Source: a virus (lineage: Duplodnaviria; Caudoviricetes). From it: a stretch of DNA of 64,000 bases. Of this stretch, positions 1 through 64,000 are shown one piece after another. Where the stretch lies: the IMG/VR virus record IMGVR_UViG_3300013947_000026, positions 38,883-102,882 of that record. One strand, written 5' to 3'. The position numbers and the translations under genes were made by a program. Position 1 is the stretch's first letter. Each line of letters opens with the position of its first letter. Under the pieces are notes generated by a model. The model saw only the letters and a list, made by a program, of their open reading frames with translations, made no database searches and was not told where the DNA came from.

Positions 1-3000
1 AATTCTCATAGGATTGGTCTAAGAGATTAGCTAATGGCGTTACAGGTGTAGTATCAACAGTGAGAGATCAACAAGGAAGGATATTGTTTAATAGAGATAA
101 AAGAGGTGTTGTTTACAATGCTCCTGGAAACGATATTTTTAAACGCACTTCTAACTGGATTAAAGACATTTGGACGCAAGCTAATGCTGGTAACGATATA
201 AAAATAGGTAATAATACTTATGATATTACAAGCCCTGCTTAGTTATCAGAAGTTATAGACAAGCTTACTATTACGCTTAATAAAATAGGTATACAAATTG
301 ATAGCGATACTATTAATTACATGCTAATTAATAAGTATGGGGAGTTTAGTGCTGATTCATTCAGATAGATGCTAAACGAAACAACGCTTGTAAGTTTAAG
401 TAAGTTTTTAACACTCCTTGATTCTGTAATAGGAAATGCCGGATAGATAAATGTAGATCTTGGTACTCTATATAACAAAGATTCCTTTGTGAACGAACTT
501 GCCAAATATCAATCAATGAATAATAAGGTTAAGAATGAAATGATGAATCTCTTAACCAATAATAATAAAGCTTACACTTAGGGCGAGAACAATACAGTGT
601 CAGATATATTAGCTGATATATAGGACGAAAATCCAGATAATACAGCTAAATAGAGAATACAAAACTTCTGTTATAATAAACATTCTATTGTACTTAGAAG
701 AATTGCTTAGAACGAAGGTAATAAGATGGCTAAGATTCTTATGAATAACTATGCCGGCTTTAAGACTGATTAGAATGACGATTATGGATCAGATTACAAT
801 CAAGTGTCAGAGGTAGAAGATTATATGTCTAAGGTTACAATGCTTATAAGTGGAGGACTCATTTATCCTACAATGTCTGATAAGAAGACATATATGTATT
901 TATAGGCTTCCGATCAAGCTATTAATGGATTTTTAATCCCTGGTATAGACTATAGACTTGTAAGTAAATTAATATCAAGCTCTGATAACGATCAAAAGGC
1001 AGCAATTAGAAAAGAACTTCTTGGAGCGCTTCCTAGAATTGTAACAGATACTACTGGCAAGACTATAGTCCGCCCATCAGATCAAGTACTTGATATCTTT
1101 ATTGATTATGCAAAAGACGAAAAGGCGGCTATACTTGAATGTATGCATTAGCTTGGTTATTTTGAAGGTGATACGGAAATAGATGATACTGTAAAAATAA
1201 AGAATTACCATACATCTAATAAGTACGAAAACAGTAAAGGGGAAACAGTTAAAGTAGAACCTAATGGTACTAGATTCTCTTCCCTTACATCTATACTTGA
1301 CGATAATGGAAAGAGAATTAAATTCAATGATCCTAAAAAGAGTAGTAAAGAATGTTTAAAGATTGCTGATGAAGAATTCTTTAACAAGAGTAGAGAGCAA
1401 CAGAGAAACATTATGGCTAGAGTTCTTGATATCTAGTTTAAAGAAGAGCTTAAAAAAGCAATAAAACTTGGACTTGTTAAAGGTGATATAAATAACTATT
1501 ATTCTTTATAGAACGTAGGACTTAGTTGGAACGAGTTTAATTCTATTAGACAATCTTTTGCTGGAACAGAAGGCATTACAACTCTTGAATAGATGAACGC
1601 AGCGGCAGTAGTAGCAATGATGTCTGACATATCTACTAGATCAATTATTTCTGTACAAGAGGTAGAAAGGTTGTTTGGTGGTCACCCTGCATTCTATAAA
1701 TGGAAATATAGTGAAAACGAACTTGAAGATAGACAGACTGACCAATTAAAACGTCTTGGCGGTCTTATTTCTACAGGAGCTAACCCTAGAATAGATTTCT
1801 AGGATGATTCTGAATCCTAGTATACTTGTGCTTAGGTGGATGATTTTATCGTGTCTTCTGAAGCCGATAAAATGCATGATGGCACTATTGATGATATATA
1901 TCAAAATAGCGTAGAAAAAATGTTTGTACAGGCTAATACAAAAGAGGCTGTGTACAACAAGCTTGTTCGTAGTGGTAAAAGTAAAGACGAAGCTGCAAAA
2001 ATAGCTTACGCTGACCATAAAACTCAAAAAGAATTTGAAGAGTTTAGAGATAAATACTTAGATGAAAACGATAAAGCTAGAGTCGATAAAAAGTACAAAT
2101 CAGAATACAAGGCATATGCAGAAAAGGGTATAAACGTAGCCGATGGTTCTGCATTTATTACTGATAAGATGTGCGAAAAGCTTTTAAGATCACTTGGACT
2201 ATACAATAACAAAGCTAAACAATTATTTGCAATGCTTAGAGATCCTAAGAGCCAATATACATTTAGATAGAAAGCTGATGCGTTTAAAGAACTTTAGGAA
2301 TTTATTGTTGGTGCTCAGAAGTATAGTGCGTTTGGTCATAGGAATGATGACTAGCTTGGAAGTCTACTTATACCTTACTATAACAAGATGGCTTTATTCC
2401 CGATATTCCCATCTATCGCAATGGGAGATATGGGTAAGGTGTATAATAAGATGATAAGCGAAGGCGTAGATATGCTTTTGTTTGATTCTGCTGTAAAGAT
2501 TGGCAATAAACATAACTCCGAATTTAAACAAGGTAAAGGTATAGAAGAGCCATTTACAACATTTAAACAAGATCTTAGGTACCTTAGAAAGTAGCTCAAT
2601 ACAGATCCTAATGGTAAAGTTGAAATGAATCTTGGTACATAGACTGCCAAGGTAGCTCTTGCTAGTTTGATTTTAGATAGAACTAATTATACAGATTCTC
2701 TTACTGGGGAAACGATTTCTGGTACACAGATTCTAGATAATATTATGAGCTCTATAAACACTCTTTCCGATATGGGTGTTAAAGAGGTAGATGATCTTTT
2801 CTTTACCGATAACGAGTTTGATATATAGAAATTTGCTAAGTTCTTAAATAATGAGCTTACATCAAGAAATGCCAACAAGAACACTATAGATGCTATTACT
2901 ATTAAAGTTGAAGCAGATGGTAGTAAACATTTAAATGTTCCGCTTGCCGCGCAATCAGATCCACATTGGATAGAAAGTATTCTTACATCAGCATTAAATA

Positions 3001-6000
3001 AGAGAATTGTAGATGTAAAGACTCCTGGAAATGCGTTTTATCAGAGATCCGTATTCGCAATGGAGGGTCACGTTATATCTGATAATGAATATAACAAGCT
3101 ACCAGCAGCAGCCAGAAAACTTATTAACTGGCAAACTCTTAATGAAGGTAAACAGCTCTAGTTTATAAACAACGATGGTAGTATGGATGCTGTTATATCT
3201 ATAGATTATTTTGAACACATAATACCAGAAGGAATGTCGTTTGATGAGGCTAGAAAGTGGCTATTTGACAATAAGATTATTGGCAATAGAAGCGATGTAA
3301 AAGCTAATACTATTGGTTATCGTATTCCTACACAAGCCCAATCTTCTATACATGCTTTAAGATTTGTAGATGTACTTCCTGTTGTAAAGGATACTATTAT
3401 TCTTCCTAGAGAGTTTACTAAAGTAACTGGTTCGGATAAACAATATCAATGTTCAAACCAGTATAATATAAAAAATTCCTTTAATTGCTGGGAACTCCAC
3501 ATAAAGTGGACAATCAGCAGCCAAGTCTCTATTTAATACGTTTATAGAGAAAGGTTCAACGACTAAAATTAAATCATAAATAAACATACGTATATCGTTA
3601 TGAAAACAAAAATTACAAAAGAAAGTAGAAATCTACTAATAGCATTGTTACTTGGAGATGGAACAATATGCAGTAACAATGTATTTAAACTTGCTCACGC
3701 AGAACAACAAAAAGATTACTTAGAATGGAAAATTAAATAGCTGAATTATGCAGGTATAAGAAACAACGGATTGAAATCATATGTAAAAAAACGTGGATAT
3801 AATACTGGTGTGAATGTATATTATACTTAGCTTAATATAATTCCTTTTATTAAAGTTCTTAGAAGAGTTTTCTACAATCCAACTAAGGTTTTGGGAAACA
3901 GAAAGCTATTAAACCGATTAGATGCAAAAGGAATAGCTATTTGGTACATGGACGATGGCCATATAAATATTCGTAAAAACAAAGATGGTAGGCCAATGGG
4001 ATTCTATATAAAAATAGCCACATGCTTGCCAAAAGCTGAACTTTAGACAATAATAGATTATTTTAAGGAAATTTGGAATATAAATTTTTATATGTTTCAC
4101 GAAGGTAAAAAAGAAGATAGCTTTTCTTTATGCTGCGGTACAAAAGAGGGTTTGAAATTTATAAATATAGTTAAAAAATATGTACTACAAGTTCCATCTA
4201 TGGTACATAAAATACAATATGATTTAAGCTAGAGGAGACGTCCTCTAGATGTACCCGAATAGGGGAAATTGGGAACACCGAAAGGTGAAGATATAGTCTG
4301 ATCTACATAGTAATATGTAGTTAACATAAATGTTTGATATTGATAAGTTGTATTTGGCATCTTTAGCTTATGATGTTGAAGATGGTAAAGCTAGTAGAGA
4401 GTTTACTCAAGATAAGAAACAATATTATTAGAATAAGCTTCTTGAGAACTATATGACACTTCTCAAAGATAATGATAATTCTATACAGATAGCCATGAGA
4501 TCTATTGATAATGATACAGAGCTTGTAAAGAGTATCGCTAATCAATTTGAGAGTGCTGGATCTACAAAGACGCTACCATACAACTTTTATACGCTTCACG
4601 AACAAACAGATAGACGTAGAGATTATATCACTGGTAAGCTTGGTATTGCGCCATTCGCTCTTAATGTAACTAATTAGGCTCTTACAATGGCTTATGGAGT
4701 TAAATTAAAAGAGTCCGAATTTACTAAGCAAACTCCATTCAAGCGTATAGACTTACGTGATGATAAGAATGGCAACGCTGTTATGTCTTGGTTGTCTGCA
4801 TTTATTAATGCGCACTGTGATATTGTAAAAGACCCATATGTATCAAAGATAAATGTAAATAGCTTTACATACAATATGCTTAACTTCTTGGTAAGAACAG
4901 GTTAGGCAGATAACTCTGTATGGTTTATCACGTAGCCTATTATAAAGGATATGGCGTTTGCCGCAGAGTCTGCTAGTGGTCATTACGGAAGAGACTTAAC
5001 TAAGAGTAAGTATAGAGCTCAAAAAGACGCAACAGAAAAAGCATTAAGACAGTATATAGCTGGGTATCTTGGTATTAATATTACAAATGATTCAGAATTG
5101 TATAATAATCCTGATATACGCAGAGAACTTAATTATATTAACGCCGATATCAATGCTTCTAATACTAACGAGGTTAATCACGACCAGAGAAGAATTGATA
5201 TAATTAATAGTATGTTTAAGAGTGATATGTATCTTAAGAATTACGCTCTTAAATACACAAGTAAAGAAGATATGCTTAAAGATCCAGATTTCTGTAAAGC
5301 TTAGATTTAGGTTTATAAGGCGTGGAATATATTACAACCATTTGTAAATGACATTTCAAAGCTTGTACAACTTACTAAGATTGATACAAAGAAACAAGGC
5401 AATACACTTGCTAAGCAGCTTCTTTACAAAGCTAAATACAATTAGTTCTTAAAGGATATTCAAGAAGGAAATACGTCGTTTGATCCAGAAGGAGTTACGA
5501 GAATGATGACTCATTCTTGGATTGATAAGAAGACTAATAGTTTTATGAAAGCTATGAAGAGTATCCTTGCTGGTCAAGTATTTGAAGCTACAACATCTTA
5601 TACATCTTTAGTTGGGTAGCTCGGACAGTTTATGAACAATTATTCTTAGACTGAAGATATTGCAAATAAGCTTGATAGAAACATATCTCAATGTATTAAA
5701 TCTTTATTTATCAGAGCTTATGCTAGGGATAACAATATTGATGTAAATAGGCTGTTCTTTGGAAATAATACAATAGCTGATAGACTTGCAAATATAAAGC
5801 GCAGAATAAATAACCCTGACGATAAGTTGTTCTATCTTAGAAATAACAGGTTGCTTACATCTCTTGTTGAGTCAGACCAAGTTAAAGATGAAACAACTAT
5901 TGGAAATAATGGTTAGATTTATCCAGCACCTAAGTTTGTTAGCACATTCCATAGTATCTCTGAATCTTCATTTAATCAAGATGATCTTACTGATGCATGG

Positions 6001-9000
6001 GATGAATTATTAGACTATCCTAACGATCAAGAGCTTAAAGATTTTGCTAGAGATCTCGTTGTTTATGCTTGGCTTACATCTGGCGAAAAGTCTGGATTTA
6101 ACAGATTCTTTAAGTATGTTCCTAACACATGGAAATTAAATAGCGGATTTATTGGACACGTAGAGTTTTGGTTAAATAAGTTTAACACTAATCTCGAAAG
6201 CGACGTAAGAAATGCTATCATAGATGATATACTTAGAAATAACTGGAACGATACAGACTTTGTTCCTCAGTATGATTATATTCGTAAAAACCAAAGAAAT
6301 TTTACAGATTCCGGTATATATGATCCTCAATTAATGAAACCATTTGCATTGTGTGGTTATACATAGAATGGTAAAGGTGAATGGGTTACAACTATTAATA
6401 GACTTGATAATGGTGAATATCCTAGATATATTACTGTAAAAGACGAATTGGCTACAAAGGACAATAATAACTCAAATAGAGCTCTTTATAGATTGGTTGG
6501 CGTTAGTAAGTTTGATGGGGTTAAAGACAAAGATACTAATAGTACAAGATTGACTGAAGTCCCAATATATGCATTATGCAAGAAGAGAGGTTTACATTTT
6601 AAAGGTAATGATATCTTTGAGTTTGGTAATAGCGATTTTAATTTTGGTATGAACTATATTGGTTATCAAGAAAATGATGTTCAATATGCTAAACTTATCG
6701 AAGAAGTCAAATAGAAGTTCTATATTGACGCAAAGAAACTTGAATCAAAAGAAACAAAGACCGAATCTTCTGTAAGAAACACTGGTGTAACAACAATTAG
6801 TTCTACTGGTAAGTCTGATGGCATTACTTATAATAAAGAACAATAGAGTGCTATTATAAATGCAGTATCTTTCTTAAAAACTAATACAGATCCAACATAG
6901 TATTATGTAATAGAAGGCAAGGCTGGTACAGGTAAAACTACTATAGCTAAAGAAATTCTTAAAGAATTCGATGATGAGTAGATATATGTTGCAGCTGTAT
7001 CACACAAAGCTAAGGGTGTTATAAAGAATAGTTTTGGAGAAGATGTTAAAGGTAAGAAGTTTTTTAGCATCGCTAGCTTACTTGGTATGAAGGGTATCAA
7101 TGATAATAATACGTAGACAACTAAATTCTAGGTTGGCGAAAAGATACCTTTGTTAGACAATCCCCCAGCATTGCTTGTTATAGACGAAGCCTCAATGATA
7201 ACAGAAGATGTCCTTAAGAAGATTATTGACATAAACTCTGCTCTTTCTAGACCGTTTTAGATGCTATTTTTAGGCGATATAGGCCAAATACAACCAATTA
7301 GAGACGATTAGAGTGAATTTTATAGAACTCACAAAGATCTTCTAAACAAGAAGTCCGACATATTTAATAGTAAGCATAAATCAAAGCTTATTACTAGAGT
7401 AAGACAGGGCGAAGCTAACCCTATATTACCGTACGCTGATTATTTCTGGGAAAATTCTCAAAAAGAAAATCCGGAACTTAACCCTACTTAGCATATCGTT
7501 AGAAATAACTAGATAACAGATAAAGGCTCTTTGCTGTTCTCTAATAGCGAAGGCGAGGTTTTAAATTCTGTAATTAAAGCTGTAAAGAACGCTGTTGAAA
7601 AAGGGCTTACAAACCACGTAAAGATTGTAACGTATCACGTAAACGAAAAGACAGAATTAAACAAGAAAATCCACGAAGCTTTATTTGGTAAAGGTTCTGA
7701 CTATTCTAAAGGTGATATGCTTATTCTTAATGCTCCTTACGATTTACCAGAAGTTAAGGCTACTATGGAGAATTCGTCCGAGATACAGATAAAAGGTATT
7801 TAGGATACAGATGTTGACGAGTTTGGTGTACATACATTATATCTCGAAACAAACGGTGTAGCTTATACAAGAACTGGTAATGAGTAGAAAGATTGTGTTA
7901 TACAAGTTGTTTCTAGGAACGATATTGACATGTATAATAAAAAACTACAAGAACTTGCTTCTAAGGCTAAAATGTAGACCAACAGAATATTGAAGAGGCA
8001 AGCTTGGTAGGAATTCTGGGAGTACAAAGGTCGTTATGCTGATATTGATTTTGGATACGCTATTACAGCTCATAAATCTTAGGGTTCTACATACGACATC
8101 GTTGTGGTAGACGAAAAGGATATTATGGGTACATCAGCTACATCAAATCAAGAAAAGTCAGAACTTATATATACAGCGTTAACTAGACCTAGAAAGACAG
8201 CCATTGTTATATCTAGTGTGCCTGTATCTAATCCTTATACAGGAGATATAGAGAATCCTTCTCTTCCTAAACAGACTGAGAAAAAGATTGAATATCATCC
8301 AGGAAACTGGACTAAACAAGAGGTTGACGGTAATCCTGACATATTGTATATAACAAATGCAGATTATGAGAATGTTAATTCTAGTAATATGTTATCCGTA
8401 TCTACTAGAAATCAATCCAAAACCTCTAATGGTATTATTGATAACGGCAACTGGAACGATTTAAACATAGAAGAGTTCAAGAATGTTATAGATGCTGAAT
8501 TCTAGGCTATTAAAGACGAATGGGATACAGGAAAGTACAGAAAGATATATTTGCCTTCTACTGGTCTATCTAATGGCAAGATTTCGCAGATTACAGAACA
8601 ACGTACACCTAAATTGTTTAAATATTTGTATGATAAGACTGTTGATTTGGCTAAGTATGTAAGCACGTAGCATAATAATACTCACAATGTTGCGTCTGAA
8701 TAGGCTTAGAAAACAGTATCTTTGTACAACAAATAGTAGAATAATCCACAGGATTATACAATGAACTCTGGCGGAGCTTATGGTGGCGATACATATTGGG
8801 ATGTTATAGGTAGACAATTTGGGCTAACAAAAATAAATCATTTTAAGCCTATTGATAATCAAAGTATGCCTAAGACGCTTAGAGATAGAAATGTTAAGCC
8901 TATTCCAATTACTCACGAACAATCTAACTATGCAAGAGAATAGATAAAATAGTTAACTGGGAGAGAATTACCTATGACTCTTGCTGGAGAGCTACTTGCT

Positions 9001-9456
9001 AGAGATTTTTATTAGGTAGATAAATCTGATGGTGTTTTCGCTGTAGCAAATATAACTAGTTCTTTAAATGCGGTAGAAGGTGGAACCAATATGGCCGTAC
9101 AAGTTGGTATAAAACAAGGAAAGCCTGTACATGTGTATGATCTTAATACTGAAAGCTGGTATAAATATAATCAATCTACCGGCAAATTTGAAGTTGAGGA
9201 CACTCCTATGCTAACAAAATCATTTGCTGGAGTTGGAACTAGAAATATTCAAAATTATAAAGTTAATAAGAATGGCTAGTGGGTTGATAGAGAAGGTTAT
9301 GTAGGATATGATAAAGCTCTAAAAGCTGCAAATGCAATAAAAGCTGTATATTAGAAGACGTTCTCTAAAGACGATTATAAAGTAAAGAATGAGCAAGAAA
9401 TAAAAGACGACCTTAAAGAACTCGGAAAGAGAAGATAGGACGACTGTAATAAATAA
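1..9456 (+). CDS. Giant virion RNA polymerase polyprotein (5'-truncated; exon 1 <1..3437, exon 2 4333..9456; TAG=Gln), with fused C-terminal RecD/Dda-like helicase and SLOG-like domains
   Basis: The ORF-track fragments share one frame per exon, and the stretches I translated are broken only by TAG; the frame closes at TAA 9454-9456. Motifs: INVADGSAFIT, IGYRIPTQAQSS, and catalytic GSD|FDIDK after intron removal, typical of crAss-like RNAPs. Confidence 0.9.
3438..4332 (+). mobile_element. Group I self-splicing intron in the RNAP catalytic motif
   Basis: Exon 1 ends in U (ggttcggat) and pairs with gttcaaacc (P1, U.G at the splice site). caatatcaa pairs with 3' exon ttgatattg (P10). Core elements: P aattgctgggaactc, Q aatcagcagcca, R gttcaacgacta, S aagatatagtctga; terminal G4332. 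Splicing restores DFDID. Confidence 0.93.
3600..4301 (+). CDS. Intron-encoded LAGLIDADG homing endonuclease (TAG read-through, about 233 aa)
   Basis: MKTKITKESRNLLIALLLGDG...IAIWYMDDG; 5 in-frame TAG, ends TGA 4299-4301. Missed by the ORF track. Confidence 0.88.
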
Positions 9457-9461
9457 TTATT

Positions 9462-12400
9462 ATGACGTGTTTGTTAAGAAATAAAGAAAACGAAGCGTTG
9501 TTAAATGAATATGAAGGTATTTTAGGTAGCCGATAGGCTGCCTATTATGCTTTATCATAGAACAACGGATATCCTTTAGATAAGGATTTAAATGGTAAAG
9601 ACTCCGCACTGTATAAGGATTTATTACAGCGTAATGGAGGTAGTAAAGAAAAAGCTATATTGGAGAAGGCTACTATATTTACATCTAAGTTTATAGAAGA
9701 TCACTATGACTGGACGCAAGATAGAGTAGAACCTACAATAGATGACTTAGATAACTATAATGGAGTATTGTAGTTTGACGCTAAACCATTTAGCTCTATG
9801 GCTCAAAATTATGGCTCTAGAAAGGATAATTTCATCCTTGCTTAGTAGTATGAAGGTAAGACTGTTAGAGAGGCTAGAGAGGCCTGGAATTAGGCAGAAT
9901 ACGAACGTTTGCACACTACTTTGGCAGATAGATTGGAGAAATCATTTGGTCTTACAAAATCTGTTGACAAAGAAGGTAATATTCTCTTGTCGTCTAAAGA
10001 TTTGTAGATATAGTTTGTAGATTACATACGTGGCACATCGTTAAAAGATATTACAAAAGCTTCTGGTTAGTATATATCTAATAAGCTTAGTGCTATAGGT
10101 AACGTTATTAAGGTAGCATTTGGTAGAAGCTCTGCAAAACTTAACACTGAGTCTCACGAGATTTGTCATCATTATCTTGATATGTTTCAAAAATCTTAGA
10201 TGGTGCAAAAAGCTCTATCTGACATTATGGAACAGTATAAGATAAAAAATGTAACATAGGCTGAAGAAAAGCTTGTAGATATACTTGTTAGTAGGGCTAA
10301 CGATATAGCAGAACGTACAAAAGCGTCTGATATATGGGAATAGTTTAACTCGTAGGTCAGAGAAGCTTTTAAAGATCTCGTGATAGATGATTCTAATAAA
10401 GAAATGCTGCATGAGTATTTAGCACAATCATTTTTACTTAATCTAGATATAAATCAAGTTAAAGTATCATCAGAATTTAACAAAGTAAGGCTTGAAAATA
10501 AAGCTAAATTCTAGCTAATGGCTGACAACACTCTTAGTAAGGATGAGGCTATATAGAGATTACAAGACTTATTTGATACATATGATCACATTGTATCAAA
10601 AACTCCTTCTTAGATAAAGATTTAGGATAAACTATTCTAGACAATGTAGAAGATGCAAAGATAGTCTGACGATGATGCTATATGTACATTTGTAAATTAT
10701 GTTGTAGACCGTATTGGTTTTATGGACTAGAATGGTAATATAACTGATGGATCTATATACAAATTCTTAGAGAATGCTAGAAAGAACAATTTTAAAGGCA
10801 TTACAGCACAACAGCTTATAGATATAGATAGAAATTCTATAGGATTCTTTAAGGAGATTTTAAACCAGATAAACTCTGCTAAAGTGTTTGGTAATTTTCC
10901 TTCTATATTAAAGACTCATATAGATTAGATAAATGCATCTATGTAGGATATTTCAGTATTATATAGAAACGCCTTGCACACATTGACTACAGATATAGTT
11001 GATCAATACATAGATGATAATATGAAGCTTGGTAACATAGATAATGCAAAGATTGTTGCAGAAGATTGGCTTTTAAGACAGGCTATGTATGGTGATATAA
11101 ACTGGCTTGAAATGTGGGCTGGCATGTACGGTAGATCTAGTTCTCCAATACTTAGAATACTCTATAACAAAGTTAATGATATCGACTATGATAGACAGGT
11201 ATACGTAAATAAAATTGGTCATCAAATAGACGCTCTTAGGAGAAAAGCGTGGAAAACCATGAGTAAATTTGTGCCAGGAAATCCAGAAATGGTTTTAATG
11301 GAGTTTGATAAAGATGGTAAGGCTACTGGTAATTTTAGAACCGAGTACAATCAAGGTTAGTACGAATAGGATAGGCGCAAAGAACAAGAGCGTCTTATGG
11401 AAAAGTATGGATACGAATAGGATGGAGATACAGGCGAGTTGATTGATAAACAAACAGGATGTAGTGTATATGATGAAAAGTGGCAATATACACCGTCTGG
11501 ATGGAAGCGCCCAAAGTATTATGACTATCTTGACGAGATGGACGCATTTGATGATGGTAGAAGAATAAAACAATATACCAGAAAATATTATCAAGAAATG
11601 CGTTCTGTACCAATATATGAACCAAAAACGAAGATTGACCCAATACCAGCAAATCCTCATGGTCATGGGTTGTCTCCTGATACGATTAGAGAAAAGTAGA
11701 GAATAGACGAAGATCTAAGATATTATGCTAAGCAAGCTACAAGAAAAGATGGCACTGTACATTATGAAGATCTTTCACCAGAACAGCAGAAAGCTTATTT
11801 ACTTGCAAAAGATGAGGCCGAGTAGCTATCTAACCCATTTTATCCTAACGGAGAGAAGAAGGAAGATGATAAATATAGAATGGCTATAGAGCTAAGATCA
11901 TTCAATCAATGGGTGTCTGATCAGACAAATTATGACTAGGATAACGCTGCGTTTATTCAAGAGCTCAATGCTATTACAGATCCAGTAAAGAGAGATCAAT
12001 TTATAAGATTAAATTCCACTGTATCTATAAACCCATTATTATATAAGCTAGCAGGAATGAGTGGGTCGCAGTATAATGATCCAATACTAAAATATTTGCA
12101 GAGTGGTCTTCTTACTTTAACAAAAGATAACAGAAGTATTTCTAAAGATTTTTCTAGACTACCACATGATTCTGAAGCATTCTTTGCAAATATGTAGTAG
12201 ATAGAGCAAGACATAGAAGACTCTGGTAAATCTGGAGTTAAATCTAATTTTAAAAAGTATTTTACATACAAACTTGCTATGTAGCCTGGCTTAAATAAAA
12301 GTAAGCTTGATTTTTTCAGAGATAAATATTTAGATAGAGCTAAAAATGGGGAACTTAATCAGTTTTTTGGGCAGGATATCACAACTCTATCTGATACCGA

Positions 12401-14945
12401 TCTTAGATTTCTTATAGATAATAGATTCTTCTTTAAGAATACAAAGAAAGGTCCATAGCCACTTGATTGCTTTTATGAAATAACTCCAAAGGCTAACACT
12501 TTTATATACAATGGTTAGACTTATAATTCTATTATATTAAAACCTACTGGAAGATTTTCTAAAAGAAGTAATGCGTCGCAAAGTAAAATATATGATGATA
12601 GATATAATTTTCAAAGAAAAGATCCAGGATATTAGCTTACAGATAAATATAAAGACAAATATTTTGATTAGGAGATAAACGGAAATTCAGACATTCGTGC
12701 TTTGTATGATATGCTTGTAAATACTATGAAAGAAATGTATAGCAAGATTCCAGCTATTAAGTCAGGATATAATAACTCACTTCCTTAGATAGAAGGCACT
12801 ACAGCTATGCTTCTTTCAAGAGTGTTTAGAGGCCCAAATTCAGCAAAAGACACATTTGGATATCTTGGTAAATCTATGGTTAGCATAATGCCTAGTGATA
12901 CAGATCTTGAGGTAAAGGGATCAAAACCAAGGATAACTCCTAGCGGTGAAGACGAAAGCACGGTTCCTATTAGGTTTGTCAAGCGATTAGATCATCCAGA
13001 ATACATAAGTTCGTCTATATGTAGCAATGTTATACAATTTGTAGACATGGCTAAGAACTATGAGGGTAAAATGGAACTTTTACCAGAGATACTTGCTATA
13101 CAAAAATAGCTTAATCCAGAATATAGAGAAGATAAATATAAAAGTTCTAGATCAGGAAATGCTTATAAGCATTTTAGAAAGATGGATAAATATAGCAGTC
13201 AACGAAGCGAAGAAGCAATAAATACACTTCTTGAAACTTAGTTCTACGGCAAAAATGTTGTATCTGGTCTTACTAAAAATAACGAGAAAGGAGATGCTGC
13301 TAGAGTTTTGATATCAAGAGCAAAGAGGTACGGGTCTATACATATGCTTGGTCTTAATACCGCTTCTATGGCTGTTGGTGCAATGGATGCAAATATGTAG
13401 ATATTTAAAGATTCTCTTGTAGGCAAATATCTTACAATGAAAGACTTTAGGTGGGCTATTGGTAAACTCCTTAATCCTAGAACTATATTAAACAATTTTA
13501 GAGGATTAGGTAAAGCGTAGGCTACAACTAAAGAGGGAGCTTTGATGTAGATGAACTAGATAAGTAAGAACAACTCTGAAATATTTGAAGGTTTACACAA
13601 AGGGTGGTTCAGAAGATTTTGTCTTAAATATTTAATGATGGGAGGTTATACGTTAGGTGACTATATGAATAATTCTATTGTTATGTTATCTTTCTATCAT
13701 CATACAAGGCTTTTTGAAGATACATCATATGCTGGTGTTAAACCTGGATTTTATACTCGTAATTAGCTTATAAAAGCGTTTACTGATGCCGGATATACAA
13801 AGAAGTAGGCCAAATCAGTATATTCTGGTTTGCACATAACTTTGTATGATGCATACGATTGGCATCCAGGAGATTATCTTCCAACTGTTAATTAGGCATT
13901 CTAGAAATATTTGAATAGCAAGATAGCAAAGAATGTAAGAAATAAAATTATTTAGAGATCTGCTTACTATAACGGAGTTATGCCTGCTACAGAAGTGTCT
14001 AAAGCTAGATAGAATTTGTATACAGCTATGATGTTTATGATGCGTAATTTCATTGTTGGCAACGTATACGAAAGAATGTAGAATGCAAATGATTACATTG
14101 TAAAGGAGCTGGATGAAAACGGAGTCCCTGTAAAAAATCCAAAAACAACAGAAGAGGCTCAAAGTTATGGTTATTACAACTATGAAACTGGAGAAATAGA
14201 ACGAGGTCATTATACATCTATAGCAAATTTGTCTAGAAGATATATAACTAATTGGATATATGGCATACGTTCATTTTTATCTCATGATCCAGCAAAAAAG
14301 CAAGAATATTCTGATAAAAGAGAAAAGTTAAAAGGTATAACATAGCTTGAAATAGAAGGAGTCAAAGCTGTTTCTGCAGATGTAGCTATTTGTGCGGCAG
14401 TAACGTTAGCTTCTGTATTCTTAAAAATGAAAGCTGATGACGATAAATCTTGGTGGATACAATATTTATATTTAATATCACTTCGTCTTGCAGAAGCTAG
14501 AGGAACAAATCTTGATCCTACTACAGTTATGGATTTCATCGGATCTATTACAACATTACAGTCTGTATGGAATGATTTTGGTACAGGTTTTACATACATA
14601 CTTGATGCTATGGGGTTAACTGGACATAATCCAACAGATACAGTAAAGTCTGGCGCGTATAAAGGGTCTAGCAGATGGTTCCGTGATGTTATGAAAATGG
14701 TTCCATTTAGTAATCTATATGAAGATATGAATTACAATACACTGCGAGCTAAACAAAACTACTATAGAAATAAATATTGGTATCTGCATCTATTTGGAAA
14801 TGATTCTACAGGTAATTCGTCTGGAGAACCAGTTATGCCAGATGATTATAATAATACAGATAATTCATTAGGAAGTGGATAGTTTGATCCGAACCAAGAT
14901 TTTGGTGGAGGCTCATTTGATGCTGGAGGAAGTTTTAATCCATAA
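9462..14945 (+). CDS. Large (about 1827 aa) virion/ejection-type protein downstream of RNAP (TAG=Gln)
   Basis: ATG 9462; track fragments 10974, 11439, 12807 and 14427 all lie in this frame; ends TAA 14943-14945. Function inferred from position next to the RNAP gene. Confidence 0.75.
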
Positions 14946-14969
14946 TGACTCTATCTGAAATTCATTGAA

Positions 14970-15500
14970 TTATCGACAAGTACTTTTAAAAAAAATAAAA
15001 GGGGAGGGACTGCTAAATTGCAATCCTTCCCCTTCTTTTGTTTTACCAGTAAATATATCATCAATTGTATATTGGAAATCTTCTAACGGCATTTCTTTAT
15101 TCACCATTAATATACAAGGCATATGATTGATAACGTTTACAATATTATCATTATATCCCCAAAAAGATGCTATTTTTAAGCAATCTTTCAAGTCTAAATT
15201 ACAATTTCCTGTAATAAGACTTTTATATTTTCCCGTTAGAATAAATCCATAAGCTACGCAATTTACATTATCGATCATTTTGTATCTAGTAGTATGTAAA
15301 TTTTTACATTTCTCGATATGATTGATACGATTAATAGAATTTTGTGTAACTTTATCACATTTAAATAACATATAAATAACTGGCATATCTGTTGGATGGT
15401 CTAAATCTTCTGTAAAACATCCAACAAACTGCTCATCAATATCTGATGGCAGTATATTACTGTCAAGTAGTGGAATTACTACTTTGTCGAAATCTGTCAT
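14970..15500 (-). CDS. Hypothetical protein
   Basis: 176-aa ORF overlapping the upstream gene by 4 nt. Confidence 0.7.
   Translation of the reverse strand: MTDFDKVVIPLLDSNILPSDIDEQFVGCFTEDLDHPTDMPVIYMLFKCDKVTQNSINRINHIEKCKNLHTTRYKMIDNVNCVAYGFILTGKYKSLITGNCNLDLKDCLKIASFWGYNDNIVNVINHMPCILMVNKEMPLEDFQYTIDDIFTGKTKEGEGLQFSSPSPFIFFKSTCR
14988..15045. terminator. Probable bidirectional intrinsic terminator at the convergence of the + and - strand blocks
   Basis: A-run, aaggggaggga...tccttcccctt stem, then a T-rich tail. Confidence 0.6.
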
Positions 15501-16522
15501 AGGTTTAAGTCTTCGCTACCATCTCCGTCATAGTATTCTCTACTATGATCCCACTTATTATTAGCCATATGCCAATATATATTATTACATGCTAAATGTA
15601 TATCAAAAGAACTTTTAGCAAGTTGGCTATATTCTAGCTTGAATACTCTTATTTCATTACTACCTGTTGTGTCAATAGCTATTATGTAACATGTAAATTT
15701 CCATTCAATTGGATTTTCGTTTAGAATATTTTTAAGATACCATTCTACTGCGTATTCATAGAAATGTAGTTGCCGGCAGTAATCAAATTCATTCATACTG
15801 TCTTCAAAATGCCATAATTTGCCAGTAGTTTTTATATCCATAATTATGCATTCTTTATTACCCCAATCAAATGTGCAGCTATCCAATAACGATTTACACG
15901 GAATATATTTATTATCATCTACATACATCTCCCAATTTATTTGGAATTCATGATATGTATGTTTGCCGACATATTCTCCTGCTGAAATAAGAAGTTTATT
16001 AGCTAATTTATGATTTTTAATATTATCCAAAATAGCGTTAAGCTGATCTAAATCATGCCAGGATATAAGTATTTTGTTAGTTTTTAAAGCTTCAATATAA
16101 TCTTTGTATTCTGTGCTTATTTTAAGCGCTTCTGAGAGGATTTTATCTTCACTTTTACCAACTATACTATAAGACTTACGATAAGCTTCTGAGAGCTGTT
16201 TATTTAGCTCTATTTCGACGGTATTTATTAAGTTTTCGCAGAATTTTTGCGCTTGTATGCTTTTGGGTTTTTCTCCGTTAAATACTACGTAATCGTCCCA
16301 GAATTTGTCTGGTTGAAGAAGAAACTCGTGTATCATAGTTCCTTTACGTAGTTGAGGAAGATCTAATCCTTTTTCTTTACCATCTAGCATCCTACGAAAA
16401 TAGGCTGGACCCTTATTTAGAAACCAGCCTATAGCACTATTACTTATACGTGTATTATCTTCGTAGTATGGAATTTCATATTTAGGTATTTTATATTCCG
16501 GACAATCCATTAGCAGCCACAA
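15497..16522 (-). CDS. PD-(D/E)xK exonuclease (RecE/ExoVIII-like)
   Basis: ISNSAI, GTMIHEFLLQP, CKSLLD, IMDIKTT, YCRQLHFY motifs. Confidence 0.8.
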   Translation of the reverse strand: MWLLMDCPEYKIPKYEIPYYEDNTRISNSAIGWFLNKGPAYFRRMLDGKEKGLDLPQLRKGTMIHEFLLQPDKFWDDYVVFNGEKPKSIQAQKFCENLINTVEIELNKQLSEAYRKSYSIVGKSEDKILSEALKISTEYKDYIEALKTNKILISWHDLDQLNAILDNIKNHKLANKLLISAGEYVGKHTYHEFQINWEMYVDDNKYIPCKSLLDSCTFDWGNKECIIMDIKTTGKLWHFEDSMNEFDYCRQLHFYEYAVEWYLKNILNENPIEWKFTCYIIAIDTTGSNEIRVFKLEYSQLAKSSFDIHLACNNIYWHMANNKWDHSREYYDGDGSEDLNL

Positions 16523-17409
16523 TCATAACATTGATTAATACTCTTTAGCTTTAAGTTCTTTTGTTTATTATTTGGACGTATATGAGGTTTAATTACACCT
16601 TCTTTTGGAGAGAGATTCATATCCTCAAACAACTCTTCAAATGTAACATTTGGATAATCATTAGCTTCTTTTACAAAAGAAATAATATTATCAAAACTGC
16701 ATACCTGAAAATTATCCTTTATAAAATCTGTCAAGAACTTTGCTTCATTTTTATTATCTAAACGATCTTCTAACACCTCCATAATCAATGATGGAGACAT
16801 TTCTTCAAACTCACGCCAATAACGGATACGAGAGCAACGGTCAATCAGATATTCAGATATTTCGTCTGTATCATTACAGGTAAACAAAATCATATGTTTT
16901 CCTTTTGTATCTGTACCATCAAGTATCTGTAATAGCGCAGAATCATCATAATCATCAAGGAGTTTATCAAGTTCATCAAATAAAAAGCATACACTTGTAT
17001 CACCAAGTTTTTCTACAAGATTCTTAAGAATCCAAGGACGAATATTCTTGTCAATGTTAATAATTGGAAGACCGCTCTTATTGGCTATAACTTTCATCAT
17101 AACTGTCTTGCCAGAACCTTTTAATCCTGCAAGCATTACACCAGTAAAGCCACTATCAGCTAAATTATAGCTATTAATAACCTTGTTTACGAATCTATTG
17201 TCACGATCTGTACAATATACCTTAGAAGGTAAAGAAAGAGCTTCTGTTTCCTCAAGTGTAATTTGATCTGTATAACGATCTACTTTAATATTGTAAACCA
17301 CTCCTGGGGTTAAATTACACTCAAGACCTTCTGTATTAAACTTAAAACTTACACTCTTACCTACTTTCAAAAATTTCTTTTCCATATTTACTGATATTAA
17401 AATACTCAA
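16510..17409 (-). CDS. AAA+ ATPase
   Basis: Walker A GLKGSGKT, Walker B FLFDELDK, sensor FTCN, arginine finger DRCSRI. Confidence 0.85.
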   Translation of the reverse strand: MSILISVNMEKKFLKVGKSVSFKFNTEGLECNLTPGVVYNIKVDRYTDQITLEETEALSLPSKVYCTDRDNRFVNKVINSYNLADSGFTGVMLAGLKGSGKTVMMKVIANKSGLPIINIDKNIRPWILKNLVEKLGDTSVCFLFDELDKLLDDYDDSALLQILDGTDTKGKHMILFTCNDTDEISEYLIDRCSRIRYWREFEEMSPSLIMEVLEDRLDNKNEAKFLTDFIKDNFQVCSFDNIISFVKEANDYPNVTFEELFEDMNLSPKEGVIKPHIRPNNKQKNLKLKSINQCYDCGC

Positions 17410-17804
17410 ATATTGGCTTTAATCTCTTCAATCATCTCATCTACTTGTTTGTGGTTTCTAACAAGATAACACTTCATTTTACTTCTGTGTCGTTTGAGAT
17501 AATATTTAAAGAGTTTCCACCGAAGTGGAAAGGAGTCTCCAATAAGACCTTTGCATTCTACTACGAACGATTGACTTTTGTATTTGCCAATAAAATCAGG
17601 TAGATATGTAATTGGTCTTATTTTTTCTCCAAATAGCTCGAATTTGTTTAATAAAGTAAAATGCTTTGGCTCATATTTAACAGGTATTCCTGCTTTCATA
17701 AAAGCTTCATAAGTATAGCATTCGAGCTTGCTCCTAAAATGGATACCATACTTATCGACTGCTGTCGCATTCCTTACCTTACTTTTACCACTCTTGCCTA
17801 TCAT
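17406..17804 (-). CDS. Small PD-(D/E)xK endonuclease (T7 endo I / DUF1064-like)
   Basis: FRSKLE, TYLPDF, VVECKG. Confidence 0.75.
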   Translation of the reverse strand: MIGKSGKSKVRNATAVDKYGIHFRSKLECYTYEAFMKAGIPVKYEPKHFTLLNKFELFGEKIRPITYLPDFIGKYKSQSFVVECKGLIGDSFPLRWKLFKYYLKRHRSKMKCYLVRNHKQVDEMIEEIKANI

Positions 17805-18099
17805 AAGAAAACTTCTTACCCCTTATCTTAGAGACAATATTTCCTTCAAAATAGACAATATCACCATCTGTTACTTTAGTAGAATCACCATGATGAACAC
17901 ATGCGCATATATTACCTTCATCACTATAACTATCCCAGATAGTCATATGCATTTTGTTTGGCAAATAAATACGCAAGAATCCACCCTTCTGTAAGGAGAT
18001 TCGTTTAGTCAGCTTCTTTGCCAACCACTTGTGCAATAGAGGAGACATTACTGCACCTCCCAGCACACCAAGCAGGCATCCTATTACTACATCAATCAT
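17785..18099 (-). CDS. Hypothetical protein with N-terminal hydrophobic segment
   Basis: 104-aa ORF overlapping both neighbours. Confidence 0.6.
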   Translation of the reverse strand: MIDVVIGCLLGVLGGAVMSPLLHKWLAKKLTKRISLQKGGFLRIYLPNKMHMTIWDSYSDEGNICACVHHGDSTKVTDGDIVYFEGNIVSKIRGKKFSYDRQEW

Positions 18100-19063
18100 A
18101 TTTCTGTAACGTTTTTGTTAACCAGTCTTTCATGGTGCTAAATCCGTTGTCACGAACAGCATCTGATAGATCTTTGGCTTTGAATTTCTTGTTAATGAAA
18201 AATGCATCTAATTTGTACTGTTTGCTATACATCCTTGACTTATGAACACCCGTAATATCTCTATCGTATAATATAACAATATGTTTCCATTTTGAACGTA
18301 AAGATTTAAGTATATCATCAGGAATGAATACTGTTTCGCTGGCTGCAGCTATAGCATTAAAACCCATTTCGTAACATACCATAACATCTTTCAATGATTT
18401 GGTTATTATGAGTAAATTGCCACCCTCTTTAGGTAATTCGGCTAATCCCTGTACATGCCTATTTGTCAGATTGGTACGCCATTTAGTATACTTAGAGGCA
18501 AGCGGCCGATAAATTTTAAATTTATCATACACTTTATATGCATACATAGGACTAGTTTCTTTATAGATACTTCGGACGATACTATTACAAAGAAAGTACT
18601 TAATGCTAAATACATTGAATTTCTTCAATGTATCTATATGAATACCGAACTGTTTCCAGTATTGTTTATCTACATCTGTAAACGGTTGTCGAACTATCCC
18701 GATATCAGTTTCTCCTTTCGGTTTATCATACGTATTTGTCCTAACAGTTAAATTAGGATTTATTCTGCGTACAATTCTCAATAATTCTCGTTCTAATTCT
18801 TCTCTTGTCGTTATTCCTTTATATTCTTTTAGGAACTTTATTGCGTTTCCATAATCACCAGTTCCAAGATCTTTCCATAACAATCCGCCTGTTTTAGATT
18901 GGAATATTCCAAATGATGGATTCTTATCTCCAGATCTTAATGGGCTATTTATAAGTTTTCCAACTTTGAATTGCCCTAAACAATACGTATAGATGTCTAA
19001 ATCAGTCAACTTGTCCAATATGTCTCTTAACGAAACTGTTATTGCTGTCTTAGTACTATACAT
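18092..19063 (-). CDS. DNA primase (crAss-type)
   Basis: SPLRSGDKNPSF, WKDLGTG, Toprim-like ITKSLKD and ILYDRD, KDLSD. Confidence 0.85.
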   Translation of the reverse strand: MYSTKTAITVSLRDILDKLTDLDIYTYCLGQFKVGKLINSPLRSGDKNPSFGIFQSKTGGLLWKDLGTGDYGNAIKFLKEYKGITTREELERELLRIVRRINPNLTVRTNTYDKPKGETDIGIVRQPFTDVDKQYWKQFGIHIDTLKKFNVFSIKYFLCNSIVRSIYKETSPMYAYKVYDKFKIYRPLASKYTKWRTNLTNRHVQGLAELPKEGGNLLIITKSLKDVMVCYEMGFNAIAAASETVFIPDDILKSLRSKWKHIVILYDRDITGVHKSRMYSKQYKLDAFFINKKFKAKDLSDAVRDNGFSTMKDWLTKTLQKYD

Positions 19064-19668
19064 AACTTATAAGTTAGAGTGAGAGGAAGGAGTCGGACCT
19101 TCGTATACATATAATGTATAAAACTGCCAAGTGTTACTTTCAGACTTCTCTCACATATAAAAGAGCAGTTTAATGACATGCTCAGGTCAAACGGGCAGAC
19201 AGTTTACGGGCTTGTCTAGGCCGGGGACTTCATTTATACATCCCAGATCCAACTTAAGTATGGTTCACCATGAAATCTGATTGCTCTAAGTGAATAGAGC
19301 GTGTTACTAAGTGAGACCTATCCTCACGGACCGGAGTTTTCTACATATAAATGATAAACAAAAACAGTGGCTATGCTAGGAATCGAACCTAGCAGAATGG
19401 GAAAAATGTACGAAAATAACAAAAGATAAAAACCATTCTTGTCTTATGCCTCACGACACCCTGACTAGCCTTGTTGGAGGCATTTCACCTCCAAAGGGTA
19501 ACTGAATTACCTAGCTCCACCAACGTCAGTTTATGGCGGTATTACCCTCCCTGACGTAACCACTTGTCATACAGTTTGACACTCCTGCTATGTAAATGAT
19601 ATAAAAACCATTTACCGGATTTCATACAATCAAGTAGTATTTCTTTCTCTTTAGATGTATATTCTCCC

Positions 19669-20271
19669 TTAAAACGGAAGCTCTGATACACCTGAATTAT
19701 TCCCAGTTTCCGGAGTAATGGTTGGTGGTACCTTAAGCGGGTCGTTGTGCTCTACATCAGCTACAACTGGACGCTCCATAAGATCTTTCTTAAAGAGTTT
19801 AATCTGGGAATCTTTATTAGACATATCTTCAACGAAGATACCATAAGAACTTACACGAGTGTAACCTTTCTTATCGTAATTAACTTTCAAACGAAGTTTC
19901 TTCTTAGTAGCGATCATAGGATCAAGCATCTGCTTAACCCAATTAATCATTTCTTTAAATGTTTGCAGTTCTGCTTCTGGACGTTGTGGATAATAACAAT
20001 CAATAATCTGGCATATACGTCCAAACTGATTATTATCTGCTCGTTGTAAATCTTCATCAGTTTTAATATATTGACCTTTATTATTCTTCCACTCTGTCAT
20101 AGTAGCAGTTTGACCTTGCTCGTTCTCAAATGTAATTTCAAGCTTATCAAAACCTTGTGGTGATACACTGCATATCACTTCCTTGAGAGTTACATTTTCG
20201 TTAATACCTACTGGCATATAATTGCCAGAAAATTCTTCGTTATTTGTTACGGCTGTCTTTGTACTAAACAT
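19669..20271 (-). CDS. Putative ssDNA-binding protein
   Basis: C-terminal ELPF tail; adjacent to a Sak4-like ATPase. Confidence 0.5.
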   Translation of the reverse strand: MFSTKTAVTNNEEFSGNYMPVGINENVTLKEVICSVSPQGFDKLEITFENEQGQTATMTEWKNNKGQYIKTDEDLQRADNNQFGRICQIIDCYYPQRPEAELQTFKEMINWVKQMLDPMIATKKKLRLKVNYDKKGYTRVSSYGIFVEDMSNKDSQIKLFKKDLMERPVVADVEHNDPLKVPPTITPETGNNSGVSELPF

Positions 20272-20360
20272 AATTTCTTTATTTTAATATACGTAATGCT
20301 AATATATCCATTTTATTCTCGGCATAATATGCTGTGGATCGAATGAATCTATATAACAGT

Positions 20361-21101
20361 TTACTTAAATATTTTATCCCAATGTGTTGTAATCGTTCCA
20401 TCTTCGTTGCCTTCTGCAATAATTATATCTTTTCCTGCTATATGTCTAGCACGAGCTTCCATAATTGTGTCAGACGTTCCACCTTTAAAAGATATATGTG
20501 TTTCATTACCTTTACGATATACATATCCTACCGCATCGGCTAAACCACATACAATTTTACTTAGTTTTCCAACTAAATCTAGTTCTTTTGCAGATATTTC
20601 AACACCATCCTTTTCAGTTATGGTATCTTTAACGTGACCAACAAGAATAAATTCGTCACACAAATCTCGGAACATATCAATTACCTTCTTTACTGCATCT
20701 CTTAGATATTTGTACCCCGCTCCATTTGGCAGCGTTGTAACATCTGTACCCTCCCATTTCTTGCCCATTGGAGTTTGACGATAGAGTGTACAAGCATAGC
20801 TCATACAGATATCTTCGAGTCGTGTAGCATTATCAATAGTGATATGTCTATAGAAATTATGACCTACTTCTTTATTCTTGGCACGAATGGCACTTGCAGC
20901 TTCTCCTAAATCGTTGATTGTACGACACTGGATGGCCATAGCATCAACGAAGACAGAGCCTCCTTCAAGGTCTATGATAAGATTATTATCCAGCTGGGCA
21001 AGACAAGATGTTTTTCCAGCTTTTGGAAGACCATACAAAATTAGATATCTAGGATTTTCAGAAACTGCAGGAATTTTACTTGTAGGTAATGTTAAACTCA
21101 T
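20361..21101 (-). CDS. Sak4/AAA_24-like NTPase (recombination)
   Basis: LYGLPKAGKT, IIDLEGG, ITIDNAT, GAGY, ILVGH. Confidence 0.8.
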   Translation of the reverse strand: MSLTLPTSKIPAVSENPRYLILYGLPKAGKTSCLAQLDNNLIIDLEGGSVFVDAMAIQCRTINDLGEAASAIRAKNKEVGHNFYRHITIDNATRLEDICMSYACTLYRQTPMGKKWEGTDVTTLPNGAGYKYLRDAVKKVIDMFRDLCDEFILVGHVKDTITEKDGVEISAKELDLVGKLSKIVCGLADAVGYVYRKGNETHISFKGGTSDTIMEARARHIAGKDIIIAEGNEDGTITTHWDKIFK

Positions 21102-21129
21102 GATACTATGATACTTAAGTTATTTTAAA

Positions 21130-21579
21130 TTAAAGCTTAATGTTAATATCAATGATAATTTTCTTCTTCTCAGGTGTTAAACTTGAAATAAAGTCAAAAT
21201 TACCGAAATCTGTATAGCTGTATATATCTGTTCCAATTTGAATCTCATCATCATAAAATATAATTGGAGTACCATTAGAAAAACGATATATCTTTCCTAA
21301 TATGATATTCTCAGCCTTTTTCTTGTTGTAATCAGCAAGAATTTTGCAAGCCTTAGTGAATACATCACTATCCTTCAGAGACTTACAAATATAAGTGTGA
21401 TCAATACTGTCAAACATTGCATCAATCAAATCTGCATCTTTATCCTTCTTCAACTTAAACAAATAATCATTGTTTTTCTTTACAGTATCAAGAATAATAT
21501 CATCAAGCATCTTTGAATAAATGTTACCATTATTAATGTTCTTAGTAGTATTGTTAAACTTAATATCAAATGTTGTCAT
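21130..21579 (-). CDS. Hypothetical protein
   Basis: 149-aa ORF within the operon. Confidence 0.65.
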   Translation of the reverse strand: MTTFDIKFNNTTKNINNGNIYSKMLDDIILDTVKKNNDYLFKLKKDKDADLIDAMFDSIDHTYICKSLKDSDVFTKACKILADYNKKKAENIILGKIYRFSNGTPIIFYDDEIQIGTDIYSYTDFGNFDFISSLTPEKKKIIIDINIKL

Positions 21580-21600
21580 AATTCAGCCTATTTTAATACT

Positions 21601-22527
21601 TTAGCATTCAATCAAGTTGTTATACGCTAAATCATTCTGAAATTCAAGTATACAGGGCTTTCCTGCATCTCTATTCTTAAGCATATGTAAATATACTTTA
21701 TTCTGAGTCGGCAAATGACTGGGACCATATTCTTGTATACCAAGAATTTCTGGTCTATGAATAACTATTACGTAATCGCTTGCTTGAAATAATGCATCAG
21801 CAGATGAAATGTCGCTCCTCATCGGATAATGCGACAATGGATTATTAATTCTTTCTGGAGATTCAATATTTCTATTCATCTGTGCTAATTGTAGAATAGA
21901 TGTCATAGGATACTTTTTCGCACTAATAAAAACCCTTTCAAGTTCTTGCATTGTTTCTATTACAGAACCAATTGGCTTTGTTAATAAAGCATGATCATAC
22001 ATGATTACAAAATGCTTATTAGTATCTTTTACATACGAATTATAGAAATATCTAATAATATCTTCTGCTTCCTTGGGAGTTGTAGGATTATCTACAAACC
22101 ATATAGGATACTCCTTTAGTTGATTAGATACTTGAATGACTTTTCTGAAGGTGTCATCATCAAGGTCCTTTTCAGAACTATACAAAGTCGAAGTTGTTTT
22201 CCTAAGCTTACTAGAAAGCGTTCTTCCAACTTGCCTAAATCCAACCATCTCTAATGAGAAAACCAGAATTACTATTTCTTCTCCTTGATTCAAATCAATA
22301 ATATCAGTACTAATCTCGTTTGCAAAACTCGATTTTCCGCTACCCGAAATACCAGCTATGGTATAAACGGTATTTGGTTCAATACCTCCCATACACTGCT
22401 TATTAAACTTTTTCCATCTAGTCTTTAAAGATACTATAGAGTGATCTCTGCGACCAGATATATATGTAATAGCTTCTTGAGCTACTACAGACATTGGTCG
22501 TATAAGATTAGATAAGTTCTGTTCCAT
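21601..22527 (-). CDS. dnaB: DnaB-like replicative helicase
   Basis: AGISGSGKS, FSLEM, YDH, LAQMNR, KNRDAG. Confidence 0.88.
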   Translation of the reverse strand: MEQNLSNLIRPMSVVAQEAITYISGRRDHSIVSLKTRWKKFNKQCMGGIEPNTVYTIAGISGSGKSSFANEISTDIIDLNQGEEIVILVFSLEMVGFRQVGRTLSSKLRKTTSTLYSSEKDLDDDTFRKVIQVSNQLKEYPIWFVDNPTTPKEAEDIIRYFYNSYVKDTNKHFVIMYDHALLTKPIGSVIETMQELERVFISAKKYPMTSILQLAQMNRNIESPERINNPLSHYPMRSDISSADALFQASDYVIVIHRPEILGIQEYGPSHLPTQNKVYLHMLKNRDAGKPCILEFQNDLAYNNLIEC

Positions 22528-23074
22528 AAGTTAATTCCTCCTGTTTAGAGTTATCTTGCATTTCTTCCTCAGATTCTTCCCATTGATGGTCTACGAGCCA
22601 TCTCCACATCGTTTTCATATAACTCAGTTTACCTTCGTTAGTCTTTTTCTTCATTTCAAAGTCAAGGCATTGAATAAGATGCTGAGCCATTGCTTCACTT
22701 TGTCCAACATAAACGTTAAACAAATGTCTACATTTATTTACATTAGCTCTTAAATAATTTTTAGAACCATCTGGTCGTAGAACGTATACTGGGTACATCT
22801 CATAAAACAGATCAAAATAATCCTTTTCTGGGCGGATTATATTATTAAGCTTTTCTGTCGAATGATACGTAATTGACTTACCTTTCTCTATCGAGGTAAT
22901 AAGTCCCTGAGAAATTAAACTTGATACTTCTTCGTCGCTAATTAGGCTGACAATTTTGCGGACGTCTTGATTATAAGTTTTTTGATTCTTATCCAGTACC
23001 AAGCTTAGGAATATTAATTGATTTGAATTTATTCCTGGAATATCCAGGAGTTTTGTGTTTAGTTCAATAATCAT
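22508..23074 (-). CDS. Hypothetical replication-associated protein
   Basis: Lies between PolB and DnaB; FDLFYEMYP motif resembles phage replication initiators. Confidence 0.5.
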   Translation of the reverse strand: MIIELNTKLLDIPGINSNQLIFLSLVLDKNQKTYNQDVRKIVSLISDEEVSSLISQGLITSIEKGKSITYHSTEKLNNIIRPEKDYFDLFYEMYPVYVLRPDGSKNYLRANVNKCRHLFNVYVGQSEAMAQHLIQCLDFEMKKKTNEGKLSYMKTMWRWLVDHQWEESEEEMQDNSKQEELTYGTELI

Positions 23075-23095
23075 CTTATATACGTAGATAAACGA

Positions 23096-25006
23096 TTAAT
23101 CATCGAATAATTTTAATTGACGATTTACAAATTCGCTAACAATTTTACTAGCTTTACTAATATAATATTGGTAGTTTATTTGCTTGTCATCAGTATTGGT
23201 ATTATCTATTTTGTTTGCAATACAAACTCCGTAATCTGTTATTCTTACTTCTTTACGTGGTTCATATATATCCTCTTTAACACGCATTAGATAATAACCG
23301 CTATTTGATGCGTAGTATCTGTTAATCCTTTGAATAGGTTTACCTCCATATTCAACTTTAAATTCCCTGTTTACGCTTTGAGACATTAGGAAATTACGGA
23401 TATCTTTATCCTCCTTAACAAATTTGTCTATCGGTTCTTTTGTTAAAAAATAGTTTATCACAGCTTTCGGTATAATAACTGGTGTCATACTATTATTAAA
23501 ACCTATTTCTGTGATAAACCTGCCTTTCTTTTCTATCAGTTCCGGATTTCTAGATTGAGAATATCCTTTGTGAATTCCAAAGTAATTATTCACGTCGTAC
23601 TGATAAAACGACTCATAGTCATCGGATTCAAAGGAAAGCTTGGCTAATTGTTCAATTTCTTTTATTGAATTATTTATTAATCCCCTATTAGAAATATCTG
23701 CAATATAAACGACACCATCTGTATTAACTTGCACAATCTCACAATTTAACGACAGAAGCTTATCCACTAGCATTAATAGTATAAGTTGTCCGTTTATACG
23801 TATTTTATATATGTTTAGTGGATCATATGCCCAGCTACCTTCTTGTTGCATCTTTCCTGTAAGAGCATTGAGAGCCTGTTTAAACGCCTTAGACTTCAAT
23901 TTCTCTCCACTATGTTTGGCAGTAACCCTCTCCTTGTATAAAGATTTGTACACATTCCAAAATTCTTCTCCCAAGTGGACTGGCAACCATTTGTATATAA
24001 GCGCTAATGACGGATACATTGAAGTTACATCTGAATGCCCTATAAATTGTCCATCTTTGGGTTTGTAGATCCTAGGTTCATTTATGGTATGTATTCCACC
24101 TTCACCTATAGAATAGCAAATATTCGAGAGAACAAACTTCTTCTCGTAGTTTTCTTGTTTCTTATCAGACTTACATGGATTACATGTAGCGTTTTTTACA
24201 TCCAATAAGACTTCTTTCAACTTTGGATTAGAATATTGTATAAATGGAAGTATTATGTCCTTTAAATTAATTTTTCCGATTTTTCTTGCATTCGCTTTGA
24301 GTTCATCTTTTGATGATTTGTTATATTTCTTATATTCTCTTAGCAATATCTCTTCTCCAAACCGTACTCCGCTCATAGAAAGAGCATCAAACCCCCATTC
24401 AGATTCTACTGTTAATCGTAGGTCTATTTCATTCTTTACCTTTTTAAGTAAAGTTTCAGTAGCTTCTACATCGTTAACATTATATGCTATCATATCATCA
24501 ATTTCGCAATCCGTAAGTCTAGAATTGAAATCACCGTCAAACTCTTGAACGTTTGGCATATTTAATAAGATTTCAATTTCTTTTAGACTTTTTTGTTGCT
24601 TAGAACTATATAGCATAGTCATAAGATCAAACGAATAAAAATTATTTGCATATTTATATTCTTTGATCCTGTCGTTTTTTTCTGTTTTTTCTGCACTTAT
24701 AATTTCTCTACTCAAATAATATATTGAACTACAAATACGAAGATACTCTAACCGCTTCATAATACCACAAAATTGTATCATGTAATTTATTATTATATCA
24801 TCATAATGCTTATTGTTGTATCCACATATGATGTGTTCTACTCTTTTATAGTAAAAGAAGTCAACTAGTTCTTCTAGTTGATTTTTTCGGTTAGATATCT
24901 CGAATTTATATAATTTATGACTCTCTGAATCTTTACAAGTACAATGAAAACAATTTGGAAAAACCTCTATGTCATATAGAACTACTGGTCTATCCTTTAT
25001 TATCAT
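23096..25006 (-). CDS. Family B DNA polymerase (start placed at MIIKDRP)
   Basis: Exonuclease motifs YDIE, GYNNKHYD, YNVNDV; polymerase motifs SDVTSMYPS, KQALNALTGK, VNTDG. Confidence 0.92.
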   Translation of the reverse strand: MIIKDRPVVLYDIEVFPNCFHCTCKDSESHKLYKFEISNRKNQLEELVDFFYYKRVEHIICGYNNKHYDDIIINYMIQFCGIMKRLEYLRICSSIYYLSREIISAEKTEKNDRIKEYKYANNFYSFDLMTMLYSSKQQKSLKEIEILLNMPNVQEFDGDFNSRLTDCEIDDMIAYNVNDVEATETLLKKVKNEIDLRLTVESEWGFDALSMSGVRFGEEILLREYKKYNKSSKDELKANARKIGKINLKDIILPFIQYSNPKLKEVLLDVKNATCNPCKSDKKQENYEKKFVLSNICYSIGEGGIHTINEPRIYKPKDGQFIGHSDVTSMYPSLALIYKWLPVHLGEEFWNVYKSLYKERVTAKHSGEKLKSKAFKQALNALTGKMQQEGSWAYDPLNIYKIRINGQLILLMLVDKLLSLNCEIVQVNTDGVVYIADISNRGLINNSIKEIEQLAKLSFESDDYESFYQYDVNNYFGIHKGYSQSRNPELIEKKGRFITEIGFNNSMTPVIIPKAVINYFLTKEPIDKFVKEDKDIRNFLMSQSVNREFKVEYGGKPIQRINRYYASNSGYYLMRVKEDIYEPRKEVRITDYGVCIANKIDNTNTDDKQINYQYYISKASKIVSEFVNRQLKLFDD

Positions 25007-25101
25007 AGTCCCTAGTGAGGGTTTGCACCTCTCAGTCATATCCTTTCGGAGCACACTAGGGTGACCACTGGTGTCGTGGTCAGTTTTTTACGAACATTTT
25101 A

Positions 25102-25761
25102 CTATGCTGCTATTCTCATATTTTTATCTGAATTTGGCAATAGTATACGTCCGTGTTTCTTTCGATGGTCTTTAAGGTTTGTACAAATAAGATTTTTACG
25201 TTTTGCTTTTACCTTATTCGTTTCTTTACGAGCCATTTTCATTACTTTACTATTTTCTGGAAGATTATTTACTCCTCCATACTTTGTAGTTTCACCATTA
25301 TCTTTTATTTGAGCAATTTCTTGCTCTTTGTATAACTCATTGGAAGATTTAAATCTACCAACAAGTTGTAATTTGTCATATTTAGCGACGATCAAGTCTC
25401 TAATACGTTCTTCCGCTGCATTTTTCTCAGCTTCCCAAATTGGGAATTGCTGTGAATAGAAGAGATCGCCTTTTTTAACTGGACATGGGTGTTTTCGCTC
25501 CCATTTGTCAAGTTTGTGTTGTACGTATCCCTCCATAAGCTCTGTTCTGTTAATTTTCTTACTCTGTATGCGAGATTCAATTGCGATTGAATCACGTTTG
25601 AGCAGTAAAAACCAAGGTCTTTTACGTTTAAAGCCTTTAATATTATGCTCTTTACAAAACTTACTAGTTGTACCATGGTGTTTATTGAAATTTATCAACC
25701 ACGCTTCTTTTATATCTCTATAATCTTCTACGCAATCTTGAATATATTGATTATTATTCAT
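25102..25761 (-). CDS. Hypothetical basic protein (ends MRIAA; TAG-TAA stop)
   Basis: 219-aa ORF. Confidence 0.7.
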   Translation of the reverse strand: MNNNQYIQDCVEDYRDIKEAWLINFNKHHGTTSKFCKEHNIKGFKRKRPWFLLLKRDSIAIESRIQSKKINRTELMEGYVQHKLDKWERKHPCPVKKGDLFYSQQFPIWEAEKNAAEERIRDLIVAKYDKLQLVGRFKSSNELYKEQEIAQIKDNGETTKYGGVNNLPENSKVMKMARKETNKVKAKRKNLICTNLKDHRKKHGRILLPNSDKNMRIAA

Positions 25762-25778
25762 AACGATTCCTCCAATTT

Positions 25779-26762
25779 TTAAGCTGCTTTGTTATTAGAT
25801 TTTGTCTTAATCTCTTTTACTTGTGTAGGTTTCTTATTTACAGGTTTAGCTGTATTTCTGAGAATCCTACGAGCTTTTCGTCCCTCAGCCTTTGAACCAT
25901 GACGGAACTCATATGTGTTCTTCTCTTTTTCCTCTTTGATAGCCTTTTTAATGCGGCGGAGGTTGTAGAAATTAATTTTATGAATCTTAGAACATTCTAC
26001 ACTATGAGGCGCGCCACCTTTTTTAGGCTTTTTTATTTTTGGCTTACTAATACTTATTCCAGCTACTTCAAATGGGTTTACTTCGTCTGCACGGTATTGG
26101 TAGAATACAGCATTTCCTATTAATTCTCGAAGCTTTTCTATAGCGCTCTTAGGAACGTCTTTAAGAAATGCGGTAGAGTTTGTAATGCATGCAGTTTTAA
26201 TGCTGCAATCTTTTACAATTTTTTCTATTTCTTTACGTTTCTTAAGAATTTTATCGTAAACTATTACAACGTTGTATTTCGTTGCTGAATCCCATTGTTT
26301 TTTAGCAGCGCTTACAACTTTGTTTGTAGTCGACTCATCTAGTCTCATTCTTTTACAACGACGCTTAATCGAAGCTATATGTCTAGCTTCTGCTGTCTTA
26401 CGACGGTTCTCTTGACGCTCATTACGCTGCTCTAGAGTTATTTTAGTAGGCTCTGAAGTCTTTATCTTCTTCGAGTCAATTAATTTATCCATAATGCTCT
26501 TTTTGCGAGCATTACGAGCCTCTACACGAGCCCTAGAAGCAGCGTATTTCTTTTCTTCGTTTGCCTTTTTGGCTTCTTTCTTAGCCGCTTTAAGCTCAGT
26601 ATTATGTTTAGCTTTTTCTTCATCAGCTTTACGACGAGCTTCAATATTTTTGATTGTATTAGCAGACTTAGACTCTTCCTTCTTAGCTGCCTCAGCCTTT
26701 GCTGGTGTATTTCCTATCTTAGCTTGAACCTTCTTAAGGTTCTTCTTATTCTTCTTACTCAT
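25779..26762 (-). CDS. Lys-rich hypothetical protein (ends KAA)
   Basis: 327-aa very basic ORF. Confidence 0.7.
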   Translation of the reverse strand: MSKKNKKNLKKVQAKIGNTPAKAEAAKKEESKSANTIKNIEARRKADEEKAKHNTELKAAKKEAKKANEEKKYAASRARVEARNARKKSIMDKLIDSKKIKTSEPTKITLEQRNERQENRRKTAEARHIASIKRRCKRMRLDESTTNKVVSAAKKQWDSATKYNVVIVYDKILKKRKEIEKIVKDCSIKTACITNSTAFLKDVPKSAIEKLRELIGNAVFYQYRADEVNPFEVAGISISKPKIKKPKKGGAPHSVECSKIHKINFYNLRRIKKAIKEEKEKNTYEFRHGSKAEGRKARRILRNTAKPVNKKPTQVKEIKTKSNNKAA

Positions 26763-26878
26763 AATTTTGATAATTAAATGTTAATAATGTTATTTTAAGG
26801 CAAGGGGTTCCTTTGTAGTTCGTGTAAGCCTCGATCTTACTCCTTTCGGCGACCCAATATGTCTCGAACTAATTATAT

Positions 26879-27427
26879 TTATACAGCTAAATCTTGCTCA
26901 AACTTATCAGCAACTATATCTGTAATCTCTATAGAAGTCTCATTGTTAAACTTCTCTAGGTTGGCGTCATACTTATTTGCTAATAATTGATGATCATGAA
27001 TTAGCTGTGCAATCTTTGCCGATGAAAATATCTCTCGTTTAGGCATTGATTTTAGACCCTTTTTTGCTTTGGTAGATGGATCAAGTGTCTTGATCATCTT
27101 AAGTTGAGCAATTGCCTCTTTAGCCTCACAAGCTGCAAAGATGCTATAATTATTTGTCTTCTTAAAATTCTCATAAGAGAATGTCGTACTACCAGTATTA
27201 AGAGCCATCAAAATACCCTTAATCATGATACGTTTCTCACTAAGTTGCATAATTTGGTTATACAAACTTTTGAGATCTAAGCCAGAACCTTGTTTTGCAG
27301 CAACAGCTTTTTTAGCCATAAGATTCTCTGCTCGAATAATTCGCCAATACTTATTAATAGTTGTATCAAGATTTTTACGAATAGTAATAATATTTGCTGA
27401 GTTCAATTTAATTGATTTCTTATTCAT
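26879..27427 (-). CDS. Hypothetical protein
   Basis: 182-aa ORF with A-rich leader. Confidence 0.7.
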   Translation of the reverse strand: MNKKSIKLNSANIITIRKNLDTTINKYWRIIRAENLMAKKAVAAKQGSGLDLKSLYNQIMQLSEKRIMIKGILMALNTGSTTFSYENFKKTNNYSIFAACEAKEAIAQLKMIKTLDPSTKAKKGLKSMPKREIFSSAKIAQLIHDHQLLANKYDANLEKFNNETSIEITDIVADKFEQDLAV

Positions 27428-27705
27428 ATAGTTTGATTAAAATTAAACAATTACTTGAATCCAGCCACTTGCCTAGTTCTATAGTTATAAATTAATATAA
27501 AAATAGATAAAGTGATCTCTTGGTAGCTAAACCCCTCGGGGCTAGACTACCTATTTCCCGCAGGAAACGTTTTAGAGATACACTTTAAAAATGATTCTTT
27601 ATTGAATCTTGTATGTATTTATATTTGTAAACAAGTTTTTCTATTCATGAATGCATATTTATCGGCGCACCGATTCCTATACCATTCCCGCAGGAATGCT
27701 TCTGT

Positions 27706-28293
27706 TTATGGATTAACTCGTTTAGCTCCTATAATTCCATATTCGACTTCAATAATAGGATCACCTATACAGTCCCTAAATGTTAGGACTTTCTTTTTAC
27801 ATCCATTGATATTGATAACAAGATTCTCTGGAATATCGTGTTCGGTATTAAGCCTTGGCCCTTGCACCCGGGACCCCTCGGGGTCCGCTCCTATACCATC
27901 TGCGATTTTTGACTTCTGAGCAACCTTGGTAGCAACATCGTTTAGACGTTCTACGACCCAGTCATAGGATTTTTCCTTAACTGCTTTCATCACGATTTCT
28001 CGTGATAATCCTTCAATAATAGCTGTTTGGTTAACACCTGTTGAAAGATTCACTAGTGCTTCCCATACCTTTAGAGCAAAATCTATAAATGATATGGTTC
28101 GCTGACAACCAATAAGGTTGTTCCACCATTGGATTTTGGTTTCACCTAAAATGATGTCCCCATTATCCTTTATGGTGTACATTTTATACTTATCAATATG
28201 ATCGAGTTTCTCGAACACAGTTGCCTTTATCTGAGGTTCTAAGAGCAACATGCCTACAAGCTTCTTGCTCTTTTCAGACAAGATAGCCTCCAT
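27706..28293 (-). CDS. Hypothetical protein
   Basis: 195-aa ORF. Confidence 0.7.
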   Translation of the reverse strand: MEAILSEKSKKLVGMLLLEPQIKATVFEKLDHIDKYKMYTIKDNGDIILGETKIQWWNNLIGCQRTISFIDFALKVWEALVNLSTGVNQTAIIEGLSREIVMKAVKEKSYDWVVERLNDVATKVAQKSKIADGIGADPEGSRVQGPRLNTEHDIPENLVININGCKKKVLTFRDCIGDPIIEVEYGIIGAKRVNP

Positions 28294-28297
28294 AGAC

Positions 28298-28909
28298 TTA
28301 TGATTCCATATGAACGTTTACAGATACATCAGCCTTTGGCTTGCTATTAGACTTCTCGTCATAATAGCTAGTTACTTGCTGCTCGTTACGACTAATTGTT
28401 GAAACAAGCTGAGCTTTAGCTTTCTCACATTCAGCTATAATCTTATCAAGGCGAGCAATCTCTGCACGGTTAAGTGCATTAAGATATACGTTCATCTTCT
28501 TAGGATCTGAGAATACCATCTTCTTCTCAGGATTTTTAATAGCCTCCTTTACTGCCTCCTCTGTTGTCTTTCCAAAAGACTCAAGGGTTGATGCAGGAAT
28601 CTCAATCTCTTGGTCTGTATCAGGATTGAGCTTGCAAACTACTTCACCAGCGATATTCTCTTTAATGCGCATGTCTGACACAGTAGTAGCAAAAATGTTG
28701 AAACGACGAGGTGATCGGTTGAGGCAAAGATCAGCATTACCGCTTTGCTTAATCTGTTCAATTACCTTTTCGTAATCAGGATTATACACTCTGGTCTGAG
28801 GGCTAAATACGTCCTGACCAAAAAGATTACCACCGATCATACTCAGTGGGGTACGATTTGCTTTAATTGTTTTTTCCACGATGTTAATATTAATATCTGC
28901 CATAATCAT
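28298..28909 (-). CDS. Hypothetical protein
   Basis: 203-aa ORF. Confidence 0.7.
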   Translation of the reverse strand: MIMADININIVEKTIKANRTPLSMIGGNLFGQDVFSPQTRVYNPDYEKVIEQIKQSGNADLCLNRSPRRFNIFATTVSDMRIKENIAGEVVCKLNPDTDQEIEIPASTLESFGKTTEEAVKEAIKNPEKKMVFSDPKKMNVYLNALNRAEIARLDKIIAECEKAKAQLVSTISRNEQQVTSYYDEKSNSKPKADVSVNVHMES

Positions 28910-28914
28910 ATCCT

Positions 28915-31030
28915 TTTTGATATCGTTATTGATTAACTAACGATATGATTTTTAAACTATGGTATATTCTTTGGCTATACCTTTGCCGTTGTTTATTGAA
29001 TAAAGCAACGCTGATACGAAGATACTCGATGCTATTTTGTTTTCATAAAGACAGTTTTACTATTGTAAACGCTTTAATAGAGACTTAGTTACACTCTTCT
29101 TATCTCAACAATAGGGAGGTAAGCTTGTAACAGGAATTGTATACGTATGATACAATTAACATTTACTGGATTCATCCAGGCCCATCGTCAAAAGCTTTGA
29201 ATGCTGTCTTGACATAATCAAATGTCATATCTATGTTTATTTTGCAGTTTTTCTGCTTATAGATTTTTCTAACTATAATGTCTCTAACTTCGTTGGCAAA
29301 ATTTCCTTTCGGACTAATGTTCGTAGAAATTAGAGATTACATCCAACAAAAAGAGATGTAGTATTTCGGTCATATTTCCCCTTATATACCATACCGAATT
29401 ATTAAACTACATGGTTGTTATTGAAGCGGATATCCTCCACTGCTAACATAGAAGCGTCTGTCAGCTAAGATTCCTCTCTGCGATACTAGCTATTGGCATA
29501 TATCCAGTGGTTGGTTATCGGAATGTCTCAGGATCAAACCCTTCACAGACTTTACGGCTTTTTATATCTTTGCTGATATTTGTAATTTTTCTATACCGGT
29601 ATTACTACCTCCTATTTATAGTGCACGAATATTGGGAATTCAACCCATACATTCCATCTTGTCACCCACTTATAACGTGATATACATATATAGAGACAGT
29701 ATATATGTATAACATGCACCAGTTGTTTTACAACGTTGATATAAGCTGCCCATCAATTTCTTGTATTGCTTTGAACCTTTGTGTTTACATATATTGTTGC
29801 GCAATATACTTTAGCATGGTTTAGCACATCGGTTGGCACTCGATTTCTCCACCTCAAGCTCGTAACTACAATATACGATTTTCTCTATGGAGTGACATCA
29901 ATTTTTATTATACATGTTATTTTTGAATACCATTAAATTTTCATAATTTATATCTAAATATGTATATTAAACTCATACATAATATACCAGCTTACTACTC
30001 TGTAGAGACTATGTAATATTGCATAATAAGACATAAATAAATTATTAGTTTAATTTCTTTCTGGATTAAGTGGAGGTCAAATGGTCTTGGCTAGACATAT
30101 CTCGAATCAACTTAAACCTTATATTTTTGCCATTTCTTGTTTTAGGATAGCTCTCCATCAATTTTCTTTGGTTATAACGGAACCATCGATCATAGCCTCA
30201 TAAGTTATTTAGTTCTTATGGGAAATATATATTTCGTAATCGCTTACCATTATTACTATATATATTGAAATAGACTTTCACCGCGGTCTTCATCCGCGTA
30301 CGATACTTATAATAAAGCTTCGATTAAGGGGTTGCCCTACCCTTGTGCTCATTTTACTTTTATATACCGCTTGAACGAGCAAAGCCTGGCGGTCAACAAT
30401 CAGGCACTTCTACCCCATCCCTGGCACCCCTTCAACGGAGTTGCACTGAATCGAACAGTAAGGTTTTGGTATAGCCAGCAAACTCATTTAGTTTACTCTG
30501 TGTGGTATTATCCCCACAGTATTGATGTTGTTTCTTCGGCCTTTATATTATCCTTGGACAGATAAAAACACTACCTACAGCTTATTGATACTACTATTTG
30601 CTTTGGAGTCCTCGGTTCTTCCAGCACCATGCACCATACCATGTATGCAATTCTGTTCACCTACTGGGGACACAAATAGTTTTTTTCTCGTGTAACGTTC
30701 GTACATATTTAGTATCATCATATGTAATTCCGATACGGTTCATTATGCTCTTCTTGAGACTTATGCGTTTTTAGATTACACAACCTCATCCTGCTTATCT
30801 CCAATACGGTTCTCATAAGTCCAGTTGTGTAATCTTAGGAGTTGATACAACGCTTCTCCTACTTGTATCTTAACGTTTCAATGTTTGATACATTTCATCC
30901 TACCTTTTGAGTAATCTCGCTCTGCAAGACAGAGTTAACATATTCTCGGATCAAGTTATTTAATTTGCACATAGGCTAATGGGACCTATTATAAGTGCTT
31001 ACCTAAGTTAAGTATATAGGGTTCTTGTGT
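28915..31030 (-). ncRNA. About 2.1-kb ORF-poor region; candidate large structured RNA or ncRNA cluster
   Basis: No credible ORF; several helices, including a 12-bp stem 30773-30784/30824-30835 with a crossing 8-bp pairing. Strand inferred from flanking genes. Confidence 0.5.
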
Positions 31031-31438
31031 TTACTTACATACCTTAGAGATGATTTGTTTATAATCATTTAACTCTCCCTTACGAATGGTATAGTTGTGA
31101 TTAATGGAGTCTGCCTTTTCTCCAGGTTCTGCAATCCACAGAAGTGGTACATACGACGTATCTGTCTTCTTGATTACAGTTTTCTTAACAACAGTCTTTA
31201 TAGGCTGTTGCTTATGATTACAAGATACAGGAACTTTTACTTTAATAGTATCATGCACTGTATCAGGATTAGCACTTTTAACATTATTGTTGAGCATATT
31301 GCTCAGTTGTGGTTGCGGAACAGTAGATGCTGCTACTGTTTGCAGATTCGATGAAATGTCAGCCTTTCCCATGCTGGCAATATTAGTACCAACAATAAGA
31401 AAAGCTATACCTAACAACGATGTAACTAAATTTTTCAT
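31031..31438 (-). CDS. Hypothetical secreted/membrane protein
   Basis: Signal-peptide-like N-terminus. Confidence 0.65.
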   Translation of the reverse strand: MKNLVTSLLGIAFLIVGTNIASMGKADISSNLQTVAASTVPQPQLSNMLNNNVKSANPDTVHDTIKVKVPVSCNHKQQPIKTVVKKTVIKKTDTSYVPLLWIAEPGEKADSINHNYTIRKGELNDYKQIISKVCK

Positions 31439-31538
31439 ACTTTGATAGTTTACTTAGTTTGTTCACTTTGCCACTTTATATCTAAAGCTTTTTTTACTCG
31501 ACCAACTAGTCGTGAACTAGCTTTCTTAATTGGCCGAA

Positions 31539-33056
31539 TTATTTTTTTTCAACCTTAGACTTGGCTTTTCCCTTTATCGCTTTCTTTTCATCCTCCTTAG
31601 CCTTCTTCTCGGCAGCTTTCTTTTCCTCTACTGCAGCAGCGTCATTTTCTGCCTTAATTTCATCATCGGTCTTAAACTCAAGATCAATAATATTGCTTTT
31701 TGCAACTCCGGCGATAGGATCTGAAGGATTACGGAACAAGTTAGAAATCACGCCAGCGTACTGTGTACAATTAGCAAGCATCGAATCTATCTTAACCTTT
31801 GCCATCATTTCTGGCACAACGTCATGATAGAATGCACGTTTAATTGAAATTACAGTTTTCTTAGCGAAGTTGTCACCATTCTTGAAGTTTTCATTCAAGT
31901 TCGATACAAAGTCAGAAGGAGCGTTAGAAATACATGCAAGTACACGTTCCGCATACTTGATATTCTTTTCTCCAGTCTCAATATGAGCCTTAACACGATC
32001 CTTCTCTGGAAGTTTATTCTCATTATCAATCAATGCACGTCCTTTAGAAAGAACTTCATCTGCAGCGATTGATACGATACACTTGATCACATTGGCAATT
32101 TCGTCATCAGAGTACTTGCATTTTCCGGTCTTCTTATCCGTACTGTGTGCATAAAGCTCACAGAATGCAGATACTGGAGATCCAGAGGCAGCGGTAACAT
32201 TGAAGAGATGAGCCCCAAGGCCATATACAAGTGTTCCGACACGACCCGTAATCTTAACAACTTTGCGAAAGATATCAGACTTAGACATATTCTTGATGGA
32301 TTCAAGTTCTGCCTTAGCATCAGCGAGAGATTTCTCTGCACTTGCCTTATAATCCTTATCCTTTGTGTTCTTCAATGTTTCCTCTGCAGAATTGACCTTT
32401 CGATTTGCTTGAATTTTTGCCCAAGCGCTGTAGAAAGATATACACTTGCTAACGCTATCCATAAGTTTGGAATCGTTATTAAGTGCTAAGAAACTAGAAA
32501 GAACCGTTTTTAACTCATCTTCATCTTTAATCTTTGTAGGATCGTAAGTTTTTCCTGCTGTTTTGTTTAAGATTTCAGCGTCTTTTGTAAGGCTTTTCTT
32601 TGTTTCCTCTGATACCTCAACAGCTACTGCTGGAATGCTTATATTTCCAGCATCTGTACTCTTGTTATCTGGAAGCAACTTTGTTTCATCAAGCTTAATA
32701 TTAAGCTCTGCACAAGCCTCCTTAAATTCAGGAAGCGCAGCCTTACGCAAGATAATGGCGAAATCACTATTACCAGAGTTAATCTCATTTGCGTAAATTG
32801 TAACCATACCAAGGAAATTGATATGATTCATCTTATCAATACTTTCTTGAGACAAACCTGTATGGTCAGCTGCGTTTGGATCAAGGAAACAACGTTCATG
32901 TATCATCTTTACAAGATCTACTTGATGATTACGATCTAGTGAGCTGTTACCAAGAGTCGTATTCATCATTGCTTCTAATGTAGACTGATTAGCCTGTGAC
33001 TCAGTTATTTGTGTATTCTTTGCAGGCTTAACCTGCGCTTTATTTTTATTAGCCAT
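31539..33056 (-). CDS. Hypothetical protein (505 aa)
   Basis: Long uninterrupted ORF. Confidence 0.8.
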   Translation of the reverse strand: MANKNKAQVKPAKNTQITESQANQSTLEAMMNTTLGNSSLDRNHQVDLVKMIHERCFLDPNAADHTGLSQESIDKMNHINFLGMVTIYANEINSGNSDFAIILRKAALPEFKEACAELNIKLDETKLLPDNKSTDAGNISIPAVAVEVSEETKKSLTKDAEILNKTAGKTYDPTKIKDEDELKTVLSSFLALNNDSKLMDSVSKCISFYSAWAKIQANRKVNSAEETLKNTKDKDYKASAEKSLADAKAELESIKNMSKSDIFRKVVKITGRVGTLVYGLGAHLFNVTAASGSPVSAFCELYAHSTDKKTGKCKYSDDEIANVIKCIVSIAADEVLSKGRALIDNENKLPEKDRVKAHIETGEKNIKYAERVLACISNAPSDFVSNLNENFKNGDNFAKKTVISIKRAFYHDVVPEMMAKVKIDSMLANCTQYAGVISNLFRNPSDPIAGVAKSNIIDLEFKTDDEIKAENDAAAVEEKKAAEKKAKEDEKKAIKGKAKSKVEKK

Positions 33057-33084
33057 TTTGATAATGTTTTAAAATTGTTTATTA

Positions 33085-33333
33085 CTATGCTGCTTTCTTA
33101 ACAGCTTTAATTAACTCAATTACTTTAGCGTGAGACATAAGTTGAATCTTTCCGTGTTCTATAACATACTCAATTCCGTAATGCTTATTAATCTTACTTT
33201 TTATAGTAAGGTCATGTTTCACGCCTTGTTGGTCCAAAAGCTTAATAAGCTTGCGTAGACCTTTTTTGTTTCCTACATGAAATATCTTTTTCATAATAGA
33301 ATGTTTTAAATTGTTTGATACTTTCCTGGACAA
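33085..33333 (-). CDS. Hypothetical basic protein (ends KKAA; TAG-TAA stop)
   Basis: 82-aa ORF. Confidence 0.55.
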   Translation of the reverse strand: MSRKVSNNLKHSIMKKIFHVGNKKGLRKLIKLLDQQGVKHDLTIKSKINKHYGIEYVIEHGKIQLMSHAKVIELIKAVKKAA

Positions 33334-33344
33334 CTAAAATAAGT

Positions 33345-33743
33345 TCAACTTGTGTCGAACATAAAATTCGTTTTTAATCCTTCAAGTTGTGGTGGTTGTG
33401 TGAGCACAGATAGATGCTCATCTTCACCAAAGTTAGTACTAGCAATTGTATCTACTTTTGCTGTGTCCTTACCTACTGGTTTTGTCTCAACAATTGTACC
33501 AGCGCCCTCTGAGGGTTCCAAAGCCTGAAATGAGCACGTTGGTGCCAGCATGGGAGCAGAAGTAGATTTAACAATACTAGTTTCACTTTTGTGATCAGTA
33601 AAGGCAGAACTGATCATTTTACAACCAGTAAAACCTGTTAAAAGGCTTACAAGAAGGATCCAGAACAACTTATTGCTTTTATTGTATCGAGCAAAACCCA
33701 ATGCGCAAGCAATAGAAGAGAGAATCATTAAAAGTGAAGTCAT
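33345..33743 (-). CDS. Membrane protein downstream of the sigma factor
   Basis: Two N-terminal hydrophobic segments. Confidence 0.6.
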   Translation of the reverse strand: MTSLLMILSSIACALGFARYNKSNKLFWILLVSLLTGFTGCKMISSAFTDHKSETSIVKSTSAPMLAPTCSFQALEPSEGAGTIVETKPVGKDTAKVDTIASTNFGEDEHLSVLTQPPQLEGLKTNFMFDTS

Positions 33744-33746
33744 TTG

Positions 33747-34304
33747 TTAAACATTTAAATTGTTTTTAATTTTCCTACGTGTGCGACTTAACGCAGCTTT
33801 TATAGTGCCTGTAGGAATTTTCAGCACTTTGCTAATTTCATCAACTGTAAGATCTTCTACATAAAACAAATTAAAAATTTTCTGTGTCTTCTCTGGTAGT
33901 TTTTTAAACTCTTTAAGAAGAGATTCGTACTCAAGAAGATTGACAAGATCTTCTTCTTCCGAAGAATTAGTTAATTCAACTGGTAGTCGGCCAGTATCTT
34001 CTCCCAATTCCATTGATTTTTCTTTTATTTTACGTAAATAATCTATAGCTGTTCTATTAGCTATAATTCTCAGCCATCCGCCAAAAGACGAATAATCTGT
34101 GAATGTCGAGAGTTTCTGATGAACTTTTAGAAATACCACATTGGTAAGGTCTTTAGCTTCATCCATGTCATTCACGTAACTAAAGAGTACGTTGTCAACG
34201 AACTCTTTGTAACGGTTAAACAGTTTATTAAACGCAAGTTCATTTCCCTTTTGCGCCTCTTTTATGGTCTCAATTTCAGATTGAGTGATACGTTGATACT
34301 CCAT
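33747..34304 (-). CDS. ECF-type sigma-70 factor
   Basis: AFNKLFNRY, AKDLTNVVFLK, FGGWLRIIANRTAIDYLRK (region 2); LTVDEISKVLKIPTGTIKAALSR (region 4). Confidence 0.92.
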   Translation of the reverse strand: MEYQRITQSEIETIKEAQKGNELAFNKLFNRYKEFVDNVLFSYVNDMDEAKDLTNVVFLKVHQKLSTFTDYSSFGGWLRIIANRTAIDYLRKIKEKSMELGEDTGRLPVELTNSSEEEDLVNLLEYESLLKEFKKLPEKTQKIFNLFYVEDLTVDEISKVLKIPTGTIKAALSRTRRKIKNNLNV

Positions 34305-34345
34305 AATAGTAGCCTAGGAAAGATCTCTCTTATCCTAGGCTTTGT

Positions 34346-34756
34346 TTAAAATGGTAGGTCTAGTGTTTTTTGTCTAAAAACACTTCCTATACTCTTGATT
34401 ACATTGTCTGTTATGATTATACGAAGATTATCAGAGGCTGTATTCATCTCAATTTTGTTAAGCATACATACAACTATTCTTTTTCTAACTTCCATAGTCT
34501 CCCATCCAATATTTTGAAAGACTATATTATGCATAACCCAATCTACTACATTTCTTAGTCTTGGATTACGACAATACTCATACAAACAATCTTCATCAAG
34601 ATTGTCACCACAACATACCAAATACGGCTCATAACAATATTTGTTTTCAAATTGTTGTTTTAACTGTTTAATTACAATTTCAATTGTCGCATCTGGTAGC
34701 TGCTTACGCATTAAAAGTTCAATGCGTTCTTTTAATTTTAAAGGGAAATACTCCAT
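34346..34756 (-). CDS. Hypothetical protein
   Basis: 136-aa ORF. Confidence 0.6.
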   Translation of the reverse strand: MEYFPLKLKERIELLMRKQLPDATIEIVIKQLKQQFENKYCYEPYLVCCGDNLDEDCLYEYCRNPRLRNVVDWVMHNIVFQNIGWETMEVRKRIVVCMLNKIEMNTASDNLRIIITDNVIKSIGSVFRQKTLDLPF

Positions 34757-34762
34757 TGATAA

Positions 34763-35260
34763 TTATTTGTTATTGAACGTTCTTTCGATGTATTTTATGA
34801 ATCCATCCAAATATTCGTCGACGTCTGCATTTCTGCGAATATAATTTTTGCAATTATCATCAAAGACGCCAGAGATTGAATAAATACACTCTATGTATTT
34901 ATAATGCTTTTGAAACCATATAACCCATGTTTGTACCCATTTCCAGAAGTTTAATTCTCCTTTTTCTAGGTTAGGATTAATACTTTCCATATTTATAGAA
35001 TTAGCAAAATTAAATTCTTGCTTTCCTTTATGTATACCAAGAGCTTTTCTTACAGACGAATTCTTTTCATCTTTTGTAGTATATATAGCTACATTCTCTT
35101 TATATACTCTTTCTATCCACCTCTCTTTAACTCTGTACTTTATTCTATTTTCTGGTTCACATTGTAAATTTACAATACGTCCAAATTCTGTACACCATTT
35201 AAGAGCGATGTTGACGACATAAGGACACCTGTCCCGGATCATCGCTTTATATCCCTTCAT
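34763..35260 (-). CDS. Hypothetical protein
   Basis: 165-aa ORF. Confidence 0.65.
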   Translation of the reverse strand: MKGYKAMIRDRCPYVVNIALKWCTEFGRIVNLQCEPENRIKYRVKERWIERVYKENVAIYTTKDEKNSSVRKALGIHKGKQEFNFANSINMESINPNLEKGELNFWKWVQTWVIWFQKHYKYIECIYSISGVFDDNCKNYIRRNADVDEYLDGFIKYIERTFNNK

Positions 35261-35339
35261 AATTAAATTGGAGAAGTGTAGAGACTCGAACTCTACTACC
35301 CCAAACCATAAGGCGACGGGCCCTTTCTTCTCTCTCCAC

Positions 35340-35545
35340 TTTGGTAGGAAACACCTAGACTTTACTTACGCTACGTGAGTATAATCTACAATGTTGTTAA
35401 CATTGCCTTTTATATTTAGTATAGTGTTTATATGTATTTATCTCCTCCGCCTGTCAAAACCAAAACACGCCCTATTTAATATTTTGTGGACGTGAGCGGA
35501 ATTGAACCGCTGTCCAAGCAGATTATTTCATACACACTTTACTTT
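35340..35545 (-). ncRNA. ssrA: Circularly permuted (two-piece) tmRNA-like gene
   Basis: Acceptor piece ...GGAC-AGCGG-UUCAAUU-CCGCU-CACGUCC-A (ends 35487) precedes coding piece GGGCGUG-UUUUGGUUUUGAC... (starts 35472). G3.U70 pair; tag ORF 35407-35366 GNVNNIVDYTHVA*. Outer boundaries approximate. Confidence 0.8.
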
Positions 35546-36013
35546 CTTTGTAAATGCTCTAATGATCAGTCAGAACATTCGATTTAAACCACTTTATTTG
35601 CGTTCTAAGGCACTTTTAAATAGCTTGTGGTTAATTACTCCATTTACTTTTTATGATGTCTTAGAACGCATTAAATCATGGTTTTAAAATACACAGTGAC
35701 CCTCATGATACTATGATACTTAGAGGACTGCGTTCAGCATTTTTGATATTACATGCAGGGTTCACAATATTGAAGTTATCTTAAAGTAATTCTCCCCGAT
35801 ACGAAGATACGCACATGTCATATTTTTTGATCTACTGCCCCTAATTATACGTGTAGGGTCACGTCATTCTTTCCCTATCATGATACTAAGATACTTAGAT
35901 AGGAATGTCAATTCATTCTTTTACTCTTTAAGTGTCCTTGCCACTCACTAGTGCATCGCTGTAATCTCTTGGAGCTTGGGCGTGATACGATGATACTTGC
36001 CCTGGAAAGAATA

Positions 36014-36505
36014 CTAGTCGCGGAAACTATAACGCTCATAACACCAGTAACCTGGGTACGCCGACTGAAGTTCGTTGATGTGCCCATCAAACTCAGTGTT
36101 AAGATCGTTCATTTGCTTACGCTGATCTTCGTCGATCTTCTTTGAAAGGTCTTTGAATTGATTTGGCGTAATTCGTTGGTCTTCTGCGACCTCGGTACCA
36201 TCATCGTTCTTACCAACGAGACGAGCCAACAATTCTTGGCGCTTTTTCAGAATATCGAGAGTAATTTTTGACTTCGCACGGTCCTTTCGGACGTTAAGCA
36301 ACTCACGAGTACGAAGATAATTGGCACACTTGATGACAGATTTGAGCTCATCAATCTTACGTTTTTCTTCATCCTGCTTAATGGATTCTGCAGCCTTATC
36401 AGCTACGTCAACTACAAGATTTTTCTTCTTGAGCTGTTCTACTACGTTGTCAACAGTTGTACCATTTTGCTGCTGTGCAGCATTCTTTTCATCTTTCTTT
36501 GCCAT
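36014..36505 (-). CDS. Hypothetical coiled-coil protein (TAG stop)
   Basis: 163-aa ORF. Confidence 0.7.
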   Translation of the reverse strand: MAKKDEKNAAQQQNGTTVDNVVEQLKKKNLVVDVADKAAESIKQDEEKRKIDELKSVIKCANYLRTRELLNVRKDRAKSKITLDILKKRQELLARLVGKNDDGTEVAEDQRITPNQFKDLSKKIDEDQRKQMNDLNTEFDGHINELQSAYPGYWCYERYSFRD

Positions 36506-36553
36506 AATTTAATTGATTTAAATTGTTTATAAAATAATTAACATTGTTGTCTT

Positions 36554-36772
36554 TTACAAATTTACGTTTTGTATTTCTCCAATACTCCAATCTGGATTTT
36601 TTACTAGTTTTGCACCTTTCTCATCAATTTCAGAATCTACTGGCACCAAGTGTGCACAGTTTGCAATTTTAATTAATGCAAATCTTGCATATCTAGCTTG
36701 TTTCTCCGTCGGATATTTGGCTACGCAAACGATCTTTTTGCTATTAGACTTCATTATCGGAATCACAAACAT
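36554..36772 (-). CDS. Hypothetical protein
   Basis: 72-aa ORF. Confidence 0.55.
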   Translation of the reverse strand: MFVIPIMKSNSKKIVCVAKYPTEKQARYARFALIKIANCAHLVPVDSEIDEKGAKLVKNPDWSIGEIQNVNL

Positions 36773-36873
36773 AGTCTAATGGATTTAAATGATTGTTAAA
36801 CTTGTCACGCTTGTAAGCTTTAGCTTTACGTTCTGCATGACGTGGACGATACACTTTCTTGGTTCGTACAGTT

Positions 36874-37302
36874 CTACACATCTTGAATGTTTTTACTAAT
36901 TTGTTTGAATACAGAGATATCCTCAGTTGAAATGCCGTATTGTGCCCGCATTTTTGAGCTAATACCATTACTTAGGGTTTTCACTGCTTGAATTAAAGCT
37001 TTATCTTGTGGGTGATTTATTACATCTTCCCCAACAGCTAATGTAAGTTTTAAACCTTGTCCAAAGTATTTTCCAAATCTACGTTGTGCATATATACAGG
37101 CACTTTCAACTACAGAAATTTCTACAGGAGTTTGTACTTGCGTATTTTTAGCTAGTATAGAGCATACTTCTGCTTCATCTATACAAATTCCATGTACTTC
37201 TTCTGTCGTTACGCCGTACTCTTTTAGTACATTTCCAAGAGATACTATTACTACAGGTGTTATATCATCACCATTGTATGATAACATGATATATTTTTTC
37301 AT
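36874..37302 (-). CDS. Hypothetical protein (TAG stop)
   Basis: 142-aa ORF. Confidence 0.65.
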   Translation of the reverse strand: MKKYIMLSYNGDDITPVVIVSLGNVLKEYGVTTEEVHGICIDEAEVCSILAKNTQVQTPVEISVVESACIYAQRRFGKYFGQGLKLTLAVGEDVINHPQDKALIQAVKTLSNGISSKMRAQYGISTEDISVFKQISKNIQDV

Positions 37303-37304
37303 AA

Positions 37305-37808
37305 CTAGTCCTCCGTATTTGTTATTTTAACATTAACATCAGGAGACGCAGACTCTGTTATCTGTACATGTTTTCCATTTATAACAGTATCGACAGTCTT
37401 TACATTTGGAATGTCTGGAGGTGTTAATGCTTCGTACATATCAGACTTATCCGGCAAATTAAGGTAAATTCGTTTATTGTTTTTGAACTCATTAGCGATG
37501 TTCACCTTTGTTACTGGATCGTGATTCTTTTGTAAAACGCTTATAATATCCGGAATCACTTTTTGTGGTATAGAGAAAAACACGGAGTCTTGCTCTTTCC
37601 ACAATTTTTCGTCATGATAGTACGTTAACACGTCATTTAGATCTGCAAATGTTGGATTGTTAACTTCTGCTATCATTTTTGTAACCATGATGGAATCTTC
37701 TTTTAAGATTTCATCTTTGAATGTTTGTTTAGCGCTACATGATCCTAAAACCATAATAGCTAAAAGTGCAATAAGGGATGCACTTACAACCTTAAATAAT
37801 CTCTTCAT
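37305..37808 (-). CDS. Putative lipoprotein
   Basis: MKRLFK, hydrophobic stretch, LGSC lipobox. Confidence 0.7.
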   Translation of the reverse strand: MKRLFKVVSASLIALLAIMVLGSCSAKQTFKDEILKEDSIMVTKMIAEVNNPTFADLNDVLTYYHDEKLWKEQDSVFFSIPQKVIPDIISVLQKNHDPVTKVNIANEFKNNKRIYLNLPDKSDMYEALTPPDIPNVKTVDTVINGKHVQITESASPDVNVKITNTED

Positions 37809-37878
37809 TTTGATAATATTTTAGAGATTTGACAAATGTTAATTATCCGGGATTTATAGATACACGGAATCATCTTTG

Positions 37879-37951
37879 TGATACATATGAGACTCGAACT
37901 CATGACCCATAGATTAAAAATCTATTGCTCTGCCAACTGAGCTAATGTATC
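37879..37951 (-). tRNA. tRNA-Lys(UUU)
   Basis: GATACAT-TA-GCTCAGTTGGCAGAGC-A-ATAGA TT TTT AA TCTAT-GGGTC-ATGAG TTCGAGT CTCAT-ATGTATC-A. Confidence 0.93.
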
Positions 37952-38132
37952 GTATTGTGGGATACTTATATACTCCTGGTTTACGTATATCCACCTGCTA
38001 TTGCACGCGATTCCAGTCAATTCGCGCCTCCTCTCCCACAATTAGTGATTTTATACAGACTTGAACTGTTATGTACGCCTTTAACGTAATAAATCTTGGG
38101 GACGCTTGATTGCGTCCCCTTGAAATGCAACT

Positions 38133-40990
38133 TTACTTTTCAATTATATCAACCCATATTGCTAATAAAAACAATAAGCTTATAATTAACAATATTACTA
38201 GCCACATTGCTATTAAGCCTAGTGCTAAGTTACTTATATTTGTACCACGTTGAATTATTTCAAATAATGGCTCTGATGTAAGTACAATACATAGCATACT
38301 TACAAATATACTTACTGCTTTATTCATGGTCAAATAATTGTTGAGTTTTACTAAAATCTTTTTCATGCACAAAATAGCTTTCTGATCCTTCGATTATATA
38401 CTCTTTTGTAGCACCAATCTCATACTCGTTGTTTGATAATATGCAAACATCGTCATCTGTAGCATCTTTATAAGATAACAATATTATATTATTATCTTCA
38501 CAAACTTTTTTGAGCTTTCTAACATCTTTGTGATAACGTCTTGTTTCAAGCTCTTCGTCGGACATTTGCCCATTTTTTCTACGTTTTGCCATATTAAGGA
38601 CGAATAAAAATTATACCATCTTCGGAGCATGTCAGTTGTTCTTTGAAATTTTTTAAATCTTGTACTCTTGGACAAGAAAAAGGATTATCAAATATACAAC
38701 CTTTACAACTACCGAATTGACGTTTAGCCCTAACTATGACTCCTTTTATGTTGTAGATTCTGCCAGGACTAAGTTTTTTGTTCATAATATTCTATCTGCA
38801 AGTATTAATTTAATCATTGGTGTAACGACTCTTATTTTTTGGTAAGAGTCGTTACTTTCGTATCCAATAGTCTTTATTACTTTTTCAGCTTTAGATAGTT
38901 TAAATATTATCTTTGCTCTTGTTGTTGGATGAATAAACGCAACAAACATTGGTGTATTTTCATATATTTTCTCAAACATTTTTGATAATTTATGATAAAA
39001 CACACCTCCATTCATTTCTCTTTTTATAAGAGTATTAAATTCATCTTCTTTTATAGTAACTTGGATTATTGGCTCCTTTTTAATACTTTTTGCTATTTCT
39101 TGTTTCATTATTACACATTGTAAGTATTTTTTGTTATAGCCAACAATCATTCCTTTAGCTGCAGCTATTATTACAAACGCATCTGCTAATATAACTTTTT
39201 CCATTTTTGATGTAACATATCCTGTTATAGTTATATTGTTTTCTGTGTTGTAAATAATATCTTTTTCAGCATCCCTTAATTGTATTACATCAAATTTTAC
39301 AAGTTTACTCATTTTGGTACGAATTTAATTTTATAACGTACTATTGATGATATAGTTCCATTTTTTAGTTTTATTCCTAAATATGGCTTGATAGAGTATT
39401 GCTTGCATATATTGATATAATCAACTACATTCTTAGAAATTGGTATAATCTCTGAAAATTTTGTTTTTTCATCACTATATACAGCGTAAAACTTAGTAGA
39501 TTTACCATTCGTTGATGATTTCTCAACAATTTTCTTGATGCATTCTACTTTACATAACATAGTGTCAACTTTTGTTGGGTTTACCGCTTGACACTTAGCA
39601 GTAACAAATAGCATTAGCACTATTATAACTAACGCTATCACCCAGCCAGATCCATGATTGTCTGGCTCTTCATACAATTTAATAGACATTTTATACTTTA
39701 ATGTATGATAACAAATTTAACACTTGTCTTACCTGCCCCCGGAATATCCTTATGCTTATTGTTAATAAAGCTGTTAAGTTTGTTATATAGGGATACGGCA
39801 TTGACTTTACTTAACCCTGAAGAGAGGATCATTGTAGATCCTCCCTCTTTAGCTATAACCTTGTAGTTTACATATTCAGCATCAGTTCTACCTTTTGCTG
39901 ATTGTGGTTGAACGACTTGGTTATGCGTTATCACAACTTTTTTCTTCTTCATCGAACCAAGGCTTACAATCCGCACCAATGTTTTTGATTACTTCAGGCT
40001 CACTGAGTCTTTCTTCAGCGATAGCAGCAATAGCTTTTGCCATTTCTGCTAAAGAATTAACGTCGTCTACACTGTTGTACTTACCATTGATTTGCATTGC
40101 GACATATATTTGCTGTTCACTTGTTTTGTCGTCATGCAGTACACCGATTCCTTTAAGTGCTGGAATTTGCTTTTTCCATTTAGTCTCAATGTACGAAGGG
40201 TAGTCTAAATCAACATGATTTGGTGAAAGAATAACACGAACTGCTACACTTGTTTCGTTTTCTGTTGCATGAACTTCCGTTCTTACTTTTGGGTACGTAT
40301 TCCCAATTTTGCTTAATAAAATACTACTCATAATTTTGATAATTAATGAATTTATTTACTTGTATAAGACTTACCACTTATACTTGGTGTTCCATCTGTA
40401 TTTATAGAGGCTTTGGACTCTCAGCTAATGCTGGCTACATTAAACACTTAGGGTTGATGCAACTCAACCCTTATGTTTCATTTTATTTGTTTAAAATATC
40501 CATTCTCATGACACCTTTTACATGTTATATACGATTCTGCCCAAAATTCATTATTGTCATGAGCAGCAATAACACATTTTTCACATGCAACAAAATTTCC
40601 TTTGTATTTTACACATTGATAAACATGGTTATCCAATGTCATTAACTGGCCTAATTTCAATCTATGAATACCAGATGTCGTTGATGATTTCATATTTCAT
40701 AACTATTTATTATTTAAAGAATCAACAATAGATTTTGCTTTAAGATAATCAGTACCATAATCTGTTTCTAAGTCAGTATCCATTAAATCTAGATTATGTG
40801 TGCCATCAAGAGAGTCAAGCAATGTTTCTGTACTTCTATAGTACTCTTCATATGCTTCGATCTTAGCTTGTGCTTTACTACTTGTCTTTTTATAATGATT
40901 AACAGCGAAGCATAAACTAACACAAGAACCAATTACAGCTCCTATTATAAATAGATTAAGCTGATCCATAATTTTATTAATTTTGTTCAT
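38133..40990 (-). CDS. Cluster of small early hypothetical ORFs (38133-38372, 38320-38592, 38594-38785, 38782-39312, 39309-39689, 39921-40331, 40478-40693, 40703-40990)
   Basis: Tightly packed same-strand ORFs; several with TM segments, two Cys-rich. Confidence 0.6.
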
Positions 40991-41597
40991 AATTATATAA
41001 TTATTGATTAATATACAAATAAAATACGCCTATTCTCACGAACCAGCGTATTGTGAACATCAGGTTATTAGCAAACAACTTATAACTAATGACACCCTAA
41101 GACATAAAGAAAAATACATTTGGTGGTTATTTGGACTCGAACCGTCATAGATTATAATTCTATCAAGTGCCTCGTTCACTTTACGTGCACATAGTCTACC
41201 CTCTTATCTTAATATAAGTGTAGAATAACCACATGCTGTCTATCCAGCTGTCATAGAGAATTGAAACCATTTAATACACCTCTTGCAAGTAGGCTGTCTA
41301 CCTCAATTCTCTACATTACTAGTAATATTGTTCACTCTGCATTCAGATAACTGACATTCTAATAGCTTTGCAACCACTATTAGCGCGTTCATCATCTGCG
41401 GGCTTGTGACCGCCACTCGGCTGCATTACAAGTATATCTATTCTCACGAACCAATATACTTTATTACTAAAAATCACGGTTGGTATCAGACTACCCTCTG
41501 ATGCAACAAAGAGTAGTTTCGTCCAGTCTCATCAGTGATAATCGGAGTATTACGCAGTAATACGTAGTGCTCACATTTTATAGACTCCTGGCTGTCT

Positions 41598-42104
41598 TTA
41601 TTTGTTTAATAGGGCTATATTATTTGCATCTAATATTTTATCAAAGTCTTTAGAATCTAATTCTGCTAGTTGTCTGTTTAAACTAAGCATTTTATCTAAG
41701 TCTCTGTCTTCTAATTTTAGCGCAGTATATAATACAAGCTCTTTGGATTCTTTATTGACATGTGTATAACAATTTGATAGTTTTGCTAATAATTTTAATA
41801 GGTCTAACACCTCTTTTTTAGTCGCAATAAAAGTTGTATTTATTTTCATATTCTGTCTTTATTTGTCTTGAATTGAAATGTTTAATTTACTATAATGTTC
41901 ATCCAAAAGATGATGTAGACTATAAATTTTACTAGCTATTGTACTAAATCTTTCAATTTTATTTTCATTGATTGTTATTTGCGGTCTATCTCTTATACAT
42001 TGATCTGCACATGATTTTACTACTATTGCCGCAAGTTCAATACACATGCTTAATTCTTCTCTGCTTAACTTTACGTTAGCTGTAATTTCTTTCTTGATTT
42101 TCAT
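41598..42104 (-). CDS. Two small hypothetical proteins (41598-41849, 41859-42104)
   Basis: Adjacent ORFs of 83 and 81 aa. Confidence 0.55.
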
Positions 42105-42280
42105 ATTGATTATGTTTTAAATTATATTATCTATTCTATCTGTTCTATCTGTAATTTCATATGCTTTCCCGCCTTTCTCAATCGTAAGCAAGGTTGCCCC
42201 AAGCTAATGACTGAGCGAAGCGAGATACATTTGTTTAAGCAAGCAAGGTAGCGCCACGAGGACGCTACGATGCAAGCTGA

Positions 42281-42988
42281 CTAGAAGGAAGCTGGAGCTG
42301 TACTGCCTGGAGCTACTGCGCTTGGTTGTGGCTGAGCAACGTTAGGTTGAGGAGCTGGTTGAGGTGCCGGCTGCTGAGGTTGTGCCACATTAGGCTGAGT
42401 TGGCTGCTGTGTAGGAGCCGCTATAGCTGCTGCTAATGGGTCAGGTGCAGGCTGTGGTGCAGGCTGAGGAGCTGCATTACCTGCTTGTGTAGCAGGTGTG
42501 TTATTCACAGGTCTGAAGAACTGACGTTCAATAGAGCGTACTCTTGAGATTGGGTCCCAGTTTTTAGCATAGTTTGGTGTACCGTCAACTTTAGGCTGTT
42601 CGTTTATTAGAATGCAGAACACATTAACGCTATCCATTGTAATTGGCTGGTTTGTATTCTTATCCAAACGTGGGTTGCCGTTGTTGTCCAGCAAATAACT
42701 CATACCATGTTGTAGTTTTTGGGTGACAAATATTCCATGCATGGTTTTGTATTTGTCTGGAATACCATCTTCGTTTGATGTCTGAGCTGTTCCTCCGTGT
42801 TCTGCATCCAAATATGGACGAATAGCACGAATTAAGCCGTCAACACCAAACATAACAATGTTAGTATTTTCCTCAAAGACACAATCCTGGTTCTCGAGAG
42901 TACAAGCTACATAGAAATTACCTTCTGTTTGTCCTGGCTGAGGCTTAGCCTGCAGCACAGACATGTCAAATAAACGATACAAACTCAT
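42281..42988 (-). CDS. Hypothetical protein with Pro/Gln/Ala-rich tail (TAG stop)
   Basis: 235 aa with PQPA repeats; many Gln, none encoded by TAG. Confidence 0.8.
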   Translation of the reverse strand: MSLYRLFDMSVLQAKPQPGQTEGNFYVACTLENQDCVFEENTNIVMFGVDGLIRAIRPYLDAEHGGTAQTSNEDGIPDKYKTMHGIFVTQKLQHGMSYLLDNNGNPRLDKNTNQPITMDSVNVFCILINEQPKVDGTPNYAKNWDPISRVRSIERQFFRPVNNTPATQAGNAAPQPAPQPAPDPLAAAIAAPTQQPTQPNVAQPQQPAPQPAPQPNVAQPQPSAVAPGSTAPASF

Positions 42989-43213
42989 AATTAAATATAT
43001 TTAATGGTGAATAAATTCGTTTTGAAGATAATAGCTAAAAAGCTATATATTAAGGAAGAAAGGGCTTGGCGAAACTTGCTAATCATATAAATATGATTGT
43101 ATTGAGACTGTTTCCCATCTAGACATCTTTCTCTTCTTCCTCTGCTATTAATTTAGAGGTGTTCTTTATGTTCCCGCAAGGAAAGAACAAGTAGGAGAAC
43201 TAAGGCGCAAGCC

Positions 43214-43498
43214 CTAGTCTCCAACGTTGTACAAGCTGTCTACAATAGCTGCTTTGTGTAAGTAGTTAGCCATTGCATCACTGCCATCTTTGTCAAACAA
43301 TTCATTCTCATCCATTACATGGTCCGCTGCATCAAGTGCAGCTTTCTGAGCCTTAATAAGCTCAATCTTGTATGGAATTGTGTTATAATTTGCTTTGATT
43401 ACACGGTATTTAGATACACATCCATAATAACCAAATTGCGCACCAGTAATAAATGCGACGATAACACACACAATAGAGATAGTGATAACCTTTTTCAT
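43214..43498 (-). CDS. Membrane-anchored hypothetical protein (similar to 40703-40990)
   Basis: N-terminal TM; C-terminal YLxxxxIVDSL shared with 40703-40990. Confidence 0.6.
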   Translation of the reverse strand: MKKVITISIVCVIVAFITGAQFGYYGCVSKYRVIKANYNTIPYKIELIKAQKAALDAADHVMDENELFDKDGSDAMANYLHKAAIVDSLYNVGD

Positions 43499-43773
43499 AA
43501 CTATAAATATTTATTGATTAAACATGACAAAAAATAATAGACATAAGGGCAGGATAATCCTGCCCCAATGCGTTATACAAGTTGTGCGACAACATAAGTT
43601 TGTGCATCATTATTCTTTTCGGACAATGTTGCATAAGTTTTAGCGTCGTCGACAGAATCGAATGATGCTACTACTTCTGAGTTTCCTACCTTATACACTC
43701 TGATAACTAAAAACTTTTTCATAATTGTATATTTATTGATTAAACATGTTGTAAAAATAAAGAGACTACGCCA

Positions 43774-44016
43774 TTAAAATGGCAATAGTCCCTGATAGAA
43801 TCGCTTATCTTCAAGATACTTGTTGTAGACACCGAATGATACGGCGTACAAGTAGTGATCTCTCAGCGCGTCTTCAACTACGACACCAAGGTAATCAACG
43901 CGAGATAATTCCATGCGCTCGTTATCAATTGAATTAATTACATCAATAACTGAACAACCGATCATATCACGCTGGATAGCGTAGAGCATAATAGCTATAA
44001 AATTGAAATAGTCCAT
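43774..44016 (-). CDS. Hypothetical protein
   Basis: 80-aa ORF. Confidence 0.55.
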   Translation of the reverse strand: MDYFNFIAIMLYAIQRDMIGCSVIDVINSIDNERMELSRVDYLGVVVEDALRDHYLYAVSFGVYNKYLEDKRFYQGLLPF

Positions 44017-44230
44017 ATTGATTATGTTTTATTGTTACTAATAGTACAGAATTGTTCTTTATGTTCCCGCGATCAAGGTTGACAATCTATCAGCAATGTC
44101 AACTAAGATGCCGGGGGTAGTCAGATCTCAAACGCGAGCCGGGGGAGTCAATTATCACTGTTTCACGTCTTTATACACACATAACACATTTAAATTATAA
44201 AATAAAAATTTAAAAATAAAAAAGCCGAGG

Positions 44231-44413
44231 TTATTCGCCCCGGCTAATCTCCTTAAACTTTCTAAAGAAATCTTGTATCTCCCTCATGTATATATGATTA
44301 TCTCTTTCGTACATTACTGCATCAATCCACTGTCCTGTGCTATCTTTAAACCTACCTACTCAAATGTATTTGTAATCATGCCCTTTGTAGTTATATATAT
44401 TATCTTGTTTCAT
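44231..44413 (-). pseudogene. DUF1653-like small ORF with an internal TGA
   Basis: MKQDNIYNYKGHDYKYI*VGRFKDSTGQWIDAVMYERDNHIYMREIQDFFRKF; TGA at 44360-44362. Confidence 0.45.
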
Positions 44414-44414
44414 T

Positions 44415-45296
44415 TTAGAAAGACCACCATTTAGATTTTACATTTTTTGGCTCATTTTCTGCATTTTCTTTTAGCTCATCAGCGCATTCTTTATACTTAT
44501 CTTTCCAATATTTAACCCAGGATGCTTGACTAGCAATTTCTTGCTCTAATAGTTTATTTTGCGCACGTAACGCCTCTATTACACTACTACTGTTATCAAG
44601 ATCTTTAATTCTGCTATCTTGTACAAGCTTTTCATAATCTTTTCTATCAATGATAATGTAGTCTTTAAGCTGCTTAATTAGTTGTACTAAATCTGTAGAC
44701 GCCTCCTTCTCCGAAGACTTCTTTGAACTTCCAGAACTCTCCATCTCTATCTAATTTAAATGCTAATTCTAATATTTGCTTTACATATTCTGAGCCAGGC
44801 ACATTTTCTAGATCTTTGTATAGATCTTCTATTGCTTCTCTGAACTTTGGATCCATGTGGCTGGTTTCCATTTTTATTCTTATTAATAAGTTTATTAAAT
44901 CTATTAATTACTTCATCAGCAGATGTATTCTTATCTTTTGGATCACTTGGGTCATACAATACATGTACTTCTCCAAATTGCTTTAGTACGTTTAATAACT
45001 CATCGTCGTTACCTGCGTTATTGTTTTGCTTCTGTGCCATCATCTACATCATTTAAAGCGTTTATAACTTCATTTTTCGTTGTTTTATGGACTTCTGAGG
45101 TATCTTTTACATACTCATTTTCATTATAATCATCCTTACATTGCATAAGTAAGTTTGTGACATAAGACCACTCTTTAGAATATTTAGGGAGCGTATCTAA
45201 TAGCTCTTTAAGTTCTTTAGTTGTATACTTACCTGGCCTATGTAAAAATTTACCATTTTTATCGTACAAATTACAATATTTATTAATCTTTCCCAT
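44415..45296 (-). CDS. Run of small hypothetical ORFs (44415-44744, 44674-44871, 45018-45296 and overlaps)
   Basis: Overlapping same-strand ORFs; starts uncertain. Confidence 0.5.
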
Positions 45297-45458
45297 ATCT
45301 ATTACATAATACCCAGGCTAGTAATACAGCTGAACCTGGTAGAATTAAAAATATAAAAATTAAATCAGATGGATTCATCGTCATGTTTATCATAAAACCC
45401 TAATCTCATACCATTCTTTTCAGCCCTCGATATTACTTCTGCTGCTTTACGATACCTT

Positions 45459-45914
45459 TCATCTTGTGCCATTCTACTCAGCATGGGCTACGTATTTTGA
45501 ACACTCTTCCTCTATAATTTCACCATCGTCATTCTTTGTTATATGTGTGTATTTTTTCTTTGATCTATTGTATTTAAACGCCCTAAAAGCTTTATCCCTC
45601 TCACGCTTTTCGTCGTATCGGTGTATATATTTCATCATCTATGTAGCATTTACTGACCCAGAAACACCAAGATTACATAGATTTTTAATGAAACTCTATG
45701 CTCCGTCATCACCAAATTTATGTTTAAGCATACTATATTCTTTGAGGCTTTTCTAGAACCACTAATTGCTTATATCGTAAGTTGGTTCTTGGTCTACTAT
45801 GTATGCTATATTCATAGGGATACCATGTATAAAGAAATACTTGCACTGCTCAGTACATGGTTTATCCTAATATTGTAGAGACAAAAAGTCTGCATAATAT
45901 AGTATAGAACTCAT
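45459..45914 (-). CDS. TAG-recoded hypothetical protein (151 aa), missed by the ORF track
   Basis: ATG 45914, six in-frame TAG, ends TGA 45459-45461; fills the gap between neighbours. Confidence 0.7.
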
Positions 45915-45925
45915 CTCTGCCTAAT

Positions 45926-46321
45926 TCATGCTTTCTTATATGTTTTGTACACACACTCCGTTATATACCCCTGCAAATAAGCGTAAGCTTCACAACTATC
46001 ATCACTATACTTAACGCCGCAAGATTTAAGTATATCCATTGTAGCATGTAAAGACTCATGAGATATAGTATTTATATTATCAAATTCATCTTTTACTTTG
46101 TTAATTACTATTACTATACAGTCTTCTTCATTGTCTTTACATGTAGCCCCAGTAACTGTATATGCTGTAAAATCATCATACTTACCATCTAGTATAGATG
46201 TATGGTCATCACTCCATTCAAACCTTTTGTCTACTATACTCTTATCAGGATTAAGTATTACATATACGTTAAAACAGTATACTGTACTATACTTGTCTAT
46301 TATACATTTCTTTTTATCCAT
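45926..46321 (-). CDS. Hypothetical protein with HExxH motif
   Basis: TISHESLHA...EAYAYL. Confidence 0.65.
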   Translation of the reverse strand: MDKKKCIIDKYSTVYCFNVYVILNPDKSIVDKRFEWSDDHTSILDGKYDDFTAYTVTGATCKDNEEDCIVIVINKVKDEFDNINTISHESLHATMDILKSCGVKYSDDSCEAYAYLQGYITECVYKTYKKA

Positions 46322-46572
46322 ACTATTTATTATTAGTCTTACTATATTACTAAGTTATATATTACTCTTACAATATATAGTCTTACTATATCTATAGAGT
46401 ATATAGAACTCCTAAAGAGAATATATAAGAGAAAGGGTTCTTTAATCTATTACCCCCTACTATCCCCCTAACGTAAAAAAAACGAAAAAGTTGCAATTTA
46501 TAAAATTTTTATATCATTTGCAACCATTACAAACTAAATTTACGTTATGGCGGCGTAAAACAATAAAAATTA

Positions 46573-46998
46573 ATGGATATGACAAAGATTTTAAAGGTTA
46601 TTAAGCCATTCTTTGTAATGGAAGTTGGTGATACATTCGAGTATGATAATAACACAAATGATTACAAGAGTGTATATAACGAAGAGCATAATAGCTCAAA
46701 CGAAGAGAATTCTACGGTTGTTTCCTCATACAATTCAGTATATACAATTTCTGAAGACTATGCAAAAATGCTTGTTGATAATGGATATCTTGAAGAAGTT
46801 AAGATGAATGCTACAAGCGACAAACAATTCGTTAATATTTTCGATGAGATTGACAATTTGCTCGTTAAGTATAACTCTGATCTATCTACACTTCTTACAT
46901 CAAACGATGATACTCCTCAGTGTCTTAAGGTTGAGAAGGAAACCGTACTTCGCAATATGGTCAAGTTACTCGAACATCTTAAATCTCTAAAGAAGTAA
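46573..46998 (+). CDS. Hypothetical protein
   Basis: First ORF of the rightward unit. Confidence 0.7.
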   Translation: MDMTKILKVIKPFFVMEVGDTFEYDNNTNDYKSVYNEEHNSSNEENSTVVSSYNSVYTISEDYAKMLVDNGYLEEVKMNATSDKQFVNIFDEIDNLLVKYNSDLSTLLTSNDDTPQCLKVEKETVLRNMVKLLEHLKSLKK

Positions 46999-46999
46999 T

Positions 47000-47431
47000 A
47001 TGGAAGACAATAATATTATTGATCAGACTCAGTTGGCCGAAGATGTTAGCTCTAAGATCAAATACGATTTTAGGCAATATTTTTTAGTAAAGCCTCTTGA
47101 GCCTGTAAAAGTTAAAAAGAAGATCTCCGAACCCGTGGTTAAAGATGCTAAGCCAAAAAAGGATAAGGATGGGATCGAAGCTGTTGACTATGATGACGTA
47201 AAGACAGAAATTAAAGAAGTTGATTCCGATTTTACAAGAGCTGTTGTACTTAAATTGCCATATGAGTATACACATCCTATGACAACAACAGAAGCCCATC
47301 AAATGCCTATTAAGGTTGGTGATGTTATTGTATATAGATCAATGAGAGGTCCTTTGTATTTTGATTTACTAAAGGATTCACAATTAGTTTCTCTATACGA
47401 CATCGTAGCAGTAGAAGAAGTTACTAAGTGA
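47000..47431 (+). CDS. GroES-like co-chaperonin (putative)
   Basis: FLVKP...AVVLKL...IKVGDVIVY...YDIVAV pattern. Confidence 0.55.
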   Translation: MEDNNIIDQTQLAEDVSSKIKYDFRQYFLVKPLEPVKVKKKISEPVVKDAKPKKDKDGIEAVDYDDVKTEIKEVDSDFTRAVVLKLPYEYTHPMTTTEAHQMPIKVGDVIVYRSMRGPLYFDLLKDSQLVSLYDIVAVEEVTK

Positions 47432-47655
47432 TGAATATTGATAAAGTTTGTAAAGAGATCGGACGTAAACTCAATGAAGATCCAGAATTGGTAAAACAAA
47501 TAGTAATGCATCAGTTCAAGTTTGTTGTAGATGTTATGAAAGACCATGATGACACTAGAGATGTGTTGATAAACAAACTTTTCAGGTTTAAGCTTAAGGG
47601 AAGATTTAAAGAAGATAAAACAAGAAATTATAGTCCATATGAAAAAGATAATTAA
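47428..47655 (+). CDS. HU/IHF-like DNA-binding protein (putative)
   Basis: Short helix-helix followed by VLINKLFRFKLK. Confidence 0.5.
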   Translation: MMNIDKVCKEIGRKLNEDPELVKQIVMHQFKFVVDVMKDHDDTRDVLINKLFRFKLKGRFKEDKTRNYSPYEKDN

Positions 47656-48348
47656 TTCAGGCCGCACCCCAATAATGATTGATACAGACACTTTTGAGGC
47701 GAGTGTACTTGATAGAGGTCCTAGGGCAATTGACGAGATTTATGTAATTCCAGAGGACGCTACAATCGTTTGGAAAAAGACAAATGCTAAAGCCGAAGAT
47801 AGAACAGTAGATGTTAAGAAAGGCGACATTATGGTCACGTTCTACGATAAAGATTATAAAAAGGATTTTATTATCGTTAACAACGCAGACGAATGGAAGG
47901 ACGCAATTAATAATTATAACATTGCTGCACAAAAGCGAAAAGAAGAGTGGGCAGCCAAACAGAAATCACAGGAACTATGTTGTGGAGATTGCTCAAACTG
48001 TCCAGATTGTGAAGTAAAAGAGTCAATTTAAATGTTTAGATTATGAAGAAGGCTGTAAAAAGTGTGAAAAATCCATCTCTTGTAGTAGATTTTACAAATC
48101 AAGATAATGTTGATAACCCTAGACTTGCATTTATTTCTGCTAAAATAAATCAAGGCGCATCGTTAACAGAGAATGATATAAACGCAATGCTTGAACAAAT
48201 GAAGCAATACGTTATTAATAAATTATTCGATGATTGTAATAGCATTATATTGAAAAACGGTAATATACTTAAGTGTAAGGTCGTAAACCTTATTAAGAAA
48301 CAACCTTGGTATAAGAGATTATGGAATTGGATTACTCGTAAGAAATAA
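47639..48348 (+). CDS. Two hypothetical proteins (47639-48031, 48043-48348)
   Basis: ORFs of 130 and 101 aa. Confidence 0.6.
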
Positions 48349-48389
48349 ATACTACGTAGCTAAAGCTACTCCGAAGTAATCAACCTTTA

Positions 48390-48465
48390 GAGTCTATTAG
48401 TCAAACGGTAAAGACAACCCGATATAAAGGGAATAGTTAGTGGGTTCGACTCCCACATAGACTCC
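48390..48465 (+). ncRNA. tRNA-like RNA with an aberrant anticodon arm
   Basis: 8-bp acceptor GAGTCTAT/ATAGACTC, D arm, and T arm GTGGG TTCGACT CCCAC; anticodon arm does not fit a 5-bp stem with 7-nt loop. Confidence 0.55.
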
Positions 48466-48470
48466 AATAT

Positions 48471-48543
48471 CGCGGGATGATGAAATGGTATCATGCGCGG
48501 CTCATAACCCCGATTTGTTAGTTCGACTCTAACTCCCGCAACT
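48471..48543 (+). tRNA. tRNA-Met(CAU), initiator-like (C1:A72)
   Basis: CGCGGGA...CT CAT AA...GTTAG TTCGACT CTAAC TCCCGCA. Confidence 0.85.
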
Positions 48544-48547
48544 ATAT

Positions 48548-48620
48548 TGCCCTATGGTGTACCGCCTGTGCACAACTGTCTCTAAAACAGTAGGTCTCCG
48601 ATGGACACGGAGTGGGGCTA
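48548..48620 (+). tRNA. Amber suppressor tRNA(CUA), probably Gln-charged, with atypical D/T loops
   Basis: TGCCCTA-TG-GTGT ACCGCCTGT GCAC-A-ACTGT CT CTA AA ACAGT-AGGT-CTCCG ATGGACA CGGAG-TGGGGCT-A. Confidence 0.85.
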
Positions 48621-48649
48621 CTAAAGATAAAACAATATTAAAGAATACT

Positions 48650-49207
48650 ATGGAGTTAAAATTTAAGAGACTTGAGGACAATGCCGTCCTCCCTATTCGT
48701 AGCACAAAAGGTGCTGCAGGAATTGATTTGACTTGCATTAAGATTGAAACAGCACTTAATGAAGCAAATCAGCTAATGTTGGTTTACCATACAGGATTGG
48801 CAGTAGAGATTCCTGCCGGATATGTTGGTTTACTTATACCACGCTCTAGTATTTGGAAAAAATCATTATGGCTTACTGACAATGTTGGCGTTATAGACTC
48901 TGATTATAGAGGCGAGATTGTGGCTTATATGAAGGCTACTACAGATGTTGTGCCTGCAATATATAAGCAAGGTGAACGTTTTTGTCAGTTGGTTATTGTT
49001 CCGGTACCAGAGTATACAATTTCTGAAGCAGCAGAGCTTTCTGACACAGAAAGAGGAGAGAACGGTTTTGGTTCTACAGGTACTGGAAATGTAAACGAAG
49101 TTAGCGCAGCTACGGGAACTGAGGCACAGGCTAGCGAACAGCAGCAGTCCGCACCAGAGCAAGCGGCGGCACAAGATAGTGCTGAGGTAAGTGGAGAGCA
49201 GGCCTGA
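48650..49207 (+). CDS. dut: dUTPase (trimeric)
   Basis: AAGIDL, PRSS, GVIDSDYRGEI, RGENGFGSTG; start placed at MELKFKRL. Confidence 0.95.
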   Translation: MELKFKRLEDNAVLPIRSTKGAAGIDLTCIKIETALNEANQLMLVYHTGLAVEIPAGYVGLLIPRSSIWKKSLWLTDNVGVIDSDYRGEIVAYMKATTDVVPAIYKQGERFCQLVIVPVPEYTISEAAELSDTERGENGFGSTGTGNVNEVSAATGTEAQASEQQQSAPEQAAAQDSAEVSGEQA

Positions 49208-49218
49208 TCTGCTTACAT

Positions 49219-49251
49219 AAAGGGGATTACCGAAAGGTAGTTCCCTTTTTT
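49219..49251 (+). terminator. Intrinsic terminator after dut
   Basis: aaggggattacc gaaa ggtagttcccttttt. Confidence 0.75.
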
Positions 49252-49286
49252 ACTGTTTATATATAAACAAAATAGTATTAAATAAT

Positions 49287-50723
49287 ATGAATTTTAAGAA
49301 ACAACCATTAAAAGGTGTAGAGATACATGGCGCTCCACAAGTTGGTACACGTACTGTTAATATCTTAATGGGCGAACATGCTAACGAATTCGTGCGTGGT
49401 GATATTATGGATGCAAATGCCGTATTGCAAGCATTTGATGAGCTTAAGGGTAATGTTGACGATAAACACGACACGCTCGAAGAGCTTGTAGATGAAATCC
49501 ATACAAATGCTACTGTAATTAACGGAGCTATTAACTACACACATAAAGTCGAAGCTGAATCAAAAGCTAGAGACGAATAGGAAGCTAAAGATAGAACTGA
49601 CGCAGACAATGCTCTTGGTCAAAGAATAGACGACGAAGCTACCGCTCGTAAGGCTGCAGATGCAGCAGAGCTATCTAGAGCAACACAGGAAGAAGCTAAG
49701 TTAGACGCAGCTATTAAGGCTGAGGCTAATACTAGAAAGCTTAATGACGATACTATTACTAGTGCGTTAAACGCAGAGATTACTCGTGCTAAGGCTGCAG
49801 AAAAAGATAATAGTAATGCCATTACTGCAGAAGCTTCTACAAGAAAGTCTGAAGATGATGCCATTAAAAACCTCCTGCAAAATGAGACAACTAGAGCTAC
49901 TAATGCAGAGAATACTCTTCAAAGTAATATTGACACAGAGGCTGCTACTAGAAAGAAGAATGATGACACTCTTACAACTAATCTTAATAATGAGATTACA
50001 AGAGCCAAGGCGGCAGAAAAGGCAAATAAAGATAGAATTGATGTTATTGATGGAGATTCTAGTACTGAAGGTTCTTACAGAAAAGCTATAAAAGATCTTA
50101 TCAATGGTGCACCAGAGGCGTACGATACGTTGAAAGAGATTGCTGACAAACTTGCAGAGAATGATGACCTTCATCAAGCTATTGAAGAGGCTATCGCAAC
50201 AAAGGCTTCAAAAACAGAATTAAAGACTGAATCTGATAGAGCTAAGCAAGCTGAGGCTGATAACGAAGCTGCTATTACAGCAGAAAAGAATAGAGCCACA
50301 TAGGCTGAAAGTGATATTACGTCTAACCTTAATAAGGAGATTGATAGAGCCAAGAAAGCAGAATAGGCTAATACTACAGCTATTACAAATGAAGTAACTA
50401 GAGCTACAGCTAAAGAAACAGAACTGTCTAATGCTATTACATCTGAAGCTGCTACTGCTAGAGCTGCCGAGAAAGCTAATTCTGATAAGATTGCACAAGA
50501 GACTACTGATAGAAAAAATGCCGATACAACTTTAAATAATGCTATCAACAAGGAAATATCAGATAGAACTACGGCGATTTCAAATGCTACAACAACATTG
50601 AACAATAGCATTAGCACTGTTAGTAACAATCTTGCAAATCTCACAACAACTGTAAACAACATTAGTAGTACAGTATCTAATATTACGGCAATCAGTACTG
50701 ATTATATTAACGGTTTAAGCTAA
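49287..50723 (+). CDS. Coiled-coil repeat, tail-fibre-like protein (478 aa, TAG=Gln)
   Basis: Repeated EITRAKAAE / EASTRK units; frame closes at TAA 50721-50723. Confidence 0.75.
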
Positions 50724-50729
50724 TAAGGT

Positions 50730-53534
50730 ATGGAAGAAAATATTAAAGTACAAGCAGAAGATACATAGAAGGTTGAGTATCTTGATAAGAACGGCCTTGA
50801 TTTGTTGTGGACTAAGGTTAAGAAAAATGCACAAGATCAAGTTGAAGTAGAATATAATCGTGCTAAAGGTAAGGAAGATGAAATAACTGCTAGTATAAAA
50901 GAAGAGGTCAATAACCGTGCAGAAGCTATTAATAATCTCAAATACATCCCATATACACAGAAGGTTAATTAGACGTATACAATTAAAGATGGATATTTAG
51001 AATTCGATGGTGGCTACGGAATCGGTGTAACTAATAGTTCGTTAACTAATACTAATTCATATATTGATAGTTAGTATATTAAAATCTCTAGTAATAATAC
51101 AAAGATTAACATTAACGCTTATGATAAAAAAATAGCAATAAGCAATGGAGCTAACATTGTGTCAATATCACCTACAGGGATTTCTAAATCACTCGGTAGT
51201 CATACAGAGGCGTTCTCGACTAATGGAGGAGTAATAGATACTGCCACATTTGCATTAAAGAGTGAGTTAACTGATTATGCTAAGAAAACAGAGCTGCCTG
51301 AAGCTGTAAAAGTAGACGATGTCAGAGTTAATGAAGAATCTGTTGTAGTTAATAAAATCGCCAACATTGATTTGACAAAGTATGCTACACAACAATATGT
51401 TACAGATGCTATAAATGCAGATCACAACACAACTAATATTAATCTGTATAGGAACTTTACGAATTTTGATCTTGATTAGGATGGTAATGGTTTGACTAAT
51501 CTGTATGTAACAACAGATAACACAGGTTTATCTGTTGCAGCTATTGGTTCAAAAAATTCAACCCAAACTTCTTTAGGCTAGATACAAATAGGAGCTGATA
51601 AGTCAAATCTTGATCTTGGATGTTATATAAAGTTTTCTAAAGGAACAGATATCGGTTTAACATTAACTAAAAGAGGAATTATTAATCCCAGTTATTATGG
51701 AGATGAAGAAGGATTTTATCACGTTTATACAGCTAATGGTGGCGAAATCAACCTGAAAGAACATTTTGTTGAAAACAATATTGAATCACGAGAAACCAAC
51801 GCAACATATTATTCGCTTTAGTGCCATAAAGATGATAATGATAATTGGAAAGAATTTGATCTCAAAATTAAAAATACTGGTATTTATATTGGCGATGGAA
51901 CAACAACAACGAAAATTAATCCAAATGAAATAACTACAATTAATGCAATTAATGCAGGAGATGTCTCCATTAATGGGAACGGCGACTATATAAGTATTGT
52001 CAAATCGGGAAAAAATATAGGTAGCCCAGAACATGCGTTTACAACAGATGGTGGAACCGTAGACCTTTCAGAGTACGCCAAGAAGAGCGAAATCACTGCA
52101 AGTGGTAATGTTGATGATGTGCAAATTAATGGCACAAGTGTCGTAGAAGACAAGGTAGCTAAGATTAAACTTGCTACTAAAGATGACTTCGGAGTTGTAA
52201 AAGTTGGAAATGGTCTTGATGTTAAAGATGGTGTTGTTGGCGTTGATACAGATGCTTTTGCCGATTTATTGTCATATGGTATTGAATGGGATACAACTGT
52301 AGCCAACCCAGCTTGTACGAGAATTGGTAATCCGTTACTTCATAAATCATTACCAATTTAGTCTAAATACAAAGGCTGTCTTGTTAAGAATGGTAAAGTG
52401 AACTATTATCTTAATCCTAATGATTGGTCAAAAAAAGCTGATGGAACAGCATCTGTGCTTGATGGTACCGATGGAGATGTAATGGTTCGCATTCCTAGAT
52501 TCTACGGCAAATCTGGTTCTAATGGAGATAAGAGATGGGTTAGAATATCTTTGTCACAAATTGACTCAACATGGGTTGAAATACCAGAGATGTTTGTGAG
52601 CGCATATAGAATTACAACATATAGTGATTCTGGTACTACAAAGGTAGCATCTGTTGTAAATACGTCTACAGGATATCGTGGTGGATCAAATAGAAGCGCT
52701 AATGATCAATATTTGGATACAGATAAATTTAGAACAGACCTTGGAAAACCTAGAACTTTATTATCTAGAGCAGCAATGCGTACTAATGCTAAAAACTCTG
52801 GTCAAGAATTATTGTGCTATGAATTCTATAAGTGGATATTCTATTGGGCTTATGTAATAGAGTATGCTAATTTTAACTCACAACTAGAATTTAATTCTAA
52901 TCTTACTTCAGATGGCTATCATCAAGGAGGATTAGGACCTGGTTTGACTTCATGGGATTACAGTATGTGGAATAAGTATAATGAACATAACCCATTAACC
53001 CCTTGTGGGTATACTAATGAATTAGGAAACTTTAGTGGTGTAAAATCATTAGTTATTCCAGAAACTAAGATAGATGATACTACAACGATTAGTACGAAAA
53101 CTCTTAGCGTAAATAGGTGGAGAGGATTTGAAAACCCATTTGGAGATATATGGACCAATCTTGATGGTGTAACTATAATGCATAATGCAGCTGATGCTTT
53201 ACTAGAAGTATACACCACAGCTGATAGTTCAAAATTTAGTGACGATATTGACATGGGTGGGGATGTTCATTTTGAAATTCCTAAAGATGGATATATTAAA
53301 GAATTCAATTTAGGTGAAACTGGAGAAATTATACCTTCAGATGTTGGGGCATCAGAATCTACATATAAATGTGATTATCATTATTGCGATGCTTCCTATT
53401 TAGGAAATAGAACACTCTTGGTGGGTGGTAGCGCTAATAATGGTGGTCAGGCCGGCCTTGGCTCTTTCCACTCTTATAGTGGTGTTGGTGGTGCCTATTC
53501 CAATGTTGGCTTTAGATCCGTGATAAGGGCATAA
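50730..53534 (+). CDS. DGR target protein: tail fibre / receptor-binding protein with C-terminal CLec-like variable domain (934 aa, TAG=Gln)
   Basis: One frame broken only by TAG; GFENPFGDIW...LLVGGSA...SNVGFR C-terminus carries the VR. Confidence 0.88.
53411..53512 (+). repeat. DGR variable repeat (VR)
   Basis: About 100-nt copy of TR with 20 mismatches by manual alignment, all at TR adenines. Confidence 0.95.
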
Positions 53535-53572
53535 TTTTGAATTTGGTTTTTATTCTTTATATTGGAAATTAC

Positions 53573-53674
53573 AAAACTCTTAGTAGGTAGTAACGCTAAT
53601 AATGGTAGTAAAGCCAGCCTTAGCTATTTCAACTCTAATAATGGTGTTAGTAATGCCAATTCCAATGTTAGCTA
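53573..53674 (+). repeat. DGR template repeat (TR)
   Basis: AAT/AAC/AGT-rich non-coding copy of VR between the target gene and RT. Confidence 0.95.
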
Positions 53675-53789
53675 TTTATTTTAATTTTTGTTAAGAATAA
53701 CAACCTTACCTCTTGGTAAAAAATAACGTTTATTAACCACACCGTGTTGGTAGGATCAATCCGAAGACTCGGTATTAATATAAAAAGAT

Positions 53790-55028
53790 TTGAAAAGAAT
53801 AGGGAATCTTAAAGAAAAGATTTGCACATTAAATAATATTTATATAGCAGATGAAAATGCTAGATTAAATAAAACAAAGAAATATGGTGTATAGAAACAT
53901 GATAAAAATAGGGATGAAGAAAACGAAAAGTTATTACAAGATTTTATAAATCTAACTTACAGAACATCTTAGTATAGCACATTTAAAATATACGAACCAA
54001 AAGAACGTATAATTTATCGTCTACCATATTACCCTGATAGAATTGCGCATCATGCAATAATGAATGTCATGGAAGGTATTTGGAGAAAAATATTTATTAA
54101 AAATACATACTCTTCAATACGAGGTAGAGGCATACATAAATGTGCCAAAGATTTATATAATGATTTGCAGAGCAATATTGAAGAAACACAATATTGCTTA
54201 AAGCTTGACGTTCGTAAATTCTATCCATCTATAGATCATGATATTTTATATAAAATAATACAAAAGAAAATAAAAGACAAGTGGTTATTAAAGTTATTAA
54301 AAGAAATAATATATTCAGCAGACGGTGTTCCAATAGGTAATTATTTGTCGCAATTTTTTGCGAATTTATATTTAACATATTTTGATCATTGGATTAAAGA
54401 AAATGTTAGATGTAAATATTACTACAGATACGCTGATGATATAGTGATTCTTGATAGTAATAAAGATCATCTTAGAAATATATTGATAGCTATAAAATTT
54501 TATTTCCACAATATTCTAAAATTAGAAATAAAATCAAACTATCAAGTATTCCCAGTAGAAGATCGTGGTATCGATTTTGTTGGATATATATTTAGACATA
54601 GATACAGATTACTTAGGAAATCCATAAAAATAAAAATATCTAAACTTATTCGTCGATATATGAATAAGCGAATTTCTAAGTGTGCATTCGAGTCGAGAAT
54701 GACATCATATAGAGGGTGGCTAAAATTTTGCGACTCTAAACATTTTTCGTACATAGTAGAACATTTATCAAAATATAGACTATCTACATGGAATGGTGAT
54801 TTAACATAGATAACAAATCTAAATAATAAAATGCTCTACGTAATTGAGATCTTAGTTAGGCAAAAATATTTTGAGATACATGCTTTAAGAAATAACAAGT
54901 AGTTGATTATTAGGTCTAAAAACAAGAGGTTGTATAAAACATTAAACAAATTAAGTTTACCATATATTTTTAAATATGAACACAATAAGTTCCAATATAA
55001 AACCAAGCGCCATAAAACAACTCGGTGA
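53790..55028 (+). CDS. DGR reverse transcriptase (TTG start, 4 TAG=Gln, about 412 aa)
   Basis: MKRIGNL, EPKERIIY...PDRIAHHA, LKLDVRKFYPSI, GVPIGNYLSQ, RYADD, GIDFVGY. Confidence 0.93.
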
Positions 55029-55329
55029 TAACACATATTATTACAATTATAATATTACGAGCGAACAGAGAACAAATGAAAATGGCGAACAAGAAACAAT
55101 CTATAATTTTATCTAGGTGCATCTTACAGGTATTCCAGACTATAAAGATTGTATTAGAAATATTATTAGAGAATATGTTTCACAAACAGAAGAATTTGAC
55201 CTTATCAACAGCTATAATAAAGTATAGATTACTGGTGAGAAAAATTCTGAAGATATAAAAAAGTATACAGATTATATTAATCTGCTTGAAGAAATTAAAA
55301 CGAATGTTAAGAAAGATTTTAACATTTAA
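54976..55329 (+). CDS. Small hypothetical protein (117 aa, TAG=Gln)
   Basis: ATG 54976, 2 TAG, TAA 55327-55329; overlaps the RT 3' end. Confidence 0.65.
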
Positions 55330-55332
55330 TCT

Positions 55333-56187
55333 ATGATAACGGTAATTATAACAGCTTATAATGTAAGCAAAACTATATACAAAGCAATATAGAGTTGCAT
55401 AAATCAGACTTATAAGGATTTAGAGATATTAATTATTAACGACTGTTCTACAGATAATACATTATAGATTGTATAGTCTGTAAAAGATCCTAGAATAAGA
55501 GTTGTAAATAATTCTGAAAATTTAGGTGCAGGTATGTCTAGGAGAATAGGTACTAAAGAAGCGAAAGGTGAATACACTGTATTCCTAGATGGAGATGATT
55601 ATTTAGATAAAGACTACATATAGACATTATACGATTTGGCTATAAAAAATAATGCCGATGTAGTATCTAGTGGTGTTAGAATAATAACCGACGATTCTAA
55701 AAATGAAATAAAATCTAAACAATTTGGAGAATATAATAGCTTAGACTTTATATTAAAAAACGAAGCTGTTACAAGTTTTGTAAGCAATTGGCTTAATAAT
55801 AAAATTATACGTAGAACTATATGGAATAAAGTCGATTATAGTGATAGAAGATATGTAGAAGATACACAAACAGCATATTATGTTTTATTTTATTCAGGTA
55901 AAGTTATAGATACTCCTTATGTTGGATATAACTATGTATAGAATCATGATAGCTTAATACATACAGCAGATGAAGTAAAAAATAAAATATATCAAGCTTT
56001 ATGTGCAAAAGATATATCCACATTTGTTGAATAGCATAAAAAAGAAGATTATAAACTTTCTGCAAAAGCTTTCTTGTTTAGAATACATGAAATGAAATCA
56101 ATATAGCTTACAAATGAAGTGATATGTAAATATAAAGATGAGTTAGCTGAATTGTTCGCGTTTTTGCTTCATATTATGTAGTCTTAA
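55333..56187 (+). CDS. Glycosyltransferase family 2 (TAG=Gln)
   Basis: ITVIITAYN, INQTYKDLEILIINDCSTD, GEYTVFLDGDD, RYVED. Confidence 0.9.
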
Positions 56188-56221
56188 TTTTTGTTTTTGT
56201 TATAATTATTGAATTTTATTT

Positions 56222-56272
56222 AGCTAGGTCTTAATGAAAGCATGACGGGGTTCGTTGCCCCGCCTAGCTCAA
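56222..56272 (+). ncRNA. tRNA-like minihelix (acceptor stem plus T arm)
   Basis: AGCTAGG...CGGGG TTCGTTG CCCCG CCTAGCT. Confidence 0.45.
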
Positions 56273-56522
56273 CAGGCTCTACCACGCCTCTTTCTAAATG
56301 CGTACCAGGATAGAGCTTTTATCCCTCCTAGATGAAATATACTAGGACTCGCGTAGTAATACGCTAATATTAAACTTGACTAGGATTAATCCGATCTTAG
56401 TCTTATATTATTTTACTTAAACTTGTAGTAAAAAGCTTATTTAATCTTTAGCTGTGGCGCTTTAGGCGTGGTCTTCAATGACGCCACAGTGCTATAATTA
56501 ATAATAATTTAAACAAATTAAC

Positions 56523-59303
56523 ATGACTGAATTACTATCATAGAATGATTAGGTTGTCGAGAAGAAGCCAAATCCAATCGAAGAACTTAATACAACAATG
56601 GCTTAGTATTATTCCGTATTGCATTCAAAGATTTATAATCATGCAAACAACACAGATGTACATGTTACATCAGATGATAAGAAGAACTGGAATAGTAAAG
56701 CCAATTAGTCTGATTTAGAATCTGTTAAAGAATATGCTGATAGTTTAAAGTAGTCTTTAGATAAAGTTAAGCCAGATATAATTAAGGAAGTCGAGACTAT
56801 GATAGATAATAGTAAAGACATTAATTTATCTGACTATGCTACAAAGGTTTATGTAGATGCATAGATATAGGCGCTTAATATAAGTGATGATGCTGCTACA
56901 AAAACATGGGTAACAAATAACTTTGTAAATTCTTCAAACTATCAAAGATTTGATTCTACAAAGTATTACACGAAAGACGAGATTGATAACAAAATTGCTG
57001 GAGCAAATGTAGATAATTACAAGATAACAGAATTTAGCTTAGCTAACGATTATCTTAATCTTACTCAAAATAACGGTATATCGACATAGGTAAAACTATC
57101 GGATGTATCTGGGGGAGCTATAACTAGCGATAACCTTGATAGAAAGCTATAGGATTATTTAAAAACATCAGCAGTTGGTAGTATAACATTCACAAGAGGT
57201 GGTAGAACTGTTACAACGTGGAATCCAGCTTCAGAAAATGCCACAGTAGAACTTTCTGGTGGAAGCGGAGCAGACTCACAAAGCGGTGGATATTATAAGC
57301 CTTATTTTAAAAACTATCCAGACGACAATAATTTACCTACATCTCAATTACCAGTAATTGGGCAAGATCCTGTAAATGCTGGATGGAATGCTGTAAATGT
57401 TAACCCAGAACAAGGATATTTTACTTGGGAGATTTGGGTATACATCAAGACAGGTGGTGGCTTTGGAGACATTATAGGTCCAGTTTGTATTTCCGGAAAA
57501 GATGGCGATAACGGATCTGATGTTACAGGAAAAGAATACATTTATCAATTAAATGACAACCAGCCTACAAAACCAACTACAAAACCAGCATGGGGTGATG
57601 TTCCATCAGGATGGACAGATAACCCTACAGGTATAGATTCTACACATCGTACAGAATGGATGATGTATAGAACACAAGACAATAATGGAGTTATAAGTGA
57701 TTGGCTTCCTGCGAAAGGCCCTGTAATTTGGGCGCATTGGGGAAAAGATGGTACTGATGGCGATGGCGTACAATATATATTCTGTGCATTAAAACCTGGA
57801 GAAACCACATCTGTATTTACTGGAACGAATGACCCTACGACATGGACTAATGATTCTGGTTTTCAAAACGGGAAAGCTGGAGAGTACATTAAATCTGGAT
57901 CAAGATGGACTGATAATCCAATAGATATAAAAACAGCTTCTGGATACGGATAGGGGTCAAGTCAATATGTAAGTATAAGGAGATATAGGGGATCTTCTGG
58001 AAGCGCTGAAGATAACGATGGGAAGTGGAGCTCTTATAGCCAACCTAGCTTGTGGACATATATGGCGAAAGATGGAAACAGTTCATCTCAAACACTAAAA
58101 GGTTCTCCATTAAGAAATAGAGGATCTTGGGCTTCAAATGTTTAGTATTTTGATGGCACAACGCAATCAGATGGTGGATTGTTCTATCAGGATTTTGTAT
58201 CTTATACACATACAGTTGTAGCAGATGGATAGTCTAAAAATGTAACAGATTTTTTTGTATGTAAAAAACAATGTTCTAACGTAGTTCCTACAAATACAGA
58301 TTACTGGGATAAGCTTAGCGATATGGGCCCTATATATACAGAAGTATTAGTGGCAATGAAGGCGTACATACAAGAACTTACAGCAGAAGAAGTTATCATT
58401 ACAGACAATGAAAATATTGTAGCTGGTATGACTTCTGGTAAATCAGATAAGGTATCATCGCAAGGCAACGTTAGAATATGGGCTGGAACAAATGATAAAG
58501 ATGCTAGCAATATAGCTGAGGCTCCATTTACTGTTACAGATAAAGGTGTTTTAACATGTAGAGGAGACGATGGTAATATTGTATTAAAAGACGGTACAAT
58601 ATACTTTATTGTTGGTGGTGTAGAGTATAAGCTTGGCATAACTAATGGAAAACCAGATTGGATAAATAGTGCTGGCGCTGATAATGTTGAGCAATGGTAT
58701 AGTAAAACAGAAACTAGTACAAATATATCATTTAAAGCAGTTGACTCATTTAGCGTTAAAGATAATATATATTATACTAATGGCACAATGGCAAATAAGG
58801 TAACAGGCACATATTATAGAAAAATATCTAGAAGTACATGTTTACAATACATTGGTTCGCAGATATTCCTAGCATATAATGACGCAATTGGTGTAGAGGT
58901 TTACAAAAAAGCTACATTTAATAATGGTGTTAAAACTGACAATGGAATAGTATCTATAAGCGGTAAATGTTCTGTTAGTTCAATACCTACAGTAACTAAT
59001 CCAGGAAAGATTAATGTAAATACTAGCAATAAACAATGGTGTTCGATATAGTAGGTAGATAAGTCTAGCGTTACAAATTTGTTCTATATAAGTTCTTCTA
59101 TTAGTGCTGCTTAGGCACAATATTACAATGTTGATAATAATAATATAACGTACGATGATAGCACGAGTGATGGTATATATATACTAAAACCAGCATCTTC
59201 CGAATCTGTAAACTAGACGATGAAAATATCAACATGGATAGATAAAATAGATGTAAGTGACACTTCTAAATTCTGTCCAGAAATAACAACAATATCGTTA
59301 TAA
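56523..59303 (+). CDS. Tail-fibre-like structural protein (926 aa, TAG=Gln)
   Basis: One frame; GKDGxxG and WTDNP repeats; NVRIWAG...APFTVTDKG. Confidence 0.75.
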
Positions 59304-59812
59304 TGTTTGACATAGTATAGAATAAAATACAATTAAGTACAGAAGATCTAGCCATTCCTCCATTTAAGAATTATTATAATAATGCCAAAAATAAACAAGA
59401 TGCTCTTAAGAAGATAGAATTTGTTGTATGGCGTTATAAATGGAATAGTCCCTATGAAGCTTATCCAGAAAAAGAGAGAACATGGAGAGTGGCTAAAGAT
59501 GTGCTTAATGATGAGAATTATATACCTGATGACACTGTAAAAGAATTAGCAAAGAGGTTTCAGGAGTTTCAAGAGACTCCTGCTACCAGATTGCTTAAAT
59601 CTTCTAAGAGCGCAGCAGAGGGAATAATGAATACAATGGATATGTACGCTGAAGAAGAACTTGATATAGATACTGCTAAGAAGCTTTCCGCAATACTAAA
59701 AGATGTTAGCGGTATTATTAAGTCTTTGGATCTTGCTTCAAAACAGGCGAAGGCAGAACAAGCTGAAGCTGGTAGAGTTAAAGGTGGCGGCGTTATTGGT
59801 ATGTACGAATAA
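59303..59812 (+). CDS. Hypothetical protein upstream of TerL (possible small terminase)
   Basis: ATG overlaps the previous TAA; one TAG; function from position only. Confidence 0.55.
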
Positions 59813-59817
59813 CTATT

Positions 59818-62800
59818 ATGGTAGATTTTAATTAGAAACTCCACAATACTGACAAGTTTAGATAGGCTGCTATCTTCTTTGAGGAACATGGATGTTATAC
59901 CCTAGCTCCCATGGGTACTACTGATTATAACAAATATTGGGAGCAAGAAACAGATAGATGCCTTAATGGTTACACTGCTCCAGACGGAGAAGGCATAACT
60001 GGCTTTAATTATTTCTATCTCAATTATAGTCCTATTATGGCTCTTAAAGAAACAGAATATACTGATAGAGAAGGTAATCTTAGAAAACGAAGAGAGCGTA
60101 TTCTTAAGTTCCCTAGTTTCTGGGATTATGACTACTATTATTTCTGCGCTATAGAACAAGCAGAAGTAGAAGGAAAGCACATGGCTGTTCTCAAGTGCAG
60201 ATAGCGCGGGTATAGTTTTAAGGGAGCATCAATGCTTGTGAGAAATTACATGCTTATTCCAGGTTCAAAGAACTTCGCTGTGGCTTCGGAATAGAAGTTT
60301 CTAATTGGTGACGGCTTGCTTACTAAAGCTTGGCAAATAATGGACTTTCTTGATAAACACACAGCGTGGGCTAAATAGAGGCTTGTATCAACCCGTATGG
60401 AAAGAGTATCTGGCTATAAGATAACTGATGAATTTGGTAAGCAAACAGAGCAAGGATATCTTTCTAGTATAGTTGGCATTACACTTAAGAATGACCCAGA
60501 ACGCATTCGTGGTACTCGTGGAAAGCTTGTACTATGGGAGGAAGGCGGTAAATTCCCTAGTCTTCTTGATGCGTGGCGTATTGAGTAGCCATCTGTAGAA
60601 ACCGACGATGGTGTAGCATTCGGAACAATGATAGCTTTTGGCTGTGTTTGTAAAGGTACAAAAGTTTGGACATCTACTGGTGATTGTATTAATATAGAAG
60701 ATATCAAAAAAGAACAAGGAATACTTGGTTGGGATACATATCAAGCCGTGCAATAGCATATTGATAACATTAATCCACCAGCGTAGAAGCCTTGTGTTAG
60801 AATAACGACAAACACTGGCAGAATATTAGAGTGCAGTACGGATCATCCATTACTTTGGTCTACTCCGGGAAAAACAAAAAGAGTTCCAGGAAAAAGAAAA
60901 GAAAATGAAGTTATGAAAGCCTGGTTATTCCATGATGCTGGAAAATGCAAGATAGGAGAATAGGTTGGAGTAATAGATAGTATTCCTTTCTTTGGTACAA
61001 AGAAAATGTGGGAACCTAGAGTTGTTGGATGGCTTATAGGCGATGGTAGCTATGGTTTTGATAAAACGCCAAGATTATCAAACTGTGATTTTGAGATTAA
61101 TGATTATATTGAAACGCATTTTGATACTGCTCCAGACAAACCTCAAAGAGAAACTAAAGATGGTAAGATATATAAAGAAACCAGGATAAAAGGCATTTGT
61201 AAAAATCTTAGAGAACTAGGAATATATGGTTAGACAAAGGCGGCAAAAAGATTACCGATAAACATTCATTAGTATGACGCCGAATCTTTATCTGAATTAA
61301 TTGGCGGGCTATTTGATACTGATGGGTATATTAGTGTAGATAAAACAGGAAGACCAAGAATAACTCTTACTCAATGTTAGGAAGAAATTCTTAGAGAAGT
61401 AGAGTCTGTATTACTTCATTTTGGAATTCACTGCAACATTAAATTTATAAAAACAAAATTTAGGGAGTATGAATGCGATGGAAAGATTATTAAAGATAGA
61501 GCTGGGCATTGGAGGTTAACAATTGCCGACATTAATAGTGTTGGCAACTTTGCAAAATACATAACATGTTTTGTTGGTTACAAACAGTCAGCTTTGGATT
61601 TAATGAATTTATATACCCAAGATTGGTTAGCTAAATATCATAAGTATGTTCTTGGTGTGCATGCTGAAAGAATCGTTAAAATTGAAGACATCGGCATGCA
61701 GGATATTTATAATCTTACAGCAAAAGAATAGCATAATTATATATGTAATGGCATTGTAACGCACAACACAGGTGGTACAGAAGGAGCGTCTTTCGATGGC
61801 TTGAAGGAATTATTTTATAAGCCAAAAGCTTATAATGTACTTAGCTTTCCAAATAAGTGGGACGATGGTAGAGAGAATACAGAATGCGGATTCTTTGTGC
61901 CAGCTTACTCAAACCTAGAATCATTTGGAGATGATGGTAAGCAGCTATATATGGATAGCGACGGTAATAGCTACAAAGAGAAGGCTATCGAGAACCTTCT
62001 TGAACAACGTAATAAGGTTAAAGAAGGAGGTGCAAGCCAGTAGTCTATAGATCGATTTATATCAGAGCGTCCTATTAGGCCAGCAGAAGCAGTATTGGAG
62101 CTTGGTAAAAACATATTCCCTAGAAAGCTTTTAATGGATCAATTGACTCGCATACGAACGAACAAAAAGCTTCAAAGTATGAAACACATAGTTGATCTAG
62201 AATGGGACGGAAATGGTCAAGTGAAAGCTATAGAAAAGCCTAGCGGAGATATAACTAATTACCCTTTAAAGAAAGGTGATAAGCCGCATGGTTCTGTTGT
62301 AATTTGGGAGTATCCTGTTAAAGACCCTCCTTTGGGTTTATATATCGGAGGATGCGATCCATACGATCACGATGATTCGTTTACAAACTCATTAGGTTCT
62401 ACGTTTATATTTAAACGAGTGCGAGCAGGAGAAGCTTGGAATGACGTAATAGTAGCAGAGTATTCTGGACGCCCTGATACGGCAGAAGAATACTATGAGA
62501 ATGTACGCAAATTACTTACTTTCTATAATGCTAGATTACTATTTGAGAATGAAAGAAAAGGCATCTACCCTTACTTTACGAATAAACACTGCGATTACCT
62601 CTTGGCTGATTAGCCGGATAAGATTATATCTGAGGTATTTAAAGATAGTAAGGTGTAGAGAAGAAAAGGATGCCATATGACTAAGTAGATCAGAGCGTAT
62701 GGCGAAGGGTTAATATTAGAGTGGCTACTGGATGAATATGAACCAGGTCACCCTAATGTAGAAAGAGTATACAGCGAAGCCTTAATAGAAGAACTTATAG

Positions 62801-63006
62801 CCAATGATGGAGTAAAGAACGTTGACCGCTTAATTGCTCTATGTATGGTTATGATATATAGAGAAGAATTATATTAGCTTAAGGTTTAGTCTGCTAAAGA
62901 ACAAAATAAATAGGTTGAACTCTTCGAGATGCCGTTATTTAGTAAACAATGGTTTGAGGAAGATAACAGCACAAGTGGAGACGGTATACCGATATTCACA
63001 TTTTAA
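59818..63006 (+). CDS. terL: Terminase large subunit, intein-containing (TAG=Gln)
   Basis: LKCR*RGYS, WEEGGK, AFG|TGG, GGCDPYD, LFENE, NVDRLIAL. Confidence 0.92.
60643..61767 (+). mobile_element. Intein (375 aa) with LAGLIDADG endonuclease
   Basis: Begins CVCKGTKV; block B CSTDHPLL; GWLIGDG and GGLFDTDG; ends GIVTHN followed by Thr. Confidence 0.93.
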
Positions 63007-63009
63007 TAC

Positions 63010-64000
63010 ATGGAAGATAATTTATACAATTCAGCTTTCCCTAGACAAAAGTTGCCACTTTCATAGAAAGGAAAGAAATGGCAATAGGATTGCGTTAACT
63101 ATATTATAGGTGAAGGTAACGTAACGTCTGGAGGAAACAGCACATCATACTACGGAGAGCTGTAGACCTATTATAATTTATATAACAGCATCTTCGACGA
63201 GAAGGATTTTAAATCAATTACAAACCCATTCAAGGTCGAGGATGGTTTTCCTGCTACTCCTCACGACTTTAATATTATTAGGCCTAAAGTAGATTTGCTT
63301 ATAGGCGAGGAGACAAAGAGACCTCTTAACTTTAGAGTTATTAGAACTTCTCAGGAGGCTACATCTGAAATGCAGGAGAAAGAAAAGTAGATGATTCTAC
63401 AATATATTGAAGCAGCTATCACAGCTAGAATGAGCCCAGAAGAGGCTCAGTAGTTCCAAGAATAGTTATAGTCTGGTGAGGTTATGCCACCAGAGGCCAT
63501 AGCTAAGTACATGGATAAGGATTACAAAGATATTATTGAAAATACAGCGTATCATACTCTTACATACCTTAGAGAGAAACTTGATCTTGATAATGAGTTC
63601 ATCAAGGGCTGGAAAGACGGATTGATCTCAGGTAGAGAAATTTACTATGTTGGCGTACTTAATGCAGAGCCATATGTCGAAAGAGTTAATCCTATATATT
63701 TCTCTTACGACAAGAGCCCAGACTTGGAGTTTATTGAGGATGGTTCATGGTGCTGCAGAAAGATGAGAATGCCAATCACTGAAGTATATGATAGATACTT
63801 TGATAAGCTTGAGGAGAAAGACCTTGACAAACTTGAAGAGTTAATTGGTTCTACTCCTGGTAGAAACCTTGGAGACAGAAGCCCTGTTGACATGGGTATT
63901 CAATTACGAATATATGATAATCCTATATTTGAAGGCGCTGGTAAGTCTTTGGTAAACGTTTGGCATTGTTGTTGGAAGTCTTTTAAGAAGATCTATTACG
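63010..64000 (+). CDS. Portal protein (3'-truncated, TAG=Gln)
   Basis: FPRQKLP...NIIRPKVDLLIGEETKRP; follows TerL as in crAss-like phages. Confidence 0.85.

Follow-up and report, generated by a model that had tools for sequence, protein, structure and literature searches.

The question raised by this locus is what a crAss-like phage keeps in a gap of some 2.1 kb between two genes, if not protein-coding sequence. The window, i.e., the whole 64,000-nucleotide stretch of DNA that was analyzed, comes from a phage of the Suoliviridae (Oafivirinae). Within it, the gap (28910..31030, minus strand) is bounded upstream by a 135-aa gene (31031-31438, minus strand) that ends at 31031 and downstream by a 203-aa gene (28298-28909, minus strand) that starts at 28909, with these flanking ORFs being complete, separate genes, each with its own stop codon and ribosome-binding site. 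An initial annotation had described the gap as ORF-free and had proposed that it specifies a structured RNA of very large size, or a cluster of RNAs, belonging to no known family, naming a cmscan search of Rfam, the collection of syntenic regions from relatives and six-frame translation under alternative codes as ways of checking this. All three were carried out. Conservation, covariation and the absence of an Rfam match support the proposal, and it is considered fairly probable that the gap, which holds a conserved structured element, represents a new family of very large (~2.0-2.1 kb), multi-domain structured non-coding RNA encoded on the minus strand. Neither transcription nor function of the predicted RNA has been shown.

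The gap element is demonstrably not protein-coding. No credible ORF was found in any frame, whether the standard code was applied or TAG, TGA or TAA was reassigned, the longest stop-free run inside the gap being 98 codons under code 11. Because TAA, TAG and TGA are abundant in all six frames, a single recoding cannot open a gene here; indeed, none emerged when TAG was read as glutamine, when translation table 4 was used, when TAA was read as glutamine or when all pairs of recodings were tried. When conservation was examined by codon phase, with the neighboring coding sequence of these loci aligned as a control, the contrast within the gap had a mean of 0.021 and a maximum of 0.060, as compared to 0.175 in the adjacent coding sequence. 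Antisense ORFs of at least 40 codons are seen at some positions in up to 90% of 40 representative copies, given that the plus strand is T/C-rich and poor in stop codons. These ORFs are not conserved as frames and were rejected as genes, with conservation being without codon phase and the strand being compositionally stop-poor. The opposite-strand ORFs that some GenBank records annotate inside the gap are probably spurious.

Homologues of the element were gathered using DNA patterns taken from the RNA element itself, as a search for related loci by means of a single protein gave only one locus, and the protein alignment offered no usable conserved stretch. In this manner, over 100 phage contigs, each of ~100 kb, yielded 79 unique syntenic full-length copies of 1976-2305 nt (40 clusters at 95% identity). 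A syntenic gap of 2.0-2.2 kb is present in Burzaovirus, Cacepaovirus, Chuhaivirus and Bohxovirus, as well as in Buhlduvirus, Dulem virus 42, Buchavirus and Buorbuivirus, with the place, length and sequence blocks of the element being kept across at least eight genera. A distant version was identified in two Loutivirinae genomes, where the 5' and 3' modules persist and the central core is lost or unrecognizable, the covariance model of that core (R1) finding no match in the Loutivirinae gaps. Among genome contigs, the sole true match was to a 101.5-kb contig, of the size of a phage genome, binned with a Segatella copri MAG. This binning, together with the species name Buchavirus copri, makes Segatella copri a candidate host.

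The element lies at one fixed locus in every genome and is always flanked by a 505-aa protein upstream and by proteins of 203 and 195 aa downstream, all of unknown function. Across genera, the flanking proteins are only 28-37% and 23-30% identical; in the conservation profile of the element, 12.7% of the columns reach 95% conservation or more. Judged from these comparisons of sequence alone, the element shows stronger conservation than its neighboring proteins. No recognizable RNA-binding domain was found in the neighboring proteins upon consulting PHROGs, Pfam and the ESM Atlas, which yielded a sigma factor, encoded three genes upstream, as the sole usable annotation. The AlphaFold2 model of the 203-aa protein, with a mean pLDDT of 53.5, was unusable. 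The same genome also contains a reverse transcriptase gene, located 23 kb off and on the opposite strand.

Support for a predicted structure is comparative, not thermodynamic. The folding energy of single sequences was no better than that of shuffles, two pieces of 800 nt giving z = -0.40 and -1.80. By contrast, in three domains of the aligned copies, 93.9-95.9% of cells are paired, as compared to 18-59% in slid controls, and on every measure except one, none of 500 shuffles reached the observed domain values; the exceptional measure concerns the central domain, where 5 of 500 shuffles did so. A strict covariation scan returned seven antiparallel covarying runs and no parallel run, and the consensus fold over the whole length comprises ~50-60 helices. 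On this comparative evidence, compensatory substitutions preserve dozens of predicted helices, among them the stems of two compact H-type pseudoknots. Of the blocks with the highest conservation, many do not vary at all and seem to be unpaired. The consensus folding energy was -293 kcal/mol for the minus strand and -252 kcal/mol for the plus strand. Among pairs predicted on both strands, the ratio of G-U to A-C on the minus strand is 284:131; as G-U pairs outnumber A-C about 2:1, the minus strand, which is also the strand of the flanking genes and of the genes for regulation and replication around them, is taken to be the folded one. That the element acts as RNA is inferred.

At the 5' end, a lineage-specific hairpin (31003..31047, minus strand; CUAAGGUAUGU ... 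AUAUACUUAACUUAG) straddles the stop codon of the 135-aa gene, its arms covarying among the window, cr124_1, L005 and L268. No promoter-like motif is found upstream of this hairpin, nor was a shared Bacteroidota -7/-33 motif seen upstream of the first universally conserved hairpin (30973..30987, minus strand). The latter presents a 7-nt loop, CUCAUUA (CCCAUUA in the window), and is 99.4% paired, with three of its four pairs having changed on both sides. The 5' domain, termed D1 (30707..30992, minus strand), includes the helix UUGAUCC/GGAUGAA, a UCUCAAA hairpin, a hairpin with a GUGAAAA loop and the helix AGCGU/ACGCA. In D1, 95.9% of the cells in alignment A4 are paired, as compared to 38-52% upon sliding, and the covariation score is 0.383, as compared to 0.131 at most. 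The AGCGU/ACGCA helix encloses a stem-loop (30773..30835, minus strand) that closes the conserved loop UGAGAACCGUNUGGNGA / UGAGAACCGUAUUGGAGA and is of lineage-variable stem length. Its stem corresponds to the perfect 12-bp helix (30773-30784/30824-30835) first picked out in the window, which proved exact and whose pairing other lineages preserve through compensatory changes. A duplication of atacggttc, also reported from the outset, lies at 30733-30741 and 30804-30812, reading GAACCGTATCGGA and GAACCGTATTGGA on the RNA strand. A pseudoknot had been envisaged as well, involving cataagtc (30814-30821) and gacttatg (30758-30765). These positions are exact, yet the pairing, GACUUAUG/CAUAAGUC in the RNA, is found, with a single G-U pair, in the window, cr124_1, cr7_1 and cr131_1 alone. 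Because it has no counterpart outside this long-stem clade, the pseudoknot is possible but unproven.

The central core, termed D2 (30262..30582, minus strand), comprises 10 helices in alignment A3, with 93.9% of cells being paired, as compared to 33-43% upon sliding, and 327 cells being changed on both sides, as compared to 40-50. Covariance model R1, built on this domain, recognizes a single copy in the window (30262-30407; 125 bits). Both H-type pseudoknots are predicted here. The first (30346..30393, minus strand) consists of two covarying stems, one formed by ACCGC (30393-30389) and GCGGU (30370-30366) and the other by UUGCUCGU (30382-30375) and AUGAGCA (30352-30346), that are 95.4% and 94.7% paired, each with double-sided changes, and of an invariant A-rich loop, UAUAUAAAAGUAAA. 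The second (30272..30298, minus strand) combines CGCG (30298-30295)/CGCG (30285-30282) with AGAC (30289-30286)/GUCU (30275-30272), these stems being 98.6% and 100% paired, respectively. Compensation is seen here, for instance, in the changes from CGCG to CCCG/CGGG and from AGAC/GUCU to AGUC/GACU, AGGC/GCCU and AGCG/CGCU. A hairpin anticipated near 30500-30520 is likewise present and covaries in relatives.

In the 3' core, termed D3 (29507..29922, minus strand), the invariant blocks GAGUGCCAACCG, GUGGGUGACAAG, UUCGUGCACUAUAAAUA and AGCCGUA...UUCGAUAA are found. In alignment A6, 94.8% of the cells of this domain are paired, as compared to 18-59% upon sliding, with a covariation score of 0.433, as compared to 0.15 at most. 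Two elements that the initial annotation had singled out, a T-loop-like segment and a hairpin at 29680-29710, fall within D3 and were both confirmed, the former being GGGUUGAAUUCCC at 29634-29646, in a hairpin that covaries, and the latter a covarying hairpin at 29688-29704 (minus strand) with the conserved loop CUGUCUC. The remaining, less conserved 3' part (28950..29506, minus strand) consists of variable spacer and several covarying hairpins, e.g., 29212-29225 and 29088-29131. The hairpin earlier placed at 28987-29010 is present in the window but restricted to close relatives.

The gap ends in a bipartite hairpin (28905..28949, minus strand) that contains the ribosome-binding site of the 203-aa gene and in which UCAAAAAGGA is invariant. 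In the outer stem, upstream bases pair with GGA and with the spacer between the Shine-Dalgarno sequence and the AUG, while the inner stem carries the loop AUCA. With 7-10 bp, 94-98% of which are paired, and with eight pairs changed on both sides, this hairpin is unique within the window, and a similar hairpin exists in Loutivirinae. It is read here as occluding the ribosome-binding site of the 203-aa gene, although an effect on translation has not been shown. Between the conserved core and this hairpin lie 100-150 nt of variable spacer with little conservation, and no covarying pairing connecting core and hairpin was found. Both the hairpin and the 5' domain display an invariant UCAAAA(A)GG strand beside the closing helix.

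When the window was considered using cmscan and the gathering thresholds of Rfam 15, only a tmRNA and tRNAs were detected, all outside the gap; the nearest such genes, a tmRNA-like sequence (35205-35576) and a tRNA-Lys (37878-37951), are 4-7 kb from the element. The gap itself gave only chance-level matches to Rfam at E-values up to 10, and no match recurred when nine diverse homologues were compared to Rfam at E-values up to 1. As judged by Rfam covariance models, the element does not qualify as GOLLD, ROOL, OLE, HEARO, raiA or any other Rfam 15 family, and no published description of the element was found in the literature searched. Large ornate RNAs of bacteria and phages, such as GOLLD, ROOL (~580 nt) and OLE, are seldom encountered, and what they do has long been an open question. 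The element satisfies the size criterion for a large ornate phage RNA (more than 500 nt, non-coding and phage-encoded) and that of covariation-backed structure with pseudoknots (both stems of two H-type pseudoknots). It does not satisfy that of an adjacent tRNA island, its immediate neighbors being protein genes.

Like GOLLD (RF01998), many members of which exceed 800 nt, the element is phage-encoded and very large, presents a covarying fold with pseudoknots, is of unknown function, combines more and less conserved parts and has tRNA genes in its wider neighborhood (PMC12286853). Unlike GOLLD, it measures ~2.1 kb, provides no sequence or structure match and is found in an operon between protein genes rather than in a tRNA island, in gut phages of Bacteroidota. 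Like ROOL (RF03087), it is a candidate ornate RNA of phage or prophage origin, is predicted to form several pseudoknots and has no protein partner identified so far, and just as ROOL is common in gut and rumen samples, the element would be the RNA of a gut phage (PMC12286853). It differs from ROOL in being several times larger, in its genomic context and in lacking an Rfam match.

The element exceeds GOLLD, so far the largest ornate phage RNA, by a factor of more than two. If truly a single RNA of ~2 kb, it would represent a structured non-coding RNA family larger than any known from bacterial viruses and would be present in a whole family, the Suoliviridae, of abundant human and animal gut phages. 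Its fixed operon context, three syntenic proteins of unknown function and linked putative operator provide handles for testing that GOLLD and ROOL do not offer. CrAss-like phages are among the most abundant human gut viruses. The Suoliviridae have no cultured member (PMC10136315), and given its occurrence in abundant crAss-like phages without a cultured member, the element is therefore a marker of the family and possibly a key to its biology. Recent cryo-EM structures of ornate RNAs were based on covariation-rich families (PMC12286853).

Whether the gap specifies one RNA or several is harder to decide. As no helix spanning more than ~200 nt with covariation support was found, a single molecule with a global fold has not been shown. 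Four long-range candidates suggested by the consensus fold were rejected: r270-281/1484-1495, which lacks compensatory support and is broken without compensation in four lineages; r621-626/1446-1451 and r1093-1098/1389-1394, neither of which is supported by compensatory change; and r1108-1114/1256-1262, which no compensatory change backs. The gap could thus be an array of independent smaller RNAs or cis-elements (processed sRNAs, decoys or tRNA-like pieces), as would befit the local nature of every covariation-supported helix, the failure of the long-range candidates, the positioning of lineage-specific insertions and deletions between modules, and the persistence of the 5' and 3' modules in Loutivirinae without a recognizable central core. 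Such an array is nonetheless thought unlikely. In 79 copies that have diverged deeply, the modules retain their order and spacing, and the total length stays within 1976-2305 nt; a scan for promoter and terminator consensus sequences revealed nothing in the gap above shuffled expectation; the many invariant single-stranded stretches that separate helices hint at tertiary contacts; and the helix AGUGC/GCACU closes a subdomain of ~190 nt. That the element is instead a single, rRNA-sized molecule of ~2 kb with a tertiary architecture of its own, serving together with the flanking proteins as the core of a phage-made RNP machine or RNA-only assembly, is itself a tentative reading, more doubtful than not.

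For the large multi-domain RNA favored here, transcription by read-through within the operon is inferred, in the absence of expression data, because the gap contains no promoter or terminator and the stop codon upstream lies within a covarying hairpin. An RNA so produced, early to mid infection, may act in trans, much like GOLLD or ROOL, as an ornate scaffold or as the core of an RNP, and may have as partners the syntenic proteins without known function (505 aa upstream, 203 and 195 aa downstream). By covering the SD-AUG spacer of the 203-aa gene, the hairpin at the 3' end of the RNA would serve as a translational operator, linking production of the 203-aa protein to the RNA, much as ribosomal-protein operators mimic rRNA sites. 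Taken as a whole, this proposal of a trans-acting RNA plus operator is speculative and is offered with rather less than even confidence. OLE, a large structured RNA working with dedicated proteins encoded beside it, and the ribosomal-protein operators, where the ribosome-binding-site hairpin of an mRNA resembles a site in a large RNA, serve as working analogies only. There is no homology to either, protein binding is putative, and what the operator has in common with the 5' domain is no more than UCAAAA(A)GG next to a helix. The notion of an RNP with autoregulation rests on synteny and on a resemblance of 8-9 nt that chance could give.

The same hairpin allows for a simpler scheme, whereby the element is a giant cis-acting 5' leader (a sensor or timer) of the 203-aa and 195-aa genes, with the ribosome-binding-site hairpin as its sole output. 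Immediately downstream, the SD-AUG spacer is occluded by a covarying hairpin, no terminator separates RNA and gene, and the 203-aa gene is constantly present after the element, all as such a leader would have it. This scheme is deemed quite improbable: to our knowledge, ~2 kb greatly exceeds the length of any leader or riboswitch described, and the conserved core is parted from the operator by the 100-150 nt variable spacer, without covarying pairing from one to the other.

Far less likely still is that selection acts on DNA, with the gap being a replication origin, a packaging site or a set of single-stranded DNA hairpins. A replication module adjoins the gap, transcription has not been shown and folding energy is ordinary, all of which such an element could explain. 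Against this, several pairs are mostly G-U, which correspond to C-A mismatches on the opposite strand, and the 284:131 strand bias points the same way. No iterons or other repeats were found in the gap apart from one 13-nt duplicate, cumulative GC skew runs straight across it without a turning point, and H-type pseudoknots with A-rich loops are an RNA architecture.

Finally, group I and group II introns are common in delta- and zeta-group crAss-like genomes (PMC10136315) and are, like the element, large structured RNAs. That the gap holds an ORF-less self-splicing intron or mobile ribozyme, or else a decayed or recoded protein gene, is hardly credible, despite the richness of delta-group phages in group I introns (PMC10136315), the presence of AGGUAAGU-like bases near the 5' end and the GenBank ORFs on the opposite strand: group I and group II models find no match even at E-values up to 10, neither strand shows codon phase, and the element interrupts no gene, the flanking ORFs being complete and separate rather than exons that join into one frame, and occupies one fixed locus per genome, with one copy of the core model in the window.

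BLAST searches of GenBank phages with the gap as query place the source phage among the crAss-like Suoliviridae, subfamily Oafivirinae, the nearest relatives, Burzaovirus cr124_1 and cr7_1, being 80-82% identical over 97% of the query. In the window (bases 38883-102882 of the 102,882-bp virus record), the gap is bordered upstream by the stop of a 135-aa gene (31031, minus strand) and downstream by a 203-aa gene beginning at 28909 (minus strand). Every gene around it is carried by the minus strand, with a phage sigma factor encoded three genes upstream. When syntenic regions from related crAss-like phages were collected, as the initial annotation had suggested, an ORF-free gap of 2.0-2.2 kb was recovered at the same position in many genomes, within the shared order sigma factor, small gene, ~500-aa gene, small gene(s), gap, ~200-aa gene and ~195-aa gene. 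This layout was found in cr124_1, cr7_1, cr131_1 (Cacepaovirus), cr130_1 (Chuhaivirus), a Bohxovirus, Dulem virus 42 and cr273_1 (Buhlduvirus), as well as in the Loutivirinae cr52_1 (Buchavirus) and cr4_1 (Buorbuivirus). Each of two DNA patterns from conserved gap blocks matched more than 100 IMG/VR contigs; among the matches listed, contigs matching either pattern were mostly 95-106 kb long. Among the nhmmer matches listed, 79 full-length copies (1976-2305 nt) were distinct from one another; clustering at 95% identity gave 40 groups and at 70% gave 16. When one genome per prokaryotic species was scanned, a single true match emerged, on a 101.5-kb contig assigned to a Segatella copri MAG bin, the remainder being chance matches in unrelated genomes. 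Across 21 clusters, 12.7% of element columns were at least 95% conserved. Between the same genera, the 203-aa protein is 28-37% identical and the 505-aa protein encoded upstream of the gap 23-30%; conservation of the element exceeds that of the neighboring proteins.

RNAalifold analysis of the full-length alignment predicted some 50-60 helices, with many positions showing 3-6 different base-pair types. Three domains were tested by pair counting on independent MAFFT alignments, relative to slid controls and 500 shuffles. In the 5' domain (30707-30992; 40 sequences, 21 pairs), 95.9% of cells were paired (slid, 38-52%), 89 cells had changed on both sides (slid, 6-25) and the covariation score was 0.383 (slid, at most 0.131). 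The corresponding values were 93.9% (slid, 33-43%), 327 (slid, 40-50) and 0.519 (slid, below 0.10) for the central domain (30262-30582; 40 sequences, 45 pairs in 10 helices), and 94.8% (slid, 18-59%), 85 (slid, 8-23) and 0.433 (slid, at most 0.15) for the 3' core (29507-29922; 24 sequences, 26 pairs). For nearly every measure, the observed value was reached by 0/500 shuffles, the exception being the central-domain count of further pair types, matched by 5/500. Two compact H-type pseudoknots, each with support for both stems, lie within the central domain. In the first, ACCGC/GCGGU is interlaced with UUGCUCGU/AUGAGCA, with the invariant A-rich loop UAUAUAAAAGUAAA between, and in the second, CGCG/CGCG is interlaced with AGAC/GUCU. 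Extra lineage-specific hairpins are inserted at fixed points of the element, as is also seen in other large RNAs. The folding energies of the window itself are ordinary (z = -0.40 and -1.80).

Colinear nhmmer matches in both Loutivirinae gaps correspond to the 5' domain (E about 1e-15) and the 3' core (E 2e-11 and 3e-8). These are the only parts in which the gaps resemble the Oafivirinae element, and the central-core covariance model found no match in either gap. The two gaps (L300 3346-5454 and L301 6911-9057) share 75-79% identity with one another along most of their length and may represent a sister RNA family in which the central domain was replaced.

Several paired positions are predominantly G-U, and pairs predicted on both strands include 284 G-U vs 131 A-C. 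The consensus energy of the reverse complement was, moreover, worse (-252 vs -293 kcal/mol). Given this bias and these energies, the minus strand, that of the flanking genes, is therefore the folded strand, an asymmetry that favors an RNA over a double-stranded DNA element. The gap shows no conspicuous promoter-like or terminator-like site, and a covarying hairpin spans the stop of the gene upstream. As such, and with no expression data at hand, the simplest inference is read-through transcription, possibly followed by processing. The stem CTGAGGTATGATAG is present in the 5' hairpin of two homologous loci, L005 and L268.

The element is, accordingly, real, conserved, non-coding and strand-specifically structured. 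An Rfam search, as initially advised, returned no match for the gap, whether at gathering thresholds or with E relaxed to 10, and no tRNA was found there by ARAGORN. With conservation and covariation, this bears out the initial proposal of a very large structured RNA or RNA cluster that could not be assigned to a known family. The closest known things are GOLLD and ROOL, large, ornate and pseudoknot-rich phage-encoded RNAs of unknown function, both shown by cryo-EM to form RNA-only cages (PMC12286853). The element belongs to neither family, however, being over twice the size of GOLLD and lying not at a tRNA island but in an operon with syntenic proteins. A literature search that included full-text crAss-like genomics papers revealed no mention of it. 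Most likely, the element represents a giant phage RNA of a new family, to which a translational operator is attached; a role as a trans-acting scaffold or RNP core is favored, although the mechanism is unknown. The main rival, namely a fixed array of smaller RNAs in place of one giant molecule, draws on the absence of covariation support for any helix spanning more than ~200 nt, four long-range candidates having failed; the longest supported closure, AGUGC/GCACU, spans ~190 nt and is almost invariant. For this reason, the choice between one 2-kb molecule and a fixed module array remains undecided.

A protein-coding function can be ruled out. As initially noted, the gap holds no credible ORF: between 28909 and 31031, no frame is open for more than 98 codons, and TAA, TAG and TGA are each frequent in all six frames. 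These phages recode one stop codon in late genes; with all three stops frequent, recoding of a single one cannot make a gene here. In addition, 40 representative copies were aligned and the extent to which one codon phase is less conserved than the other two was determined in 150-nt windows. This contrast averaged 0.021 in the gap (maximum 0.060), as compared to 0.175 in the adjacent 203-aa coding sequence of the same loci. Plus-strand ORFs extend over much of the element in many copies, a consequence of the stop-poor, T/C-rich plus strand; they were likewise rejected for lack of codon-phase signal, the test being independent of strand. The same lack indicates that the GenBank hypothetical proteins inside homologous gaps are spurious calls, namely one each in cr7_1 (L003 5301-5783, plus strand) and the Bohxovirus (L007 4327-4833, plus strand), both opposite to the flanking genes, and, in Dulem virus 42 (L008 3163-5171), 13 small ones spread over both strands. 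An origin of replication is not plausible as the identity of the element, and an intron and a recoded gene are excluded.

The 203-aa gene is immediately preceded by a bipartite hairpin, occurring once in the window, that looks like a translational operator. The inner stem carries the loop AUCA, while in the outer stem, upstream bases pair with GGA and the spacer that separates the Shine-Dalgarno sequence from AUG. This spacer differs in almost every lineage, with the partner strand changing in step (AUCAUAU/AUAUGAU, UUUCAU/AUGAAA, CUUAUGUC/GACAUAAG, GUUUAC/GUAAAC and others), and UCAAAAAGGA is invariant across lineages. A similar hairpin is retained in the Loutivirinae. Because a strand beside a closing helix in the 5' domain, UCAAAAGG, is also invariant and resembles that of the hairpin, it can be hypothesized, without binding data, that one protein would both bind the giant RNA and repress its own mRNA. 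The likeness is short and could be due to chance. In the annotated CDS of cr7_1 gp51 (L003 3381-3989), a homologue of the 203-aa gene, there is one in-frame stop under code 11, which could reflect recoding, a sequencing error or a pseudogene.

All motifs listed in the initial annotation were located where it had placed them. The 12-bp helix corresponds to the long form, used by the clade of the window, of a variable stem closing the nearly invariant loop UGAGAACCGUNUGGNGA, where other lineages use shorter, different stems. As to the duplicated atacggttc, the second copy of GAACCGUAU sits in another invariant block. The pseudoknot proposed at the helix is retained, with one G-U, in the long-stem clade but confined to it, and two other supported helices share bases with its 3' strand; the pseudoknot is thus possible but unproven. 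The hairpins at 29680-29710 and 30500-30520 covary, while that at 28987-29010 is restricted to close relatives. The T-loop-like hairpin also covaries across lineages, with stems GGG/CCC, GAG/CUC, GUG/CAC or GAGG/CCUC and loops UUGAAUU, UUGAAAU, UUAAAAU or UGGAAUU. The gap also carries, in its variable 3' part, one AGUAUCnnnGUAUCA motif (GATAC-N3-GATAC; 28990-29020, minus strand), kept only among close relatives in one alignment of element copies.

Elsewhere in the window, a permuted tmRNA (35205-35576, minus strand), sharing the operon direction of the element and lying 4.3 kb upstream, was detected by Rfam (RF04321, 74.3 bits, 35366-35534) and by ARAGORN, which also assigned a tag peptide. 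A reverse transcriptase gene (54006-54590, plus strand; Pfam RVT_1, 71 bits, 278-aa open frame) lies 23 kb from the element on the opposite strand. Long ORFs are scarce under code 11 in 1-13800 and 49000-64000, as compared to the dense 14-46 kb block, which fits stop-codon recoding of late genes. A tRNA at 48391-48464 (plus strand), called by Rfam and not by ARAGORN, could be a suppressor tRNA. Finally, a complete-looking crAss-like contig with the element (JAJWOH010000001.1, 101,563 bp) falls in a Segatella copri MAG bin and a related species bears the name Buchavirus copri, together offering a weak hint at the host.

Follow-up and report, generated by a model that had tools for sequence, protein, structure and literature searches.

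A probable two-piece tmRNA gene with its own tag frame in TAG-recoded crAss-like phages

The stretch of DNA analysed here (the window) comprises 64,000 nucleotides (positions 38,883 to 102,882) of the IMG/VR record IMGVR_UViG_3300013947_000026, a genome of 102,882 bp that is rated complete. The phage is a TAG-recoded crAss-like phage of the Suoliviridae, subfamily Oafivirinae; the crAss-like group ranks among the most abundant viruses in the human gut. The long open reading frames (ORFs) of the + strand need read-through of TAG, with between 3 and 52 in-frame TAGs in each late gene. The tmRNA locus lies on the - strand in an early/middle block that is free of in-frame TAGs and uses the standard code. 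The features of the locus and its immediate surroundings are as follows (evidence in parentheses).

35706..35721, - strand: promoter-like repeat AAGTATC-N3-GTATCA, just upstream of the conserved RNA (motif count, conservation)
35881-35896, 35983-35998, 34286-34301, 29012-29027 and 21101-21116, - strand: further copies of this repeat
35600..35669, - strand: stem-loop I of the 5' extension, a long stem around a small GUGG/CCAC hairpin (RNAalifold, 31 unique sequences)
35552..35580, - strand: stem-loop II of the 5' extension, an 11-bp hairpin (RNAalifold)
35487..35538, - strand: core of the acceptor piece, with the 5' strands of P2c and P2b, an internal loop, the P2a 5' strand, GAC, the T arm, the acceptor 3' strand and A35487 (Rfam alignment, covariation)
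35522-35515, - strand: P2a 5' strand (sequence check)
35511-35495, - strand: T arm (sequence check)
35494-35488, - strand: acceptor 3' strand (sequence check)
35487, - strand: discriminator A (sequence check)
35486-35473, - strand: spacer of 14 nt, predicted to be removed on maturation, CCA not encoded
35423..35472, - strand: 5' part of the coding piece, with the acceptor 5' strand, the D-loop analogue and the 3' strands of P2a, P2b and P2c (Rfam alignment, covariation)
from G35472 (G1), - strand: acceptor 5' strand, forming a 7-bp stem with G3.U70
35453-35446, - strand: P2a 3' strand (sequence check)
35366..35407, - strand: tag reading frame GGC...GCG TAA, 13 codons plus stop (GGC 35407-35405, TAA 35368-35366)
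35343..35355, - strand: post-ORF hairpin with a stem of 3-5 bp and a 7-nt loop (covariation)
35271..35332, - strand: tRNA-like element with an acceptor stem and a T arm, no D arm and a variable middle (folds)
34763-35260, - strand: first gene downstream of the tmRNA locus, encoding a conserved protein of 165 aa
33747-34304: ECF-type sigma factor gene

The 165-aa protein has a high content of Trp and Cys and a predicted structure that is helical throughout (pLDDT 85); it matches no Pfam or PHROG family, and its fold has no counterpart in the PDB. As a candidate SmpB it was rejected, being all-helical and without a PDB fold match. The other neighbouring genes, the ECF sigma factor excepted, have no Pfam or PHROG family, and a search of the phage for SmpB gives no PF01668 match.

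The locus matches the Rfam model RF04321 (tmRNA_permuted) at 35366-35534 (-) over the full model (positions 1-213), with 74.3 bits and an E-value of 2e-12 against a gathering score of 47 bits. ARAGORN calls a permuted tmRNA (tmRNA*) at 35205-35576, and the standard tmRNA model RF00023 scores the phage locus at 18.9 bits only. Across the whole 102,882-bp genome, this is the sole tmRNA-like match of Rfam and ARAGORN. The putative precursor of 415 nt has a fold z of -4.4 relative to shuffled sequences, with the same helices recovered; match quality and fold lie far beyond chance expectation. The gene runs from the 3' half through the spacer to the 5' half and tag frame, which is the order of the permuted form, and includes a T arm with a tRNA-type T-loop, a D-loop analogue and a P2 that replaces the anticodon arm. 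The claim of a first-pass annotation that the phage encodes a circularly permuted tmRNA is borne out by the RF04321 score, the tmRNA* call and the covariation described below, and every element it had listed is present on the - strand where it was placed, including the lack of an encoded CCA, a property shared with the tRNA-Lys of the phage.

Certain details of that annotation are to be revised. Of two further pairings proposed, ACACU/AGUGU is the correct distal helix and covaries, while CAUAU/GUAUG is off by one in register; UGUAU/AUACA is the better register, on which the Rfam alignment and RNAalifold agree. The limits of 35340-35545 are too narrow, as the real feature runs past both ends. 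The description of the RNA as minimal holds for a core that lacks pseudoknots but not for the locus, to which a covarying 5' extension and 3' elements belong. Pseudoknots were sought before the tag (PK1) and after it (PK2-4), and none is detected; the consensus folds are plain hairpins, and P2c lies just 15 nt from the resume codon. PK1 matters in model tmRNAs, and the RF04321 definition does not require pseudoknots. RNAalifold also draws a long-range helix that joins the purine-rich segment following P2a to the U/C-rich segment beyond the stop; it was rejected, given uncompensated variation in sequences retrieved without that constraint. Such variation fits a hairpin loop; a contact between this loop and the internal loop, one not marked by double-sided changes, may be possible.

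The acceptor stem, T arm and P2 covary across ~60 related phage contigs, in which G3.U70, the identity pair of alanyl-tRNA synthetase (AlaRS), never changes. The count covers 24 unique helix sets, with pairing compared to that of 1000 partner shuffles, none of which (0/1000) reached the observed value. Paired cells amount to 100% in the acceptor stem (double-sided changes at 3/7 positions), 100% in the T stem (4/5), 99% in P2a (7/8) and 97.5% in P2c (3/5). G3.U70, the discriminator A and the next C are invariant in the 24 sets. The G3.U70 pair is also kept in Dulem virus 42 and in a Bohxovirus, which add compensated variants of their own: G4-C69 in the former and a wholly different P2c in the latter. 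In its T-loop, the window has an A, still a purine, where nearly all relatives have a G.

The tag frame translates as (A)GNVNNIVDYTHVA* and is kept in relatives, with the frame proposed at first reading also called by ARAGORN in those relatives where the program finds the gene. As was also proposed, the tag lacks a terminal AA and ends in VA here. Among 17 unique tag ORF sequences, the D, Y, T and final A codons show synonymous changes only, the stop is TAA in 12 and TGA in 5, and there are two length classes that differ by one whole codon. The same constraint is seen in contigs retrieved by patterns outside the tag. The conserved core is ...[IV][VI]DYT..., followed by HVA, NVA, CVA, RVA or NIA, or by GLQEAA in cr273_1. 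The first codon is polymorphic (GGC, GAC or CAG for Gly, Asp or Gln); thus, the exact resume point is assigned by analogy only. Two hairpins lie within the tag ORF, and their pairing is maintained through base changes. For the window itself, ARAGORN reports a different tag (VSYQSG...), which covers sequence of the post-ORF hairpin and of the tRNA-like element; this call is wrong, as the middle of the tRNA-like element is hypervariable or absent in relatives. ARAGORN can, therefore, mis-call the tag of such genes. Loss of the stems or of the tag frame in relatives had been named in the first-pass annotation as grounds for giving up the tmRNA; both are conserved, and the tRNA-like domain, P2 and tag frame are under selection across the phage subfamily.

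A conserved, structured 5' extension of ~130 nt precedes the core and persists in a distant relative (L109) without the downstream parts. In stem-loop I, double-sided changes replace CG by UA in 13 sequences and AU by GC in 7, and the inner hairpin has GC to AU in 4; the element is also present in L109. Stem-loop II has three pairs with double-sided changes and is re-paired fully with a different sequence in L109. On the 3' side, the post-ORF hairpin stem changes from G-C to A-U in the cr130/cr131 group, with variation located in the loop, and neither Dulem virus 42 nor L109 has the hairpin. The tRNA-like element stops 10 nt short of the start codon (ATG, 35260) of the following ORF, and its acceptor and T stems covary (AU to GC in 16 sequences). 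Its middle is absent in two relatives (L028 and L034), leaving a bare minihelix; the cr7_1 record labels it tRNA-Cys, two real tRNAs occupy the same place in cr273_1, and the Bohxovirus has a 7-bp version 5 nt before the ATG. As they are missing in the most distant relatives, the 3' minihelix and the post-ORF hairpin are not essential parts. The loop of stem-loop I was also considered as a partner of the tail that follows the minihelix, a pairing rejected as it fails in cr131_1.

The repeat AAGTATC-N3-GTATCA has 10 matches in the window versus 3.5 expected, and all six good copies lie on the - strand in the early/middle block. It is conserved upstream of the tmRNA in relatives and is a candidate phage promoter or operator. 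T-loop motifs are likewise in excess (8 matches versus 2.9 expected), including perfect copies outside called tRNA genes at 41133-41143 and 19379-19389 (-); this excess suggests that the early block may hold more tRNA-like modules.

The flanking DNA of the locus is ~73% identical to cr7_1 and cr124_1, and a tmRNA is annotated at the syntenic place in the RefSeq records of cr7_1 (NC_055895), cr124_1 (NC_055899), cr130_1 (NC_055901), cr131_1 (NC_055902) and cr273_1 (NC_055904). The gene adjoins the ECF sigma factor gene in six Oafivirinae genera. With five RefSeq relatives already annotated and phage two-piece tmRNAs published (PMC9004378), the implied novelty of the gene does not hold. A literature search found no paper that describes a crAss-like phage tmRNA, and the public records carry a pipeline label only. 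Another ~55 contigs come from three pattern scans of IMG/VR, of which two used anchors outside the tag. Unannotated copies include that of Bohxovirus sp. 'endotrachealis' (PV686213; L165 4302-4491 (-)), which scores 70.6 bits with the tag GNFNVVDYTCVA and is not called by ARAGORN, and that of Dulem virus 42, which lies beneath "hypothetical protein" calls. A pattern scan of genome contigs was too loose (95 matches, 5 real), and five metagenome-assembled genomes (MAGs) hold the gene. One of these is a Segatella copri MAG in which a near-complete genome of this phage group (L107 = G001:C203, 101,563 bp) is binned; the bin is a weak hint to the host.

The 14-nt spacer of the window is the shortest of the family, with those of relatives ranging from 16 to 180 nt. 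The spacers of relatives (L001-L042) hold mostly 1-2 copies of a ~30-nt hairpin module directly ahead of G1; its 11-nt loop is constant and its 6-bp stem covaries. The window is without this module. In three relatives (L032 7863-8143 (+), L042 1843-2134 (-) and L045 5507-5799 (-)), a group I intron (RF00028, 81-87 bits) splits the T-loop of the tmRNA, and ARAGORN misses all three genes. The T-loop of the window is uninterrupted, with group I intron absent. The phylum table of a 2025 tmRNA catalogue has no permuted-plus-intron class (PMC11915505). As the Bohxovirus and intron-bearing examples illustrate, ARAGORN can miss the gene entirely.

A different permuted tmRNA is observed on a 109-kb contig (L163 8111-8597 (-) = G028:C48) from a MAG that belongs to the order of the Segatella copri MAG. 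It scores 51.1 bits with RF04321 and has the tag GNKIESKIAA and a 204-nt spacer; the contig carries ParB-like and endolysin genes, and the tmRNA has no match in the phage collection.

With respect to the genetic code, the sequence at 48548-48620 (+), right after tRNA-Met, folds into an amber suppressor tRNA (anticodon CUA) that has a non-standard T-loop and is called by neither ARAGORN nor Rfam. All six tmRNA-bearing genera checked are TAG-recoded; as all six carry both traits, the association of tmRNA with recoding has no contrast. As separate observations, Rfam gives a weak tRNA match (38.8 bits) at 48391-48464 (+), where the anticodon loop is oversized and ARAGORN makes no call, and ARAGORN reports 'tRNA-???' genes with 2- or 4-base anticodons in the relatives L014, L028, L032 and L048, those of the last three being close to tRNA-Met/tRNA-Lys genes.

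On the host side, standard one-piece tmRNAs are found in 5/5 host-order genomes tested (128-163 bits), with the tags GENNYALAA, GNDYNYALAA and GNDYNYAIAA. The permuted model exceeds its cut-off in 2/151 genomes of the order of the Segatella MAG, both times on phage-sized contigs, and the 2025 catalogue lists 24,380 standard versus 48 permuted genes for Bacteroidota (PMC11915505). Bacteroidales MAG bins, that of Segatella copri among them, can gain a false "permuted tmRNA" via phage contigs. The 3' half of the window is identical to three host-order tmRNAs compared at 19-21/29 positions, and the acceptor stem and T arm of the Bohxovirus 3' half match one host-order tmRNA at 28/29. The acceptor/T sequence is general to bacterial tmRNA, and such identity is, therefore, not decisive for host descent. 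The phage is without SmpB and its tRNA-Lys is without CCA; thus, it must use host enzymes.

Judged from sequence and its conservation, the locus is probably a genuine, functional two-piece tmRNA gene of a TAG-recoded crAss-like phage (a probability of roughly 0.8). The best-supported reading of its function is ordinary trans-translation, in which the phage-specific tag would be added with the help of host AlaRS and SmpB. A leftward transcript would start near 35700, be cut by host RNase P 5' of G35472 and by a 3' tRNA-processing nuclease after A35487, and have its end completed by the host CCA-adding enzyme. The minihelix at 35332-35271 is a probable RNase P/Z handle that may free the coding piece from downstream mRNA. 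The two RNAs would be held together via the acceptor stem and P2a-c, charged by host AlaRS through G3.U70 and delivered to stalled ribosomes by host SmpB. Translation would pick up at GGC 35407 and terminate at UAA 35368-35366, which would extend the stalled product by Ala and 13 tag residues. The RNA would probably serve to maintain or redirect ribosome rescue during infection, with the phage tag replacing the host ...ALAA tag.

Other readings differ in what the tag, or the RNA as a whole, is for. The tmRNA may work in trans-translation with a tag that is no degradation signal and that spares, marks or re-routes its products, possibly in the setting of the TAG read-through switch with ribosomes pausing at UAG. 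The tag ends in HVA, NVA, CVA, RVA or NIA and not in LAA, its conserved part is the internal ...VDYT..., and the late genes are rich in in-frame TAGs. In recoded E. coli, tmRNA acts at poorly decoded UAG, where tagging at the unassigned codon destroys UAG-containing proteins and can block the growth of UAG-containing phages (PMC6207430); this work makes a link between the tmRNA and the TAG switch, as raised in the first-pass annotation, plausible. Yet, the tag layout is host-like (a Gly-Asn start, Asn-rich, Tyr, and a hydrophobic plus Ala C-terminus), cr273_1 has the same core with an ...EAA end and is also TAG-recoded, trans-translation truncates the protein whatever the tag, and no contrast group was found among the six genera checked. 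A tag of this type is, thus, considered rather unlikely. A broader proposal, namely a separate phage-borne origin of a two-piece form that does without pseudoknots, is cut from an operon transcript by tRNA-type punctuation (spacer and minihelix) and gives a non-LAA fate through its ...VDYT... tag during the TAG stop-to-sense takeover, is offered as speculative and somewhat doubtful.

An RNA that soaks up host SmpB/AlaRS or blocks host trans-translation, with its tag frame unused, has a precedent in the tag-less tmRNA-like RNA of mycobacteriophage DS6A, which, on expression in E. coli, inhibits the host tmRNA (as cited in PMC11915505), and would agree with the lack of a phage SmpB. It is, however, improbable for the present locus, as a decoy would not need a maintained tag frame, and the frame is kept open, with four codons that change only synonymously, an indel of one whole codon and stop swaps. 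Fragments from the 3' end of host tmRNA genes are common in phages, where they serve as integration sites (PMC9004378), and the locus could in principle be a captured ssrA fragment of this sort, or else an attachment site or a gene in decay. This origin is scarcely credible: neither half is missing, nor is the tag, and these parts covary, synteny extends across six genera, the 3' half shares just 19-21/29 positions with the host-order tmRNAs, and the T-loop intron of some relatives must be spliced for the T arm to form. A functional tmRNA engaged in ordinary trans-translation, thus, remains the preferred reading.

The gene is of a known but little-studied kind; the case is sound but does not represent a new kind. 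A crAss-like subfamily appears to keep a private ribosome-rescue RNA with its own tag, relying on host AlaRS/SmpB. Being small, free of pseudoknots and variable in its spacer, the gene is a compact natural test case for the minimal needs of a tmRNA, and its presence alongside TAG recoding suggests that the code switch and ribosome rescue may be connected.

Compared with the RefSeq Oafivirinae tmRNAs, the window copy has the same place, permuted order and tag family; it differs in having the shortest spacer (14 nt), no spacer hairpin and a wrong ARAGORN tag. Two-piece tmRNAs are described from Alphaproteobacteria, some Betaproteobacteria and Cyanobacteria (Keiler 2000; Sharkady & Williams 2004, as cited in PMC9004378), and permuted forms are published from three bacterial groups and marine phages (PMC11915505; PMC9004378), with 53 two-piece genes among 133 unique phage tmRNAs (PMC9004378). 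The bacterial two-piece tmRNAs (RF01849, RF01850 and RF01851) share with the phage gene the order of acceptor piece, spacer and coding piece, and G3.U70, the T arm, D-loop analogue, P2 and tag frame are all common. By contrast, the match to the bacterial lineage models is limited to the tRNA-like domain, and the phage is without detected pseudoknots. The thresholds of the three models are not reached; the best, beta, gives 51.2 bits versus 84 at model positions 76-169, and the others score below beta and are dropped by clan competition. The carrier also differs, being a phage of Bacteroidales, an order with one-piece tmRNAs of its own.

The marine myophages (Melnitz, pelagiphages and cyanophages; PMC9004378) resemble the crAss-like phages in being lytic phages with a complete permuted ssrA and tag and no SmpB. 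The marine phage genes, one with a glutamine riboswitch, resemble the permuted lineages of their hosts (PMC9004378), whereas the host lineage of the crAss-like phages is not permuted and the phage recodes TAG; no riboswitch was found at the crAss-like phage locus. The tmRNA gene of Bacteroidales hosts is one piece of 370-397 nt that matches RF00023 at full length, and its tag ends in LAA, unlike that of the phage. Common to both are the motifs of the tRNA-like domain and tags that resume with Gly-Asn and place Tyr four or five residues from the end.

Follow-up and report, generated by a model that had tools for sequence, protein, structure and literature searches.

The stretch of DNA analysed here, referred to as the window, comprises 64,000 nucleotides and corresponds to bases 38883-102882 of a virus record of 102,882 bp that is rated complete by CheckV. 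The record represents a gut crAss-like phage that is Burzaovirus-like; among named phages, cr124_1 and cr7_1 (Burzaovirus, Suoliviridae, Oafivirinae) come closest to it, with an identity of about 78%. Ahead of a dUTPase gene, the window contains a tight cluster of three tRNA genes, separated by spacers of 6 nt and all devoid of an encoded CCA, the third of which has the anticodon CUA and is called here the suppressor (table 1). The middle gene is a tRNA-Met, and a similar one accompanies the suppressor in most of the swapped, intermediate and L060 loci described below; cr124_1 and cr7_1 have in its place a conserved non-coding insert of 140-310 nt (L002:2340-2480). The first gene is tRNA-like. 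Since its body is conserved among relatives while its 8-nt loop varies (GAUAUAAA, GAUACAAA, GACACAAA), the equivalent of U33 included, it is probably not a decoder and probably serves as a processing handle.

Table 1. Positions of the tRNA cluster, the parts of the suppressor and the downstream genes in the window
Feature	Position	Strand	Remarks
tRNA-like gene	48391..48464	+	normal D and T loops; 3-bp anticodon stem, 8-nt loop; Rfam 38.8 bits; fold
tRNA-Met(CAU), initiator-like	48471..48541	+	C1.A72; ARAGORN; Rfam 52.2 bits; 6 nt upstream of the suppressor
tRNA-Gln(CUA), predicted amber suppressor	48548..48620	+	73 nt including discriminator A73; no encoded CCA
Acceptor stem, 5' strand	48548..48554	+	partner strand 48613-48619; first pair U1.U72
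D arm	48557..48573	+	9-nt loop ACCGCCUGU on a stem of 4 bp; a stem of 6 bp closing the 5-nt loop CGCCU is more likely
D-loop positions	G18 = 48564, C19 = 48565	+	
Anticodon loop CUCUAAA	48580..48586	+	anticodon CUA 48582-48584; invariant across suppressor relatives
T arm CUCCG / AUGGACA / CGGAG	48596..48612	+	nearest canonical relative: UUCGACC
T-loop positions	A54 = 48601, U55 = 48602, G56 = 48603, G57 = 48604, A58 = 48605, A60 = 48607	+	
dUTPase gene	48651..49207	+	0 TAG; conserved right-hand neighbour of the suppressor slot; annotated in relatives
First rightward ORF needing TAG read-through	49287..50723	+	3 in-frame TAG; TAG-rich block continues to 64000

The genes around the cluster differ sharply in their content of in-frame TAG codons. 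In the rightward direction, the ORFs at 3-14945 and 49287-64000 stay open only with TAG read-through. In-frame TAGs number 184 across 12 rightward ORFs of the window and about 436 in the whole genome, counted over ORFs of at least 200 aa, whereas the leftward block at 14970-44744 has essentially none. Rightward genes leading up to the tRNA cluster are also free of TAG, and the change comes after the dUTPase gene, in agreement with the initial annotation of this DNA, which had placed the suppressor just upstream of the TAG-containing rightward genes. An exception among the TAG-free leftward genes is the ORF at 45459-45929 (-), which has seven in-frame TAGs; hence, recoding follows the gene and not the strand. 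The leftward block also encodes a permuted (two-piece) tmRNA (35205-35576, -; Rfam RF04321, 74 bits) and a canonical tRNA-Lys(UUU) (37878-37951, -). Among the rightward genes, a LAGLIDADG homing endonuclease gene (3600-4301, +; PHROG 11023) itself has five TAGs, and a reverse transcriptase gene with four TAGs (53790-55028, +; PHROG 1423, E 5e-105) adjoins a tail protein gene. The large terminase ORF (59818-63006, +) encodes 1062 aa, of which only residues 644-1034 match terminases and residues 273-541 have a helicase-like match, which may represent an insertion, a fusion or an intein-like element.

Cloverleaf and detection of the suppressor

The sequence at 48548-48620 reads as the well-formed cloverleaf with CUA anticodon and U.U first pair that had been described for it. 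The acceptor strands are UGCCCUA and UGGGGCU, the D stem is GUGU/GCAC, the anticodon stem ACUGU/ACAGU has 5 bp and closes a 7-nt loop with U33 and a purine at 37, and the variable loop is AGGU (4 nt). Free energy alone gives the same cloverleaf, at -24.5 kcal/mol, a value that is ordinary for the composition (z -1.3, with 20 of 200 shuffles equally stable), so that the case for a real tRNA rests on homology and covariation. In an alignment of 21 tRNA sequences, 97.8% of the cells are paired and double changes occur at 15 of the 24 pairs, a level of covariation that is matched by none of 500 shuffles and by no slid control. For the suppressor clade, MFE folding and RNAalifold alike predict a D stem of 6 bp with a 5-nt loop, backed by the compensatory change from C15:G20b to G15:C20b in one group of relatives, the L222 type; the D arm of the suppressor probably has this form. 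A D stem of this length may cost the tRNA its usual contacts 8:14 and 15:48 (the bases at the usual 15:48 positions are C and U), which would make the geometry of the corner uncertain.

Standard tools overlook this gene, as the initial annotation had anticipated in stating that scanners may score it poorly. ARAGORN does not report it at default settings, and has to be run in mitochondrial mode or with its threshold lowered to recover it; the Rfam tRNA model (RF00005) does not match it at its gathering threshold of 29 bits, nor at E<=10 on a slice of 311 nt. Its relatives fare little better: the intermediate type scores 27.3 bits and the L222 type 27.2 bits with Rfam, the swapped and L060 types are unscored, and the swapped, L060 and L222 types are all missed by default ARAGORN. 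The covariance model that we built from the suppressor family, R1, gives the suppressor 88.4 bits as its sole match in the genome, and neither ARAGORN, Rfam nor R1 finds another CUA tRNA in this CheckV-complete genome. Two 'CUA' calls made by ARAGORN at low threshold are poor structures inside coding regions and were discarded as junk. GenBank phage records gave no blastn match to the suppressor tRNA.

The flipped C19:G56 elbow pair accounts for the failure of standard tRNA finders. Among 342 distinct tRNAs called by ARAGORN in the fetched DNA, a sample biased towards tool-visible tRNAs, position 56 is C in 336, U in three, G in one and A in one, and U54 is present in 338. As a whole clade of suppressors with four elbow states lies below the Rfam threshold or is unscored, annotation pipelines under-call both such tRNAs and the code change that they support. 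It has been proposed that recoded crAss-like phages without a detectable suppressor may carry one that is too divergent (Yutin et al. 2021, PMC7886860); the present tRNA is a concrete case of this proposal and explains why some recoded phages seem to be suppressor-less.

The elbow in the suppressor and its relatives

In place of the canonical elbow bases G18 G19 and U54 U55 C56, the suppressor has G18 C19 and A54 U55 G56. The initial annotation had reported both the D-loop GG and the T-loop UUC as absent; the T loop is indeed AUGGACA, and the description of the D loop can be refined, in that G18 is kept and only the second G is replaced. Pattern scans of IMG/VR and of metagenomes recovered a family of relatives, among which the nearest canonical form is found in eight contigs (for example L015), with D loop ACCGGCUGU and T loop UUCGACC. 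Compared with this form, the suppressor has undergone four replacements at the corner, G19 to C, C56 to G, U54 to A and C60 to A, while G18, U55, G57, A58 and G53:C61 are retained. The proposal that G19:C56 is swapped to C:G is therefore upheld: the nearest homologue differs at both positions, and 19:56 is of Watson-Crick type in all 20 distinct Gln-type tRNAs (12 G:C, four A:U, four C:G, no mismatch). The D/T covariation check that had been suggested for homologues thus finds the two positions always paired. In the same 20 tRNAs, 54:58 is U:A in 14 and purine-purine in six. These comparisons support the view that the elbow pair has been inverted to Watson-Crick C19:G56, and that the elbow would have been rewired rather than broken. 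The C:G state arose once, so the swap counts as a single evolutionary event, and the wider covariation rests on separate A:U events.

Other derived states occur in the same clade. One combines A18 G19 with the T loop GUCGGCA (L060), another G18 A19 with GUUGGCA, thereby forming A19:U56 (L222-L228); cr131_1 and cr272_1 have A19:U56 in their annotated suppressors as well, as does a phage tRNA-Gln(UUG). The swapped form itself is present in 15 other contigs, and all its carriers are TAG-recoded. Three variants have both loops unchanged: L061, in which G2:C71 has become C2:G71, L075, in which C4:G69 has become U4:A69 together with U1.G72, and L076, which has only U1.G72. An IMG/VR scan for the CUA loop followed by the T loop AUGGACA found only L027 besides the window genome, the other matches not folding as tRNAs. 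The tRNA is identical in 73 of 73 positions across diverged flanks, which may reflect recent spread driven by an endonuclease rather than long purifying selection alone; we rate the two causes as equally good.

How would such a corner be accommodated? What the ribosome, RNase P and other partners recognise at the elbow is chiefly a flat 19:56 pair on which they can stack (PMC4810234), and for this reason an inverted pair is plausibly tolerated. The purine-purine combination has a precedent in eukaryotic initiator tRNA, where a Hoogsteen A54-A58 pair replaces U54:A58 (PMC7912444). The substrate consensus of TruB is 53-GUUYRANYC-61 (PMC7912444); the T arm of the suppressor departs from it at 54, 56 and 60 and has no U54 to methylate, from which altered modification is predicted. 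These tRNAs thus present natural covariation at the 'universal' G19:C56 pair, together with replacement of U54:A58, in molecules that must work on bacterial ribosomes, and such elbow variants would be useful for understanding what the elbow requires and for designing orthogonal tRNAs. We found no description of a natural C19:G56 tRNA in the literature; the single match to 'C19-G56' was a passing mention in a paper on ribosome structure.

Unusual elbows were also seen in tRNAs of other kinds. A large gut phage tRNA set includes a tRNA-Ser(UGA) with G56 and the D loop AAUGUCUA (L037:11932-12022, +), and a second set has odd elbows at L050:1151-1227, 2039-2112, 2323-2397 and 3316-3389 (all -); across these large sets, tRNA-Met, tRNA-Phe and tRNA-Ala have A54 with U58, that is 54:58 reversed, and tRNA-Gly has A19:U56. 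About 440 nt upstream of the swapped suppressor of L062 lies a degenerate Gln-like tRNA that ARAGORN does not call (L062:1880-1949, +), in which a weak anticodon stem carries the loop GUUUAAA, with the ochre-type anticodon UUA.

The HNH cassette and the origin of the altered elbow

In seven contigs with the swapped allele (L027, L065, L066, L068, L070, L072 and L077), an HNH endonuclease gene lies between the tRNA and the dUTPase gene. The order is swapped tRNA, the conserved motif ACGTAGGTTAGAG, an HNH ORF of 135 aa, a suppressor remnant and dUTPase (in L068, the elements between tRNA and dUTPase lie at 7320-7810). The HNH protein belongs to PHROG 2255 (E 2e-32), the Pfam scan giving only a weak zinc-ribbon match, and in two of the contigs, L066 and L070, a run of A7 is the site of a frameshift in the ORF. 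The remnant, which lies 473-475 nt after the swapped tRNA, is what is left of a canonical suppressor from its variable loop through the T arm to the 3' strand of the acceptor; hence, where two copies coexist, it is the canonical suppressor that is truncated and the swapped one that is intact. Three types of remnant 3' end are present among the seven contigs, corresponding to at least three different resident alleles. As the remnants differ among contigs, the cassette formed by swapped tRNA and HNH has replaced the 5' two-thirds of different resident suppressors, as expected for homing; the presence of HNH with a displaced canonical 3' remnant in all seven identifies the swapped allele as a mobile cassette that is spreading.

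HNH genes with 45-58% identity to these come after each of the seven L222-type tRNAs and after that of L060, but after only one of eight intermediate loci (L038) and one of 21 other loci (L008). At L008:9016-9087 (-) and in L042, a CUA tRNA that cannot form a normal 5-bp T stem is followed immediately by an HNH homologue. In cr131_1, a GIY-YIG endonuclease comes directly after the A19:U56 suppressor. The window genome has neither an HNH homologue nor a suppressor remnant; the 3' junctions differ among the window genome, L073 and L075/L076, which suggests separate losses of the endonuclease with retention of the tRNA. A related situation is known from phage T4, where the site of the homing endonuclease SegB, encoded in a tRNA gene cluster, includes the conserved T-arm motif (PMC2330249).

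We consider it probable that the tRNA is the phage's own glutamine-inserting amber suppressor, with an elbow that is rewired but paired, and that the rewiring is most likely compensatory in an allele spread by HNH. An alternative, which we regard as quite possible, is that endonuclease drive raised the frequency of a slightly defective allele with one elbow mutation, whose pair was later repaired by a change at a second site; the rewiring would then bring no benefit in itself. The linkage of the seven swapped loci with HNH and the associated remnants are consistent with such hitch-hiking, as is the drift of 19:56 to A:U without any endonuclease in cr272_1, tRNA-Gln(UUG) of L037, tRNA-Gly of L050 and a tRNA-Arg of Saccharibacteria; moreover, the orientation of the pair may matter little if the corner is read mainly by stacking (PMC4810234). 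Three separate derived alleles, however, have changed 54, 58 or 60 to give purine-54 and A60, an outcome that looks more patterned than random drift. A more elaborate scenario gives the rewiring a purpose: HNH would cut the canonical suppressor gene of competitors, and the tRNA travelling with it would have become uncuttable yet functional, by changing the most conserved DNA motifs (the D-loop GG and the T-loop GTTCGAATC) with compensation. This would amount to a cleave-and-rescue gene drive acting on a tRNA, of which the compensated elbow (C19:G56, purine 54, A60) would be the footprint and the window copy a rescue allele that has outlived its endonuclease; HNH would destroy the suppressor gene that TAG-recoded crAss-like phages need, while supplying a functional replacement proof against cleavage. 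The same linkage argues for it, HNH being found after the seven swapped, the seven L222-type and the L060 tRNAs and rarely elsewhere, together with the resident alleles left as remnants right after HNH, the GIY-YIG gene of cr131_1 and the recognition of a conserved T-arm motif by SegB (PMC2330249). Yet a canonical T-arm remnant survives beside HNH, and therefore the T arm alone cannot be the target, which leads us to regard this scenario as rather unlikely. Differences in the anticodon stem and variable loop could also confer immunity without any change of the elbow, an intermediate allele with a normal T loop can carry HNH as well (L038), and the window has no HNH.

The remaining explanations do not involve an endonuclease. 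The initial annotation had suggested that the altered corner hides the suppressor from host enzymes that read the T loop or elbow, or from tRNA-directed defence. The departures from the TruB consensus at 54, 56 and 60 and the missing U54 (PMC7912444) agree with this, as do the normal loops of the other tRNAs of the same phage, but no known defence reads the sequence of the elbow, and canonical suppressors suffice for sister phages whose hosts are similar; we judge evasion improbable. Even less credit is given to the idea that the corner contact has been lost, in a floppy tRNA of mitochondrial or Sec type with a 6-bp D stem and no 19:56 pairing: the predicted 6-bp stem with its 5-nt loop and one compensatory change would fit, and so would C and U as the usual 15:48 partners, but 19:56 stays complementary in the 20 relatives through G:C, A:U and C:G, and G18, U55, G57 and G53:C61 are all kept. 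That the gene is a decaying pseudogene, with TAG read by other means, is very unlikely. Although scanners reject the suppressor, the complete genome, with its 436 sense TAGs, offers no other candidate, its stems are kept by compensatory changes, and in contigs with two copies the truncated one is canonical. Compensatory change in an allele spread by the endonuclease is the reading that we retain. The link with HNH and the truncated resident tRNA make it testable whether selfish nucleases drive change in tRNA sequence.

Meaning of TAG, proposed function and comparison with known systems

The meaning of TAG can be read from homologous proteins. In the helicase domain of a 1708-aa protein, all 40 of 40 distant homologues have Q opposite one TAG, and TAG positions show a three-fold enrichment of Q. 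In an orthologue with 83% protein identity (L220), the codon opposite the 38 TAGs of the window is TAG in 20 cases and CAA/CAG in 11, and TAGs of L220 face CAA/CAG of the window 19 times. The same codon comparison in the fast-evolving tail genes beside the tRNA was uninformative, and blastn of the helicase region against GenBank phages returned nothing useful. Judging from the codon exchanges, TAG is glutamine in this phage, as metaproteomics has established for two crAss-like phages (PMC9523058). Terminase, tail and helicase proteins all need TAG suppression in this genome. Function of the tRNA as a suppressor is strongly inferred from sequence, since this complete genome carries about 436 sense TAGs and no other CUA tRNA, and since the variants keep the loops and change their stems in a compensatory way.

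The scaffold of the tRNA matches chromosomal tRNA-Gln(UUG) of Bacteroidales, with the same D arm, U1 (in a U1:A72 pair there) and A73, and we infer that it descends from a tRNA-Gln of this type. The suppressor has U1 with a weak 1:72 pair, G2:C71, G10, U35 and A37. Its relatives all have U1 but vary at position 72 between A, G and U, which fits a tRNA-Gln whose first pair need not form. The determinants of E. coli GlnRS are G73, G3:C70, G36 and U38 (PMC9976931); these elements are absent from the suppressor, and Bacteroidales tRNA-Gln likewise has A73 and a variable 3:70 pair. The phage genome gave no match to a GlnRS/GluRS core, a GlnRS anticodon-binding domain or a class-I release factor, and a control run found a GlnRS-type domain in Bacteroides thetaiotaomicron. 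Given this domain in Bacteroides, the GluRS/GatCAB route is less likely than direct charging, and host GlnRS would be the simplest route. ARAGORN labels the gene 'Pyl', a label based on the anticodon only. tRNA-Pyl has an anticodon stem of 6 bp, a variable loop of 3 nt and one base between the acceptor and D stems. This identity was rejected, for the suppressor has a 5-bp anticodon stem, a 4-nt variable loop and 2 nt between acceptor and D stem, and TAG exchanges with CAA/CAG.

In the mechanism that we propose, the suppressor, whose cluster opens the rightward operon and immediately precedes the recoded genes, would allow late genes full of TAG to be translated. It would be released by host RNase P and 3' processing, receive its CCA from the host CCA enzyme, as the gene encodes none, and be charged by host GlnRS, with support expected from U1 with an unpaired 1:72, G2:C71, G10, U35, A37 and A73, features that Bacteroidales tRNA-Gln has too; the charged tRNA would then compete with RF1 at UAG. 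At the corner, U54:A58 would be replaced by A54.A58 with A60, G18, U55 and G57 being kept. The rewiring would have arisen by compensatory evolution in an allele spreading with the HNH homing endonuclease, and in the window genome the endonuclease would since have gone, the tRNA staying as the sole suppressor.

The closest known counterparts are the annotated tRNA-Gln(CUA) of cr124_1 (NC_055899), cr7_1 (NC_055895) and cr272_1 (NC_055903), which occupy the same slot immediately upstream of the dUTPase gene. They share with the suppressor U1, the 5' strand of the acceptor, the D stem, the anticodon loop, A73 and the role in TAG-recoded late genes. They have, however, a D-loop GG (or G18 A19) and the T loop UUCGAAU (or UUUGAAU), and are called by ARAGORN, whereas the tRNA of the window, with C19:G56, A54, A60, U1.U72 and a D loop of 9 nt, goes unseen by tools at their default settings. 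In tRNA-Sec, tRNA-Pyl and mitochondrial tRNAs, compact D loops go together with departure from GG and T-Psi-C. The suppressor resembles them in its predicted long D stem and small D loop and in its non-GG, non-T-Psi-C elbow, and tRNA-Pyl also in its CUA anticodon. A60 is found in the T loop of eukaryotic initiator tRNA-Met, which thus has A54 and A60 as the suppressor does; but it is an initiator from another domain of life and keeps G19:C56, so that this is resemblance and not relatedness. The T4 SegB system is alike in that the endonuclease has a free-standing gene of its own next to tRNA genes of the phage and drives the inheritance of these neighbours, but SegB is of GIY-YIG and not HNH type, and no report there concerns a linked tRNA with an altered elbow or a truncated resident tRNA. 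Finally, amber suppressors selected in the laboratory by the Steinberg group, with randomised D and T loops, reportedly work in bacteria with non-standard elbows. Those suppressors came from artificial libraries in E. coli, whereas the tRNA of the window represents a natural and widespread allele.
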